A DNA stretch of 64,000 nt from Laetmonice hystrix. Its lineage: Eukaryota. Of the stretch, positions 1 through 64,000 are shown piece after piece. Made by a program: the position numbers and the translations under genes. The stretch covers positions 29,018,001 through 29,082,000 of the forward strand of contig OZ249436.1 in assembly GCA_965235115.1 (NCBI GenBank), written 5' to 3'. The notes beneath the pieces were generated by a model that was not told where the DNA came from, did no database searches, and worked only from the letters and a program-made list of their open reading frames with translations. Within the stretch, counting starts at the first letter, position 1. Every line of letters begins with the position of its first letter.

Positions 1-1032
1 TGTTTCCGGTCTATATAGGCAGGTGCCCAAGCTTTGTGCGAAAGAAAATAGTTTTAATTGATGCACTTTGATTTTTATTCTCCGATTAGCAGCATTCATT
101 TAAAATGTTGGTATACTCCTGACACCATTGATTGAATTTATAAAAATGATCTAATTCAATCGGTAAAAGGAGAGTCAGTCGTTGAGTCTATCCTAATGCG
201 CAAAGAATGCGTATTGATTCATTATTCCGGACCTACTTGCAAAATGGTGAGAAATGGAAATGTAATGCACAATGTGACAGACAACAAGGAATTGGATCTG
301 TGATTACCTCAAACTAAAGGTCGCACCTTTATTTTTACATTGCTGAATAAGGTATGTAAACGTTCCTAATGCTGGTTTTATACAATTTAAATGTATACAT
401 GATCTAATTATGCGAGAATTCCCTTGTAGTTTGGAGAGACCTTGCCATGCCCATGGCCAGTCTCAGTGCACAGTGGTTCGTCTCAGTCAGTCTGTGCCTG
501 TGAAGCCATCGGTAGGATGGCCTGTCAGACGTCTCGTGATGCACACTGAACTGCACACTTCCTTCGTCGTTTCTTGTTGTTGTTGTCTTCCAGGCAATGG
601 GAGTGCTGTGCACCCTGAACATTTGGTTTGGAGTTGATGTTTTTTACCCAGGTTTTATATCTATGTTCCCAGGTCAATATTTTACGGAATATGATCATGA
701 TGGACATCATGGTGGTAAAAACCTGGTTTATTATACTTTATCAATTAAAATTAAATCATGTAAATTAATGACAACAACGTGATGACAAATGTCAATGGAG
801 TAGAACCTAACTAGGCCATCCAAGGCTAAGCAATGCCAATCTGGGGTACGTTCCTCATCTATCGTTATCCTGTTGTGAACTTGTGTGTTAACGATACAAC
901 AAGCTAAAGACATGATGAGGAACACCCCCCTGCCCTGTTAATCTCAAAATACAAAATTAACCTAATAGAACTACTCTTCGCAGGCCTGATCTAAGACTTA
1001 ATTATTAATTAAAAATCGTTCTCGTGAGTCTG

Positions 1033-1302
1033 CAGGGTTTCCGCCAGAGGGTAAAATGGGTAAAATTCCGTACCCTAAAAATCGTTGGGTAACCATTTTT
1101 CCATGAAGTGACAAAAACCTCCTGATGATGCCTTGAGCAACTTGAAGGAATCAAATATAATGTTGTACAGTAGGCCTATATGCAGTCTTTATTTGATTAA
1201 TTCACATATTTGAAACAACAGTTATGGTTAGGGTTAGGCTAACCCTGACCCTAACCCCTCCTCTGGTCCGTACCCTAAATTTTTTTTCTGGCGGAAACCC
1301 TG
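1033..1302. mobile_element. MITE with CAGGG termini (hAT-like, non-autonomous)
   Basis: 16-bp TIRs CAGGGTTTCCGCCAGA / TCTGGCGGAAACCCTG; subterminal CCGTACCCTAAA at both ends; TSD degenerate. Confidence 0.75.
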
Positions 1303-1694
1303 GTCTCGCTTGCGTAACCCGTAGTGCAGTTATGTGAAATTTGCTTGCATAACAGAAAGGTTACACAAATCGGTTACCTTGACAGACTCGTAATGAATGT
1401 CTCCTGTGTGTCACATATCCACCAGAGCGTGTTGAGAAACAAATCACCCCAGAACAGCAACTAGGTGGCGTCGCAGACGGTCAAGCTGCCGTTTTAACAA
1501 AAAAAAACCGGGCAAAGTCAACTTACCAGTATATAGACCTCATTGACAAGTGGTGAGACCTGGCCGAAGGTTTGGTACTCAATTAAACACGTATTTCTTT
1601 CATAGTGTGGACAGATTTTCAGGGCGGCATCAATTCACTAGCACCCCCTGGTGCACTATGGTGCGCTATGTCGGCAAGTGAGCCTTCAGATTGA

Positions 1695-1838
1695 AGTTAC
1701 CTGGGCCCGGTTTACAAACAAAGTCAAGTGAATTTTAATTAACTTGAAATCTATTTTAACCAATCAGATTCAAGTAAAATTGACTTCAAGTCAATTAAAA
1801 TTGACTTGACTTTGTTTGTGAACCGGGCCCAGGTAACT
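1695..1838. mobile_element. Palindromic fold-back MITE (possibly PIF/Harbinger-related)
   Basis: AGTTACCTGGGCCCGGTTTACAAACAAAGTCAAGT... mirrored by ...ACTTGACTTTGTTTGTGAACCGGGCCCAGGTAACT; imperfect arms cover most of the 144 bp. Confidence 0.7.
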
Positions 1839-3158
1839 CAGGGGCTTATGCGACGTAAGTTATGTGACTTATGTCGGATGATTTCATTCATATACAGGTG
1901 GCCACCCAAAACAGTGAGTAGGCTTCAGAGCAAGCCTCCAATGTGAATGCGGGGTTAACTACTGTCTTATCCAATTAATATCAATTTAGGCCTATACATT
2001 GCAGGTGGGGAGGGAGTGGGCAGAGCTGGCTTGTTTCCTGGCTTGCATAGGTTGTCAATCACTGTGAGTGGCAGTAGGCATAGTCTTAGACCAGCATGCA
2101 CAATCTAGGTCTAAGTTTCTTTAGCCCTTGTCGGTCTAGGGCCAAGCAAAGTAGGCCTGGTTGTGGCCCAGCCAGACAACATTTTTGGGCATAGGGTATA
2201 GCCTAGTTCGCCAAACGTTTCACCAAAGCAAGTGGATTCGCCAGATTGGGGATTTGGCGAGGTGGGTAGCACGAACCCTGCAATATGCTGACCTGATTCA
2301 GTCGGCCAAATGGTGAGTCGGCCAACCTTTTATTTGCTTGTCACCAGTAGCTGAACCCCCATGGAAATCTGCCCCTAGTATGTTGTTATCTCCAAAAGGT
2401 TTGGAATCTATATGGACAATTGAATATCCATGGCCACTGCCAAGGGCAGAGGCCAGATAACGATGGTTAGTAGACCTTCGAGCTTTTCCTTGCAATACCA
2501 TTTTGTCTTGTCCTTGTCGGAAAGTATAATTGAAGTGATCAGGTTGATCCTATTTTTCATGAATGAAATGCTCAGGTGAGCAAAAATAGTTAGGCAACCA
2601 AATGTTTTGTTGGATGACCTAGTTTGGCATCTTACTTGCCCAGAGAGGTGATCAAGATGTATTTTGCTAAATTATAAAAAAACACTGCCCTCCCCCATAA
2701 ACATTCAGTTAACAGTGTTATGCGCCCCCACTTTTTAGTTTTAAAAAGTACTTAAAGTGTGAATCCATATTTTGACATAAAGGGCATTGGAAAGTGTGAA
2801 TTAATTAAAGGAGGGCATCATGAAAAATAGCAACTTCATAATGAAGAAGCTTGTAACCTAAAAGCTAAATTCCTAGTGAAAGATCTAGAATAAGTGTGTT
2901 AATTAACCATAACAGACCTATAAATATGATGGAGATGACTCATCTGGGCAGCTCTTTCACCTGTGATGTTGCCATTGGGTCAACAATACTGTGATCAGCT
3001 CACCAGAAGTGGAGCATGGTACAGTGTTGTAAATTTTATGGGTAAATATTTTCTAGCTGAAAGAGAACTACTTGTCTGTGTTCTTTGCCATCACAATCCC
3101 AGGAAAGCTTACTGTTAATTTAAATTCAGTCATTATTTATGTATACCTTTCAAATTGT

Positions 3159-3282
3159 TAGGGCTGGGACAATACATTCTGTTCATGAATGATACGATAT
3201 ATAGATCTCGATATTTGCTCCACAATACAATACGCATCACGATACGGATCTAAATTCCAGTCAAACTCATTTCTGATCAATA
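3159..3282. mobile_element. Left part of a TAGGGCTG-type hAT-like element, interrupted by the next MITE
   Basis: TAGGGCTGGGACAATAC start and CGATA-rich subterminal repeats shared with the element at 26432-26886. Confidence 0.5.
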
Positions 3283-3779
3283 CAGGGCTCTCAAAGTTGG
3301 CAGGAGTAGCAGGGTACAAAAGAGAAAGTAGCAGGGTACAGCCCTTGGGGGGGGGGGGTCTGGGGGCCCTCCCCCAGAAAAAAAATTAAAAAATGTCCCC
3401 CTGAGATACAATTTCCTGGCATCTGAGAGGGGCAATTGGGGGGTCCGGGGGCCCTCCCCCGGAAAAGTTTGAAAAAATACCCCCCTGAGATTGCAATTCC
3501 CTGGTCCCTGGCATCTGAGAGGGATAATTGGGTGGTCCGGGCCCCCCCCTGGAAAAATTTGAAAAAATGCCCCCCCTGAGATGCAATTTCCTGGCATCTG
3601 AGAGGGGCAATTGGTCATCACTGACATCGTAACGCACCGTGTGCGGATCCTACGTGCAGGAAAGTGAAAAAACATCATTATTACAAAGATTTTTTGTCAT
3701 TTAACTAAAAGTAGGCAGCAGCAAAACTGGTTTTAGACGGCGTTTTGCCGCCGCTGACTGGCTACTTTTGAGAGTCCTG
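3283..3779. mobile_element. CAGGG-ended MITE with 6-bp TSD and about three internal ~80-bp tandem units
   Basis: TIRs CAGGGCTCTCAAA / TTTGAGAGTCCTG; flanking TCAATA at 3277-3282 and 3780-3785; internal repeats GGGGTCCGGGGGCCCTCCCCCGGAAAA...CCCCTGAGATGCAATTTCCTGGCATCTGAGAGGG. Confidence 0.8.
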
Positions 3780-5617
3780 TCAATAGTGCACGTATTAAAC
3801 AATAACCATGCCATATCACTCTTTTTCTCTTTGATGTTTGCCCTGAAAGGGTACAAATAATCTTTACTACTTTACTAGGCATAGAAGGGCTAAGTATGTT
3901 TGCCCAGACTCATCCTTTAAATGTTAGGAATATACATGTAATTTTAAAATCCCAATTCACAATGTTGCAGCACTTGCTAATAGGCCATACTGAATAACTG
4001 CTCACTCAACCAAATGTGTTTACATTGAAATTGGTATAGTGGCATTGCTTAAGGGTACAGTAACTGCCCGACATGGTCCTCGTGACCCAAAAACATAATT
4101 TATTTATCCATCACTAGACTTCAGAGATGAAAGTAGATTTATGGGATACCAAGGCCAAGGATGACCAGTGTCAACTTTCAAGGATATGCATTTTGGTATG
4201 TATCCAATTTTTGAGGTCAGCTATGTTAGGGCCTAGACAGTTTCGTCCTTATGCAGTGAGAAAAAGGAAATGGAACCGTATATAATTTTAAAATCTGTCT
4301 GTTGACCCAATGTACCGGTACGTGCCTTGTATGATTGCAAATGATGCCAACCAGTGAGTCTGGATAGCCTTTTACTTAGGGTGGGGCACTCTGCAGATGC
4401 CAAACAATCAGCACAATGACCAAACACTACGGCCGTCTCTACTTTCATTCAAATTAAACTCTGCAGATACAAGGCCTAGGGCCTCATATATAAGTCAATA
4501 CCCTGACATCAGGGCCATGCGATAGTACTCGGGTGGTCTTTAGGCTAGTAGTGGGAGACCACGTCGACAGGGTTAAAGGGTTAGTCTTTTGTACCTGTGG
4601 CAAAGAGCCTGAAGGAGAACAATTTACTGGGGTACCCAATTTATTTCTATCAGACCGCTTAGTCTATGAGTAGGTCACTAGGTGCACAAACATTTAAATG
4701 GTTGCCCCAGGTTTTGAAAAGAAATCTTGAGTTCAGACAGAGTTTATGCATGAAGGTGGAGGTGATGGTTAGTCGTTTAGATTTAGAGAGTCAGAAGGGA
4801 CAGACTCCTGCGAGGAGCAGTTGTAAAACATCTCTGCACATGACAAGTTGACCTGTTTGAACTTACAGACTTGGTCACGTACACGTGTGCTAAGAAGCGT
4901 GAAAATCACCTCACTAGAGACAGGATCCATTGTGGCCTGTAATTATGGTCATCACTACTGAAATTTAGTCTTTCACTGTTGCACGACACTGTGACAAAGG
5001 ATGTATTCACGAGAGCTTGCATGCAATATGTTTGCTATGAGATAAAGATACCGAGTACCCCCGTATATCAGCGTAATGCAGATCTATGTAGCCAGAGAAG
5101 ACTACCTGCTTTCTACTCCTGGCTGAACCCAAGATTTCACTCAAATAAAACGGGGTTACACGGAGCTGTCATGATGACGTAAAGCTAAAAGTCAAAATGC
5201 TCTTTTTCAGCTTGATTTGATGTTGCAGTAGTGTACGTAGTGCCACTGGTACATCTCTGGTTATTAGGCAAGCTTACCATCATCGTTTGGAGGATTAATA
5301 ATTGCACTACCTAAGTTTCTCCATAAATGTTTTCCGAACCAGAGATTTCTAATTGTGGTTATAATCTGAAATTGAACTAACAGCGCCCATTCGACAAGCA
5401 GGTCTGTCTGTTTGTCTGTGTACTGTTACATAGTGTAGTGATAGAGGTAAAGTGCTGAGCACACAGTGCTGTATGTACCATTGCACTTTGTTGCTGCCAG
5501 GTGTTGATGGCTTGTACAGTTGACCATATGTAGATGGGCCAGCTTACCCCAAAGTGTTTGTATTATGGCTTTCAATATGGTGTTAGTAAAACTACAAAAA
5601 GATTTCCGCCAATGTTT

Positions 5618-5908
5618 GAAGCCTGGCAATATGCTCTGCAGAGTCTGATCTCACTGCGCCTCAAGTCATGGTGGTAGTACCTTTTCATACTTTGTCTGTT
5701 TAAAAGTTCCCACCAACATTTCATCACATTACTTGATTTGTATTGTGTACAGGCCTAGTCCACTGGCCCACCCAGCTGGCCGATTTTGATATGGTTGGCC
5801 GTGGTGGACAAAAATCAAGAATACATTGAATGCATTTTTAAAGGTATCTTGTTGTTACCCAGACTTGAGGCAATGAGACGGACTCTGCAGAGCATATTGC
5901 CAGGCTTC
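5618..5908. mobile_element. MITE with long terminal inverted repeats
   Basis: GAAGCCTGGCAATATGCTCTGCAGAGTC...GACTCTGCAGAGCATATTGCCAGGCTTC is a perfect 28-bp IR, extending imperfectly to about 50 bp. Confidence 0.75.
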
Positions 5909-8900
5909 CTGGATTGGCTGATTTAAAGTAAGCATATTATGTTTTAGAGAGATAATATTCGAATACATAAGATTATGTATCAATTGGGGATTTTTTATTT
6001 TAAGGACAATCATACCGTTGTCATGCCCAAATCGGCAGGCAGGCAGGCAGGTGTCGCCGTCTGTTTTTGCCGCTTGTCTGAGGTCTCTGGGAGATTAGAT
6101 GCAGAGTCGTGTGTATTTGTATAGTTCTTGTTAAACTCTCCGAAATATTATCAGGTCTAGATTGAGTCTCACATAATAAAATAACTCCTTTTTTCCTCCA
6201 TCAGTTTTGGTCCACAATTTGTTTATCCAGATTGTCGTTTGTTATTGTTTGGAAGAAAACTGCACCTCCCATCAGCTAGCAGACGACCAGAGGTGCGAGC
6301 TCAAAAGTTCTGCGACATGCGTGAGCTCACTTAGTCAGATTCTGCCTCTAAACAATAGGAAACAATGCACCCGGAGACTGCAGACCGACGGAGAAAACAG
6401 ACTGCGGCACCAGGCCAGTGGACAAGGCCCTTTCAAAACAACATAGAGAACAGATATCCAGAATAGTTTGGACTGAAGACCGGATATTTCCGAGTTCCTT
6501 TATCCTGGTGTAAAGTTATGTAAATATAAATTGATATATTTCAGCAGCTGTACATCTAGGCAAACACCTGGCTCTGGAAGCAGAACGTTTGCCCTCCTCC
6601 TTTGCCCACCTCTTGCAGATAGCAAGTGCTGGTGAGACAAAGGGAATGAGTGGGGTCCAGATGCTCTAGCATTATTGTCAACACAGGCAGAAGTTTGCAA
6701 TTCAAGGGCAGAAAGCATCTGTTGCCCTCAGTGCCTAACAAGACCCCTGCATGTGCATTCCCTGAGCATTGATTGACATTGCAACTCTCTGCCCCTGGTG
6801 TTTTAGTGGTGCCGCAGTCGGCATCCCTACGGGTGGTACAGCCGTGGCCTGCTCCGGACATGTACAGGTGGCAGTGGTAGATAACAAGAGTGTGGTAATG
6901 GACAGGACCACTACGGTTGTCGGTGCTGCCGCACACCTCTGTGCGCACCCATTGTGCCGTTTACGAGTGACTGCATAGGACGGTGGTGCGGAAGCGGTTG
7001 GCGGGAGTAGGTCCCTCGTTTATATTGATCTGCGAGGTGGCCAAGGGTGCAGAGCCCAGGGCAGAGTCCAGCAACAACAGCTCTTGCTGTATGTCATCAG
7101 CCAGTCGCCACCATCGGGAGACTGCTTACAATGAGTGGGACGGAATAGGTGAGTCAGGGCCGCGTGCCCACCTGGCCATGTGCCAGGTCGTGAACATAGA
7201 CACGCACATACTATACAGGGAATATCTATACGTGCAGTGTTCAGTCAAAGGGGGGAAATCATCATCACCTGTTACAGGTAAAGTCGCAGAAATATGTTCC
7301 AAGGTGTACGGTAATACGGAAACGGATGGTGAGGTCATATAACCAGGCAGCCATGTGTACACACTTGACCTCTGATCAGGAGACAGAAATAAGATAACAT
7401 AGGATTGCAGGCAGAATCGGCCTGTGACCAGGAACAACCCTGTGGCCAATCCAGGTGCTAGAGGTAGGGTGGTTTATGTTGACTCCAGAGATCAGGTAGG
7501 TAGGAATTCACCCTAGTGTCTCCTGGGTACCGTCTCCTGGCTTACATCACGTTGTCACCATGCTTGGAAGATGACACACATTATTATAGCCTATAGGCCA
7601 TGTGCATCAGTAGACACAAGCCAAAGCGTGAGGCTTGAGTCCAGCAAAGGTTGGTGCCGTCATTTTTGGCTTGGATTCTAACCTTTGCTTTGTATATAGC
7701 GCCCATGTGCAGTTAGAACGCAGTTACTATCGTGCAATCCTACTGGAGCTAGTGTTGAAGTAAACTTGTCAACGGGAGGTTCAAAACGCTATTAAGGAAG
7801 TCTGCAGGCGGGAATATTTTGTGAGTATTTTCAGGTCAGATGAGATTCGTCATACATTAGTTCTTGCTGAGGTTACTGTGTTGTAGACTGACAGATAAAT
7901 GATTGCCCTGGGGCAATGTAGGTCATGGCCACTGTGTTACAAATAGTCAGTAGGGACTAACAGGACAGGGATGTCCCGTACAGGACACTGGGGTTGGAAT
8001 CAGACGGACAGCCCCTATGCATGCCCCATAATGTCAACATTGAATGCACAGTAGAGGCTGAAAGGTTTAGAATAATGTAGTGCGGATGTCAGCCTGTGGA
8101 TTTGAGTGGTACATTGTAGTAGCAAAATGCACTGGTCAGTATTTGTCATGAAGCATTGCACCAGTTCTTTTTTTTTCTCCCCTGGCCCTGCCAAACCAGT
8201 TTGACTTTGAGGGACATGTAGCGGCCTTGTGCTGTCCGATGTGCCGTGGATGGCTGACCTGATGGTGGTGTTGTGGGACGGGGAGATGGATGCATGGTCT
8301 GATTGCCACTAGGCATGCAGGTCAGGGATCGGCGGCGGCACTGGGAGCTCACCCCCTAGCCCCCTGTCTCCATCCCCGGCACCCCCTTTCTCCTCGTCCC
8401 CGGCGACCCCGACCCACCATCATGGCTTGACTGGCGGCACTCACCCCCTGGACGGCTGTCCTCAGCCTCTGTAGCAGACATCCTCCTGACATGACCTGCT
8501 TCACAGATGATTGGGTCTGTCGAAAGGATCCATGGGAAGGTCCTTGCTACGACCCTCCCATGTTTTGGCTGGATGTGCCTGTCAACGTAATGATAATGAC
8601 AAAGTAATGATATCATATTGCCACTTGTAAACCACTATTGTGCCATCAGGAAAACCTTGTGTGTAATAACTAATATACATGCCAGCTCTGTATTTAACGG
8701 TGCAAGTGCTATCTGGCAGATCATGCGCATTTAAAGGTACCATGTACATTTCAATGATGTCCGGAAATCTGCAAGTGGAAATGGCAGAAGACATGCTGGT
8801 CTCTGGGGTGAATGTTCACTATTCTCTTACTACCTGTCTAAGAACCTATCTCTGAACTCAAATTTGTGCTGTAATTATTGAAATTTTATTGGAACAAAGG

Positions 8901-11900
8901 GGTGCTTTCCTTTGACGTTTGAGCAGAGTGTATTGAAAAATGGAGGCCTTAATGCGGTGATGGACGCTAAAATGTGTAAGTAAAGCGCTGTGATTGTCGT
9001 GAACTACCGGTATGCATCATGACTCCCCACCAAGCTGTCTGCCACACGACTCCTCCCAGGTCGTGAGAAATCCAGGCCCTATAGATGGATTTGCTGCCAC
9101 TGATTGCATCACCATTAATCTTGTGGCTTGTTATGCAATAGTTCAGTTTGTAGCGCTGGGCGTTCAGAGCGTTTCTAGCTCCAAGGTTTAGCTGAGCGCA
9201 CTGGCAATTTGCTGATTGTATAGTGACTTAGTCCAATACAAATGGTTGCCAGACGAATTGTAATGTAAGTCACAGCAAGTGTCATCAGCATTCCTATAGA
9301 CAGTCACATTTGTTATTCTGCTACAGGGCTATGTCACTTTGCCAGCGGAAACGTTTGTTCACAAAAAATTTGTAAAAAGATGTTCTTCTTATTACTTGGA
9401 ATACTTGAGCACAAGAGTTTGGAGAGAATTTGTGTAAAGTAGAGTGATATTCAGAGAAAAAGAAATGGAAGTAAGAGATGTATACCAGACATGGGCGTTT
9501 AGTTCTCGTGGGAAGGTCTACTCCAGACTCGTTAAAAGAACGAGTTTGCATCAGAAGTGTCAGTGTGATGTATGTATTTGAACTGAGATTGGGGCAGATG
9601 GTTGGTGTCCAAGAAGATGTGGAGGGTTCTGGTGGGCTGGACGATAATTCGTAACCATACCAGAGCTGTCCAGGTCCTCGTTGGTCTGTTCATAGCACAG
9701 AAAAGTTTGTTCCCTGATTATTGATCAACTTTAGAGGAGTCGTTGTTGAGTGCACTCAAGATCACGGATCTCGGGAAAGTGCCCACCTTTTGCTCATGCA
9801 TTTAGCTTAAATTTATCATAGAGGGGAGAAAAGAAATCATCTGCTAGATTTCAAGTTAACGTTTATCTCTGAATAGTGTTCCATGAAAACTTTCTGAAAT
9901 AGGTTATTTGTGATCCAAAATAATCTCACCTACCGGGCATATCAAAGACTGCGCCCCCCCCCCTTTTCACACCTCTGAAGGTGTTGTCAGATGATGTAGG
10001 AGGATTAATTAGCATGCATAATGCAGGCAAACCGGGGGGGGGGGGAGGTCAGGGTCATAGTTATTGTTACAGTCCTTTGGTGCCGGGGAACAGTTATGTG
10101 GGTGTGCAAATGGGATCATTAGGACTAATGAATTATGGATTTGACAGGCATGCCTCCCAGGACATGGACACACGCGTCTCTCCCACACTGGCTGACGGTT
10201 GGAGAAGAAGTACCCTGGTGTTAGCAGCCAATGGCTGAACAGCCGACGCGTTACCATGACACACCGGATGTTTCCTCATGCAGCCATCAAGGAAAATGAG
10301 CCGAAATCGAGCATTTAGATGATTCACAAAATAGACAAGGTCGTTCTAATGGATGAGGAGGCAAATTCTCAGGGTCCCGTAATTTATATCACATGAACAA
10401 ATTGTGGAACAGCTTAATATTTAAATCATTTTGAAAGAGAACGGTAGCAAATGCTGCTATTCCGTATGGCTATTAATTCCAACTTTTATGAAGAAAAATC
10501 GACCTAAAACAGGATAATTTTAGACTTTTAGTTTTAGAGGTGATTAACCAGTATGCCTTATGGTACATGGAACTTGAAACTGTGTGTGTAGGACCATCCT
10601 AGGGCCATTTTTATTCTGACTGGATTAGCGTATAGGACTATAGCATGGTTGGAGAACATTCAGTTACTGAACACTGGTTTTCAATAAATCAAGGGTGTCT
10701 GTTGTTAATCTGTAGTCATCCATTTTAATAAATAATTTCTCACACTTGGTGTATAATAGGTTCATATCATTGATCAGCGTGATGTCTGGAGACCATTTAG
10801 CATTAGATTCGAAAGATTCCAATTTGGCGTAATTTGTAAGAGGGTCTTGATACTGTATGACGTCGGAAATTGGGTGAATGTGGATGACGTAGTTCTTCAT
10901 TAGCTTACCATCATTATTGTGCCGTCAATTTTTTTAAATTATATAAATATTTTCTGCTCCAAGGACAATGTTGCTGGGTCAGGGAAAATCTTTTAAAAGA
11001 CCGCTTGCAGAGTACTTGGAGCTCGAAAGGTTAACATAGAACATATAAATAAGAGGTTTTGCATGTTCTTTAAAATTATAACAATACCAGTAAATTCTAA
11101 TCCTTATATTATCTGCCATGTATCACCTAAGGATAGTTAGAAAATAATGGACATCATGCATTTCAGTACCATATTTCAAATGGAATGCATTTCAAGGTGC
11201 AATTTCGAGACAGCTTTGTCTTGAAATAATGACACAGACTATAGGGAAAGACATGTAGCACAGTTCTCATTACCAGCGTATTATATTGCCTAAGAAGTGC
11301 TGGACCCCGTAATGATCACATCAAGAGATGATTTCAGACTGACCCTAACGGCACACATTTCCTGAGTCTTCGGCTTTCGAGAAGTCTGAGGCAGGATTCC
11401 ACACTGGTTGGTACTTGTTATAAATTGGCTCCACAGATGGGAGAGACTCGCTTTAGAGACAGGCAGGCAGTGTCCTACAGAAAAAGTTGATCAGATGTGA
11501 GAGAATACAAGATGAATGTTGCAAAGGCTCTTAGTGCCTCTGTCTTGGCATAAAATCTTGGGAGGTTGTGCTGCTCGTCTCCTTGTGGATTTCTTTGACG
11601 GCAAAGCAAATATCAAAAGGTGAAAGGTGCTTGCATGAAAGTGTTTCATTGAAGGTTTGATGTCTTGGAAACGAAAGCAAGAAGTCGGCTTGTGTTTGAT
11701 AATCAGTATTTTGACCAAACTGATTATTTTGCTTAATTATGAGCCAGTACCCCAAGATTTTCTATTGTTAGACCTTCCTATATATTGAGTATGTAAATCT
11801 TTCAATGAGAAAAGGGACTGAACAATATCTTGAGTTCCTGTTGTCTATTACAGGGGTTAGTTAGGGTTTTTTCTCATTTGAAACTGGAGAGGGTCATTTG

Positions 11901-12078
11901 AAACTTCAGATGACCAGAGAGTATGTTGAATTGGGGGGGGGGTCACTTGAAACTGTTACACCGGTTCTCAATCTTGCCGACCGGTTTGTGGTGGACCGGG
12001 CACCAGTAGAAAATCTTCATGAAGTTGATGTCACTGTGGTGAGAGCATTCATCGCCTCTTTGATGACATTGAGAGTAC

Positions 12079-12217
12079 GTAGGTGTGCTATGAAAAAGTG
12101 CAGCCATGAAATAGTGGACTATCTGTACTATTTCATTGCCGCACTAGTATGCTCCGCTTAGCTCCGCTGCAGCACTATTTCATAGTGTGCCCTATTTCAT
12201 AGTACACCAGCACCTAC
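12079..12217. mobile_element. Short palindromic MITE-like repeat
   Basis: GTAGGTGTGCTATGAAA ... TTTCATAGTACACCAGCACCTAC with internal ATGAAATAGTG / CACTATTTCAT repeats. Confidence 0.55.
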
Positions 12218-12540
12218 TGCCTTGGGAAAAGAAACCATTCTGGCTATCTGGAATAGAAAGAAGTTATGGAAAGAGACTGCTATTTTAATGTTAGAGTTAA
12301 GCTTTGAAAAAAAGAAGCAAAAAGACATGAATCCACATGTACTTCAACGAACGATACAGGAACGATACAAAATGACATAAAATGGGCTCCAAATTGTGGT
12401 AATCTCACCATAGTTATTTTTGACAACAATTTCTTTTTTGCATGTTGTCTTAGAATTCTCTACAAATTTAAGAGGTGGTTCTATTGGTAAAAACGGATTT
12501 TTCACGTGAAATGACCTGATTGAGGACTTTTACATGTGAA

Positions 12541-12689
12541 TAGGGTTTCAGTGGGGATGTCAACGTTTGGGGACTTTTTTGGGGATTTACCCAGGGATCT
12601 GTGTTAGTGAGTCGGGGCCCTGAATGCTACGATCCCCACCAAGTCGCTTCAGGTCCCCTTCAAGAAGTCAAATCCTGGAGGAAACCTTG
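12541..12689. mobile_element. Degenerate (C/T)AGGGTTTC-type MITE
   Basis: TAGGGTTTC ... GAAACCTTG ends and TGGGGA subterminal repeats; no TSD seen. Confidence 0.35.
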
Positions 12690-14272
12690 TTATTGGATGT
12701 GATGCTGTAAGATAATATAAAATCTGTTAAAGAATAAACAATAACATCAAGTATCTGCTAGGATTTTACCCCATTCCACATACGACAGGACTTTTATGTG
12801 GGCGGTGGATGCAGTCATATAGTCCGACTCCAAGGTAAGGAGTCAAAGCAAGGAGTCAAAGTTGCCAGAAAGCGTGAGCAGACTGGCCAGTAGCTTGCTC
12901 CTAAGGTCGGTTGTACTCATTCCTCTGCAGTCAGTCATCTGCCACTTCATTGTTTAAAATTTGATTCTCTCCTAGAGTGCTTCCTGGTCATTGGTTGACT
13001 TTAATTGTGACCAAAACGTGAGCTTTAAAGGTACATGTAATTTGTGACAATTTGTCTGACAACCACCGGTATCCTATGTGCGGATAGAACTCAGATAGAA
13101 CCCTATTGTTTTAACGTTTTGCAGGTTTGATTGATGTTTGATTAAACATACATGGGTTATGTATACCAGTCATGTAAATATCAGTAGTGTTGTTTCCAAG
13201 ATAGCTGTGAAGTATTGTTAGCAATCTAGGGGCCAAGCTTTGTGTGTTTTAGCAATCTTTTGGGAGGTCAAGCAATGTATACTTTAACTTAAAGTTGAAA
13301 TGACACCTCTGTGTTGAGATTAACTTTGTGTACCAAATGTGTATATTTTTGTGGTAAACTCCTTTCGTATTAGAGACAAAAAAGGGCACCAGTCTGAAAA
13401 GAATAGAATCTTCAATCTCTGGATAGAAATGATGTTTGAGGTTGTAAAAGCATTTTTGATTACCGTGATAATTTAAGGAATTAAATTGGAGAATTAAATT
13501 ATTTGGTTCATTTTGTTTTTTACCGGAAATCAAATCTTAGAATTTAGGATTGTCTAGAAGATGAACTGAGAGGAGTCGGTATGTAATGCTAATGAAAATG
13601 TACAGGGAAAATAGAAGATGTGGTCCTCCCCGTTGTGGATTCTTGTCCTGTGAAAGTATTCCCATCCCATCGTGAACTCTGTCCACTGGTCGATAAACAC
13701 TGGACGCCAGTGTGGTGAAAACAATAGGTGTAATATGTCCTGATGTAAGGTCATGACATAGCAAATCAATCCTGGCAGAGGGTGGACTTCAGCTGGCAAA
13801 ACAGTGCAAAACACACAGAGTTGTGTATTTGGAAGACCTGTGTGTGTGGGGGGTGAATGCACTATCAGTTATTATTACACACTACCACTATTTACATTCT
13901 AATAATGACAAGGGGTACGACAGAACCCCCCCAACCCCCAACCCCCACCACCACACTCTCTTCCATTCTCATAGTGACCAGGGGTCCGACGCCGGTCCAC
14001 TCCGACTGTGAAGGTGATGTCACCTGTTACGTGAACCGCCTATAAATAGTTCTATTCATAGCCATCAAGAGAACATAATCTTAACACAGTATCATATAAA
14101 TATAGACATATCCAAGGATGATTTCTATCGAGAGGGTTCATCTGAAGCCAGACATGCCTCAAGCATTTTTTAGAACAATGGCAACAATAGAAGAGGAGAA
14201 AACGGAAACCGCGGTTCACATACCTGGCAAAATATGTGTACATGTTGAATTGATTATTTGGATTAATGCCTG

Positions 14273-14967
14273 TTTGGTATGTGGTGCGGTGGTGTTGCAC
14301 CCCAACTGTCCAAAATTAAACACTCCGTGGTTGATAGTCTTCCATTCCTTTATTTCACACTCCAGTCCCGCTCCTACACGTCTGGTCAGTTCGGTGACCC
14401 GGGAGCAAGAGACCGCCAAAAACCTCCCAGCGACGCTCATTAAGCTGATTAGCATAGGGCCAACTGGGTTAATTTTCTTAAGCGGACAACCTTTTTCTGT
14501 TTACAAGATGGAATCTTTTAAGTTACACAATACAACCCTTCTATATAGAGTCTCACTAATAAATACCGTTTTATACTGAAAATATAGATAATAAAATATA
14601 TGTACTGACGCCAAGCTTATCTGTTGAAGCCCGCGCTCATCCGCTCATTAATTATGCAAAGCCAAAATGTTCTCCAAACTCTACTTCTAGGTTGAAATCT
14701 AATATGAGAGAAATGACATGATAATCCCTGCACATGTAATTAATATGTGAGGTAAATCGTCTTGTCTCTATTCTTAATTTAGAGAATATGAAATAGCTAT
14801 ATTTAAATTAACATATGACCGTTAGTGCATAACATTAACCCAACGCCAGCTACGTACAGGAGCAGTCCTCCGGAGTGCTGGGTAGGACAAACATGGCTGC
14901 CTCGGCCTTGTATGACGCTAATTAATTATTACCACATGTGGGCTACCTAAATGTGGGGGGTACCATA
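14273..14967 (-). repeat. 3' LTR
   Basis: No difference seen by eye from 21559-22253; core TGGTA...TACCA at 14275-14965; minus-strand AATAAA at 14349-14354. Confidence 0.97.
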
Positions 14968-14969
14968 TA

Positions 14970-14980
14970 TCCCCGCGGCC
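14970..14980 (-). other. Polypurine-tract-like site (short, imperfect)
   Basis: Minus strand GGCCGCGGGGA just upstream of the 3' LTR. Confidence 0.5.
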
Positions 14981-16317
14981 TGAAGAAGTTTGCTCCGTTC
15001 AAACCTTCAAAAACAATATTCGACCAGGTTTGGTCTAAGACGTTGGATGAAAGTATAACATCTTGGAACAAGATACCTAACCAAACTGAAAACATTTTCT
15101 ACAAGAGTAATTATACATGATGTATATATAGTAGTACATATCATAAGCTACGTTGTATTCCGGTTTGTCCTGGAAAAAGTTTTTACGAATATGGTGGTCT
15201 ACCTAAATAATATGGTCGTGCCTTTTTGCTCTCAAATGTTCATTAGTCCACATAATATTCGAGCTTGCCACGACATCTTAGAAAGTAACTCGTGAATTGT
15301 GGTACTGTCACACACAAAAGTTCATCGTAAAGAGATATGTCCGTCGGTGTCCTGAAGAGTTCGACTAAAACACTTGCGCCTGGCAACGCCTCACACATAT
15401 GAAACTGCCGACTTGTCCAAGGTAACCTAGATGTTACCGTCGTTGTCCTTTGTCACACGTGTACATGTGCAGTAGTAGGGTTACAGCTAGATAAAGCTAA
15501 ACAACATAAAAGAAACCTAGAGCTAACTCTGGCAAGCGCTGTAGCTATCAGATATAAATGTCATCGTGAGGATGTGTCCGTAACTGTCATCTGATCAGCT
15601 GTAAATGTTCATATATGTAGTAAAGTATATAGCATGCTTTAAGTATATATGTCATGCGTGAGTGCCACAAGTCTATATTGCAAGACACTCTATACTCCCA
15701 CACAGCAAAAGAAAACAAACGTCAATCAACTGGGCCACAAAACCTTGGTATTCATTACCATAAGAAAACCAGCACTATGATTATGTGCACAAACGCAGTA
15801 AACCTTATGAAACCTTTACCTATAACTGTATACATGTAACCTGTAAGTATGTGAGTAGTGAGAATGTCTCATTGAACAGTCTGTATGAGACTGATTTGTA
15901 CATGTTAACACTGAATCATGGCTGCCTGTGTAATGGAGACCATTCACCTTTAGTATAATGGCAAGGTGGCTAACTTAACAGCACGTCCAACAGATAGTAA
16001 CCAACGCACATATTGCTAGGATCAAAGCTAACCCGAATAGTAAGTGAACATAATGTTAAATGGAGGCTGGATTGCAGTGCGCGCGGACTAGGCCAGCTAA
16101 TCCCTGCCCCGTACCAATAAATGACTGCATGATAATGAGATCAGACTCAACTTGATACATACAACATGATACCATGACACCTTGTCGAAACGGCTGTGCC
16201 ATATATAATTTGCTTATAGAGCCAACATAGATTAGTGAGAGACATGCAAACGAGTTCTGCTTGTATTCTGCCAGTCACGGTGATTGGGCTTTAGATACGG
16301 TATGTGAGGGTAATATA

Positions 16318-19300
16318 TTAAGTACGTGGCTTGGTGAAAAATGACGGGTTTCGTGTGTGTTTCTTGGAGGTACCCTTCATTGTCTTCGTTTTATGGAAGT
16401 GTTCGCGTATATGGTCTGGAATATCCTCCTTCCATACCCAAGGTTTATATTTCTGACCTTGAATCGAGACTTTATAATATAGTCTGTGATTTTGTCTCAC
16501 TGCTTTCTCAATTCCTGTGATTTTTCTTGGAGGTTTTGCAGTGTGTCCATCATCGCTTACATCGTGGCTGAGATGGTCGGTGCTTGTTGACGGCTCTGCC
16601 TCTCCGTCCGCATCCTCGGTGGGGGGTGCTGTCTCGCTATCATGTCCAGCTGGGTCATCAGGCGGTGGCGGAAAGTTGTCAGGTTGCAGGTCGCCTGTAT
16701 CAGCCTCCGTATCGCCCCCCTGTTGGGACGGCTGAGAGTCGGGCGTGGTGTCATCATCGCTGTCATCACTTGTGGTTTTGGGGTCCTCATCGTCATGCTG
16801 TCTCTCCACGAAAGCAGACATGCGGTTTGCATGGATGAGGCGGGTCAGGACCTTACCTGTCCCATCTTCTAATCTATATGTATTGTGGGGACCCACATCA
16901 ATAACCTTGAAAGGGCCCTTGTAAGGTGGGAATAACTTCGGCACCAACCCCACGGGAACGGCAGGGTTTGACATGAGAATTTTGTCTCCAACGTGGAATT
17001 GTTTATCTCTGGCCTTTTTATCATAGGATGTTTTGTAACGCTCCTGGTTTTTGTTGACGTTTTGTTCAGCAATTTCCTTGAACACTTTAAGGTTTGTTAT
17101 GAGATTGTTGAGATGTTGTTGGACCCCCTCCGGTAATGACTTTTTCGGAAGTAGGTCAACATCTGATGGTGTGACCATGGTGCGGCCAAATACGAGTTGA
17201 TAAGGAGATAATCCTGTGGAGCGAGTAGCTGGTGTAGAGCGGTATGCCATCATGATACCTGGTAATTTGATGGGCCAGTCATTTTGGTCCTTGTCACAGT
17301 AGGCTTTAACGCTCTGGATGATAAAGCTGTTCATACGCTCGCATGTAGCATTCGTCTGAGGGTGGTATGGAGATGTGAACTTCTGCTTTGCTCCACCAAG
17401 CGCACACACTGCACGGACGAGCTTTGAAGTGAACTGTCGCCCTAAGTCTGAGACTATTTCTTTGGGTGTCCCATACCTTGTGAAGATCTCCCTGTACAGG
17501 ATTTCAGCGACTGTCTTGGCGTCTTGTGATTTAGTTGGTATGGCTTCACACCATCTTGAAAAGCTGTCCACTATTAGCAATATGTACTTGTATCCCTCAG
17601 GTGTTTCCTTCATACATAGAAAATCCATATGCCATCTCTCAAACACTGGAACTATTGGCATGGGCGTCAAGAAAGCTGGTTTCCTGTTCTGATGTTTTAC
17701 CTTTTGACACGTCTCACAGCTCTTCACGTACTCTTCCACTGTCTTGTACAACCCCGGCCAGTGAGCCCTGAGTGATATGGCTGCAAAGGTCCGGTCGATG
17801 CCCTGGTGGCCGCCCCCCATTAGGTTATCATGGTGACTTGCAATGAGGGCGCGCTGCTGGCATTTAGGCATTAGAAGTTGTTTAATCATCAGGGCGGGCC
17901 TTCTCCTGTTACCGGGAAATGTGATATGGTGTAACAGGCCATCCTCATCGATGATGTACTGGTCTTGCGTGCGACAGATGATGTTGGCTAGTCTGTTGTC
18001 TTTGGGTAAGATGTTGTCGTGATGGAAGTCGTAGAATGGTTTTATGAGTGGACATTGCTTTTGTAGTTGTACCATATCCGGGGGGTCGATACAGGAAATT
18101 TCAACTGTGCTATGACTGTCCGTGTCTGTCTGCTGGGATGGTGCTGTCTGTGACGCCTCACTGAATGGTATTCTCGATAGAGAATCTGCATTGGAGTTTG
18201 ACTTCCCGGATTTGTACACAGTTTCGAAGTTGTAGTTCTGAAGGAATAGGGCCCACCTTCCAAGTCTACCACTATCTGGACGAAAGCTGGCCGCATACTT
18301 TAATGGTTTATGATCTGTGTATACAGTGAATGGCTTGTCTGCGAGGTAGGGGTGGTATGCCTGAATACCTTCCTTGATGGCAAGGTACTCTAGCTCTGAT
18401 ACTGTGTATCTCGTCTCTGGACCACGTAGAGCGCGTCCACCATATGCAATAACATGTTCATGGCCCGATTCGTCCTTCTGCCCTAATATATACGCCAAAC
18501 CGGAGGTTGAAGCGTCCGTCGTGAGATAGAAACGTTTGGACATATCAGGATACCGTAGAATGGGGTCGTGTACAAGCCTTTCCTTTAAATAGATGAATGC
18601 CTCCTGGCATTGGGTACACCACACGAAAGAAACTCCTTTCCGAAGTAGCTTGAACAGAGGTGCTGCGATTTTGCTGTAATCCTGGACGAATCGCTTGTAA
18701 TAATTCGTTAATCCGAGAAAAGCACGGACCTGCTTCTCATCCCTCGGAACAGGAAAATTGTCTATTATGGCCGTCTTCTCCGGGTTAGGACGGACACCGT
18801 CTGCTGACAGTATGTGTCCAAGGTATTTCACTTCCTTGGCAGCGAACCGGCATTTTGATGGCTTTAACTTTAATCCTGCCTTTGAAATGGACTTGAAAAT
18901 TTTCTTGAGATGGACCAAATGTTCCTGCATATTTCTGGAGTATATAACTATGTCATCGACGTAAATTACACAAAATTGAAATAAATGTTCACGGAGTATT
19001 TCATGCATAGCACGTGTGAATGTCACTGGGCTATTAGTAAGGCCAAACGGTAGAACTTTCCATTGGAACTGGCCGTTTTGTGTCACGAATGCCGTTTTAT
19101 GTACTGACTCGGGGTCCATCTTTAATTGTGTGAATCCATTTGAAAAATCAAGGACACTAAATATTGAGGCCTTCTTTTCACCGATGGCATCCCACACATC
19201 CTCCAGTCGAGGAAGTGGGAACGACTGTGGGCGGGTTACTGCATTGAGTTTCCTGTAGTCACAGCACATTCTCCAGGAACCGTCTGGTTTCTTGACTAGC

Positions 19301-20409
19301 ACCACTGGAGCACGCCATTCCGACGTCGATGGTTCAATCAAGCCGAGCTCCAAATTCTCCTGTACCTGGCGATCAATTTCGGCCCTTTTCTCCGGTGATG
19401 CCCTGTAAAATCGCTGTGATACCGCCTTTGCGCCTTGAGTGTCTATGGTGTGTGTGACTATAGATGAGAAACCCAACTCTGATTTATCTTTGGCAAAAAC
19501 ATGACGATTTTCCTTTAAAAACTTCGTAAGTGCCAACCTGTCAGGTTCATCAATATTGTCATTATCGATCTCAACATCAATATCACCAACTGGCTCCATG
19601 GAACATACATCTTCTACCTCTGGTTCCCACATACTTGCAATGTCAGACCCGGAAATAATCTGAGCATGAGCTAAAGTGAAGTGTGATGGCAAAGTTATAG
19701 TGGTGTCAGTCGAGTTAATAACGCGACAGCATGTTCTGGAACCACATACATACACTAAGGTAGGTGTCACGATCACACCGCTGAGTTCACTCTGCCTTGT
19801 TGGTTTTAACAACAACTCTGCATTACAGTACTCTTTGGAACATTTGACAGGAAGTATCATCTCACTCCTGGCTGGAATCAGCGTTGAACACAATGTCCGG
19901 GCTAGGGATGACCTCGCCGCTGGGGTTGTTAGCTGGATATTTCCACCCTTAAGTTTGAGTTGGTTTACACCAAAGTCTACCACGGCTGACTGAGACTGTA
20001 GAAAATCAACGCCAAGTATGACACTATGGTGACCCTTAATGACATGAAACGCGTGTGTTACTCTGACAGAGTTTATCCAGAATTCTACCTCCAGTTTGTC
20101 TGTGACCTGGTGCACTTCACCACCAACACCCCTAACCATGTCAAAATCTGGTTTTAGAACTCTACACATTGGTCGCACCTTGTTGGCTAACTCGCTGGAC
20201 AATACACTAATATTAGCACCTGAATCAATGAGTGCCCATACACGGGTGTTACCTATACGGATTTGTAGCTGGTTGTTATACACTCTAGTATCTGTCACCA
20301 TTACTTCTGCGATGGACATCTTAGACAGTTGAGTGCTACCTGAACTAACATGAACCTGCTCAACCTCACCACAGTGCCTGTCCAGATCTCTCCGGGCAGG
20401 CTCACACCC
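16318..20409 (-). CDS. pol: Pol polyprotein: aspartic protease, reverse transcriptase, RNase H, integrase (HHCC, DDE, GPY/F), chromo-like tail
   Basis: ALIDSGA (PR), LPFGLTNSP and YVDD (RT), LTTDAS (RH), H..H..CETC, WHMDF/VSDLG/CERMN (IN), YKGPF; frame is open from the gag stop at 20410, first ATG at 20319. Confidence 0.97.
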   Translation of the reverse strand, partial: GCEPARRDLDRHCGEVEQVHVSSGSTQLSKMSIAEVMVTDTRVYNNQLQIRIGNTRVWALIDSGANISVLSSELANKVRPMCRVLKPDFDMVRGVGGEVHQVTDKLEVEFWINSVRVTHAFHVIKGHHSVILGVDFLQSQSAVVDFGVNQLKLKGGNIQLTTPAARSSLARTLCSTLIPARSEMILPVKCSKEYCNAELLLKPTRQSELSGVIVTPTLVYVCGSRTCCRVINSTDTTITLPSHFTLAHAQIISGSDIASMWEPEVEDVCSMEPVGDIDVEIDNDNIDEPDRLALTKFLKENRHVFAKDKSELGFSSIVTHTIDTQGAKAVSQRFYRASPEKRAEIDRQVQENLELGLIEPSTSEWRAPVVLVKKPDGSWRMCCDYRKLNAVTRPQSFPLPRLEDVWDAIGEKKASIFSVLDFSNGFTQLKMDPESVHKTAFVTQNGQFQWKVLPFGLTNSPVTFTRAMHEILREHLFQFCVIYVDDIVIYSRNMQEHLVHLKKIFKSISKAGLKLKPSKCRFAAKEVKYLGHILSADGVRPNPEKTAIIDNFPVPRDEKQVRAFLGLTNYYKRFVQDYSKIAAPLFKLLRKGVSFVWCTQCQEAFIYLKERLVHDPILRYPDMSKRFYLTTDASTSGLAYILGQKDESGHEHVIAYGGRALRGPETRYTVSELEYLAIKEGIQAYHPYLADKPFTVYTDHKPLKYAASFRPDSGRLGRWALFLQNYNFETVYKSGKSNSNADSLSRIPFSEASQTAPSQQTDTDSHSTVEISCIDPPDMVQLQKQCPLIKPFYDFHHDNILPKDNRLANIICRTQDQYIIDEDGLLHHITFPGNRRRPALMIKQLLMPKCQQRALIASHHDNLMGGGHQGIDRTFAAISLRAHWPGLYKTVEEYVKSCETCQKVKHQNRKPAFLTPMPIVPVFERWHMDFLCMKETPEGYKYILLIVDSFSRWCEAIPTKSQDAKTVAEILYREIFTRYGTPKEIVSDLGRQFTSKLVRAVCALGGAKQKFTSPYHPQTNATCERMNSFIIQSVKAYCDKDQNDWPIKLPGIMMAYRSTPATRSTGLSPYQLVFGRTMVTPSDVDLLPKKSLPEGVQQHLNNLITNLKVFKEIAEQNVNKNQERYKTSYDKKARDKQFHVGDKILMSNPAVPVGLVPKLFPPYKGPFKVIDVGPHNTYRLEDGTGKVLTRLIHANRMSAFVERQHDDEDPKTTSDDSDDDTTPDSQPSQQGGDTEADTGDLQPDNFPPPPDDPAGHDSETAPPTEDADGEAEPSTSTDHLSHDVSDDGHTAKPPRKITGIEKAVRQNHRLYYKVSIQGQKYKPWVWKEDIPDHIREHFHKTKTMKGTSKKHTRNPSFFTKPRT

Positions 20410-21489
20410 CTAAAAATTACTTGGACGTTGCTGCACCTGTGAAAGGCGGGGCTGATCCGCCAACCTCTTTAAACAAACATTTGCCCAGTGATTGCGTTTG
20501 CTGCAGTAGGAGCATAGAGCACCGTATGCCTTGCAATTGAACCTATTGTGGCACTCACCTCCTCCGCAGCCTCGGCATGGGCTGGTGGCCTGATGATGCT
20601 GTCCCTGTCCGGTGGCTGGGCGCTGATGATACGGTTGGCGCGGACCCCCTGCACGCCACACACCAGGCCTGCTGACCGCGTGGTTGAAACTTGATGCCCC
20701 ACGTGGCTGGTTCCGTTGGAAGGGGGGGTTGATGGGGGGTGGACGCGGGGAAGGCGGGACCTGATTTCCCGCGCTGGCCGCCATGACGCGTCCCTCCAGG
20801 CTGGCGATGGTTGCGTTTTGCATCTGGAGCATGTCGATTAACTGTTGATATTGGGAAGCCTCGATAGAATGTGTGGTGGCAGCTTGAATCTCTCCACGCC
20901 CCACTGGCGTGTCGAGGAGATCTTGGATGGAGGTGGCATTGTTTGGCAGCATGGCCCGGACTGCAGGCTGAACATTGTTGAGAACAATGGCCACGAGAGT
21001 GTCCTCCGATAGTCCGATATGTTTCCCCTCTCGCCGGATCTCTCTGATGTACGTCTTGAGGTCCTCCCGTGCCGTCTGTTTCCTTGATCGGAGAGCGTTC
21101 TCCGCCTCCCATTTTCGAGCGGCCTTAGGTCGGTATTCCTCCAGGAGGGCGGCCCTTAGTAATCCATAATTGTTCTTTGTCCCTCGGGGTAGGTGGACGA
21201 ACCAGTCCGCGGCCACTGCTGAGTCAAGATACATGGGCAGCATGTCCGCTAACTTGGCCTGGTCAGTCCATCCACGTGCCCGGGCGTGGATGTCGAATTG
21301 AGCCAGCCAGGTTGTGACATTGGTCGACTCCGTAAAAGCCGGCATCCTATCTGGTGTCTCCATGGATTTCATCCTCTCGTTGAGTGTATTAATAGATGCC
21401 TCCATGGCTGATCTTGACTGTTGCTGCTTGCCTCCCGAGGACCGTAGATTATGAGCGGGACCGAGGGTATAGTCTACACCCTGGCTCAT
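20410..21489 (-). CDS. gag: Gag-like protein (359 aa from the first ATG after the PBS)
   Basis: Capsid-like core (WLAQFDIHARARGW..., RKQTAREDLKTY) and C-terminal CSYCSKRNHWANVC CCHC knuckle preceded by a second Cys/His motif; start chosen downstream of the LTR and PBS. Confidence 0.9.
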   Translation of the reverse strand: MSQGVDYTLGPAHNLRSSGGKQQQSRSAMEASINTLNERMKSMETPDRMPAFTESTNVTTWLAQFDIHARARGWTDQAKLADMLPMYLDSAVAADWFVHLPRGTKNNYGLLRAALLEEYRPKAARKWEAENALRSRKQTAREDLKTYIREIRREGKHIGLSEDTLVAIVLNNVQPAVRAMLPNNATSIQDLLDTPVGRGEIQAATTHSIEASQYQQLIDMLQMQNATIASLEGRVMAASAGNQVPPSPRPPPINPPFQRNQPRGASSFNHAVSRPGVWRAGGPRQPYHQRPATGQGQHHQATSPCRGCGGGECHNRFNCKAYGALCSYCSKRNHWANVCLKRLADQPRLSQVQQRPSNF

Positions 21490-21538
21490 GAAGTGTGAGA
21501 TGGATGTGCACGATGCCAGAGGTACCAAACTTTGAAGA

Positions 21539-21556
21539 TCATGGGTTCTCTCACCA
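21539..21556 (-). other. Primer-binding site (primer not identified)
   Basis: Minus strand TGGTGAGAGAACCCATGA begins 2 nt after the 5' LTR; TGG start is complementary to tRNA CCA. Confidence 0.7.
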
Positions 21557-21558
21557 TT

Positions 21559-22253
21559 TTTGGTATGTGGTGCGGTGGTGTTGCACCCCAACTGTCCAAA
21601 ATTAAACACTCCGTGGTTGATAGTCTTCCATTCCTTTATTTCACACTCCAGTCCCGCTCCTACACGTCTGGTCAGTTCGGTGACCCGGGAGCAAGAGACC
21701 GCCAAAAACCTCCCAGCGACGCTCATTAAGCTGATTAGCATAGGGCCAACTGGGTTAATTTTCTTAAGCGGACAACCTTTTTCTGTTTACAAGATGGAAT
21801 CTTTTAAGTTACACAATACAACCCTTCTATATAGAGTCTCACTAATAAATACCGTTTTATACTGAAAATATAGATAATAAAATATATGTACTGACGCCAA
21901 GCTTATCTGTTGAAGCCCGCGCTCATCCGCTCATTAATTATGCAAAGCCAAAATGTTCTCCAAACTCTACTTCTAGGTTGAAATCTAATATGAGAGAAAT
22001 GACATGATAATCCCTGCACATGTAATTAATATGTGAGGTAAATCGTCTTGTCTCTATTCTTAATTTAGAGAATATGAAATAGCTATATTTAAATTAACAT
22101 ATGACCGTTAGTGCATAACATTAACCCAACGCCAGCTACGTACAGGAGCAGTCCTCCGGAGTGCTGGGTAGGACAAACATGGCTGCCTCGGCCTTGTATG
22201 ACGCTAATTAATTATTACCACATGTGGGCTACCTAAATGTGGGGGGTACCATA
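21559..22253 (-). repeat. 5' LTR
   Basis: Direct repeat of 14273-14967; minus-strand TATA-like TATATAGAAG at 21824-21833. Confidence 0.97.
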
Positions 22254-23941
22254 CCTGCATTGGTGAGTACCACGGGACATCTGAAAATATATTTTCAAAA
22301 AAGTGGATCTTCTACTTTGGAGTCTGGTTGCAGTTTTCACTGGCTACAATGTTCATAGCATTAGACGCTGGAAAGAAACTTCATGTAAGAATATCAAGGA
22401 TGAAATGTAAACGTTGAGTGTGAAGTTTTGTTGCAACATCTGTTATAAAATCTGATTTTGATCCCTCATAGCGTGATACATGCTACCCTCATGGCATGAT
22501 ACATACATCTACAGATCTACAAGAGGTTTCTCAGCAGTCCGGTTGTGAACGCAGATTTTGAAAAGGACTGTTTTATTTTAGCATAAAGCTGTTGTAAAAT
22601 GTTTATCGTCATAGGCCCCTAGAACTGTTATGTTCCTGAGTATTCTTAAACGCAAAGCCTTAATATTGGTGACAGTTAATTCTTTAAAGAGTGGCTTCTA
22701 ACTGGTGTCGGTTGATGGAAAGACTTTAAATGTCAGTCCGTCTGCAAAGTAGATGTTCTTGGCTGAGATAGACAGAGTTGCTGATTTAGAGCCGTTTCTA
22801 ACTTCAAGCAAGTGATATGCCACCACCGCAACTAGCCTAATTTGTTGTGTACAACCATAAGGTTTGCGACCAAGGCATACATGTGTATAATATTATGTTT
22901 GACATTCGAGGAAAAGATATGTGAATATTTTAATAGTTATTCTAAGTTGGATTGATTTCGTACAGGTCTACATGTCTCAAGCTGTGTGTACAACAATTGC
23001 TTGCGAGTTTGTCGAGGTTACTGTTACGGTAACTTACCCATCTTCGTCATTTAAATCGTTTATTTATACCAGTTTAATTAAGCCTAATTTGGCGGTACTC
23101 CCTTTACTGGTACTTCGTGATTAGAGTCATCTTCTGCGAATCCTAGATTGTAGAAAAACAATGCTGTGACCAACAAAAAAGTAGTGTAGTAAGATTCATT
23201 GGGTAGGAATAGGGGTGTTGTGATCTGGCTGCCCCATACTAGTTTGTATTCACAACATTCGTTAATGGTCTAAAATCTTAGTACACTGCAAAATGAATGG
23301 CATGAATTATTAGTCTCATTCCAAAGCAGCAATCATGCTTTTTTTTAAAGTACTGTTATTCATAGAATTGGAATCCTGCCAGGAGTATCTCAAGCTTAAC
23401 GAGCAGAGTTTGCCATTGCATTTTCTAATAGCTTTTTCTATCCTAATAAAATGTGTACAGGAGGCGAAGGGCCAATAAAAACAAATAATTAACTCGACCC
23501 AAAAATGTAAACGTGTTCTCAGCTCAACCAGTTGTCTTTACAACAGTAAAATAATATCTTTTGTAAATTAGGTATGAATTTAAATACCGAATTAACTTAG
23601 TTGTTCTTTCAAAAAAAAATTGTAATTGCAATAGATCTATCAATCGCATAATTTGGTATCTCTGTTTGTAGATTGTTACCGTATGTAACTGAAAAACGTA
23701 TAAGCCATTAATTCCCATCGTCATGACATGTGGTCTCAGATGTAGATGACCTCATTGACCAGAAAATAATGGGTAAAATATATTGATCAACAAAAGACAG
23801 TTTATATGCAAATGCTGCATGAGGAAAAGGCAGTTCATGGTTTAAATGACAAGGGATTCTTCCAATGTATTAATCTTATAATTAATAGTATGTTTTGGAG
23901 TCAGTCATATGTCCAGGCCTCGGAAAAATCTTACCAAAGAA

Positions 23942-24215
23942 TGGTAGCCCACTGGACAAGCAGACATTATACTCTGCTATCGCCTGAGGGGAGGCGTCTG
24001 GGTTTCGAATTTTTTGAGGACGATATGCTAATTTTATTTACAGCTTATTTTACCCTCACCAGTTCCCTTAAAAGGAACCCGAAGGTCGGTGGTTTCCTCC
24101 GGGTCCTCCGGTTTCCTCCACCAAGAAAAACTGACTTTCATCATCATCATCTTCACCGCCGTGATATGACCCTGGCTGTTGCAAGACGTAAAACCCCAAA
24201 TACCGTACCCACCTA
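23942..24215 (+). mobile_element. tRNA-derived SINE with V-domain-like core
   Basis: Degenerate A box (TAGCCCACTGG) and B box (GGTTTCGAA); core GGTTTCCTCCGGGTCCTCCGGTTTCCTCCA resembles the V-SINE motif; short repeat tail. Confidence 0.65.
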
Positions 24216-26431
24216 AAAAAGCAATGTTAAACACGATAATTTGTAGAAAGTAATGATAACATGTTAAAAATATTGCTTTCCTGCAACTAATGACCAAAAA
24301 AACCCTGCGTAAAACACTCGTCTTTTTTAATTCAGTGGTAAATAGCCAATTTTGCCGCCAATTTTGCAAGGAAATATTTTATGTATTACACAAAATGAAT
24401 TAATTAGTGGCAACATTCTATAGTTAAGGACTTCAAGTATCTAACAAATGTGTTTTAAGAATGCCGATTGTACTTTAATTAATGTCATGTGTTTTGGATT
24501 TCTAAGGGGAGTTTCTTGTTGCTTCTTTCTCCCTCATGGGCAGAAGTTTTTAAAACGCCCGCCCTACTGCCAAGAAAGTTTAATGTTAGGTCCAACGTTT
24601 CGTTTCATGTAGCCATTTTGAGTATTTAAAAGTCTGAAAAATATTTCTAAAGCTTGAAGCAGCGGAATTTCTAGGAGTAGGAAAGAATCAAGGATTGAGA
24701 GAATCCTCTAGGCTGCCGGGTGTTTGAGTGTCCAATGGTGGCTAGCAGTACATTGGTACCAGAGACTGAGATTCAAGAGTCTGCATCCTTGGGGTTTTGT
24801 TTGTTCAACTTGACATGAATATTCCGCTACAGATATCATATATGGCGTTGAACTTTTTTTACCTAACAGAACATAAAGTGAAGATCTCCCCTGCCTGTGT
24901 CAGAGTATGTGAGGAAATCTTTGTACCGGTACGTGGATGGCCATGTATACCTAGCGTGCTACCAGGACTGGGTCACAATCAGTGTACCACTACTCAGTAG
25001 AAAAACGTGTGTTCAAGGCACAAAAATTGTCATGAAATCATGTAGCAGCATGTACCACGTTTTATCAAAGTGTGGAACCAGTAGGCCTACTGGAAGTACA
25101 ATTTTCTACCATCCTGCAGTGCCGAAAGTTCCACAGCTTCCATATATACATGTATAATTTAGCAGAACATTCTCGTAATCGGCATGCCCAAGTGGACTGA
25201 GGAACTCAAGAAAAATGAGAAAATTGATTCTGATTTATTTACTTGGTGGCCCACTTTCTGGAAATGACCGGATTGCTATTTTTATACCTCATCAGCACAC
25301 ATGTTGTCATTGTTAGACGTGACAATAAATTATGAGCAGCTCGCTGTTAACCACTGCAGCGTTTTAGCGTGTTCTAATTAACGCCTCCCAATATTACATT
25401 GTTGACATGTGTTAAGGACATATCTTAGCAGAATTATGTTATTGGAAGTCTCCTGGGTAATTCAGAAAAATTCACTATTGCATTGATTGAAAAATAGATT
25501 CAGAATGTTCTAAATATTTTATATTTTATATAAGAAAGGAGATGGTATGGTTTGAGCATAAAGTGTTTTCATGTAGGCTGTGTACACGTGAATCTGGGAT
25601 TGAGCTAAGCTTCGTTCAGTAATGAGAGGATATGCGATTTTAAGGGTCATTAGCACTGTCAGTAAAACGCTAGTCGTACTTTCCGTTGCTAGTACCCTTA
25701 GGTACATAATCCTAGGGATAAGTGGACAGATAGAGGCGGGAGAGAGGTGAGAGAGGTTTTATATAAAAACCAACTATTAATAGGCCAGACAAAAAGAGCC
25801 TGGGGAAGTTAGACTAAGTTTTCTTTACCTGCTTGCATGAGTGAACTTCATCTCCAACTGAATATTGCTGCCTACCCCAGACGTACATAATCTGGCCCTG
25901 ATGATCAGCTGAGCTAAATGATGCATTGTGATTTCTGAACCAGAGGAGGATGTTAATTTGTTTCCCTTTATCAGATTTGCATTCACCAAGTGCATTCCTG
26001 GCCTCCAGTACCTATTAGATGCCGTGATGCTATCTTCCCCGTACTGAATCAACTTCATTATCTGTGTGTGTGATCCAATCTGGGACTGATTATTGATACG
26101 TGGTCAATAATTTGTACCAGTAACTCTGCTGTCGTAGTGAAGAGCTGTAATCAGTAGGGCCCAGAGGTTGTCTGCCCTTTTGTAGCTCATGAATTGTTTA
26201 GGTGGCTGTGGCACTGTAGCGCTTACAATGCAGTCTTGTATGCTGAACAGGGCTAGGTTTGAAGTACAACAAATGTACTGTGCATTGTATAAGAACTGGT
26301 AGGGGCTCTTGATTTGTGGCAAAGTGCTGGAACTTGGAAGAGGTGTAGGGAAAAGAGTGGTAGTTTTTATTGTATCGCCGGAGAACGTTTTCGTAAAATG
26401 ATGAGATTCAGTTGATGGTAAAGGTAGTCAC

Positions 26432-26886
26432 TGGGGCTGAAACAATACACTTGTGTCATGATATGCTACGTATTCGATACAAGACAAGCGATACGATACG
26501 TATCACGATATTTCTCAATGAAACTAAAGGTGTACTATGCTGAAAATAATTAGGAATAAAACGCATAGATCTGTTTAAATTTCATTAACATTTTAATAGC
26601 TGAGAGGGGGCAAGCAGTGCCTTATAGCCTTACATAGCCTTCAGATTTTCCTTCACGAATATAAGTTTGTCAACATTTTCTGCACTTGAGGCAGAACGCT
26701 GGGCAGTAACAATGTCCACAGCAGTTCAGCACACTCTTTCAGAAGGCACACTAGTTGCAGGTATTCCCAAATATATCATGGCGTATCGTTTTTTATATCA
26801 ATACTTTGACATTCATATATCGATGTATCGTATTGGACACAAAATATCGCGATGCACTGATATATCAATGAATCGTTTCAGCCCTA
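26432..26886. mobile_element. Non-autonomous hAT-like element
   Basis: TGGGGCTGAAACAAT / ATCGTTTCAGCCCTA TIRs, CGATA subterminal repeats, 8-bp GTAGTCAC at 26424-26431 and 26893-26900. Confidence 0.75.
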
Positions 26887-27275
26887 GTACTAGTAGTCAC
26901 CATGCCAACTTGAAGGAGTTAGGCAGGAATGGACATCTCTAATAGTCTACTTGAACACAGACTCAGCTCTGAAGTTTCTTAATTTCTTTCTGTTTGATGG
27001 GTAGCAGGTTATCTTTGGGATGCGGCATAAGTTGGTTCCCGGTAGCAAGAACGGCAAAAGTATTTGCTATTTTCTGTTTGAACACTGCCAGTAAACCTGG
27101 TTTCTTTTGGTAGCCAATCAAGGTCATATGAATGGAAAACACCCACTTCCATCAGCTGTGAACATTATGATGTTACATGTATTTGTAATCTTACCAGTAC
27201 CGTAATCTGGAAACAAATTTAAACCCCCTGACCCTTTATCTGTTGCCTGTTTTTAGATATGATGGAGTAGCCACA

Positions 27276-27571
27276 ATGGAAGAGAAGCGGATCGTTGACT
27301 ACTTTGTGGTGGCGGGCCTGCCGGAGAACCCAACTCCCCTAGATGAGTTCTCCAACGAGGCAAGCCTCAAGCCGACCCACAAACAGGATCCGATCGTCGA
27401 CATCGCCGTCATCATCACCAGTATGGGCGAGACGCCGCCCGCCAAACACAAATGTGTGGAGTTGACGCCGACCGGCCTGCCCGCCGACCTCAACCACGGC
27501 AGTATCCGGGCTCCCGAGGTGCACCTGTGTTACCGGAGGGGCCGCGACAAACCCCCGCTCACAGACATCGG
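27276..27571 (+). CDS. DENND4: DENND4 coding exon 1 (MABP start); exon begins at 27257
   Basis: [15 protein letters not shown]...[12 protein letters not shown]; acceptor ttttag, donor gtgagt. Confidence 0.93.
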
Positions 27572-30500
27572 GTGAGTCGTTGTCGCCGAACACCTGGCAT
27601 CTGGAGGAAAACTCAAATCAAAGTGTCCAGATGCTTGTAGAACAAGAAACAGCCCTCTTTTTTTTTTCATCTCGGTTATAACGTGATTGATATCTTCTAG
27701 AAATATTTAGTACTCTGATAATTTCGTGTGCAAAATGTTGATAATTTTTTATTTGTTTGCCATTCAGTTTTGGTCAAACATTCTTGGTGGCCAGTAAACA
27801 ACTAGACACGTTGTGGCGATACCACAATTGATCCCATCCCCGGGGAGTCACGTGATATATGACTTCCTATTCCTGTTCAATAGTAACCATGGCTCAATCT
27901 TTCGCCGTTTACGAGTTGGAGGCTTAGGAAAATAATGTTAATATCATTATAATCTCATACGTCATGATCCTGCTTTCATGCAGGCTCAGATCCAGTACCG
28001 CAAGAAAGGAGGGGCACCAAAGGTGCAAGGCGAACATGGGCGCGGGGGGGGGGGGGGGGGGGGGGGGGGCTTGAATTTAGAAAGTCAAAGAACGTTACTT
28101 CTGGAGCTAGATGTGAAGTTTCTCAAAGTATTTCAGGCGCATGTAGGGGTCCGGGGGTTGGACCCCCTCTCCTGCTCCCCCAGAGCATAGATTCATTTTT
28201 CCTTAGATTCAGCGGGACACCATCGAACGAACAGGTGCAAAGCATTCTGCCTATTTTAAACTGGTTGAGTGATGAATAGGCCTACACAAAATATAGTGCA
28301 CTAAATGGGTCCATAAAAGGCTTCTAATTTAAAAAAAACAACATTTCGGCGACCACCCTGCTGAAAATCCTAGATACGTGGCTGTATTTAGACCTAGCCT
28401 AACAATAATGTCAATTCTTTAAAAAGAAAGAGTGCAGATACGCCCCTGACATGTCGAAAGGGATCATAGAGATCTACTGCATGGTATATCTACCTATTTT
28501 GATATATTAATCATTGTGGAAGGATACATTAAAATCGTAATTATATCTAGAGACTCTGATTGCCAAGCAATACAGGCAGGTCCCATTTCCCGAATGGTTT
28601 TCTATCATTACCTATATTTTTCTCTCATTTAATTATTGTCCCAACAATAGCGTCATTTCCATTCACATGGAAGTTACTAAGTATTCTTTTGACATTATGA
28701 AATATTATAGTCCTGATGGATTATATGGATTATACCCGTTACGGGCATCATGAAAAATATCACAGACTCAAGAACAATAGGTGCGAATGCCATCCACACC
28801 AGGCTGTTGGCTCACGCTGAAACCAAGTGCAGCTGGCCAAAAGTTTGCCGTGTCTCTTGAACTCCACAGCCAACAATCAGTAGTAGCCTAGTGTTTTATT
28901 CAGCTCTCCTATGTAAGATTGAAAAACAAATGCATTAGACAGTTATATCTACAGTTCAAAGGCACAGCTAATTCAGTTATGTCAGTTCTGAATACACAAT
29001 CATCCTCCACCAAACCGACCCTGACTGGGAGGGAGGGGGCGGAGTCACAACCCGCCTGCCGACCCGGCCGCCTGGCCGGCCCTTATCACCAGCGCTTACG
29101 TAACCCTCTGCCGACCCTGGCTCTGGCCTCCCAGCAGGTGATTTGTGTATTCAGAGATGCCACCTGTCAGAGTGTAAAAATATTATAGTGAAGACTATAC
29201 CCATTAAAACTTACAATTCTGGCCATATTACCTTTCCAAAACAAGAACTAAACAGTCAGTGGTATACCTGAATCTATACACTTTGTAATTGTTGTATTTG
29301 TATATGGCTATCTTAAACAGGTTTAAGGTAGAGCCTGTCAACGTCGGATTACATTATTTCATCATAAATAAAAAAGATATTGGTAAATTTATGAAAAGAA
29401 ATATGCAAAGTGACCAATCGTCAATAGCAGCACATATCTAGTGACCAAATACACGATTCCTATATGACTAAATCAGTTTTAGAAAAAAATGTCAAAAGTG
29501 ACAAACTTTAAAGTCACGTGGTTCGGCGAAAATAGGTCAAATCGCTAATCCTTGGAATCGTATTGTGAACCTTTCGTTAGAGAGTGTTTTTGCCGAATAT
29601 TGTCGAATTTTACCAAAAAATAGAGAAGGAGAAGCAATTTAACCGATTTGTGACCAATGACCCAGTTCACCCTAAGGTCAAAGGTCAAAGGTCAAATCAA
29701 GACTCAAATTGAGGCAGCACCTTTGGCCGATTATGAGGGCATGACGGGTTTTTAAAAAAAATTCCCAATATGAGCTTAAAAATGGCTTCAATTTTCATAA
29801 TACGTTTGACGTCATCACGTCATGACGTGACGTTACATGACGTCAGGATTCGATGCCTGACCATACTTTGTCATTGTCAAGATGTGTGCCAAATTTCATT
29901 TTGATATTTTGAAAATTGACTGAGATAGACATACAAGTTTACTACTACTACTACTACAACTACGACGCCAAAAACTAGACACGTTGTGGCGATACCACAA
30001 TTGATCCCATCCCCGGGGAGTCACGTGATATATGACTTCCTATTCCTGTTCAATAGTAACCATGGCTCAATCTTTCACCGTTTACGAGTTGGAGGCTTAG
30101 GAAAATAATGTTAATATCATTATAATCTCATACGTCATGATCCTGCTTTCATGCAGGCTCAGATCCAGTACCGCGAACATGGGCGCGGGGGGGGGGGGGG
30201 GACTTGAATTTAGAAAGTCAAAGAACGTTACTTCTGGAGCTAGATGTGAAGTTTCTCAAAGTATTTCAGGCGCATGTAGGGGTCCGGGGGTTGGACCCCC
30301 TCTCCTGCTCCCCCAGAGCATAGATTCATTTTTCCTTAGATTCAGCGGGACACCATCGAACGAACAGGTGCAAAGCATTCTGCCTATTTTAAACTGGTTG
30401 AGTGATGAATAGGCCTACACAAAATATAGTGCACTAAATGGGTCCATAAAAGGCTTCTAATTTAAAAAAAAAACATTTCGGCGACCACCCTGCTGAAAAT

Positions 30501-33500
30501 CCTAGATACGTGGCTGTATTTAGACCTAGCCTAAAAATAATGTCAATTCTTTAAAAAGAAAGAGTGCAGATACGCCCCTGACATGTCGAAAGGGATCATA
30601 GAGATCTACTGCATGGTATATCTACCTATTTTGATATATTAATCATTGTGGAAAGATACATTAAAATCGTAATTATATCTAGAGACTCTGATTGCCAAGC
30701 AATACAGGTAGGTCCCATTTCCCGAATGGTTTTCTATCATTACCTATATTTTTCTCTCATTTAATTATTGTCCCAACAATAGCGTCATTTCCATTCACAT
30801 GGAAGTTACTAAGTATTCTTTTGACATTATGAAATATTATAGTCCTGATGGATTATATGGATTATACCCGTTACGGGCATCATGACAAATATCACAGACT
30901 CAAGAACAATAGGTGCGAATGCCATCCACACCAGGCTGTTGGCTCACGCTGAAACCAAGTGCAGCTGGCCAAAAGTTTGCCGTGTCTCTTGAACTCCACA
31001 GCCAACAATCAGTAGTAGCCTAGTGTTTTATTCAGCTCTCCTATGTAAGATTTAAAAACAAATGCATTAGACAGTTATATCTACAGTTCAAAGGCACAGC
31101 TAATTCAGTTATGTCAGTTCTGAATACACAATCATCCTCCACCAAACCGACCCTGACTGGGAGGGAGGGGGCGGAGTCACAACCCGCCTGCCGACCCGGC
31201 CGCCTGGCCGGCCCTTATCACCAGCGCTTACGTAACCCTCTGCCGACCCTGGCTCTGGCCTCCCAGCAGGTGATTTGTGTATTCAGAGATGCCACCTGTC
31301 AGAGTGTAAAAATATTATAGTGAAGACTATACCCATTAAAACTTACAATTCTGGCCATATTACCTTTCCAAAACAAGAACTAAACAGTCAGTGGTATACC
31401 TGAATCTATACACTTTGTAATTGTTGTATTTGTATATGGCTATCTTAAACAGGTTTAAGGTAGAGCCTGTCAACGTCAGATTACATTATTTCATCATAAA
31501 TAAAAAAAATATTGGTAAATTTATGAAAAGAAATATGCAAAGTGACCAATCGTCAATAGCAGCACATATCTAGTGACCAAATACACGATTCCTATATGAC
31601 TAAAGCAGTTTTAGAAAAAAATGTCAAAAGTGACAAACTTCAAAGTCACGTGGTTCGGCGAAAATAGGTCAAATCGCTAATCCTTGGAATCGTATTGTGA
31701 ACCTTTCGTTAGAGAGTGTTTTTGCCGAATATTGTCGAATTTTACCAAATAATAGAGAAGGAGAAGCAATTTAACCGATTTGTGACCAATGACCCAGTTC
31801 ACCCTAAGGTCAAAGGTCAAAGGTCAAATCAAGACTTAAATTGAGGCAGCACCTTTGGCCGATTATGAGGGCATGACGGGTTTTTAAAAAAAATTCCCAA
31901 TATGAGCTTAAAAATGGCTTCAATTTTCATAATACGTTTGACGTCATCACGTCATGACGTGACGTTACATGACGTCAGGATTCGATGCCTGACCATACTT
32001 TGTCATTGTCAAGATGTGTGCCAAATTTCATTTTGATATTTTGAAAATTGACTGAGATAGACATACAAGTTTACTACTACTACTACTACTACTACTACAA
32101 CTACGACGCCAAAAACTAGACACGTTGTGGCGATACCACAATTGATCCCATCCCCGGGGAGTCACGTGATATATGACTTCCTATTCCTGTTCAATAGTAA
32201 CCATGGCTCAATCTTTCACCGTTTACGAGTTGGAGGCTTAGGAAAATAATGTTAATATCATTATAATCTCATACGTCATGATCCTGCTTTCATGCAGGCT
32301 CAGATCCAGTACCGCGAACATGGGCGCGGGGGGGGGGACTTGAATTTAGAAAGTCAAAGAACGTTACTTCTGGAGCTAGATGTGAAGTTTCTCAAAGTAT
32401 TTCAGGCGCATGTAGGGGTCCGGGGGTTGGACCCCCTCTCCTGCTCCCCCAGAGCATAGATTCATTTTTCCTTAGATTCAGCGGGACACCATCGAACGAA
32501 CAGGTGCAAAGCATTCTGCCTATTTTAAACTGGTTGAGTGATGAATAGGCCTACACAAAATATAGTGCACTAAATGGGTCCATAAAAGGCTTCTAATTTA
32601 AAAAAAACCATTTCGGCGACCACCCTGCTGAAAATCCTAGATACGTGGCTGTATTTAGACCTAGCCTAAAAATAATGTCAATTCTTTAAAAAGAAAGAGT
32701 GCAGATACGCCCCTGACATGTCGAAAGGGATCATAGAGATCTACTGCATGGTATATCTACCTATTTTGATATATTAATCATTGTGGAAAGATACATTAAA
32801 ATCGTAATTATATCTAGAGACTCTGATTGCCAAGCAATACAGGTAGGTCCCATTTCCCGAATGGTTTTCTATCATTACCTATATTTTTCTCTCATTTAAT
32901 TATTGTCCCAACAATAGCGTCATTTCCATTCACATGGAAGTTACTAAGTATTCTTTTGACATTATGAAATATTATAGTCCTGATGGATTATATGGATTAT
33001 ACCCGTTACGGGCATCATGACAAATATCACAGACTCAAGAACAATAGGTGCGAATGCCATCCACACCAGGCTGTTGGCTCACGCTGAAACCAAGTGCAGC
33101 TGGCCAAAAGTTTGCCGTGTCTCTTGAACTCCACAGCCAACAATCAGTAGTAGCCTAGTGTTTTATTCAGCTCTCCTATGTAAGATTTAAAAACAAATGC
33201 ATTAGACAGTTATATCTACAGTTCAAAGGCACAGCTAATTCAGTTATGTCAGTTCTGAATACACAATCATCCTCCACCAAACCGACCCTGACTGGGAGGG
33301 AGGGGGCGGAGTCACAACCCGCCTGCCGACCCGGCCGCCTGGCCGGCCCTTATCACCAGCGCTTACGTAACCCTCTGCCGACCCTGGCTCTGGCCTCCCA
33401 GCAGGTGATTTGTGTATTCAGAGATGCCACCTGTCAGAGTGTAAAAATATTATAGTGAAGACTATACCCATTAAAACTTACAATTCTGGCCATATTACCT

Positions 33501-36500
33501 TTCCAAAACAAGAACTAAACAGTCAGTGGTATACCTGAATCTATACACTTTGTAATTGTTGTATTTGTATATGGCTATCTTAAACAGGTTTAAGGTAGAG
33601 CCTGTCAACGTCAGATTACATTATTTCATCATAAATAAAAAAGATATTGGTAAATTTATGAAAAGAAATATGCAAAGTGACCAATCGTCAATAGCAGCAC
33701 ATATCTAGTGACCAAATACACGATTCCTATATGACTAAAGCAGTTTTAGAAAAAAATGTCAAAAGTGACAAACTTCAAAGTCAAGTGGTTCGGCGAAAAT
33801 AGGTCAAATCGCTAATCCTTGGAATCGTATTGTGAACCTTTCGTTAGAGAGTGTTTTTGCCGAATATTGTCGAATTTTACCAAATAATAGAGAAGGAGAA
33901 GCAATTTAACCGATTTGTGACCAATGACCCAGTTCACCCTAAGGTCAAAGGTCAAAGGTCAATTCAAGACTCAAATTGAGGCAGCACCTTTGGCCGATTA
34001 TGAGGGCATGGCGGGTTTTTTAAAAAAATTCCCAATATGAGCTTAAAAATGGCTTCAATTTTCATAATACGTTTGACGTCATCACGTCATGACGTGACGT
34101 TACATGACGTCAGGATTCGATGCCTGACCATACTTTGTCATTGTCAAGATGTGTGCCAAATTTCATTTTGATATTTTGAAAATTGACTGAGATAGACATA
34201 CAAGTTTACTACTACTACTACTACTACAACTACGACGCCAAAAATAATACAGAAGACGAAACCACACAATTTCTAAATCCCATCCCCTGACGGGGGATGG
34301 GATAATAATACAGAAGACGAAACCACACAATTTCTAAATCCCATCCCCTCCGTAGGGGATGGGATAATAAAATAAAATATAATTTAGCAACAATAGATTG
34401 ATCAGTTGGACTGAATGTCTCCTTAGGGGATACTTTCTGTGAGACTATGACTTATTGCTAACCTGGTTTTCTGGATGCTATTTTACAGGGTGCTGTATGA
34501 GGGTAAAGAGCGTGTGATGCAGGGTTGTGAAGTGGTACACACGTCCCCGTACGGTAGGCCAGCCAATGTAAACAACAGCAACAGCAGCCGGACTTACATC
34601 ACCTACAGGCGCGCCGATGAGGCTGCTGCCAGCGATACGCTAGCTGTCACAGACGTCTGCATCATCCTCGCAAATAAGGTAAGGAAATTAATATGGATTA
34701 ATCAAAAAGAGATCCACTTGGCCCGATGCATCAATAAATGCAAAATAATCCCCAGTAATCTAGTCGTCCGTCTGATTATTTAACTTTTTTCCTTTACAAT
34801 GGATAAATTTGAAAAGCAGTTAAGCTTTAGGAATGTGCGTTGCAGCGTGTTATCTTTGGCAACTGGAAAAATTATTTGGTAAGGGACGGTCGTGCAAAAT
34901 GAATTTATCCCATTGTTAGTGTCTATCTAGATTTAAATTTCGGTGTCATTTTACACCTCAAAATGTTTAACATTTGGGGCTTGGTGATCAGTAAACACTC
35001 ATTAGAGGCTTATTAGCTCATTAATCTTTATCAGCCTAGAGGTCATACCACCTTTTTAGTATTTCATTCATTGTCAGAGCAGGAATGTAGCAACAAGATT
35101 AACAGTCATTACATATACCATTTTTGTTAACCCGTTCATATACTACAAAGGTTGCAATTTGTAATGTTGTTGTCTCAGTTTTAGTGAAATATCACTGAAT
35201 CATAATACGTTATAGGATACACTTAAAATGACAAAATTGTATTGGTATAGGTTAGAGAAACGATTTGGTTGTTAAGTTTCTAGTAATTTTCATCAGACCA
35301 AGTGAGGGATATTATATAGGTGAGAGTAGTAGCCTGAGGAAGGGCAACTGATGTTATAATGGACAAAAATAGGTCACAGTTTGACATGGTGGTTGTTATG
35401 TATCAGGAGCAGGTGTGCCCGCACTGCTCAAGTTTTTTTGTTGTTGTTTTGTTCACAATATAGGTCAAGTGTCTAGGGGTCCATAATGTTGGCGGTTTGC
35501 ATGGGGTTCAGGTTTCCCGCCCTTTTTGATACCAGATAACCATCTCATGGCCCGTGGTCATGCTGCCGCATTTGCCAAGGCCTAATAAACGCAGCATGCT
35601 TGGTGAATTACTGGTAGGGGTGGATTGTCTGTGTCGAGGGTAAGTGCCCCACACCCAGGGAGGTGTTGGGATGCTCCATCAATAGAAAAGGAGTTGGTGG
35701 TGGTGTTGGGGGGGGGGGGCAGTTAGTTTATCATCGTTCAACCAAATAACAATGCCACTACCAGCAGACCGACATTTGTTGGAGGGGGAGGGGGCGTTCT
35801 TGCAGGTGAGTCAGAGCACCCACCATCCCTATATAGAGTCGGTTGTCTAGTCTTGATTTTCTCATGTATATCATTATCAGTACAAGAGATAAGATGAAAA
35901 ACTTTAGATCGTATGTATATCACTGGAAGAGCCAAACATTGGTAGGGTTCCACCCCACAGCGAAAGGGTAATGTTATAACTGATATATGATTGAATTGGT
36001 TAAAGAGGCTGTGACCTGGTTCAGAGTGCCAGTCCATTATAATAGTTGGGGTAGTCGTCATCTTGTGACCGGTGGACTTGTATTTCAGGATGCTGACCCA
36101 GAAACTCTTGCATGTGACTGAAAAACCTTTGAAGATTTGCTAGGTGGAATGTGACACTCCTCAAATTAGATTCTCTATTTTGATAAAGGAGATTATATAT
36201 TTTGAGAAGTAAGTCAAGTATAAAAAAATCTAAGTTGTCTTAATGTATGGAACGTGGGAGACATTTTCAAAATTGAAGTATGTATCGTAAATCTATTATT
36301 CAACCCCCAAAAATAGACAGATCTGAGTGCAAATTAAGGTCTGCTTGAGAAGCTGACTTCTCGTAATTTCGAACCACACAGGAAGATTTCACTTCTCATA
36401 AATTCCCCAGGACGTGGAGAGTAATGGGTTTTGTGTCGATCTGTCGGAAACTATAGACCATCATGAGCACGTAGCAAGTCAACCGCTAATAAAAGCGTTT

Positions 36501-39500
36501 GGAACATAAAATCTTGTACAGCTGAAATAAGGAATCTAATTTGAAATTGTGGCATAGTGTGACAACAGTTTTATTGGTTATACAGTTTGGGTTACAGTAT
36601 AGTAGACTTTCTTTGCCGGAAAGGAGAAAAAAAATCGTCTGTAGTACAAGAGTAGGTAATTTATTTAGGTAACACGAGTAGGGTGAAGGTGATCCATGGG
36701 AACCACCCCTTTATCGGAACTTCATTAGTAGCCCAAGATTGAGTATGCTGGTAGGAGGGAGGTGTCATGTATTTGAACGCCGGCCGCAGGGTGGGGTATG
36801 GGGAGGGGGGCGTGTCCGGATCCCCCTCATCCCTCACCGAGCGTGATGACGCCTGCCAGCTCGGTCTGAGCCCCCCGTCCGACCACCCTGCTCACAAGTT
36901 GCTATCAGCTTTAATATGGAGCCAGCCCCATTGATCCACAGAGCAATGGCCCCGTCACGTCTGGTGGCGCCGGCCAGAGTAGTGGTTAGCATCTCAGTCA
37001 CGGAGATCGTCCTTTCCGACTCCCTCACTGAACCTTTTAGTAAGGACGGAAACGAGAACAAAAGGTCGCTGTCTACGGGGATAGTGAGAGGGCATCAGTG
37101 ACTGAGAATAGGGGAGCGTTGTGTGCGCGCCCCTTCTACGAATCATGTATTCAGAGGAAACTGTTAGGGAAGGATTAAGGGGGGAGGTTGGAAGCCTGAC
37201 CCGCCGGTCTACTGCTGCAGGTGGTTTTGTGTAGGTAGGCCAATACTGCAGCAGGAAACCTGAGCAACACCCCCCCCCCCCCCCATCTGTAATGATGTTC
37301 ACTTACTGAAGGAGGCTCCAGTCTACATGTACTTGGATCACATTGGCGTACTGTGACCCGAAGTAAAAAGCGATTACCGGTATGGTGTTCACTGGAAGCA
37401 ATTGTCACAGACTAGAGATGATCGGCTTTCAGTTGCCTTTGGCTGAGCTAGATCTTTTTGAGACCCGCTGCCCGAAGGCATGTCACAATGGTGGAAGAAT
37501 TACCTGAAATCGTGAGCATAGTGGTTCAGACAGGTGAAGGGTTAAAACCAATTTAATTTCAGTTGTGCAGTCAGAACAGGACAAAGTAATTTGTAATGTG
37601 ATATTTATTTAGTGCTAATGACGTGGGAAAAATCTTCCGTGTCTTTCCAGTAAGAATGTCATTAATTTTTCTTCATCATGCACTCCAATTTCACTCTCCC
37701 TCTTTTCTTTTCCTCCATACTGTCTTAGTGTCTTGCCTATAATCGGTGAACCTCCAGTCGCAATGCGTCAGTTGTTCTCATGAATACATCTCAGCCTCAC
37801 AACAGGTGATGTTTTTATTGACTGGTGTCTGCTCTACTGTCTCCTGGACAGATATCCATTGTGTCGCCCACTCCCCGGATGGTTGAGACTTAACCCCCCG
37901 TGACGACTGATTCAGAGATCCCGCTAAAGTTTAATTAAATGTGGGCGGTATGCCTCTCGGCTGGACTGGTATCTATAGGTCAACCGGACTAGCAATATTT
38001 GAAGTGTCCCCGGCTGTGGTATGCCGTATATCAGGGACATGATGGGGAGCCAGGAAATCCATTGTGGTAGGCTGGAAAGGTCGAATGATGTCAGCCAACA
38101 GACGGGTGGTACACCTGTAGCACACCTATACTCGGTGTGGCACATATCGTAGTGACTGAATCATTCTGCTGCAGACCACTCTGTGGGAAATGAAAATTAA
38201 TGAACGTATAATAGCGGCCTCTATAAAATACTTACCATGATTGCATTAGAATTAGTTATTCGTATTCTCATATGACTGTCTAGGAAAGAATCGCCTTGGG
38301 TCTTTGCTTATTCAAGGGAATTACATCACTACATGTACTTGCAATTCTCCTTAGCTGACCATTAAAAGGGGATTTAGGTAATTTAATAGTCTTAATGTCA
38401 CAGCCACACATTGGGCGTGGTCATGTTGTGTGAAAAACGAGTACACATGTGTATGCCCACCTTTCCCGTTTTGGGGGTACATCTTGTTACTATGTCATTT
38501 TCCCTTTTAAACGGTTGGATAGAGCACGACCAGACATTATTTTTACAGGTACAGTTACCAAACTTCTATACAAGTTTGGGAAATCTAAACGATAACTGTG
38601 TTGCTCCACTGGTTAAAATAAAAGGAAAGACTGTTCAGAAGCCGTAGCAAAAATGTTGGTAGTGTCAGTAGTGCTGAAAGGAAATGGAAATACCAGTAAT
38701 GTTTTGAATCCGTGCTCATCCAGATATTAAGAACTGTGAAAGCATATACCCGCTAATGCATGGGAAGTTGTCACAAAATTGATGAAAATATGTCTCATGA
38801 GAACTTGAGCAGAGAAGCTTGTGAGAAACATGAGATAATTAATAGTCAATTCAAATAACTACATTAATTTTAAGGAACCATGGGTGTTTTGTACACATGT
38901 AGTTCAAAACCATGAAGTATGACCACCATAAGGTAAAAACCTACCACAAAAGAATCTAATTAAAATATCACCGAAAAAGGAGGAATAAAATGGCTTCAGT
39001 GTCTCTAGTGTTGATGTTGATGGTTGAAGAAAAACGACAGTTTACCAGATCTAAGGAGAAAAATCTGCTCAGTAAGAGATGAACGGCCGGTTGGGCGGCC
39101 CGGCGGGCCACAGGCTCACGTGGTGGAAACACCAGCGAGTGAAGCAGGGATATTCTGATTGATTCGTCCCAGAAGGGACATCTCCGTCGACAAATTGGAA
39201 AGTGTTGCAACCAGAAGATGCTGGTGAGATAATGGGAAAAGTGACAGTGGCTGCCGCATTCCCGTCCGGCGCCGTCACCGCTTGGCGGCGCCATCACTGG
39301 CACCACTACCGGCCACTGAGGTAGGTGAATGTAACAAGGATGCGGCCAGTACTAGTGGTGTGAATCTGTATGGTGGTCTGGCTGTTGATGGAGGAGGGGG
39401 GGGGGTAAGTGTCGGAATCCCCCCCCCCCCACACACACACACACACATCTACCGTGGTGAGGTTTCCACTGCAGTCAGTGTTCCAGGAACAGGGAGGAGA

Positions 39501-42500
39501 TAGATACCAGAACAATCACTGGGCTCTGTGTAGTAAAGAGGAGATAGGCATCATGTGAATGTGATGGAGGAGGTCTAGTGGTGTCAAGTGTAAGACGGGA
39601 TGGTCGACAGCCGGTAGTGATGGATCATTGCCACACCTGCATGTGGCATTCAATATCTCAGAAACGATTAAATCTGTGTTTATTAAAGTTACCTTACGAC
39701 TGCAAGTAGGATGTCTTTCAATTTACTTCAATTTCTGATCGTGGCTGCTTTGTTAAAGCTACCCACGTAAAGAAATCGTTCCGTTTGGTATTTTCTGCAC
39801 AATTTTATGGTGATATTTTTCAAGAGGACTGTCTCTCACTGCCAAGCAATATTCCTTGAAATTGAAGACAGATGACGAATGCCCTCGGCATACTGGTATA
39901 AATGAGGAATCCGACCAAGGTAGATTGGGGGCTAAGAGATGGCCAGACGTTGTCAGCATTACTGATGCCAAGCCTCCTGGCACCACATCCAAGTGGCAGC
40001 AGTGCCGCCTCTACAATCCCCGTGTTTTCCATTGGACTCTCAGTCACAGTTGAGGAAACCATTAATATACTAATGGATGGCAAGCCTGAAGCTGACCCAA
40101 GACGGCCGCCGCCAAATTATATCAGCCTGCTGTCCAATGTAGCAGTAAAGTCACGTACGGTTGGACCCCCCCCCCCCCCGTTCTTTACTTCATCCAACCT
40201 CCCACACTCTGTCAAAATACTACAGCACCACCCAGACCTTGGTAGATACAATTTGTTCACAAACTTATATTGAGAGTAATCAGATAGACCCGGGACACTG
40301 TCCGTGGGCGGGCAGTAATCAGCAGAAGGCAGGTTTCCTCCAGTACAGGGAATTCGACCCAGATTTTGATTATCACTGGAGGAACAGTCTCTGCCAGGAT
40401 GATTCCACATCATAAAAGTCCAACAGGATGAGCACGAAAGTGATACTCCTGATTCACTGGATGACAGACTGAGATATTGGAGAAAGAAAAAAGTATTTTT
40501 TTATCAATTGGCACAGTTTATCAACATGTGAAGAAATCTTTCCAAGCAGCTTACCAAATGTAGATTGGTTGCTCAGTGAAATCATGTGGTTTGGTAGTGT
40601 TACTGGTGTGCATTTAACCCACAGGTTGAAATGGGAGTAATGTTGCTATGATCCCAGCCCAAGTCTTTTAAAGGTCTGCAGGATAAATGCGAGTAGTTAT
40701 TGCTGTGTTTCTGTAGCGCAGAATGGGATTGAAAATGAATGTGCCAGAGATCGATCTGTACATGTTTTCTCAGCTGCCTGCCAGGGGAGGGGGCCTGATA
40801 AAAAAAACTCTGCCCCCAGTTTGCGTGTGTATGGCAGATGGATGGTAAATATAGTTGTGTGATGGGAAAGCAGTGGACCAGGCACCAATGTACTCCGTTC
40901 GTGCTCCGACTCTGTAGCAGTCCAAACATGACAGCAGGCCCCGACTGCTTGCCGTAAATGACAAACGACATCTCATTCCAAAGCTCATTTCCCAGGCGGC
41001 CACGGTGCCTTTGATTGAGCCAATAGGGTGGTAGGGTCACGACCACGTGGGCAGACTCCGACCCACAGAGAAGGCAGATTGTTGGGGCGTGGATGGAAGA
41101 AAAGCTTAAAACTCCTGTTGTCATAAAACGCCACAATCTATACTATATAGAATTGATTGCATTCAAATAATATATATAAGTGACATGTGGAGTTAGCAAG
41201 TTATCTGAAAAGGGCCTCTGGACTTTTCTTTCATTCGCCGGAACCTTTATTGTTGACACTCTCACTGTGCTTGTGAAATAGAATATGTACCATTTATTAC
41301 TTTAGCAGGACGCCTGTCAGCATTAATTGTGCCATAATTATCAGTATGTAATAGAGCATACACGGGATTGTATTTTTTTCTGCCCATTATTTAATGGCTT
41401 GTCATTTTCCTAATTGCAGGGAGAAACTGCCCCTCATGCCTTCTGCCAAATTGGCAAGAACCTCAACAAAGGAATGGTAAGTTGTCTTTTTGTTTGAAAA
41501 ATTGAACATTGTAAAAATCTGTTGTAAGTTGTAAGTGTAACATTACTGGTTCGACTGGAAAATCTCAAATATTTTTTCTTTTTTTTCCAGTAGAGATCTA
41601 AGGATCAGAAGTAGCTGTAGAAAATTCTTATTTACATTAGAAGGATACTGTGTTTTTACCCTAAGAAATATGTGTGTCGTGTTAGTAGGTAGCCGCCCAT
41701 GTACATGTACCAAACAATTAGTATAGATTTAGCAAGCCTATCCCTGGGGACTTATTTGCCTGAAGTCGGACAGAAATCATGATACATGTAGTCATACTAA
41801 TCAAGTGTATGTTTAGAAACTTGCCACGGTGCTTGTAAATCTCAGGAGCATTAGTCAGAGCACTCAGTGAACTCATGTTATAATCTTTTGGTCAGACGGC
41901 TAGCCATTCCTCTTAGTGGGGGAAAAACTCTATTTGCATAGGCTCTGTGGTGCATGTACTGGAATTGCGTTAAGAGCAAGTGAAGCGGTGATTTCTGATA
42001 TAAAGTTACCATCCTCTGTTGGAGTTATTTGGGAGGATATTGGTATAGTGATGGATTGCTTTGATGACCACTGAACGGGCTTATCAACCAACTTAACATG
42101 GGAGACTTGAGTATAGAGACGAGACAGATAGACCTTTGAAACAGTTTTCCTGTCAAGATTTAGGCCAAGTAGCAGAGTCAAACACATATACCATGAAAAA
42201 GGACTGTTCAAAGAGTGTGCAAGCTTCAGAACTAGGCAAGTGTTTTTTCATGTACCTGGGATGCATTGGAATCTGTGAGCTGGGTGAAACCACTGGTCTG
42301 TTTGTGTGGCCAAGAATCAATGAGGACACTGACCAAATTGTGTATACCCAGTACCTCAAGAAGAGATCTGTATAGGTCACAGACACACAGTCAGGCAAGC
42401 TTGAGGGTTTCCTATGTTCTTTGTCGATGTAGGAAACAAAAATTGAAACAATAAATATCGTCTTTAGTTTCATTAACTTCTAAGTAGAAATATTCCTCTT

Positions 42501-45500
42501 CTCAAAGTGGTATAAAGAACCGAGACAGATGATAGGGAGGTTGTGTTCCAAGGTTCAAGGTGCTCTCATGTTGTACAGTATGGTAAATCTTTGCTAAGGC
42601 CTATTTGTCTGCTTTCAGGTGGGATCCGATGTTTTCTTGTGCTACAAAAAATCCATGGCCAAGGCCAACACTATAGCGTACAAACCAGGTCAGAAACTTT
42701 AATATGAGTGGATAACTTCCCCAGGAAGATATCACCATAACTTCTACTTTGTAATGAAGGGGTAGGATGTAGAAGCTTATAGTATTATGTAAAGATGATT
42801 AAGGGTGCCTCTGGAGTGCCTTATACAAATTTTATAATCTAATATTGTTTTAAAAATTGTTGTAAAATGAAAACATACAAATTTTATAATATATTGTTTT
42901 AAAAATTGTTCTAAAATGAAAACTACTTTACTCTGGTATAGCCTCTGAAGTTGTTCTATTTTCTTGTTATTAACATGAGATTTGGTAAAGTAGCTAACAT
43001 TTTCCCCTTTTCAACTGTGCAGCGACCTTGTTCCGGTGGCCCCAGGAAGACTACTCAAACTTTGAGTTCCCTGAGTCAGTGCCCATGTTCTGCCTCCCCT
43101 TGGGCGCCTCCATAGAGAGCTGGCCGGCCAAGGCCCAGCATCCTCTGCCAGTCTTCTCCACCTTTGTGTTGACAGGAGGGGTTGGAGAAAAGGTGAGCTG
43201 TCATATCTTGTAATAATCGTCATGGTTCATGTTGATGTATACGTGAAGGAATGGTGAGGAGGGAGGTGAGCATATGGTGTGTGCATTATGGATTGGAACT
43301 GTAAACAAATGCGGTTGAGCCGATCCGTGTTGTGAAACGGAGAAATAGTTTATGCTGATAGTGATATAGAAAGACTCTAGTATGTTTTGTGTCTCAGTTT
43401 GTCTGTCTAGAAGACATATTTATGTGTATAAGTTTAGATAAAAATTAGGGTAAATTCTTAGCCCTTCAGTCTGGTTTTATCAGTTAGAAGGCCATTAGGA
43501 TCTACTTTGGTCATACCTCAGACCGTAACGGTACTTGGAATATTTATGCATGGTGACGATACAAGACGAGTTCTCATCTGTTACTCAGGTATATGGAGCA
43601 GCAATTATGTTCTATGAGGAATACCCACGAGAAAAACTGACAGACGGACAAAAAACAGCACTGGGCATAACTATAGACGAAGCAGAGCCCGACAGTGTGG
43701 AGAAGACGATCCACCACAATAAGTGTATATGTGTCTTATCTCGTTGGCCCTTCTTTGACGCCTTCCACAAGTTTCTCCAGTATCTTTATAGGATATCGAT
43801 TTCAGGATCACACAGTGTGCCCATCGAAAGGTAATGGTCTGATTCAACTGTAAATGGTTTATTAGTAGACCGGTAATTGTAGCTCACAGCCAGTTCCCTG
43901 CAGTAGTCAGTCAGGGTAAAGATAGTGACTTCTGTCTGTTTTACCTGCCTGTTATTTTGTCAAGAGTCTGGTTGAGTAGGTTTCACAGATCTAAGGATTT
44001 TATGGACCGTTAATCTGAACTGGAATGAGTCTGCCATCAAAATGAATGTGACGGTAGAGCACACCATGCCATATTATATATTTTGTATTACCATGTCAGA
44101 TTTTGTTTGCGATATTTTTGGGGGTAGTCAATGCAAAAACTGGAATCGTTAGGTTTTGCTCATTTCATGCATGGCTCATTTGTTTGGTTGCCAGGCACAT
44201 ATCCCACTTCATGCTGGAGGTTCCCTTCCCCTCCCCGCAGCGACCTCGTATCCTTGTCCAGCTCGCACATGATTCCATCTGCATATCACGACCAGAAGAG
44301 ACTCCGCTACAGGAAAGGTTTGCATCTACGGTGTATTAACTTTGCTCTGAAAATCAAGAAATATGATATGTACTGGTACAGTGCTTGGATACGTATTCGA
44401 ATGGGTCTCGTTAGAATTGCTAACTGTGTTATCCTAATAGAGCACATAACTTCAGTCCCTATTTTTAGGAAGATTTCCAAATGACTTTCCACATAGAAAA
44501 AGAAACTCAGTAACCGTAATGGTTTTTAGGAGTTTTTGTAACACCGAATTCATTTAGTGTAACAGTTTTACAATGAAAAAGAGATCTCAGGCAAGGGCTC
44601 ATCCTTTTTCATGACCAATTACAAATGAATAGAAATCAAATTTTTATCAAATAAATTAACCTCTGAGTGTTTTCATTAATAAAAGGAAATTCTGCCTTCC
44701 ATTACGCATGGAACCTAAGCCCTGGTGGTGTGAAAAATTCCATGCCACAATTGATGATTAAGCCTAGAAAAAATTCAGTAAAGCCATTATTTGTCCAACT
44801 TATTTTTCATGTAGAATGAAAGAAAGACAGCACGATGATTGGTTTCCCATGTAAAATAATACTTGCATGACATGATGAATATCATGTGGCCTACATAAAG
44901 TGTAACTGTAAGCGTAAGATGCAACCTCAGATTGAACTCATTGTGCATAATTCAGTGCATGCTGTCACCTGGCTGTGAATCTTCACCTTGGTGGGATTCA
45001 TCTGTGGACATAAACGATGAGCAGATGGTTGATGTTATTGTGTTACAGCGGCGCCTCGTTCACGTTACTGCTGAAGAACCTGGGCCCAGAGAACTGCCTC
45101 AGCCTGCTCCTGTTTGGCCTCATGGAGCACAAGATCCTCATCCACTCGCTCAGGCCTGCCGTCCTTACCAGCGTCGCCGAGGCACTCACCAATGTAGGCC
45201 TCCATCTTTTGGCAGATACTTTAGAAAAGGATTGAAAAATTGTTGGGACATCCATGATTGTTATTTTAGCTCCAAGTCAGAAAGGAATGAAGATTGGTAT
45301 CATGACCCCAGGGCTCGAAATTTTGATTCGCAATAACTACTGAGTTATCCGGTTTGTAAAAGCAGTAATAGGAAATAATTTGCGACTAATCTCTTAATTT
45401 GATTCGTAATAGACTGATTTTGGCATGCAAATTGCGATGCGAACCTGGTTAATTCGAGCCCTGTGACCCTTTTTAGTAGTTTCTCGGGTACATCAAGACT

Positions 45501-48500
45501 TTTGAGTGACATGCCAGTGACATGATGTTGTTTTCCAGATGATCTTCCCATTCCACTGGCAGTGTCCATACATTCCCCTCTGTCCCCTTGGCTTGTCTGA
45601 GGTGCTCAATGCTCCATTTCCATTTATTGTAGGTGAGTCAAAATGGGTGCATGTTTTTTTTTATATGATTGCTAAAGATTTGCTTTGACCAGACAATTAG
45701 CAGGGACATAAACCTGTTGAGAACATTTTTATAATTGCTCATGTGTGGATTTCCATGTTGCGCTTTCTTTTTGTAGGAGTTGATTCACGCTATTTTGATC
45801 TCTACGATCCTCCACCAGATGTCACCTGCATCGACCTGGATACTAACACAACCTCCATGTAAGTGATCTATAAATAGTCACTAGCTTGAGCCAGGACTGC
45901 CCCGTCCACTGAGTAAAACTAATGCTAGAGCCGTATGCCTTATCAGTTATGGCAGTGTATAATAATAACCCAGGTGTACTCTATTTCATTGAAACAGTTC
46001 AGAGGAACGTAAAGGTACCCATCCAAAGATGTTACCAAAGAAGCCAGCCAAGGTGCTGCGTGCCACCCTGGACCGGCTCTTTGACCAGCTGTGTCAGGAA
46101 CCCTCTAACCCCGGCACACCGGTGGAAGTGGGGATGGACATGGCACCGTTAGACCATGACTTCAAGAGGAGACGAAATGAGGTAACATATTGAAGTAGAG
46201 TGTAATGGTCGTCGTCTTCCAGGTTCTCCAACTGTGAGAAACCAGTTTTGGAAGCCGGATTACTGTTGAGAAAATTTAGTCTTCCTGTAATATGAAAATT
46301 TCGAAATCAAACTCAAGCACCAACATATTTTAAAGGAACCTTGATGTTTATCTGAGGAAATGTGTTAGAGACTTTGAAATCAGTGTCCCAAGCTGTGGCG
46401 TTGTGTTGTGAGCTGATTATAGTGTTAATGTGTTGACTCTGTGCAGCTGCTGATGGAGACAGCTATCCGGGAGGCATTCCTCCGCTTCATGGCGTGTTGT
46501 CTGAAGGGCTACAACCAGTACCTGCTGCCCATCACTGCCGCCCCCACCACCGGTACCACTGACGTCAGCTCACTCTTTGATGTCAGCAGTAAGTACTCCG
46601 CCCCTATTTTCTTTCTCTCAGAACTTTGAAATCTTTCACATGATTAATGGTATGGTAGGATCTTATACCTCAGATGTACTTTCTAACGTTTACAAGGGTA
46701 TATTATTCTGTTGATTGGTACTGATCTATACTGTTTTCAGTTGTTTAAAAACTTATTCTACATGTCAGGGAGGAAAAAGTGCTGTCTAAAAAATATCCTC
46801 CAAAGAATTTTTTCTGTTGCTGCTAGGTTTCCTCAGGAGCCGTGATAAGACCTACCACAAGTTCTTCATGAAACTTATGAGCACCCAGCTGTTCTCGCGC
46901 TTCATTGAGGAGCGGAGTTTCGTTTCGGACAAGGATGCTAGCCTAGCCTTCTTTGATGAGTGTACAGAGAAGGTAGAAGATTATCGGGATGAGCCACGGC
47001 TCATTGAGCTGGACGACACAACTAAGAGTGAGCGCACAGTATTCATCATGCCACCCGAACCCGTCGGCCTGCCCCTTGGTGCTGTGTACTCGTACAGTGG
47101 CTTTCCCATACTTAACCAGGACATGTTCTTGCCCCGACCACGGCCATTGTTAACAACCCCAATGAAATCATCTGCTTGCCCTAGTAGTCCCATGACAAGG
47201 CGTACCAAGCAAGAGGTCAGGTCAGCTCAGAAGATTGCACAGAAACATGCAGGCACTCCAGTCTTATGGGCAAAGTGAGTAAATAAAATATGCTATTCTG
47301 GAAAGCCTTACTACTACTGCGATGTCCAATCTGCATAATGTTGATCAATCCCTATTAGTTCAAAGGTTGTGCTATGTATTGTTACTGACTTGATGCCTGA
47401 TGCTGACTTCAGGTGTCTGTTGGGTCACTGCTACAGTCTGTGGTTTATCCACCTTCCTGCCTACGTCAAGTCAGTCCATTCTAAGACCAAAGCCCTGAGA
47501 ACAGCCTTCGAGGTGCTCGTCAAGATGCAGAACGCAAAGCTCCAGCCTCCGGATGAAGTATGTTCACTCCATGTAGTTCTTGGGAATAAAGATCCAGGTC
47601 CGACTCATTGCTTGAGATAATGACTAGTAAAATATTGGAATCTGCCTAGTTATTGACAAAGTGGTACATTTATTTTAGGTATGTTACCGGGTGTTGATGC
47701 AGCTGTGTGGATTGTACCATCAGCCAGTCCTTGCAGTCAAGGTCCTCTTTGAAATGAAAAGAAATGGAGTCCATCCAAATGCCATCACCTACGGGTTCTA
47801 TAACAAGGTAGGATATATATGACTGTGGCTTACATACTATTAGTATTAGGATACTCCGTTTGCAAAGCCTAGCCTATTATATGGTTGAGATTATGTCATT
47901 GGTGGCTCTCTAATTAAGATAAATAAAAACAGTTAAACTAGGTTTAATTATGTGGTTAAGATTTTGAGAATTTGTAAGACTAAAAAATATACCTTTCATT
48001 GATCGTGTGAGGTCCTATCCCAACCTGGTGAAGGTAAGTTGTAATAAATTGGCATTGATTGTACAATGATGTTTGTCACACAGGCTGTATTGGAAAGTAA
48101 GTGGCCTTCGTCAGACACAAACGCATACCTGTTGTGGACAAAGCTGCGGAATGTGATCATGGCAGTTGCTCAGTTCCGCAAGGCACTGCGAAGGCGGCGC
48201 CTGTCAGTGTACTCCACCTCAGAAAGCGACTTTGACCGCATCAGTCGGACAAGCACAGATAGTTTTGTGGATGAAATTCAGCCTCTGGATAAGTTAGATG
48301 CTGCAAAGGTTACAGAGTTTGTGAATGACCTTGTCAGCGTTGAATCACCAAACATGGAAGAGCGAACCAGCACAGGTAGGTTTCAGGGATATGTATGGTA
48401 GCTTACTGAATTTTATCCTTATTCTTAACTAGGTTAGCAAGATTTATTTTGTAAACACAAGCACTTCCATAATAGAATAAGTCACGGCAAGCCTTGTGTG

Positions 48501-51500
48501 TACAGTCGGGCCTCGTTTATCCGAACAGCTTGGTGCCCATTAAAATGTGTTGGGATAGTGAAATATACAGATTACTGAATCATTTTAAATAGAAAATGGT
48601 AGAAGAGGTTGCCAGAAAGTTTGTTCAGATTGTGAGGTATACGGATTAAAGAAGCACAGATTAACGAGGTCTGACTGTATATCGTTAAGTTAGGTCAAGG
48701 TGTTGGCCCATTAAGGGTAGAGCTTGCCTGGTGATATAAGTTAGTCCAGTACCTTAGTGTTTTCCTTTGGCCCCAGGAGGTATGTCAGATCGAGGCTACA
48801 GCTCCATGACCCTGGAAGATGCCAAACGAGTGTCTCTGGTGATGGGCTCACAGGAGTCCATTGAGTCACTCACCAAGTTGATTGCACGCAACGGAGTTTC
48901 TGATCGACCACGGCCCATCGCAAAGATAACGGCAGCCAATCGCAAATATATGACAAGGAAGAAGGAGCGACAATCAAGTATGTGTTAGTCTCCTTGTTTG
49001 TTTTTTGTTTTTTCCCCATATATTCATGAACAGTAGCGACAATATTGAAAGCAAAATGGAGAGTAGTAAGAGCAGAATTATTATTATAGCATGTAGATCG
49101 GCTTTCCAGTCATGAAATGAGATCTCCATTAAATAGGCCTCTGAGGGACAACTCTGTAATATTGCACTGTGTTATTGGTACATTGACTTATCTCGAGCAG
49201 GTAAAGAAGTGGCCGTACCCTTCGCTATCATTGATCCAAAGACAGACGAAGCGTTCCATCAGCGTGTTGGCAGTATTGTACGGAAGTCTGCAGGGTCCGC
49301 AGGAAGTGGTAGTACCCTCCACAGTGGCAGCACCCGTAAGATTTACTCAACAGTACTGTGTGGAATGTCCTAAAAGTTGAAAATATTTAAATAGCGATAA
49401 TTGCTTCATGTTACCATACCAGAAGAGCTCAATGCTCTGTGCTGGGTGAATTGTATTGAAGTGTTTTTCACTTTTCTCCACTGTAATGTGATATTGGGTT
49501 CTCATTGTTTCAGTCGGGAGTTCTGCTGGCCTGCTGATGACAAGTCAGACATCCATAGATGAGGCCCTCTTTGCTGAGTTTGGCCTCAGTCACAGTTTAA
49601 ACTTTAGGGCAGCACATTCGAGTAGTGAGTTAAAACGTAAGCGGCACAAGAGTGCTGGTGATCATGTGAGGCGGAGGAGGGCTTTAAGTCTTCAAGATGA
49701 AGTCCTGCCCGAGGGTCAACAGGACAGTCGGGGTGAGGTCGTTGTGGAGAAGACAAAGGCTAGTGGCGACTCAGAACTTACGCCATGTACCACCACCACT
49801 GCAGTGTTACCAGGTCTGGCAGCAGGAGAAGTGTTGGAAGGAGTGGACAACAGAGTATCTGGTGAAAGGGTGAATGAAGTAGAGCGGACAGTCACTGAGG
49901 ACAACCCTCGGTCAGTAACATGTGTTAGTAGTAATAGTAGTACGGACCCTCCTTGTGTAAGGACTACAGAGACTGGAGATACTGTGCCCCCTGACATTGG
50001 GCAGGAGATCACACAAACTCCAGGGGAAGTTAGAGAAAATGGGGACGTAAGCAGTGACACATTGAAATCCGAACAGTTGCTAGACTTGGACAGTTCCAAG
50101 TTGGATTGCAGCACAGCTGATAGTACAGTAGTGTCCAGTGTGTTCAATGATTACGATGACAAACAGACGCCGACATCATCCAAAACATCCACTCCTTCTC
50201 ACAGTGCCAGGACACCAGTGACAGAAAACGACCCGCTTGGGTTGTTTAGTGCCGAGCAACAGTTCCAGTCCACACCTCCTGACCCATCCACAGTGACCAC
50301 GGTGAGTCACCTTGGTAGCTTAAGTAAAGACACCAATGACAGCGGGGTATCGAGTAACATGACCCAAAGCTCAGCCAACCGTTCCAACCTGCTCATAGAC
50401 TTTGAACCCTTCAGCACTCCAAAGAAAATGCCAGCACCCACCTTTTTGGTGGGGTCTTCACCGAACCGTCCTTCGCCAACTAAAGCACGGCTAGTCAAGT
50501 CTGCCAGCATGACATCAAGTGATGCGTCCAGTGCAAGCAGCCCTGCTGAGGAGTGGGCACCACTGTCCCAGTCCCAGTCCCAGACCCAGGTGGGGGGGCC
50601 AGAAACGTCCACCCCATCTACACCGACCTCAGATAACATGAAAACTGTGAGGACACCAGACAACACGGGACACCAGCTCGACCGAACGCCCAGCTTCGAG
50701 ACTCCAACTTCTGAATCTAGGCGAGGCAAAGCAGTTGGTCGCAGTGACTCTTTCGGCTTTAGCAATGCACTGCGATCAGCAGCTAGCCTGTTCTCCACCA
50801 AGTTCAATGAGATCAAGCAGTCGATGACGCCAGTCAAAGGGGAGCAGTTGACAAGCCAGACTAGCCTACCCAAACCTCATGAGATGGAGAAACTGCTATA
50901 TGAGGCTGAGGAAGACATGCTTCTGAGAAAGGCGGGGAGTCTTGACCACCTTGGGCGCAGTGGTACTGCCCCGTCCTCTGCTGAGGACCGGGCTGATGGT
51001 ACCTCGCTTGACGGACATCTGGACGGGACTCCCAGGATGCGGCAGCAGAACAGATACACACCTTTCGGTCAGTAACATCTGAACTGCTAGTGGTTGTCTG
51101 TGTGTGTATGACCTGTGAGAGTCTTCAGGGACAGCTGCAACAGTGTGTACCTGAGGAATTCTCAGTATATTTGGTTCTATTGGCCAAGGGCAAACAGCCT
51201 GAAATATTTGAGTGTTTGTGCAGGATAAGAGCAGTTTCCATCCTTTCAAGTCGAGACAAGTTGGCCAGTAGCTTTGTTTTGATGTGCATGAAGTGACTTG
51301 AAGTTTAAAGTAGATTTAATACAACATAGAATGTTGTGTGTTCAAAATTGTAAATTTGACGTTAGTAGTTTTAAGGTGTGGGCACTTATTTTCTGTTGTA
51401 TTGAATTTCTGTTTATGATAGTTATCAGTTAGAATATTTTGTTGTCAGGTGTGTCCAAACTATTTTTGTTGACCCCCATGTTATTCCCCCTCAAAGGATC

Positions 51501-54500
51501 TTGTCCTTTGCCGGCCACACCGGACATTATAAACCCCCACTTGACCTGTGAGTTGACTGCCTCACTTTGCTTATTGCTCTTCTGGTATTCATAGGCCAGC
51601 TGGGACAGTGGTTTATCAAGTGTCATGGCAGCTGAATATTTTAGACTGGCAGTTCTTTTCCGTGGCTTACCTGATGTGATCATGACAGAATGATATCTAG
51701 TGTTTCCGCATATCCCAAAACAACCCAGGGTGCTACCAATATACCCATGTTTAGTATTTTTTGAGTTTCTATTTCGGACTAAGTTGGTGCCTGGCTGGGC
51801 ACATTTCAACTGGTTGGGAATGTATACCCTTTGTGAGCCTTTGTCCAGCAGGGAGTACAGCAGATTTGGGGATTTTGTACACAGCATCTTTGGAAAGGGG
51901 ACATGTTTGATCCAGCAGAATGTTATTTTACAGGTCTCAAACTGAAGATGTAAAATTAAAAAAATACGTAGACCACGTGCCATGTATACTTGTGATAAAC
52001 CATAAAAGAGTAAAACTAGTCTTTACCAGAAGGCTTCAATAAGCAAAGTTTTCACCCCGTTTGTCTGTTGTTTTGTTATTTTGATTTGATGTTTTGTTTA
52101 ATTTTGGGTTTCCATTGACGTGTGTGCGACTGCTGTGTAGTGGAAGGTTTCTGGGAAAGCTTGCAGTCGCTGCAAACCCCGTTGTTACAAGGCCTGTCTG
52201 GGTTATCAGGGCTGCCAGCCTTACAGGGTTTGGCTCACAGCATCGAGTCGTTGAAAGGGGCCCGCAGCGAGGACAGCCTGGACTCCAAGTCCACACCGAC
52301 CAGTCCTGATAAAGGTGCACTCACACACATACATACACCACCGCCCGCACCACCCATGTACATTCACACACACACGACATGTATGACAAGATGGGGTTTA
52401 AGGTTTAATACAGTGGTCTGAATATGTCCAACATATTTCACTTTAATTTACATCAAGATAATGTTTGAAGGTAGTGAATATATGTTGTGTGTTTAAGTTG
52501 TGTACTGTTTACATGCTAAATCTGCCAGGGAAGCGTTTCACTAATGTTGATTTTTGCCAATATTGCCATGTTTCGCCAACACCGTCACCAATCTGGAGAT
52601 ATAGGGATGCAGAAGTGTTTCACTAAGAATTCTCGCCAAATTGGCCATTTTGCTGGTGAAACCATACAGCATACAGCACCTTTTGCTCTTTTACTCGTTG
52701 GCATTCTTGAAATGATTAATCAAGCCAAATCAAGAAATTTGTCCCGAGTTTGTTTATGCCAGCCATTTTGACATCAGTGTTTTAATACCCATAGCAAGGC
52801 TGTGCGCCAGCGGGGACAATTTATAGACGAGCGACAATGGCAAAATAGATTTGTGACTTAGGCGACAAAAATTTTTCACCGGGATCCCCAGATTTTGCAA
52901 AAAAGTTTATTCCCGAAAATCGGTGATGGCCAATCTTAGTGAAACGGGCCCCCTGAACCTTAACGTCGTGTAGTGATAGTGTATAAGGCTTTGTCAAGTC
53001 TTAGAGAATATAATAACGTTGAATTGGCAACTGGTGTGCATTTTCTGTTTCTATGGTCTTTGACTCTCGTGCCAGGTTACTTGTTATTGTACATTTTTTT
53101 AAATTCTTAGAGGTATTTTAATCGCATCCAAAAGTTTGCACATTGTAATTACAACCTTTTATTAAGAAGATATTTCTTACAATTACTGACATTTCACGAT
53201 ATAGATTTCCCTTATATTGGTCCTTATTTCAAGGAAATGTTAGTGGCACGTTAATTATCTTGTTATAAATTTTGAATGATGTGATTTTTCTTTTCTGTGT
53301 ACGGTATTTATTTCTTTTTTGTTTTTATCCGTTTGTTTGTTGCTTAAGGTTTAGGTAGTCCAGTTAGTGGCTGCAATATTTTGATAGCATTCCTTATTCA
53401 GACGAAAAACTGACCATTTTGCCATATTTGTGATGCAGGGAGTGCACCACCGCACTCTACTCTAGACCAGTACTTCCCACTGCAAGACATAGATCTTGGC
53501 GTGGCTTCGGCTGTCCAGTCGAAGACGGTGGGATCAGCAGCCAACCCGGGCTCTGTGAACAGCATCCCGCAGGCGCTGTTCAACATGGCCATGGAGGTAG
53601 AAATGTGTAGTCTGTCCCGCTGCACATCCTGTCTTTCGCTGCTCTATGATGAAGAGATCATGGCAGGATGGTCAGCTGATGACTCCAACCTCAATACGAC
53701 GTGAGTATATATAATGTAACTTGAGGAACTTTAGGAAAATCCAGTCATGTCGAGAATGTGTCAGATGTAAGAGAGGAATGACTTTACAATGAAAGTAATA
53801 GATTAGACTATGGAATAGATATAGAGACATAATGTCTATGGGAGAGGCTGTGTTGTGATTCAAGCCACTTCAGTGACAAAAAGCTCAAACTAAATGATCA
53901 TAGTGTGTGTTTTAATCTAGTCGTCATGCTTTATTGTAGGTGTCAGTTCTGCTCGTCCAAACTTGTACCACTGCTACAAATACAAGTGAAGGTAAGGATT
54001 TCTCCTATGGAAAATTGACAGAGCCTGGACATCTTAACATGTTGGACGCTTGAATTGGCATCAGTAGTCCAGGGGTGGAAATTAGGGAAAGTCGCCTACT
54101 GCACAGCCATTCAAACCACAGGGATCTGTAGCAGGTGCTGCCTCGCACCACTAAAAGGTCTGGAATTGTGCAACTCGAGTTGAGTGAAAAACATGAACCA
54201 CATTGAAAGTTCTCAGAGTCAGGTGGGCCTCTGACAGAGAATTTAGAACCTACTGTTCTAAGCTCTCAGCTTCTGAGTGTCGACCTGCCAAATACATTGT
54301 GAAGGCAGGTGATTGCAGGGGGAAAAAAATCGCTCACTCGTTAATTTGAGACAAATTGCCAGCAGAGTGACCTAAATGGTCAGACAAGGTCGCCCCACAG
54401 AGGTTTACTGTGGGCGAGCGTTAGTTTCAAGCCCTGGTAGTGTATCTGATTTAGTGGTATCTGCAGGTTATAATAAAGTATAAATCAGTTATAAGCCAAA

Positions 54501-57500
54501 TGTAACAATATGTCACTTTAGCAGAAGAAAAATATTGGAAAGGTGGACATGAATTTTTTCCATTTCATTTCTTCATTTTTCATGCTTTGTATATTGTAAA
54601 GGATTTCCGCCAGAGTAGTCGTCCAACGACCCTGACACCAAGCCAGTCATCAGAATCGATGCAGTCCATCCAGTCAGTACCACCTGTAGGACACCCAGCA
54701 ACGCGAGACCAGCGACTGACTGCCCTGGCCGCCACGGCCGTCAACCAAAGCCTCACCTCATTGACGAGCACTGATAGTGCACCCATGGAAGTCATTGAAG
54801 AAATAAAAGTCAACGGTAACAACAACGAAGAACTCGGAACAAACAGTATTGAAGAGGCTGAGAATGAAAGCACGGCAGAGAGCTCGCCAAAAGACATTGT
54901 CACTTCTGTAGTAACGGAGGCCAAGCTGATAGAATTCAGTCCAACCTCCACACCGTCTCACCAGTCCAAGTTGCAACCTGACCTTCCTGCTTCCAATGGT
55001 AACAAGCCTGAGAGCCCCGAGAGGAAGAAGTCTGTCGGTGAATGTAGCACGTCAAATGAGAAGGATGGTCAGAAGAAAAACCAGGAAGCCGATGATGTGT
55101 CACAAACCAGCAATGTTGAGGATGAAGATGGAACAGCCAGTGTGACGTCAACAAAGGATGAGGTGGATCGGTATGTGTAAAACTCCTCGTAATTTATATG
55201 GGAGAATGATCCTCCTGAAGAAAATGAGGTTTTTCCAAATGAACTCTTATATTTGAGTTGAATGATGATTAGCCAACCGAAGCTGGCTACAGGTAGTTTA
55301 ACTTCGATTTTAACAATAGCCTGCCTGAAAGTCTTACGGTTGAACAATATTTAAGATTCCGTTGAGTTGATACTATATTTGTGTTGACAGGAAGAAGAGT
55401 GTAAACCTAGAGCCCATGACGGTGCCGTACCTATCGCCGCTGGTCCTTCGTAAGGAAGTGGAGAATGTGTTGGAGCAGGAGGGAGACTTGTGTCTGAGCC
55501 GCCCACAGTTTGTGGACGAACATCCCATCATATTCTGGAACTTGGTTAGTGACACTCGTCATTGGCTATAAAGTCACTTTAGCCATACTCTTGTGTTCTT
55601 TTCTTGGATATCCTTTGACATTTAACATAACAGTTCGCAACCATGTGACTTATTCTGGTTACAGTAACATATGTTAGAAAATGTTGCCTGATTTATGCTA
55701 GTGAAGAAATTAGTCATAACACTATAACAAATGATGGTGATTGTTTGTGTTTATTAAGGTGTGGTATTTCCGCCGTCTGGACGTTCCAAGTCACCTGCCT
55801 GGTTTCATCCTCTCTGCTGCCTCCACCAACTACACTGACAACAAGGTTGGAATAACCAGTCACTCTAAAGAAAAATTATATTATCTTTTGAAGAAAAGGG
55901 CAAGGATTCCGAGGTGTTTGGTATAGATATTTTGAAATAGGATAATGGGCAGTGACCGAGTCACACTGGTTCCAGTGAAATATTTTCCTAATGTTTATTA
56001 TATCTGGAGGTGTTGTATTCGATATACACGTCTGCTGTGAAGTAAATGACAGTTGGTTCTGATGTTATGTGTTGTAGCAAAGTGTCATTATATGCAGTGA
56101 CATCAACTGCATGATATTTTGTGGCATGCTCTTAATACAGAAAAGTTTTGTGCCACATTATTGAAGTTTTAAGAGACGTTGTCTGGTGATGTGTGTAGGA
56201 ATTTTCTTGGTTACATTTTTCGTCTTTTTCTTTACTCAAACAAAATCAAACCTACAAAATTCGTCATGTCACGGGACTTACGAGAATAAGTAAATTACCT
56301 TTGATCGAATTGGTATAAGAGATATGACCCGGAAACAACATTAAACTCTATCCACTCTGATGATTTGAATTATTAAACTTAAAGATTTTTTACACCCTGT
56401 TTGGAAAACCCAGAATTTGACTAAAACATGCACATTACCAAATCCAAGGAACACATTTGATACTGGCATTTTAAATTAAATTATTAAATACCTGTAGATT
56501 AACTGAAAGTAAAGCTGACTGCGTGTGCAAATCTGTGACAGATCTTGGTAGCTTCTTTTGTAACCACCAATGGTGAGGAAAATGATTAGACAAAAATGAA
56601 GTAAACAAGATTTTGCAAAGAGAATGGCGATCATGTTAGGACATTGAAATTTCTTAGAGGTTTCCTGAAACCACCAGGTCGAGCATCCTCTAAAACACAC
56701 AAAGATCACACGATGACCTGCCTCAAAGGGCAACCATTAAAAATGCAATGTGTAACTTAAAAAGTGGACGATCATGTCGGGTGATAAAATTGCAGCCGCC
56801 CAAGTCTTGGTCGTCGGCCGACAGCCGCCACGTGGCCATCCGTCCTGTGTGGGACAACCTTAGGATGCATGAGGAGTTGAGCCCTCCCATGTATGTGCTC
56901 TGGAACAACAGTAAGTACCTTTGACAGCCACCAGCCCCCAAACATGCACAGCTTCAGGCTCGCTCAACCACACAGCCTCTGCCAGTAACGGCTCACCCTA
57001 ATTACTGCCATTCAAATACTCATGTTACGCCGACAGGGGATCTCTTCGTAAGGCAGGCACACACCCAGCCATTGTTTGCTTCTCAGTTCTTGCTTAATTT
57101 CAGTAGATTAGTAGCTTTGCAGGAAAGCGTAGGACATGCGTAAACAGGTAGTTAATGTGTAGTGCCTACCATGCATGTGTAAAGATAGAGTTAGTAGATG
57201 TGAGTAAAGATAGAGTTAGTAGACGTGTTTAGAGATGTTCCAGTAATAGCTTCATCAGTTGTAAAATTTTGCTTGTTTGTGACATATTTTAAAGATGCTG
57301 AATACATGTCGTTCAATATCTTATCAACACTTTGGGCTGTTAATACTGCTTGGTCAAGTTTCAGATCTCAAGTGTAGATTTTTCACAGCATTCATCCATA
57401 TACGTTTCTCATTTCCAGTTAAATGAAGTTGAATGTAGCTAAAGATTGTTTGGGATTAACTCTTTGTCGTCAGTTTCTAGTGTGAATAAAAACAATCCAG

Positions 57501-59048
57501 AATACACATTGCAATTTCCATGTGAGAGATATTGAAAGTGCTACGGTTCATGAAATGAATGCTGGGCAAATTTTGCTGTTGGTACTCACTTAAGATTTGA
57601 AGAGCATATAACATTGCCATAGGGTTAATAAGCCATCCAAATTAAATTTGTTTTTTAAAGAGGAACTGATAACTGTCAAAGATAGCGTGTAGTGGGTTGG
57701 ATAACCTAGTGTAGATGAGCGATGTATACTGAAATATGTAGACGGTGTGGGTTTCCTGGGTTTAGCGCTCAGCCGTTTGTAGACTGTTAAGTTTGCATGT
57801 GTGTCTGATGGATGTGTGCCTCTTTCAGCTCCCTACCAGTCGGCCACTCTGAATGCACTCATCACTGAGTCTCAGACCATGCCGCGAAGGTAAGACCAAT
57901 GCGCCCGAGCCTACTGCACCTGCCACTATACTAGAAAGATGCATGTTTAGTTTGTTAGTTCTTTATGAAATGTAATTTCATCTTTATGAAATGTAATTTC
58001 ATAAGTGTCCGAGTTTTCAATAGGAAGGTTTAGCACTGAGGATGTAGGCCAATACGTGAATTCTCAATTTAGGCCTCAGATATTGAAATTTCAGAAGATA
58101 CAGTATTAAATCGTCAGACCATTTAATTATGATTACTTAATCTCTGGCCATTGCTATTACCTCTGGTATGTAACATTCGCCCAAAACTTGACAACAAAAT
58201 TAATAAGTATTAAAGAGTATGCAAGCTGAAGTTGATAAAGAATTAGAAGCCACAGAATGAAAGATCCTCTGAGATGAATTATTGATATCGATAAAATGTT
58301 GAAAAAAGCGAAAACAGAAGATTTTGCAGGGAATGCTTCCAGTATGTTAGAGTCAGGCTCGTTGGCAGAAAATATGTTAGATAAAAACAATATTACAACA
58401 GTGATTTCGTTTGTGTTTTCAGTGTGATGCAGCGTATTGTTTCTAGCATTATGTGCAATGATGTCGTGACCCCAATCCGTCTGATTATGAGTGAACGCCA
58501 CAAGCAGAAGTTTGTCAAGGGCAAGCCACGTTTCCGCAGCATCTATAGGGACATTCTTTTCTTGGCATTTATAGCGCTAGGACGTGAAAATATCGATCAT
58601 GGTTTGTACATTAATGTCACATTGTAGTAAATACTTTTAACAATTTGACCTAAACTGAATCTGCTCTATTTGGCCTGTCTGTAATTCCTTCATATAGAAC
58701 CAGACCTGTGCAAACTGGTAAAGAAGGCCCAGCTTGCATTGACAAGGGTATTCTCAAAGAAACTCCGCACTTTGAACCATTGTATTTCTGTTTCCTCTCG
58801 CCAGATTGTCATGTACGGTAGTTTGAAGCACCCCCCCCCCCCTCCCCACACAGACAACAATATATTAACTGAAAATGGTATGTTATACTATATTGTGTTG
58901 TCTATTTTCAGATGCATTTGAACGGGAATATGTGCAGGCATTCAGTCAGCTGAACCCACGAGACCTTATTAAGATGCGTACCTATGACCGGCCACCAAAC
59001 AGGGCAGTCCACTGTTGTCGCAAAGTGTTCTCTGAGCTGGAACTTTAA
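27276..59048 (+). CDS. DENND4: DENND4/Crag-family Rab guanine-nucleotide exchange factor (C-myc promoter-binding protein-like), spliced, about 2162 aa
   Basis: 29 GT-AG exons with consistent phases totalling 6489 nt; family motifs [76 protein letters not shown]-terminal MABP plus PPR motifs mark DENND4. Confidence 0.96.
27802..34365 (-). mobile_element. Non-autonomous Helentron (HINE/DINE-1-like) array: three ~2.15-kb bodies and two ~61-bp heads
   Basis: Minus strand: head hairpins ATCCCATCCCC-loop-GGGGATGGGAT (34338-34365, 34277-34303), (TAG)n microsatellite, TGACCTT repeats, 3' subTIR (27831-27841), stem-loop TTGTGG/CCACAA, CTAG end in T-rich DNA, no TSD; bodies begin at 27802, 29975, 32116. 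Confidence 0.88.
27981..28448. mobile_element. Degenerate MITE carried inside each Helentron body (copy 1 shown)
   Basis: CAGGCTCAGATCCAG ... CAGATACGCCCCTG ends, G-run and GGGGTCCGGGGG motif. Confidence 0.5.
34489..34678 (+). CDS. DENND4: DENND4 exon 2 (MABP)
   Basis: VLYEGKER...[11 protein letters not shown]; ttacag / gtaagg. Confidence 0.95.
41420..41476 (+). CDS. DENND4: DENND4 exon 3
   Basis: [19 protein letters not shown]; ttgcag / gtaagt. Confidence 0.93.
42619..42688 (+). CDS. DENND4: DENND4 exon 4
   Basis: [23 protein letters not shown]; tttcag / gtcaga. Confidence 0.93.
42824..42922. repeat. Two-copy ~50-bp AT-rich tandem duplication
   Basis: ATACAAA(A)TTTTATAAT...TTGTTTTAAAAATTGTT.TAAAATGAAAA twice. 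Confidence 0.7.
43023..43192 (+). CDS. DENND4: DENND4 exon 5 (uDENN)
   Basis: [10 protein letters not shown]...VPMFCLPLG...[13 protein letters not shown]. Confidence 0.95.
43589..43830 (+). CDS. DENND4: DENND4 exon 6 (uDENN)
   Basis: [10 protein letters not shown]...[15 protein letters not shown]...VPIER. Confidence 0.95.
44195..44317 (+). CDS. DENND4: DENND4 exon 7
   Basis: [23 protein letters not shown]...PLQE. Confidence 0.93.
45049..45193 (+). CDS. DENND4: DENND4 exon 8 (cDENN)
   Basis: [16 protein letters not shown]...[17 protein letters not shown]. Confidence 0.95.
45309..45463. mobile_element. CAGGG-ended MITE with perfect 6-bp TSD
   Basis: CAGGGCTCGAA / TTCGAGCCCTG; TGACCC at 45303-45308 and 45464-45469. 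Confidence 0.85.
45539..45632 (+). CDS. DENND4: DENND4 exon 9 (cDENN)
   Basis: [31 protein letters not shown]. Confidence 0.95.
45777..45858 (+). CDS. DENND4: DENND4 exon 10 (cDENN)
   Basis: [25 protein letters not shown]. Confidence 0.95.
45998..46181 (+). CDS. DENND4: DENND4 exon 11
   Basis: [20 protein letters not shown]...FKRRRNE. Confidence 0.9.
46447..46588 (+). CDS. DENND4: DENND4 exon 12 (dDENN)
   Basis: [22 protein letters not shown]...SLFDVS. Confidence 0.93.
46827..47274 (+). CDS. DENND4: DENND4 exon 13 (dDENN and linker)
   Basis: FLRSRDK...[18 protein letters not shown]...[12 protein letters not shown]...LWAK. Confidence 0.95.
47413..47557 (+). CDS. DENND4: DENND4 exon 14
   Basis: [18 protein letters not shown]...QPPDE. 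Confidence 0.95.
47679..47807 (+). CDS. DENND4: DENND4 exon 15 (PPR motif)
   Basis: [43 protein letters not shown]. Confidence 0.95.
48084..48375 (+). CDS. DENND4: DENND4 exon 16
   Basis: AVLESKWPS...[15 protein letters not shown]... Confidence 0.93.
48503..48677. mobile_element. Tc1/mariner (pogo/Tigger-type) MITE
   Basis: TA-CAGTCGGGCCTCGTTTATCCG ... CAGATTAACGAGGTCTGACTG-TA; TA TSD and CAGT termini. Confidence 0.8.
48777..48977 (+). CDS. DENND4: DENND4 exon 17
   Basis: [11 protein letters not shown]...; ccccag / gtatgt; phase 1-1. Confidence 0.88.
49201..49335 (+). CDS. DENND4: DENND4 exon 18
   Basis: KEVAVPF...[12 protein letters not shown]...; gagcag / gtaaga; phase 1-1. Confidence 0.75.
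49514..51067 (+). CDS. DENND4: DENND4 exon 19 (1554-nt Ser/Thr/Pro-rich region)
   Basis: Covers the 512-aa [28 protein letters not shown]; tttcag / gtcagt. Confidence 0.9.
51449..51547 (+). CDS. Possible extra cassette exon of DENND4 (not counted in the 2162 aa)
   Basis: ttgtcag acceptor, gtgagt donor, 99 nt, phase 1-1, open frame; no recognisable motif. Confidence 0.3.
52141..52314 (+). CDS. DENND4: DENND4 exon 20 (probable cassette exon)
   Basis: Long T-rich tract then gtgtag; 174 nt, phase 1-1, open ([13 protein letters not shown]...SPDK); weak donor AAG/gtgcac. Confidence 0.55.
52526..52955. mobile_element. MITE with GGGCCCGTTTCAC-type termini (degenerate)
   Basis: CAGGGAAGCGTTTCACTAA ... 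TTAGTGAAACGGGCCCCCTG; second GTTTCACTAAG near 52617. Confidence 0.5.
53439..53700 (+). CDS. DENND4: DENND4 exon 21
   Basis: ...[36 protein letters not shown]. Confidence 0.92.
53940..53991 (+). CDS. DENND4: DENND4 exon 22
   Basis: [17 protein letters not shown]; ttgtag / gtaagg. Confidence 0.92.
54070..54436. mobile_element. CAGGG-ended MITE
   Basis: CAGGGGTGGAAATTA / TAGTTTCAAGCCCTG; flanks GTAGTC and GTAGTG (5 of 6 match). Confidence 0.65.
54602..55170 (+). CDS. DENND4: DENND4 exon 23 (low complexity)
   Basis: DFRQSSRP...DEVDR; phases match both neighbours. Confidence 0.88.
55391..55544 (+). CDS. DENND4: DENND4 exon 24
   Basis: [26 protein letters not shown]...HPIIFWNL. Confidence 0.95.
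55759..55845 (+). CDS. DENND4: DENND4 exon 25
   Basis: [18 protein letters not shown]. Confidence 0.93.
56796..56910 (+). CDS. DENND4: DENND4 exon 26
   Basis: ...[25 protein letters not shown]; donor gtaagt; acceptor position less certain. Confidence 0.82.
57829..57889 (+). CDS. DENND4: DENND4 exon 27
   Basis: [19 protein letters not shown]; tttcag / gtaaga; phase 1-2 needed to join exons 26 and 28. Confidence 0.87.
58423..58601 (+). CDS. DENND4: DENND4 exon 28
   Basis: [14 protein letters not shown]...[22 protein letters not shown]. Confidence 0.94.
58912..59048 (+). CDS. DENND4: DENND4 terminal coding exon 29
   Basis: [11 protein letters not shown]...DRPP...[14 protein letters not shown]. 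Confidence 0.94.
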
Positions 59049-59139
59049 ATCGTGACGGCTGATGGTCACTCATTCAGCTTGAGATAATGAAGACAAAAGT
59101 AAATAGAACCAGTGATATCATACGCTTCATTTTAGGGAG

Positions 59140-59145
59140 AATAAA
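59140..59145 (+). promoter_or_regulatory. First candidate polyadenylation signal after the DENND4 stop
   Basis: AATAAA about 90 nt after TAA; later AATAAA copies exist, so usage is unknown. Confidence 0.3.
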
Positions 59146-61878
59146 AACTAGACAAAAATGTATGTGTAATTTGAAAAGATTTCCTACCCTGATTATTTGT
59201 ATATTTGAAGTTTGGTCGAGGGAGACATAATAAACACAGGTTGTGGCCATGGTTGGTATGGGAGTAGGTGGGTGTGTGGGAAAACAGTTTCTAGAAGGTG
59301 ACAGATGTCTCGCACCAGGTGAATACCCGTAGAATGCAGCAAACAGGATGCGAACTGGTTTCCCAACACAAAAAAATAACCCACAATAATGGAGATGTTG
59401 GCAAATAATTCTAAGCTTCTAACCAGTTGGTGATTCTGGTAATTTGCAGTATGCCAGATATTTTTGCAATGGAATGATTATGAAAAAAAACCGGTGGTAC
59501 AAAAGGATAAGAATTATATTGATTCAAGTTGCTAAAGGAAATAGCTAGTTGTGATCTGTTGTGACAAAATTTTAAATGGTTTCCTGTAAGAGGAATCAAC
59601 TAATTTAAGATGTTAAAGTTGTACTTATTCCATCAGCAGTAATGCGCAACATCAATTTTTATGAGCTTTTAGGAAAAAAATATTTCCTTTTTTCATTATT
59701 CATCCCTCAGGAAATTATTAAAAATTTTGATTATTTTCAGATATTCTCAGCATTAAAGAGATGTACATGATATATCCCTCCACTATCCGTATGCAAACAA
59801 AACGGCAGAAAGTTCAATCGTGGCCACCATGTGTAGGAATACATTGAAATTGATAATAGTATTTGATCTGATCATGGCTTCATTGGTATACTAATTCGGT
59901 CCGAATTGGTTAATGTATACAAACAAAGCCAGTAATGCAGATACTGTGGTCTAGGTGGTCTAAGTGCTGGTTATGTTTACATTCCATATTTAAGGTTCAC
60001 CTTTCATCAGACTTCTAGACCAAATATACAAATGTATGCGACGGTGTATGCATTTCAAACATGGGGGCCACGGCTGGGAAGATGGTCGTTTTTCGGGATT
60101 GTTGATGGATATATTGCTTTTATGTCTTTAAAGTGCTTTTTCAGTTGGTGGTTTGAGTTCGATTTTTTGAAGGTTTGTAGGTCAACTAAAACTAAAACAG
60201 AGCCAATACATTGTACATGTAGTTCGAAGCACAGAGGTGCTCGACAGTGACCTGTTTGATATGGTAGGCCTCAACGGTGTTCTGGAAACGTGGAAATCTA
60301 TGGCTAAACATCATGTACCCTTCAAACTTGTGTTAGCACATGTCAAGTCTTTGTTTATGCTGCTACTGATGCCTGAATATACATGGGTATCTTCAGTACT
60401 CGAAATAAAATTTACCTGGCTTGTGAACGCAGTCAGATTGGAGTCATGGTATCCTAGAGCACTAGTGAGAATAGCATCATAGCAGGTAAAGCTAGGCACA
60501 ATTGTTACTACTTATGCCATCTTAGTAATTGATGCTTGGGAAAATTTCATATATAACAATGGAATGCACTGAGCTCTGTTTTGTCGACGTGTTTTATGTA
60601 GGTGCAGTGTACAATGTAGAAACTAGGTGACAGGACAGTTGGCAGTATGAATTGGCAGGTTGTGGGCGTGAGTAATCACTTGGGGGGAGGGGGGGGGGGC
60701 TCCCACCAAACCTGTCTGGTTCTCTGAATAGAGACACGTCAGAGGAATCAGAAACGTTGTTAACATTCTCAAGCTTTACAAAACGGCTATTGTAGTTGTC
60801 CCTCTAGGTGTTACAGATTATATGTATATTTGTAAGAAATAAGATACTAAATTTTATTTTTAAATAACTGAATTTGTTCAGTGGTGTAATAATTATGATC
60901 AATCTTATCTATTCATAATGTGATATATAAATATATATATGTATACAGGTACTGAGGTAGAAATAATGAAGGCTTAAATTTTTAGTAAGCCAACAGATGG
61001 AGCCAATCATTGAGAATATAAACTGAGCATTAGACTTCGAACACTAATGATTGTTTGTCATGATAATGGTATTCCATTTTATTGCGCAGTAGGCCGTGTG
61101 TGATAGTGATGCCCTTTGATGTACATAATACGAAGATAGCGGTTAGGGCACTGTGTTCTTTCTGTCCAGTGGCGCATTAAGCAATATGCTCATCACAACA
61201 GTTGTTTCCTTGACTGGAAGGATGACAGACGATTTGTCACTGCCTATAGACTCGAGTCCCTCCAGTACAGTAGGTTTAGACAAGTACATACGTGGATTTT
61301 AATGACCTTATTAATAGAATTCAGCGAGATGAGTTAACCAGTTTAAATCATCGAGTATCGGCAGTCCAGAGCATAATGTTGAAAGAAGGCAGAAATTTGA
61401 CGCACGTCTTGTGGACTGTGGACGTCAGGGAACGGGAATGCAGATCGAATGTACTGTCACAATGGAAACCGTCTTTTCAAACCTTACCAAGCGTGCAATG
61501 TTTGTTTTATTTTGTATAGAAATGTTCCTGGGAGAAATAGTGAGGAAAATAAATATTTGTATTGTGCGTAAAGTATTTTGATATCGGGGAAAATAATTTC
61601 CGTAGCACATTCATAATTTATTGTATTCTAAACATGAATTGATGACATTCGTTTTATATAACAACGTAAGACTGCATTTCTTTATCATTACGAAACCAAC
61701 GCCTATTGACACCATTGTTGGCAGAAATGGCTCTCTCTTTGTATTCACTGCCTCTCAGATCTTGTGATCTAATGTCGGTGTCTACTATAGGAGACATTCC
61801 TCACATAGATCTAGTCTGTAATGGAATTAAAAACGTATAGACTTGCAACTTGACATTGACCAATACAAGTGTGCCAGC

Positions 61879-61950
61879 TCTACGAAAGTACTTGTATAAA
61901 GTTTTCAATCCTGTATCCTGGTCTACGAAAGTACTTGTATGAAGTTTTCA
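61879..61950. repeat. Two-copy 43-bp-period tandem duplication
   Basis: TCTACGAAAGTACTTGTATRAAGTTTTCAA twice. Confidence 0.7.
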
Positions 61951-63639
61951 ATCTTCCTATCCTGTATGCTGGTCTGCTGTGCTCATCCTTTATTTATATA
62001 ATATACAATCGAAGTCCAGTCAAAGTCCAGTCATTCTTGTGTTTGCACTCTACCCGTCAGTGTTGACTATTCCTATTTCATGGTAATGCAGGGTGTACAA
62101 TAATACTTCTCAGAAGTGGAACTTAGGAGGGAGCTGTAATAGTATTCCGATTACCGATTACCCAGTGCATACCGATAACCGGACATTGATCTATCACTGT
62201 CGACGTTATACATGTATAGGCCATATTGTATGTGTATGTATAGCTTTCTTGGTGAAAAAAAAATTCCACTTGCATAACTTGTTTCACTTCATATAAAAAG
62301 TAAACAGCCAGCAGGTTTATGTAAGTGGACAATTTGGAGAAAATTATGAAGTCTGGCGCAAGAAATATGACTACAGCAATAAGATGCGTAGGCTAAGTTT
62401 GATCCTAAAAAACAAGTTTTATAAATTATGTCCATGCGCGTATATTATTGTGGACGCCAGATCTACATAAAGTGTAACGGTCAACTCGAAGTGTAGGCCT
62501 ATGGGCAAAGTTTTCTTCTAGTGAATCGCCAGTGAATACTGTATATGACAATAAACATGAGAAAGAAAAAATGTGCGTTTAGACCTATTCCCCCCCCCCC
62601 CCCCAATAATTCCTTGTTTAATCTGTATATATAGGCTTACACAGATCTTACACAGATAACTTACCTTTTCCCTCCAACAGGGAAAGCTGGCAGTAAGGAA
62701 AAGGTAACTTTTTGTCAGGTACCATGAGAATGAAAAACTGACTCGAGAGGGCGCGCGGGTTGATCCTATGAGATCTCACAGAGTCCGTAAGATAGGCCTA
62801 CCCTTAATCGATCTCTGTAAGTGTAGGTGTAACCATTGACCTGAAAACGGTTCACCCGCCGGATGATTATATCCCTGATCATGGCTGATGATAGATCTAA
62901 TGACTATAGTATAGGGCTAGGCCTAATCAATTAAAGGACCTAATATTAATGTGTCCGTTTTTATTAAAATGCTGATTCTGGAGTTTATCTTTTTAGTGTC
63001 TGCAGCACTATCAACCTTGGGTCTAAGGTGGCATGGAGGCCACAGGCATACATTGACCGATAGGTGGCGCCATGAGACAGCAGTGCCTTCTTGCGGCGGA
63101 GAGTGGTGTGCTGAGACACGACTGGCCTGGAACGGGAGGCAAAGGGAAGCAGCACCTGAGCAAGGTCGTACAAGCCAGCAACGATCACCGTGATCGGTGA
63201 TCCATTTCGTAACAGACGGATATATCTGTGGTATCACTCACACTCAGGTATGATCCCTGAAACTTTCCAACAGAATTCATGATTGCCCCAGTAGATCTAT
63301 CTCTAACGTTCTGACCAACGATATCATAGTAAAGTCTCTAAATATCGCTCAGCGCGCATGCAGCCACACTCACTTGCAAAGTTGATCCAACTTGAAGTTG
63401 ATGGGGTTTGCAAGGGTTCCATGATCTATTTCTAGGGTCTCTATATTCAAGCCTCATGCAAGGGTGTGTGGGTGTGTGTGTGTGTGTGGGGGGGGGGGGT
63501 CCGTTGTAAAAAAGGGTGCCCCGGTACTTCTGGTTGTAAATATAACAGGCATTTTGGTTGTAAAAAGGGAACTTAGGGAAATTCTTCTTTTTTTTGGGGG
63601 GGGGGGGGGGGGGTCCGGACATCGCCGACCCTCCTTGAT

Positions 63640-64000
63640 GAATTATAGTCGATTCGCCCCAGGTCGGTTTCGACCCGGGACGGTTTCGCCCCACAACCTA
63701 GTCGATTCGCCCCACCCCTAGTCGTTTCGCCCCACTCTCGAAGTCGTTTCGCCCCATCTATGATCTCGAAGTTAATTTGCTTCAACCTAAGTTCTTTAAC
63801 CACACTGGAGCTTTTAATAGTTAATTGGTAGGCCATTACTAATACTGTCTCGTCTCGATGGGCCTTCGCCACCACCGGGCCTCGGAGGGGAGAAGCGGGC
63901 CGGGCGGGGACGGCTGGCACCCGTTCGAAGGGTCGGGCGTCAGTGTCGGAAGCGGGGACTGGGTGGACTGAGGCGGGCCGGTTGCCGGCGGGCGGGCGAG
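63640..64000. mobile_element. Left end of a probable DNA transposon running off the window
   Basis: Six copies of (GTC)G(A/T)TTCG(C/A)CCC in 63648-63755, then a very GC-rich stretch; it interrupts a G-run/GGGGTCCGGAC MITE-like repeat starting near 63448. Confidence 0.5.

Follow-up and report, generated by a model that had tools for sequence, protein, structure and literature searches.

A Gypsy LTR retrotransposon with integrated ends TA...AA, two bases outside an inner TG...CA

Introduction

At the ends joined by retroviral-type integrases, CA is regarded as almost invariant (PMC12789967, PMC6784120), and a published end consensus reads TGTTRNR...YNYAACA (PMC3601003). Non-TG/CA ends as such are already well documented. 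Plant elements of this kind, nearly all of them Copia, include TARE1 (TA...CA), AtRE1 (TA...TA), Tos17 (TG...GA) and the lotus types (10.1101/137141, PMC9804982, PMC5659011, PMC3701649), and the inheritance model for TARE1 invokes a mutation at the internal LTR junction (PMC3701649). Among animal elements, Gypsy members of the CsRN1 clade (CsRn1, PwRn1, AgCR) make a 4-bp duplication and have ends TGT...AAA or TGT...ATA (PMC2582038, PMC3601003), with the clade motif TGTGGYG...MSYYAMA (PMC3601003). Zam-clade errantiviruses have AGTTA...TAAYT (PMC3601003), and Troyka has CG...CG with a 3-bp duplication and no GPF/Y (PMC12440569). A further Gypsy clade, found in cnidarians, molluscs and annelids, bears chromodomains and in part carries env (PMC13524379). 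Here we describe an element that is joined to the host by non-CA ends at both of its termini, with an intact CA two bases further in.

Results

An intact Gypsy element

The window, meaning the whole 64-kb stretch of DNA analysed, contains at 14273-22253 on the minus strand a Gypsy LTR retrotransposon that is intact and was inserted recently. Its LTRs and coding regions, in window coordinates, are:

14273..14967, minus strand: 3' LTR, 695 bp, starting TATGGTA and finishing TACCAAA (element sense)
16318..20409, minus strand: pol, open, 1363 aa, with protease, RT, RNase H and integrase (integrase motif YHPQTNATCER)
20376..20401, minus strand: predicted hairpin, a candidate readthrough signal, starting 8 nt past the gag stop
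20410..20412, minus strand: single in-frame TAG at the gag/pol boundary
20413..21489, minus strand: gag, 359 aa, with a C-terminal Cys/His knuckle
21559..22253, minus strand: 5' LTR, 695 bp, with AATAAA at LTR position 614 and TATA-like boxes at 393 and 421

The two LTRs are 100% identical, with identity breaking off exactly at 14272/21558 and 14968/22254, and the 64-kb window holds no third LTR copy. The pol domain order, PR-RT-RH-IN, is that of Gypsy (Metaviridae), and direct LTRs, a PBS, a PPT and a duplication in the 4-6-bp range are all present; the termini, in Gypsy usually but not obligatorily TG...CA, are TA...AA. The integrase carries GPF/Y and is followed by a chromodomain-like tail, yet this tail has no Pfam match; PF00385 is found on many relatives. 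The gag product had no Pfam match at E 0.001, and its knuckle, as read from the translation, is CX2CX4HX4C. Between pol and the 3' LTR there is no long ORF for env. The covariation score of the predicted hairpin beat all slid controls; it did not rise above shuffles, 171/500 of which reached it.

Host-joined ends

The features that define the ends and primer sites are:

14269..14272, no strand: target site duplication CCTG, left copy
14273..14274, minus strand: terminal AA of the U5 end, host-joined, outside the inner CA (14275-14276)
14968..14969, minus strand: 2-nt spacer TA from the purine tract to the true LTR start
14970..14980, minus strand: weak polypurine tract ending GGGGA, its function inferred from position
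21539..21556, minus strand: PBS, starting TGGTGAGAG
21557..21558, minus strand: 2-nt spacer AA from the true LTR end to the PBS
22252..22253, minus strand: terminal TA of the U3 end, host-joined, outside the inner TG (22250-22251)
22254..22257, no strand: target site duplication CCTG, right copy

As integrated, the element starts with TA, finishes with AA and is flanked by a 4-bp duplication. In element sense its ends are TATGGTA...TACCAAA, around the inner pair TGGTA...TACCA. When offsets from -4 to +4 were scanned at both ends, CCTG at offset 0/0 was the sole 4-, 5- or 6-bp duplication (chance of a 4-mer match, p ~0.0045), and therefore none adjoins the inner TG/CA, just as the original prediction had it. 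It had also noted that both LTR copies share two extra nucleotides with a perfect CCTG beyond them, and the LTR identity indeed stops there; its joined ends, CAAA-3' and CATA-3', agree with a duplication that adjoins TA...AA. Its warning that TG/CA-first searches would mis-call such an element was borne out by a TG/CA-preferring script, which chose a false end 5-6 nt off.

The ends across the family

The element belongs to a young, multi-copy and apparently recently active Gypsy family, of which a sample from another read set carries roughly ten copies. The family was checked in assembly contigs from three runs of this one sample, 24 of the 222 matching pieces being listed. Among the matches listed, LTR contigs start at 21559 in 3/3 runs and internal contigs finish at 21588 in 2/3; the overlap, 21559-21588, is 30 nt, that is, an assembly-graph fork just outside TT. 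LTR contig X2 finishes at 22253, with a depth of 611 versus 27 for the flank; again among the matches listed, this U3-end fork is seen in 1/3 runs and the U5-end fork in 3/3. Single-copy flank contigs match from exactly 22254 in 3/3 runs (among the matches listed), with 366, 368 and 594 other letters ahead of the match. Judged from where the matches start, these flank contigs probably represent an empty allele without TA before CCTG. Because the contigs fork exactly at the TA...AA ends and TA is missing from the probable empty allele, these ends are most likely common to the whole family. Family-wide ends with an adjoining duplication are what defines the non-TGCA class, one copy here being read directly and the family via contig forks. 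The original prediction implied ends shared by other copies and an empty site free of the extra dinucleotides; the forks at 21559 and 22253 do point to a family trait rather than a one-off, and the probable empty allele, by position, matches from 22254 without TA.

It is very improbable that a family with normal TG...CA ends integrated aberrantly in this one case, or that TT/TA came from the host. In favor of this explanation, just one insertion was read at the level of single bases, with the other junctions known by contig positions, and assembly clean-up can prune branches; but the forks lie at 21559 (3/3 runs) and 22253 (X2), not at 21561/22251, the flanks match from 22254, not 22252, and the chance of host TT on one side plus TA on the other is p ~0.006. 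A TT/TA target preference with canonical ends was likewise rejected, since it yields no duplication and does not fit a probable empty allele without TA.

Primer sites and control elements

The coordinates place the TGG of the PBS 4 nt past the inner CA, which is 2 nt past the true end, and the stop of GGGGA 4 nt ahead of the inner TG, which is 2 nt ahead of the true start; both 4-nt distances of the original prediction are thus correct. From the true start, the distance to the G run is 3 nt. Each spacer has the same two letters as the LTR end next to it (AA-AA and TA-TA). The PBS is presumably tRNA-Ala-like with a bulge. It is absent from the table rows available from PMC13524379, where the nearest rows are 2-mismatch assignments.

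Besides the window, 23 loci were examined, of which 8 showed no duplication and 1 (L130) was set aside; the controls are the remaining 14, more distant Gypsy loci whose duplication adjoins TG...CA. In these controls, which came from a script preferring TG/CA ends (a single candidate in 12/14), the PBS spacer is 1-3 nt, and 4 nt in 0/14, and the G run lies 3-7 nt from the start. They begin with TGT (12/14) or TGC (2/14), never TGG (0/14), and end with ACA (13/14) or GCA (1/14), never CCA (0/14). In control L100, GGGGATA directly precedes TGT; in the window element it precedes TAT.

These comparisons argue that the ends probably arose by ordinary two-base trimming of termini of the TGT...ACA type in which the second base has changed, the C of CA being no longer needed. 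We favor substitution because the PBS spacer measured from the true end (2 nt) falls within the control range of 1-3 nt, as does the G-run distance (3 nt) within 3-7 nt; because the inner TGG...CCA is unlike any of the 14 controls, whereas the true ends, TAT...AAA, retain positions 1 and 3 of TGT...ACA; and because published precedents exist for each single change (TARE1; the CsRN1 clade). Minus-strand DNA would start directly after the CCA of the primer, leaving the U5 end two bases beyond the joined end, to be trimmed. The two substitutions would lie where the LTRs meet the PBS and the PPT inside the element, and so would be RNA-borne and inherited by each new copy, as in the model for TARE1 (PMC3701649), and the integrase may bypass the inner CA by reading the terminal A together with the sub-terminal inverted repeat. 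The original prediction had proposed 4-nt cDNA extensions with 2 nt trimmed, which is reasonable for U5 if the primer ends CCA; the U3 length is not fixed by the sequence.

We hold it to be quite improbable that 3' processing is absent altogether, with cDNA that has just two bases past the inner CA at each end, from primers reaching two bases further, and is joined untrimmed. The sequence does not fix the PPT cut site, a primer match was not found, and in foamy virus the U3 end is joined without processing (PMC6784120), all of which would suit such a scheme. However, U5 would need a primer extended past CCA, and a 2-nt spacer from the true end is the usual arrangement for trimmed ends.

Relatives of the element

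Close relatives are known as proteins (P0001-P0009), with RT identity of 62-84%; their DNA was not found in searches of viral contigs, metagenome or genome contigs. At most one distant locus came from the viral contigs, a PBS pattern search gave 99 matches, 0 of them beside a pol relative, and a metagenome scan (2/64 parts) gave distant elements only. Genome contigs contained six clade members with RT identity <=51%, 0/6 with a visible duplication, and further searches in the same genomes added L289 and L291, with usable 5' or junction sequence. PBS pattern searches in the genomes of clade members gave matches at chance level. L088, which has no CA <=20 nt from a putative PBS-like site, was left out of the counts. 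The direction of the end change is thus argued, tentatively, from relatives at ~50% identity without a visible duplication.

Two clade members, L080 and L084, finish TCACA, in which a second CA follows the inner one; this, too, speaks for substitution. L080 has the exact layout of inner CA, 4 nt and TGG, with CA as the outer pair. L084 has an A-rich spacer of 5 nt, and therefore spacer growth happens in the clade. This spacer counts against substitution, as do the spacers that repeat the terminal dinucleotides, a pattern that slippage would leave. Both would suit a true register shift, in which the inner TG...CA is older, both spacers gained two bases by slippage (in the A run and the TA repeat) and an integrase counting two bases joins further out; it would also accommodate the perfect 5-bp inverted repeat TGGTA...TACCA, the outer two bases being only imperfectly inverted, and a clade integrase that differs at an end-contacting glycine. 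We nevertheless judge such a shift unlikely: TGG...CCA ends occur in 0/14 controls, two matched insertions are required, and in L080 this layout goes with CA as the outer pair. Moreover, the L092/L093 Gypsy family has a 4-nt CA-to-PBS spacer and an LTR with ATAT directly adjoining TG and CA; ordinary CA joining can therefore go with a long spacer, which does not by itself imply shifted ends. The shifted cleavage register of the original prediction is supported in part: the joined ends do lie outside the inner CA/TG, but an inner TG/CA as the canonical end is not the account that the data favor (0/14 controls, ordinary spacer).

An integrase residue that differs in the clade

In the foamy-virus intasome, Pro214-Gly218 intrude at the DNA end (PMC6784120). 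At the Gly218-equivalent site, A or S is found in 75/79 clade sequences in which the motif was found (clade n=108), and 4 clade proteins keep G. Outside the clade (143 examined), the site is G in 53/56, R in 3/56 and A/S in 0/56. This clade-wide change from Gly to Ala/Ser may relax the need for C and is a lead for relaxed CA recognition. L080 and L289 have Ser at the site yet apparent CA ends, and therefore the residue is not sufficient.

Discussion

Whether an integrase recognizes sequence or gauges distance is a question for which this family offers a clean natural substrate, together with a candidate residue. It is doubtful, though conceivable, that in one lineage of invertebrate Gypsy elements the integrase has lost the Gly located at the DNA end in retroviral intasomes and sets its cut by the distance to the DNA end rather than at CA, with a true heritable two-base outward shift past an intact CA at both ends; were distance-based cutting true, many more clade families would be hidden from TG/CA-based annotation. 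As it is, TG/CA-first annotation likely mis-places the ends of such animal elements. Repbase aside, literature searches found no description of TA...AA ends, although some of these searches also missed a paper that prints TA...TA and are weak for that reason.

The relatives of the window element resemble the clade of PMC13524379 in having chromodomains and, in L080, a Baculo_F env; polychaete members of that clade list L080-like PBS types. The clade is partly env-bearing, whereas the window element has no env. LTR termini and duplications are not mentioned in the available text of that paper, and identity of the element with this clade is a lead suggested by these likenesses.

Among elements with described ends, the CsRN1 clade shares the 4-bp duplication, and its AAA and ATA are the joined 3' trinucleotides of the window element. 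In that clade the U5 end alone lacks CA, whereas here both ends do; the CHCC signature of CsRN1 Gag, CX2HX9CX3C (PMC2582038), differs from the knuckle found here, and the CsRN1 tRNA-Trp PBS, which starts TGGTGAG/C, shares its first 7 nt with the window PBS and then diverges. Zam-clade errantiviruses and Troyka, both animal, resemble the element in lacking TG/CA at both ends. The element has neither the AGT...AYT ends plus env of the Zam type nor the CG...CG ends plus 3-bp duplication of Troyka; unlike Troyka, it has GPF/Y. With the plant non-TGCA elements it shares a retained first T and last A with a changed inner base, and the fate of being missed by TG/CA-based finders; with TARE1 it has the TA start in common. 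Those elements are nearly all Copia, whereas this one is Gypsy, and TA...AA, absent from the eight Copia end types given for lotus in the available text and from the plant examples compared, is a further variant.

Ends of the element

A single Gypsy element lies in the window, oriented on the minus strand and arranged as follows.

14273-14967 and 21559-22253, minus strand: LTRs, 695 bp, identical, identity stopping sharply on both sides
14269-14272 and 22254-22257: CCTG duplication, flanking the element on both sides
21489-20413, minus strand: gag, open, same frame as pol
20409-16318, minus strand: pol, open, 1363 aa, same frame as gag

A single TAG separates gag from pol, whose domains follow the Gypsy order of protease, RT, RNase H and integrase; no env was found in the element. 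CCTG is the sole 4- to 6-bp duplication at offsets of -4 to +4 at both ends (p about 0.0045 for a 4-mer duplication by chance). In element sense the termini read TATGGTA at the start and TACCAAA at the end, with AA between the true end and the PBS TGG, and TA between GGGGA and the true start. Sharing of both extra dinucleotides by chance has p about 0.006, given host composition. The original prediction was exact in its description: CCTG, extra dinucleotides shared by the LTR copies, and PBS and purine-tract spacing were all re-found. It explained the joined TA...AA ends, which stand, by a cleavage register shifted past an inner TGGTA...TACCA, and this is no longer the best account.

Substitution or shift

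Control loci were drawn from related loci, of which 36, the window included, had an LTR-like pair; 12 of these 36 ran up to the edge of a contig. Among the remaining 23 besides the window, 8 lacked a duplication, one (L130) was dropped because the picked end lay beyond the repeat and there was no PBS, and in 14, from 13 families, a duplication directly adjoined TG...CA, 4 bp long in 13 of the 14 loci. The controls' CA-to-PBS spacer is 1 nt (six loci), 2 nt (five) or 3 nt (three), and their G run lies 3-7 nt from the start; for the window these distances come to 2 and 3 when counted from the true ends, and to 4 and 5 when the inner TG/CA is taken as the end. Control starts are TGT (12/14) or TGC (2/14), and ends are ACA (13/14) or GCA (1/14). 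TAT...AAA differs from TGT...ACA solely in the base next to each terminal one, whereas the inner TGG...CCA matches none of the 14. The end-picking script favours TG/CA, yet 12 of the 14 controls offered a single candidate; applied to the window, it settled on a wrong end 5-6 nt off. We therefore favour, with fair confidence, a second-base substitution with a normal cleavage register. A true shift is unlikely on these spacers and end triplets, although both window spacers repeat the terminal dinucleotide and one relative, L084, shows spacer growth.

In an RT tree of 251 sequences, six loci share a 108-member clade with the window element (support 1.0). One, L080, reads purine tract-AT-TG and TCACA-AT-TGG; it has the window's layout of inner CA, 4 nt and TGG, but its outer pair is CA. 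L084 ends in TCACA with a 5-nt A-rich spacer, and L289, a clade member by similarity only, has CA plus 3 nt. No duplication is visible in any of these clade loci. The L092/L093 family, which falls outside the clade, combines a 4-nt spacer with an LTR in which ATAT directly adjoins TG and CA. At L088:405-450, 33 nt upstream of the beginning of gag, lies a PBS-like candidate site whose preceding 20 nt lack CA; if this putative site is used, L088 may be another member of the clade that does not end in CA.

A probable family trait

Three public runs from one sample (X1-X3) contain 0.77-0.79 of the words of 13300-23200. Element depth over flank depth is 10.6, 13.4 and 11.3, which suggests about ten copies, the ratio not being a copy number by itself. 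Run contigs were compared with 20200-23000 (24 pieces listed, 198 further pieces unlisted). Among the pieces listed, LTR contigs begin exactly at 21559 in all three runs, and internal contigs stop at 21588 in two. If assembly words are 31 letters, as we take them to be, this 30-base overlap places the fork just outside TT; moreover, a start at 21559 rather than 21561 disfavours divergence of the retained copies at TG. At the other end, an X2 contig (depth 611 vs 27) terminates exactly at 22253, the listed X1 piece stops earlier, at 22238, and X3 has no listed piece there. Flank contigs match only from 22254 in all three runs, after 366, 368 and 594 other letters, which fits an empty allele without TA, in assemblies whose clean-up can prune branches. 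Because contig forks and flank match starts coincide with the true ends, TA...AA is most likely a family trait, and a one-off integration is very improbable. Leftwards from 21588 the internal contigs are unbroken in two runs, so that apparently no retained insertion has T beside the terminal TT; this hints weakly at a target preference at the 21557-21558 junction.

Integrase

The integrase motif YHPQTNATCER (pol residues 1015-1025) aligns to foamy-virus YHPQSSGKVER and Ty3 HPQTDGQSER, with Ala before the catalytic Glu, at a site that is Gly in most Gypsy and retroviral integrases. This is the position of foamy-virus Gly218, a residue reported to contact directly the G that pairs with the conserved C. 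Within the clade it is A or S in 75 and G in 4 of the 79 sequences with the motif found (108 examined); outside, it is G in 53 and R in 3 of 56 (143 examined), including all 10 motif-bearing controls of the 14. The protein set was gathered with the window integrase as query, and the clade is thus over-sampled. Foamy-virus Pro214-Gly218 are reported to intrude at the DNA end (PMC6784120). Since L080 and L289 have Ser yet appear to keep CA, the Gly-to-Ala/Ser change would be at most permissive for non-CA ends.

Stop codon and PBS

At 20376-20412 (minus strand), the in-frame TAG leads into GGG, after which come an 8-nt spacer and a predicted hairpin (z -2.1 and -1.4 at two lengths). TAG-GGGT, spacer and GCCT-led stem are kept in three of five relatives examined:

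L084:2401-2450: stop and hairpin, z -3.5
L088:1589-1640: stop and hairpin, z -3.8
L291:4360-4419: stop and hairpin, z -1.9

L080 retains TAG-G, with no strong fold; in L289 the stop is TGA and the fold is absent. In the hairpin alignment, pairing holds in 85% of cells and two pairs have both partners changed, with no excess of covariation over shuffles. In the sample of the three public runs, contigs of another family match 20200-23000 of the window solely at 20375-20412 (38 bases, stop plus downstream) and are unlike it on both sides. The arrangement resembles that of gammaretroviral readthrough and is a candidate signal of this kind for an invertebrate clade of Gypsy elements. In Tj1 an in-frame gag stop is reported as required (PMC4600332).

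The PBS (21539-21556) is of an unusual type, TGGTG, one extra base and GAGAAC, found also in the distant relative L080 (L080:4662) and in polychaete elements tabulated in PMC13524379, a table with no exact tRNA match for it. That paper's Gypsy clade, for which the text searched gives no LTR termini, may be the window element's.

Relatives and surroundings

Long post-pol ORFs occur in clade relatives (L080:975-3368, matching Baculo_F at E 9e-13; L088:6439-8865; L090:4202-6697) and are absent from the window element. Many Gypsy elements of animal type occur in the bacterial metagenome bins G001-G005 (G002, the genome of L083, has 129 integrase matches in 9 Mb), probably mis-binned host DNA. Elsewhere in the window lie:

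1695-1838: imperfect palindrome, 144 bp
3353-3614: short tandem repeat region
5605-5921: 63-bp inverted-repeat pair about 200 bp apart, MITE-like
27797-34244: three tandem copies, unit about 2.13-2.17 kb, 97-98% identical
46790-47278: DENND4-like exon, molluscan proteins closest (60-67% identity), which makes a lophotrochozoan host probable

Mechanism and known systems

We conclude that the TA...AA terminus of this young Gypsy element of an animal is real and probably family-wide. Under the substitution reading, the cDNA would most likely be two bases longer than the joined U5 end, the extra bases being trimmed as in retroviruses, where such trimming is reported as established (PMC12789967, PMC6784120); joining of unprocessed ends is distinctly doubtful. 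Integrase would join WA-3' ends with a 4-bp stagger, and changes arising at both internal junctions of the LTRs would be passed through RNA into the two LTRs, an inheritance route proposed for TARE1 (PMC3701649).

Our searches, some of which missed a known positive and which left Repbase and the LTR_retriever supplement uncovered, found no description of TA...AA termini, and their being previously unpublished is not established; the sole text match is part of longer tetramers (PMC11656987). Non-TG/CA ends are described for plant Copia types (10.1101/137141, PMC9804982, PMC5659011), the Zam clade (AGTTA...TAAYT; PMC3601003) and Troyka (CG...CG; PMC12440569). CsRN1-clade elements are reported with TGT...AAA/ATA ends and 4-bp duplications (PMC2582038), and the window element shares with them both the 4-bp duplication and the AAA end.
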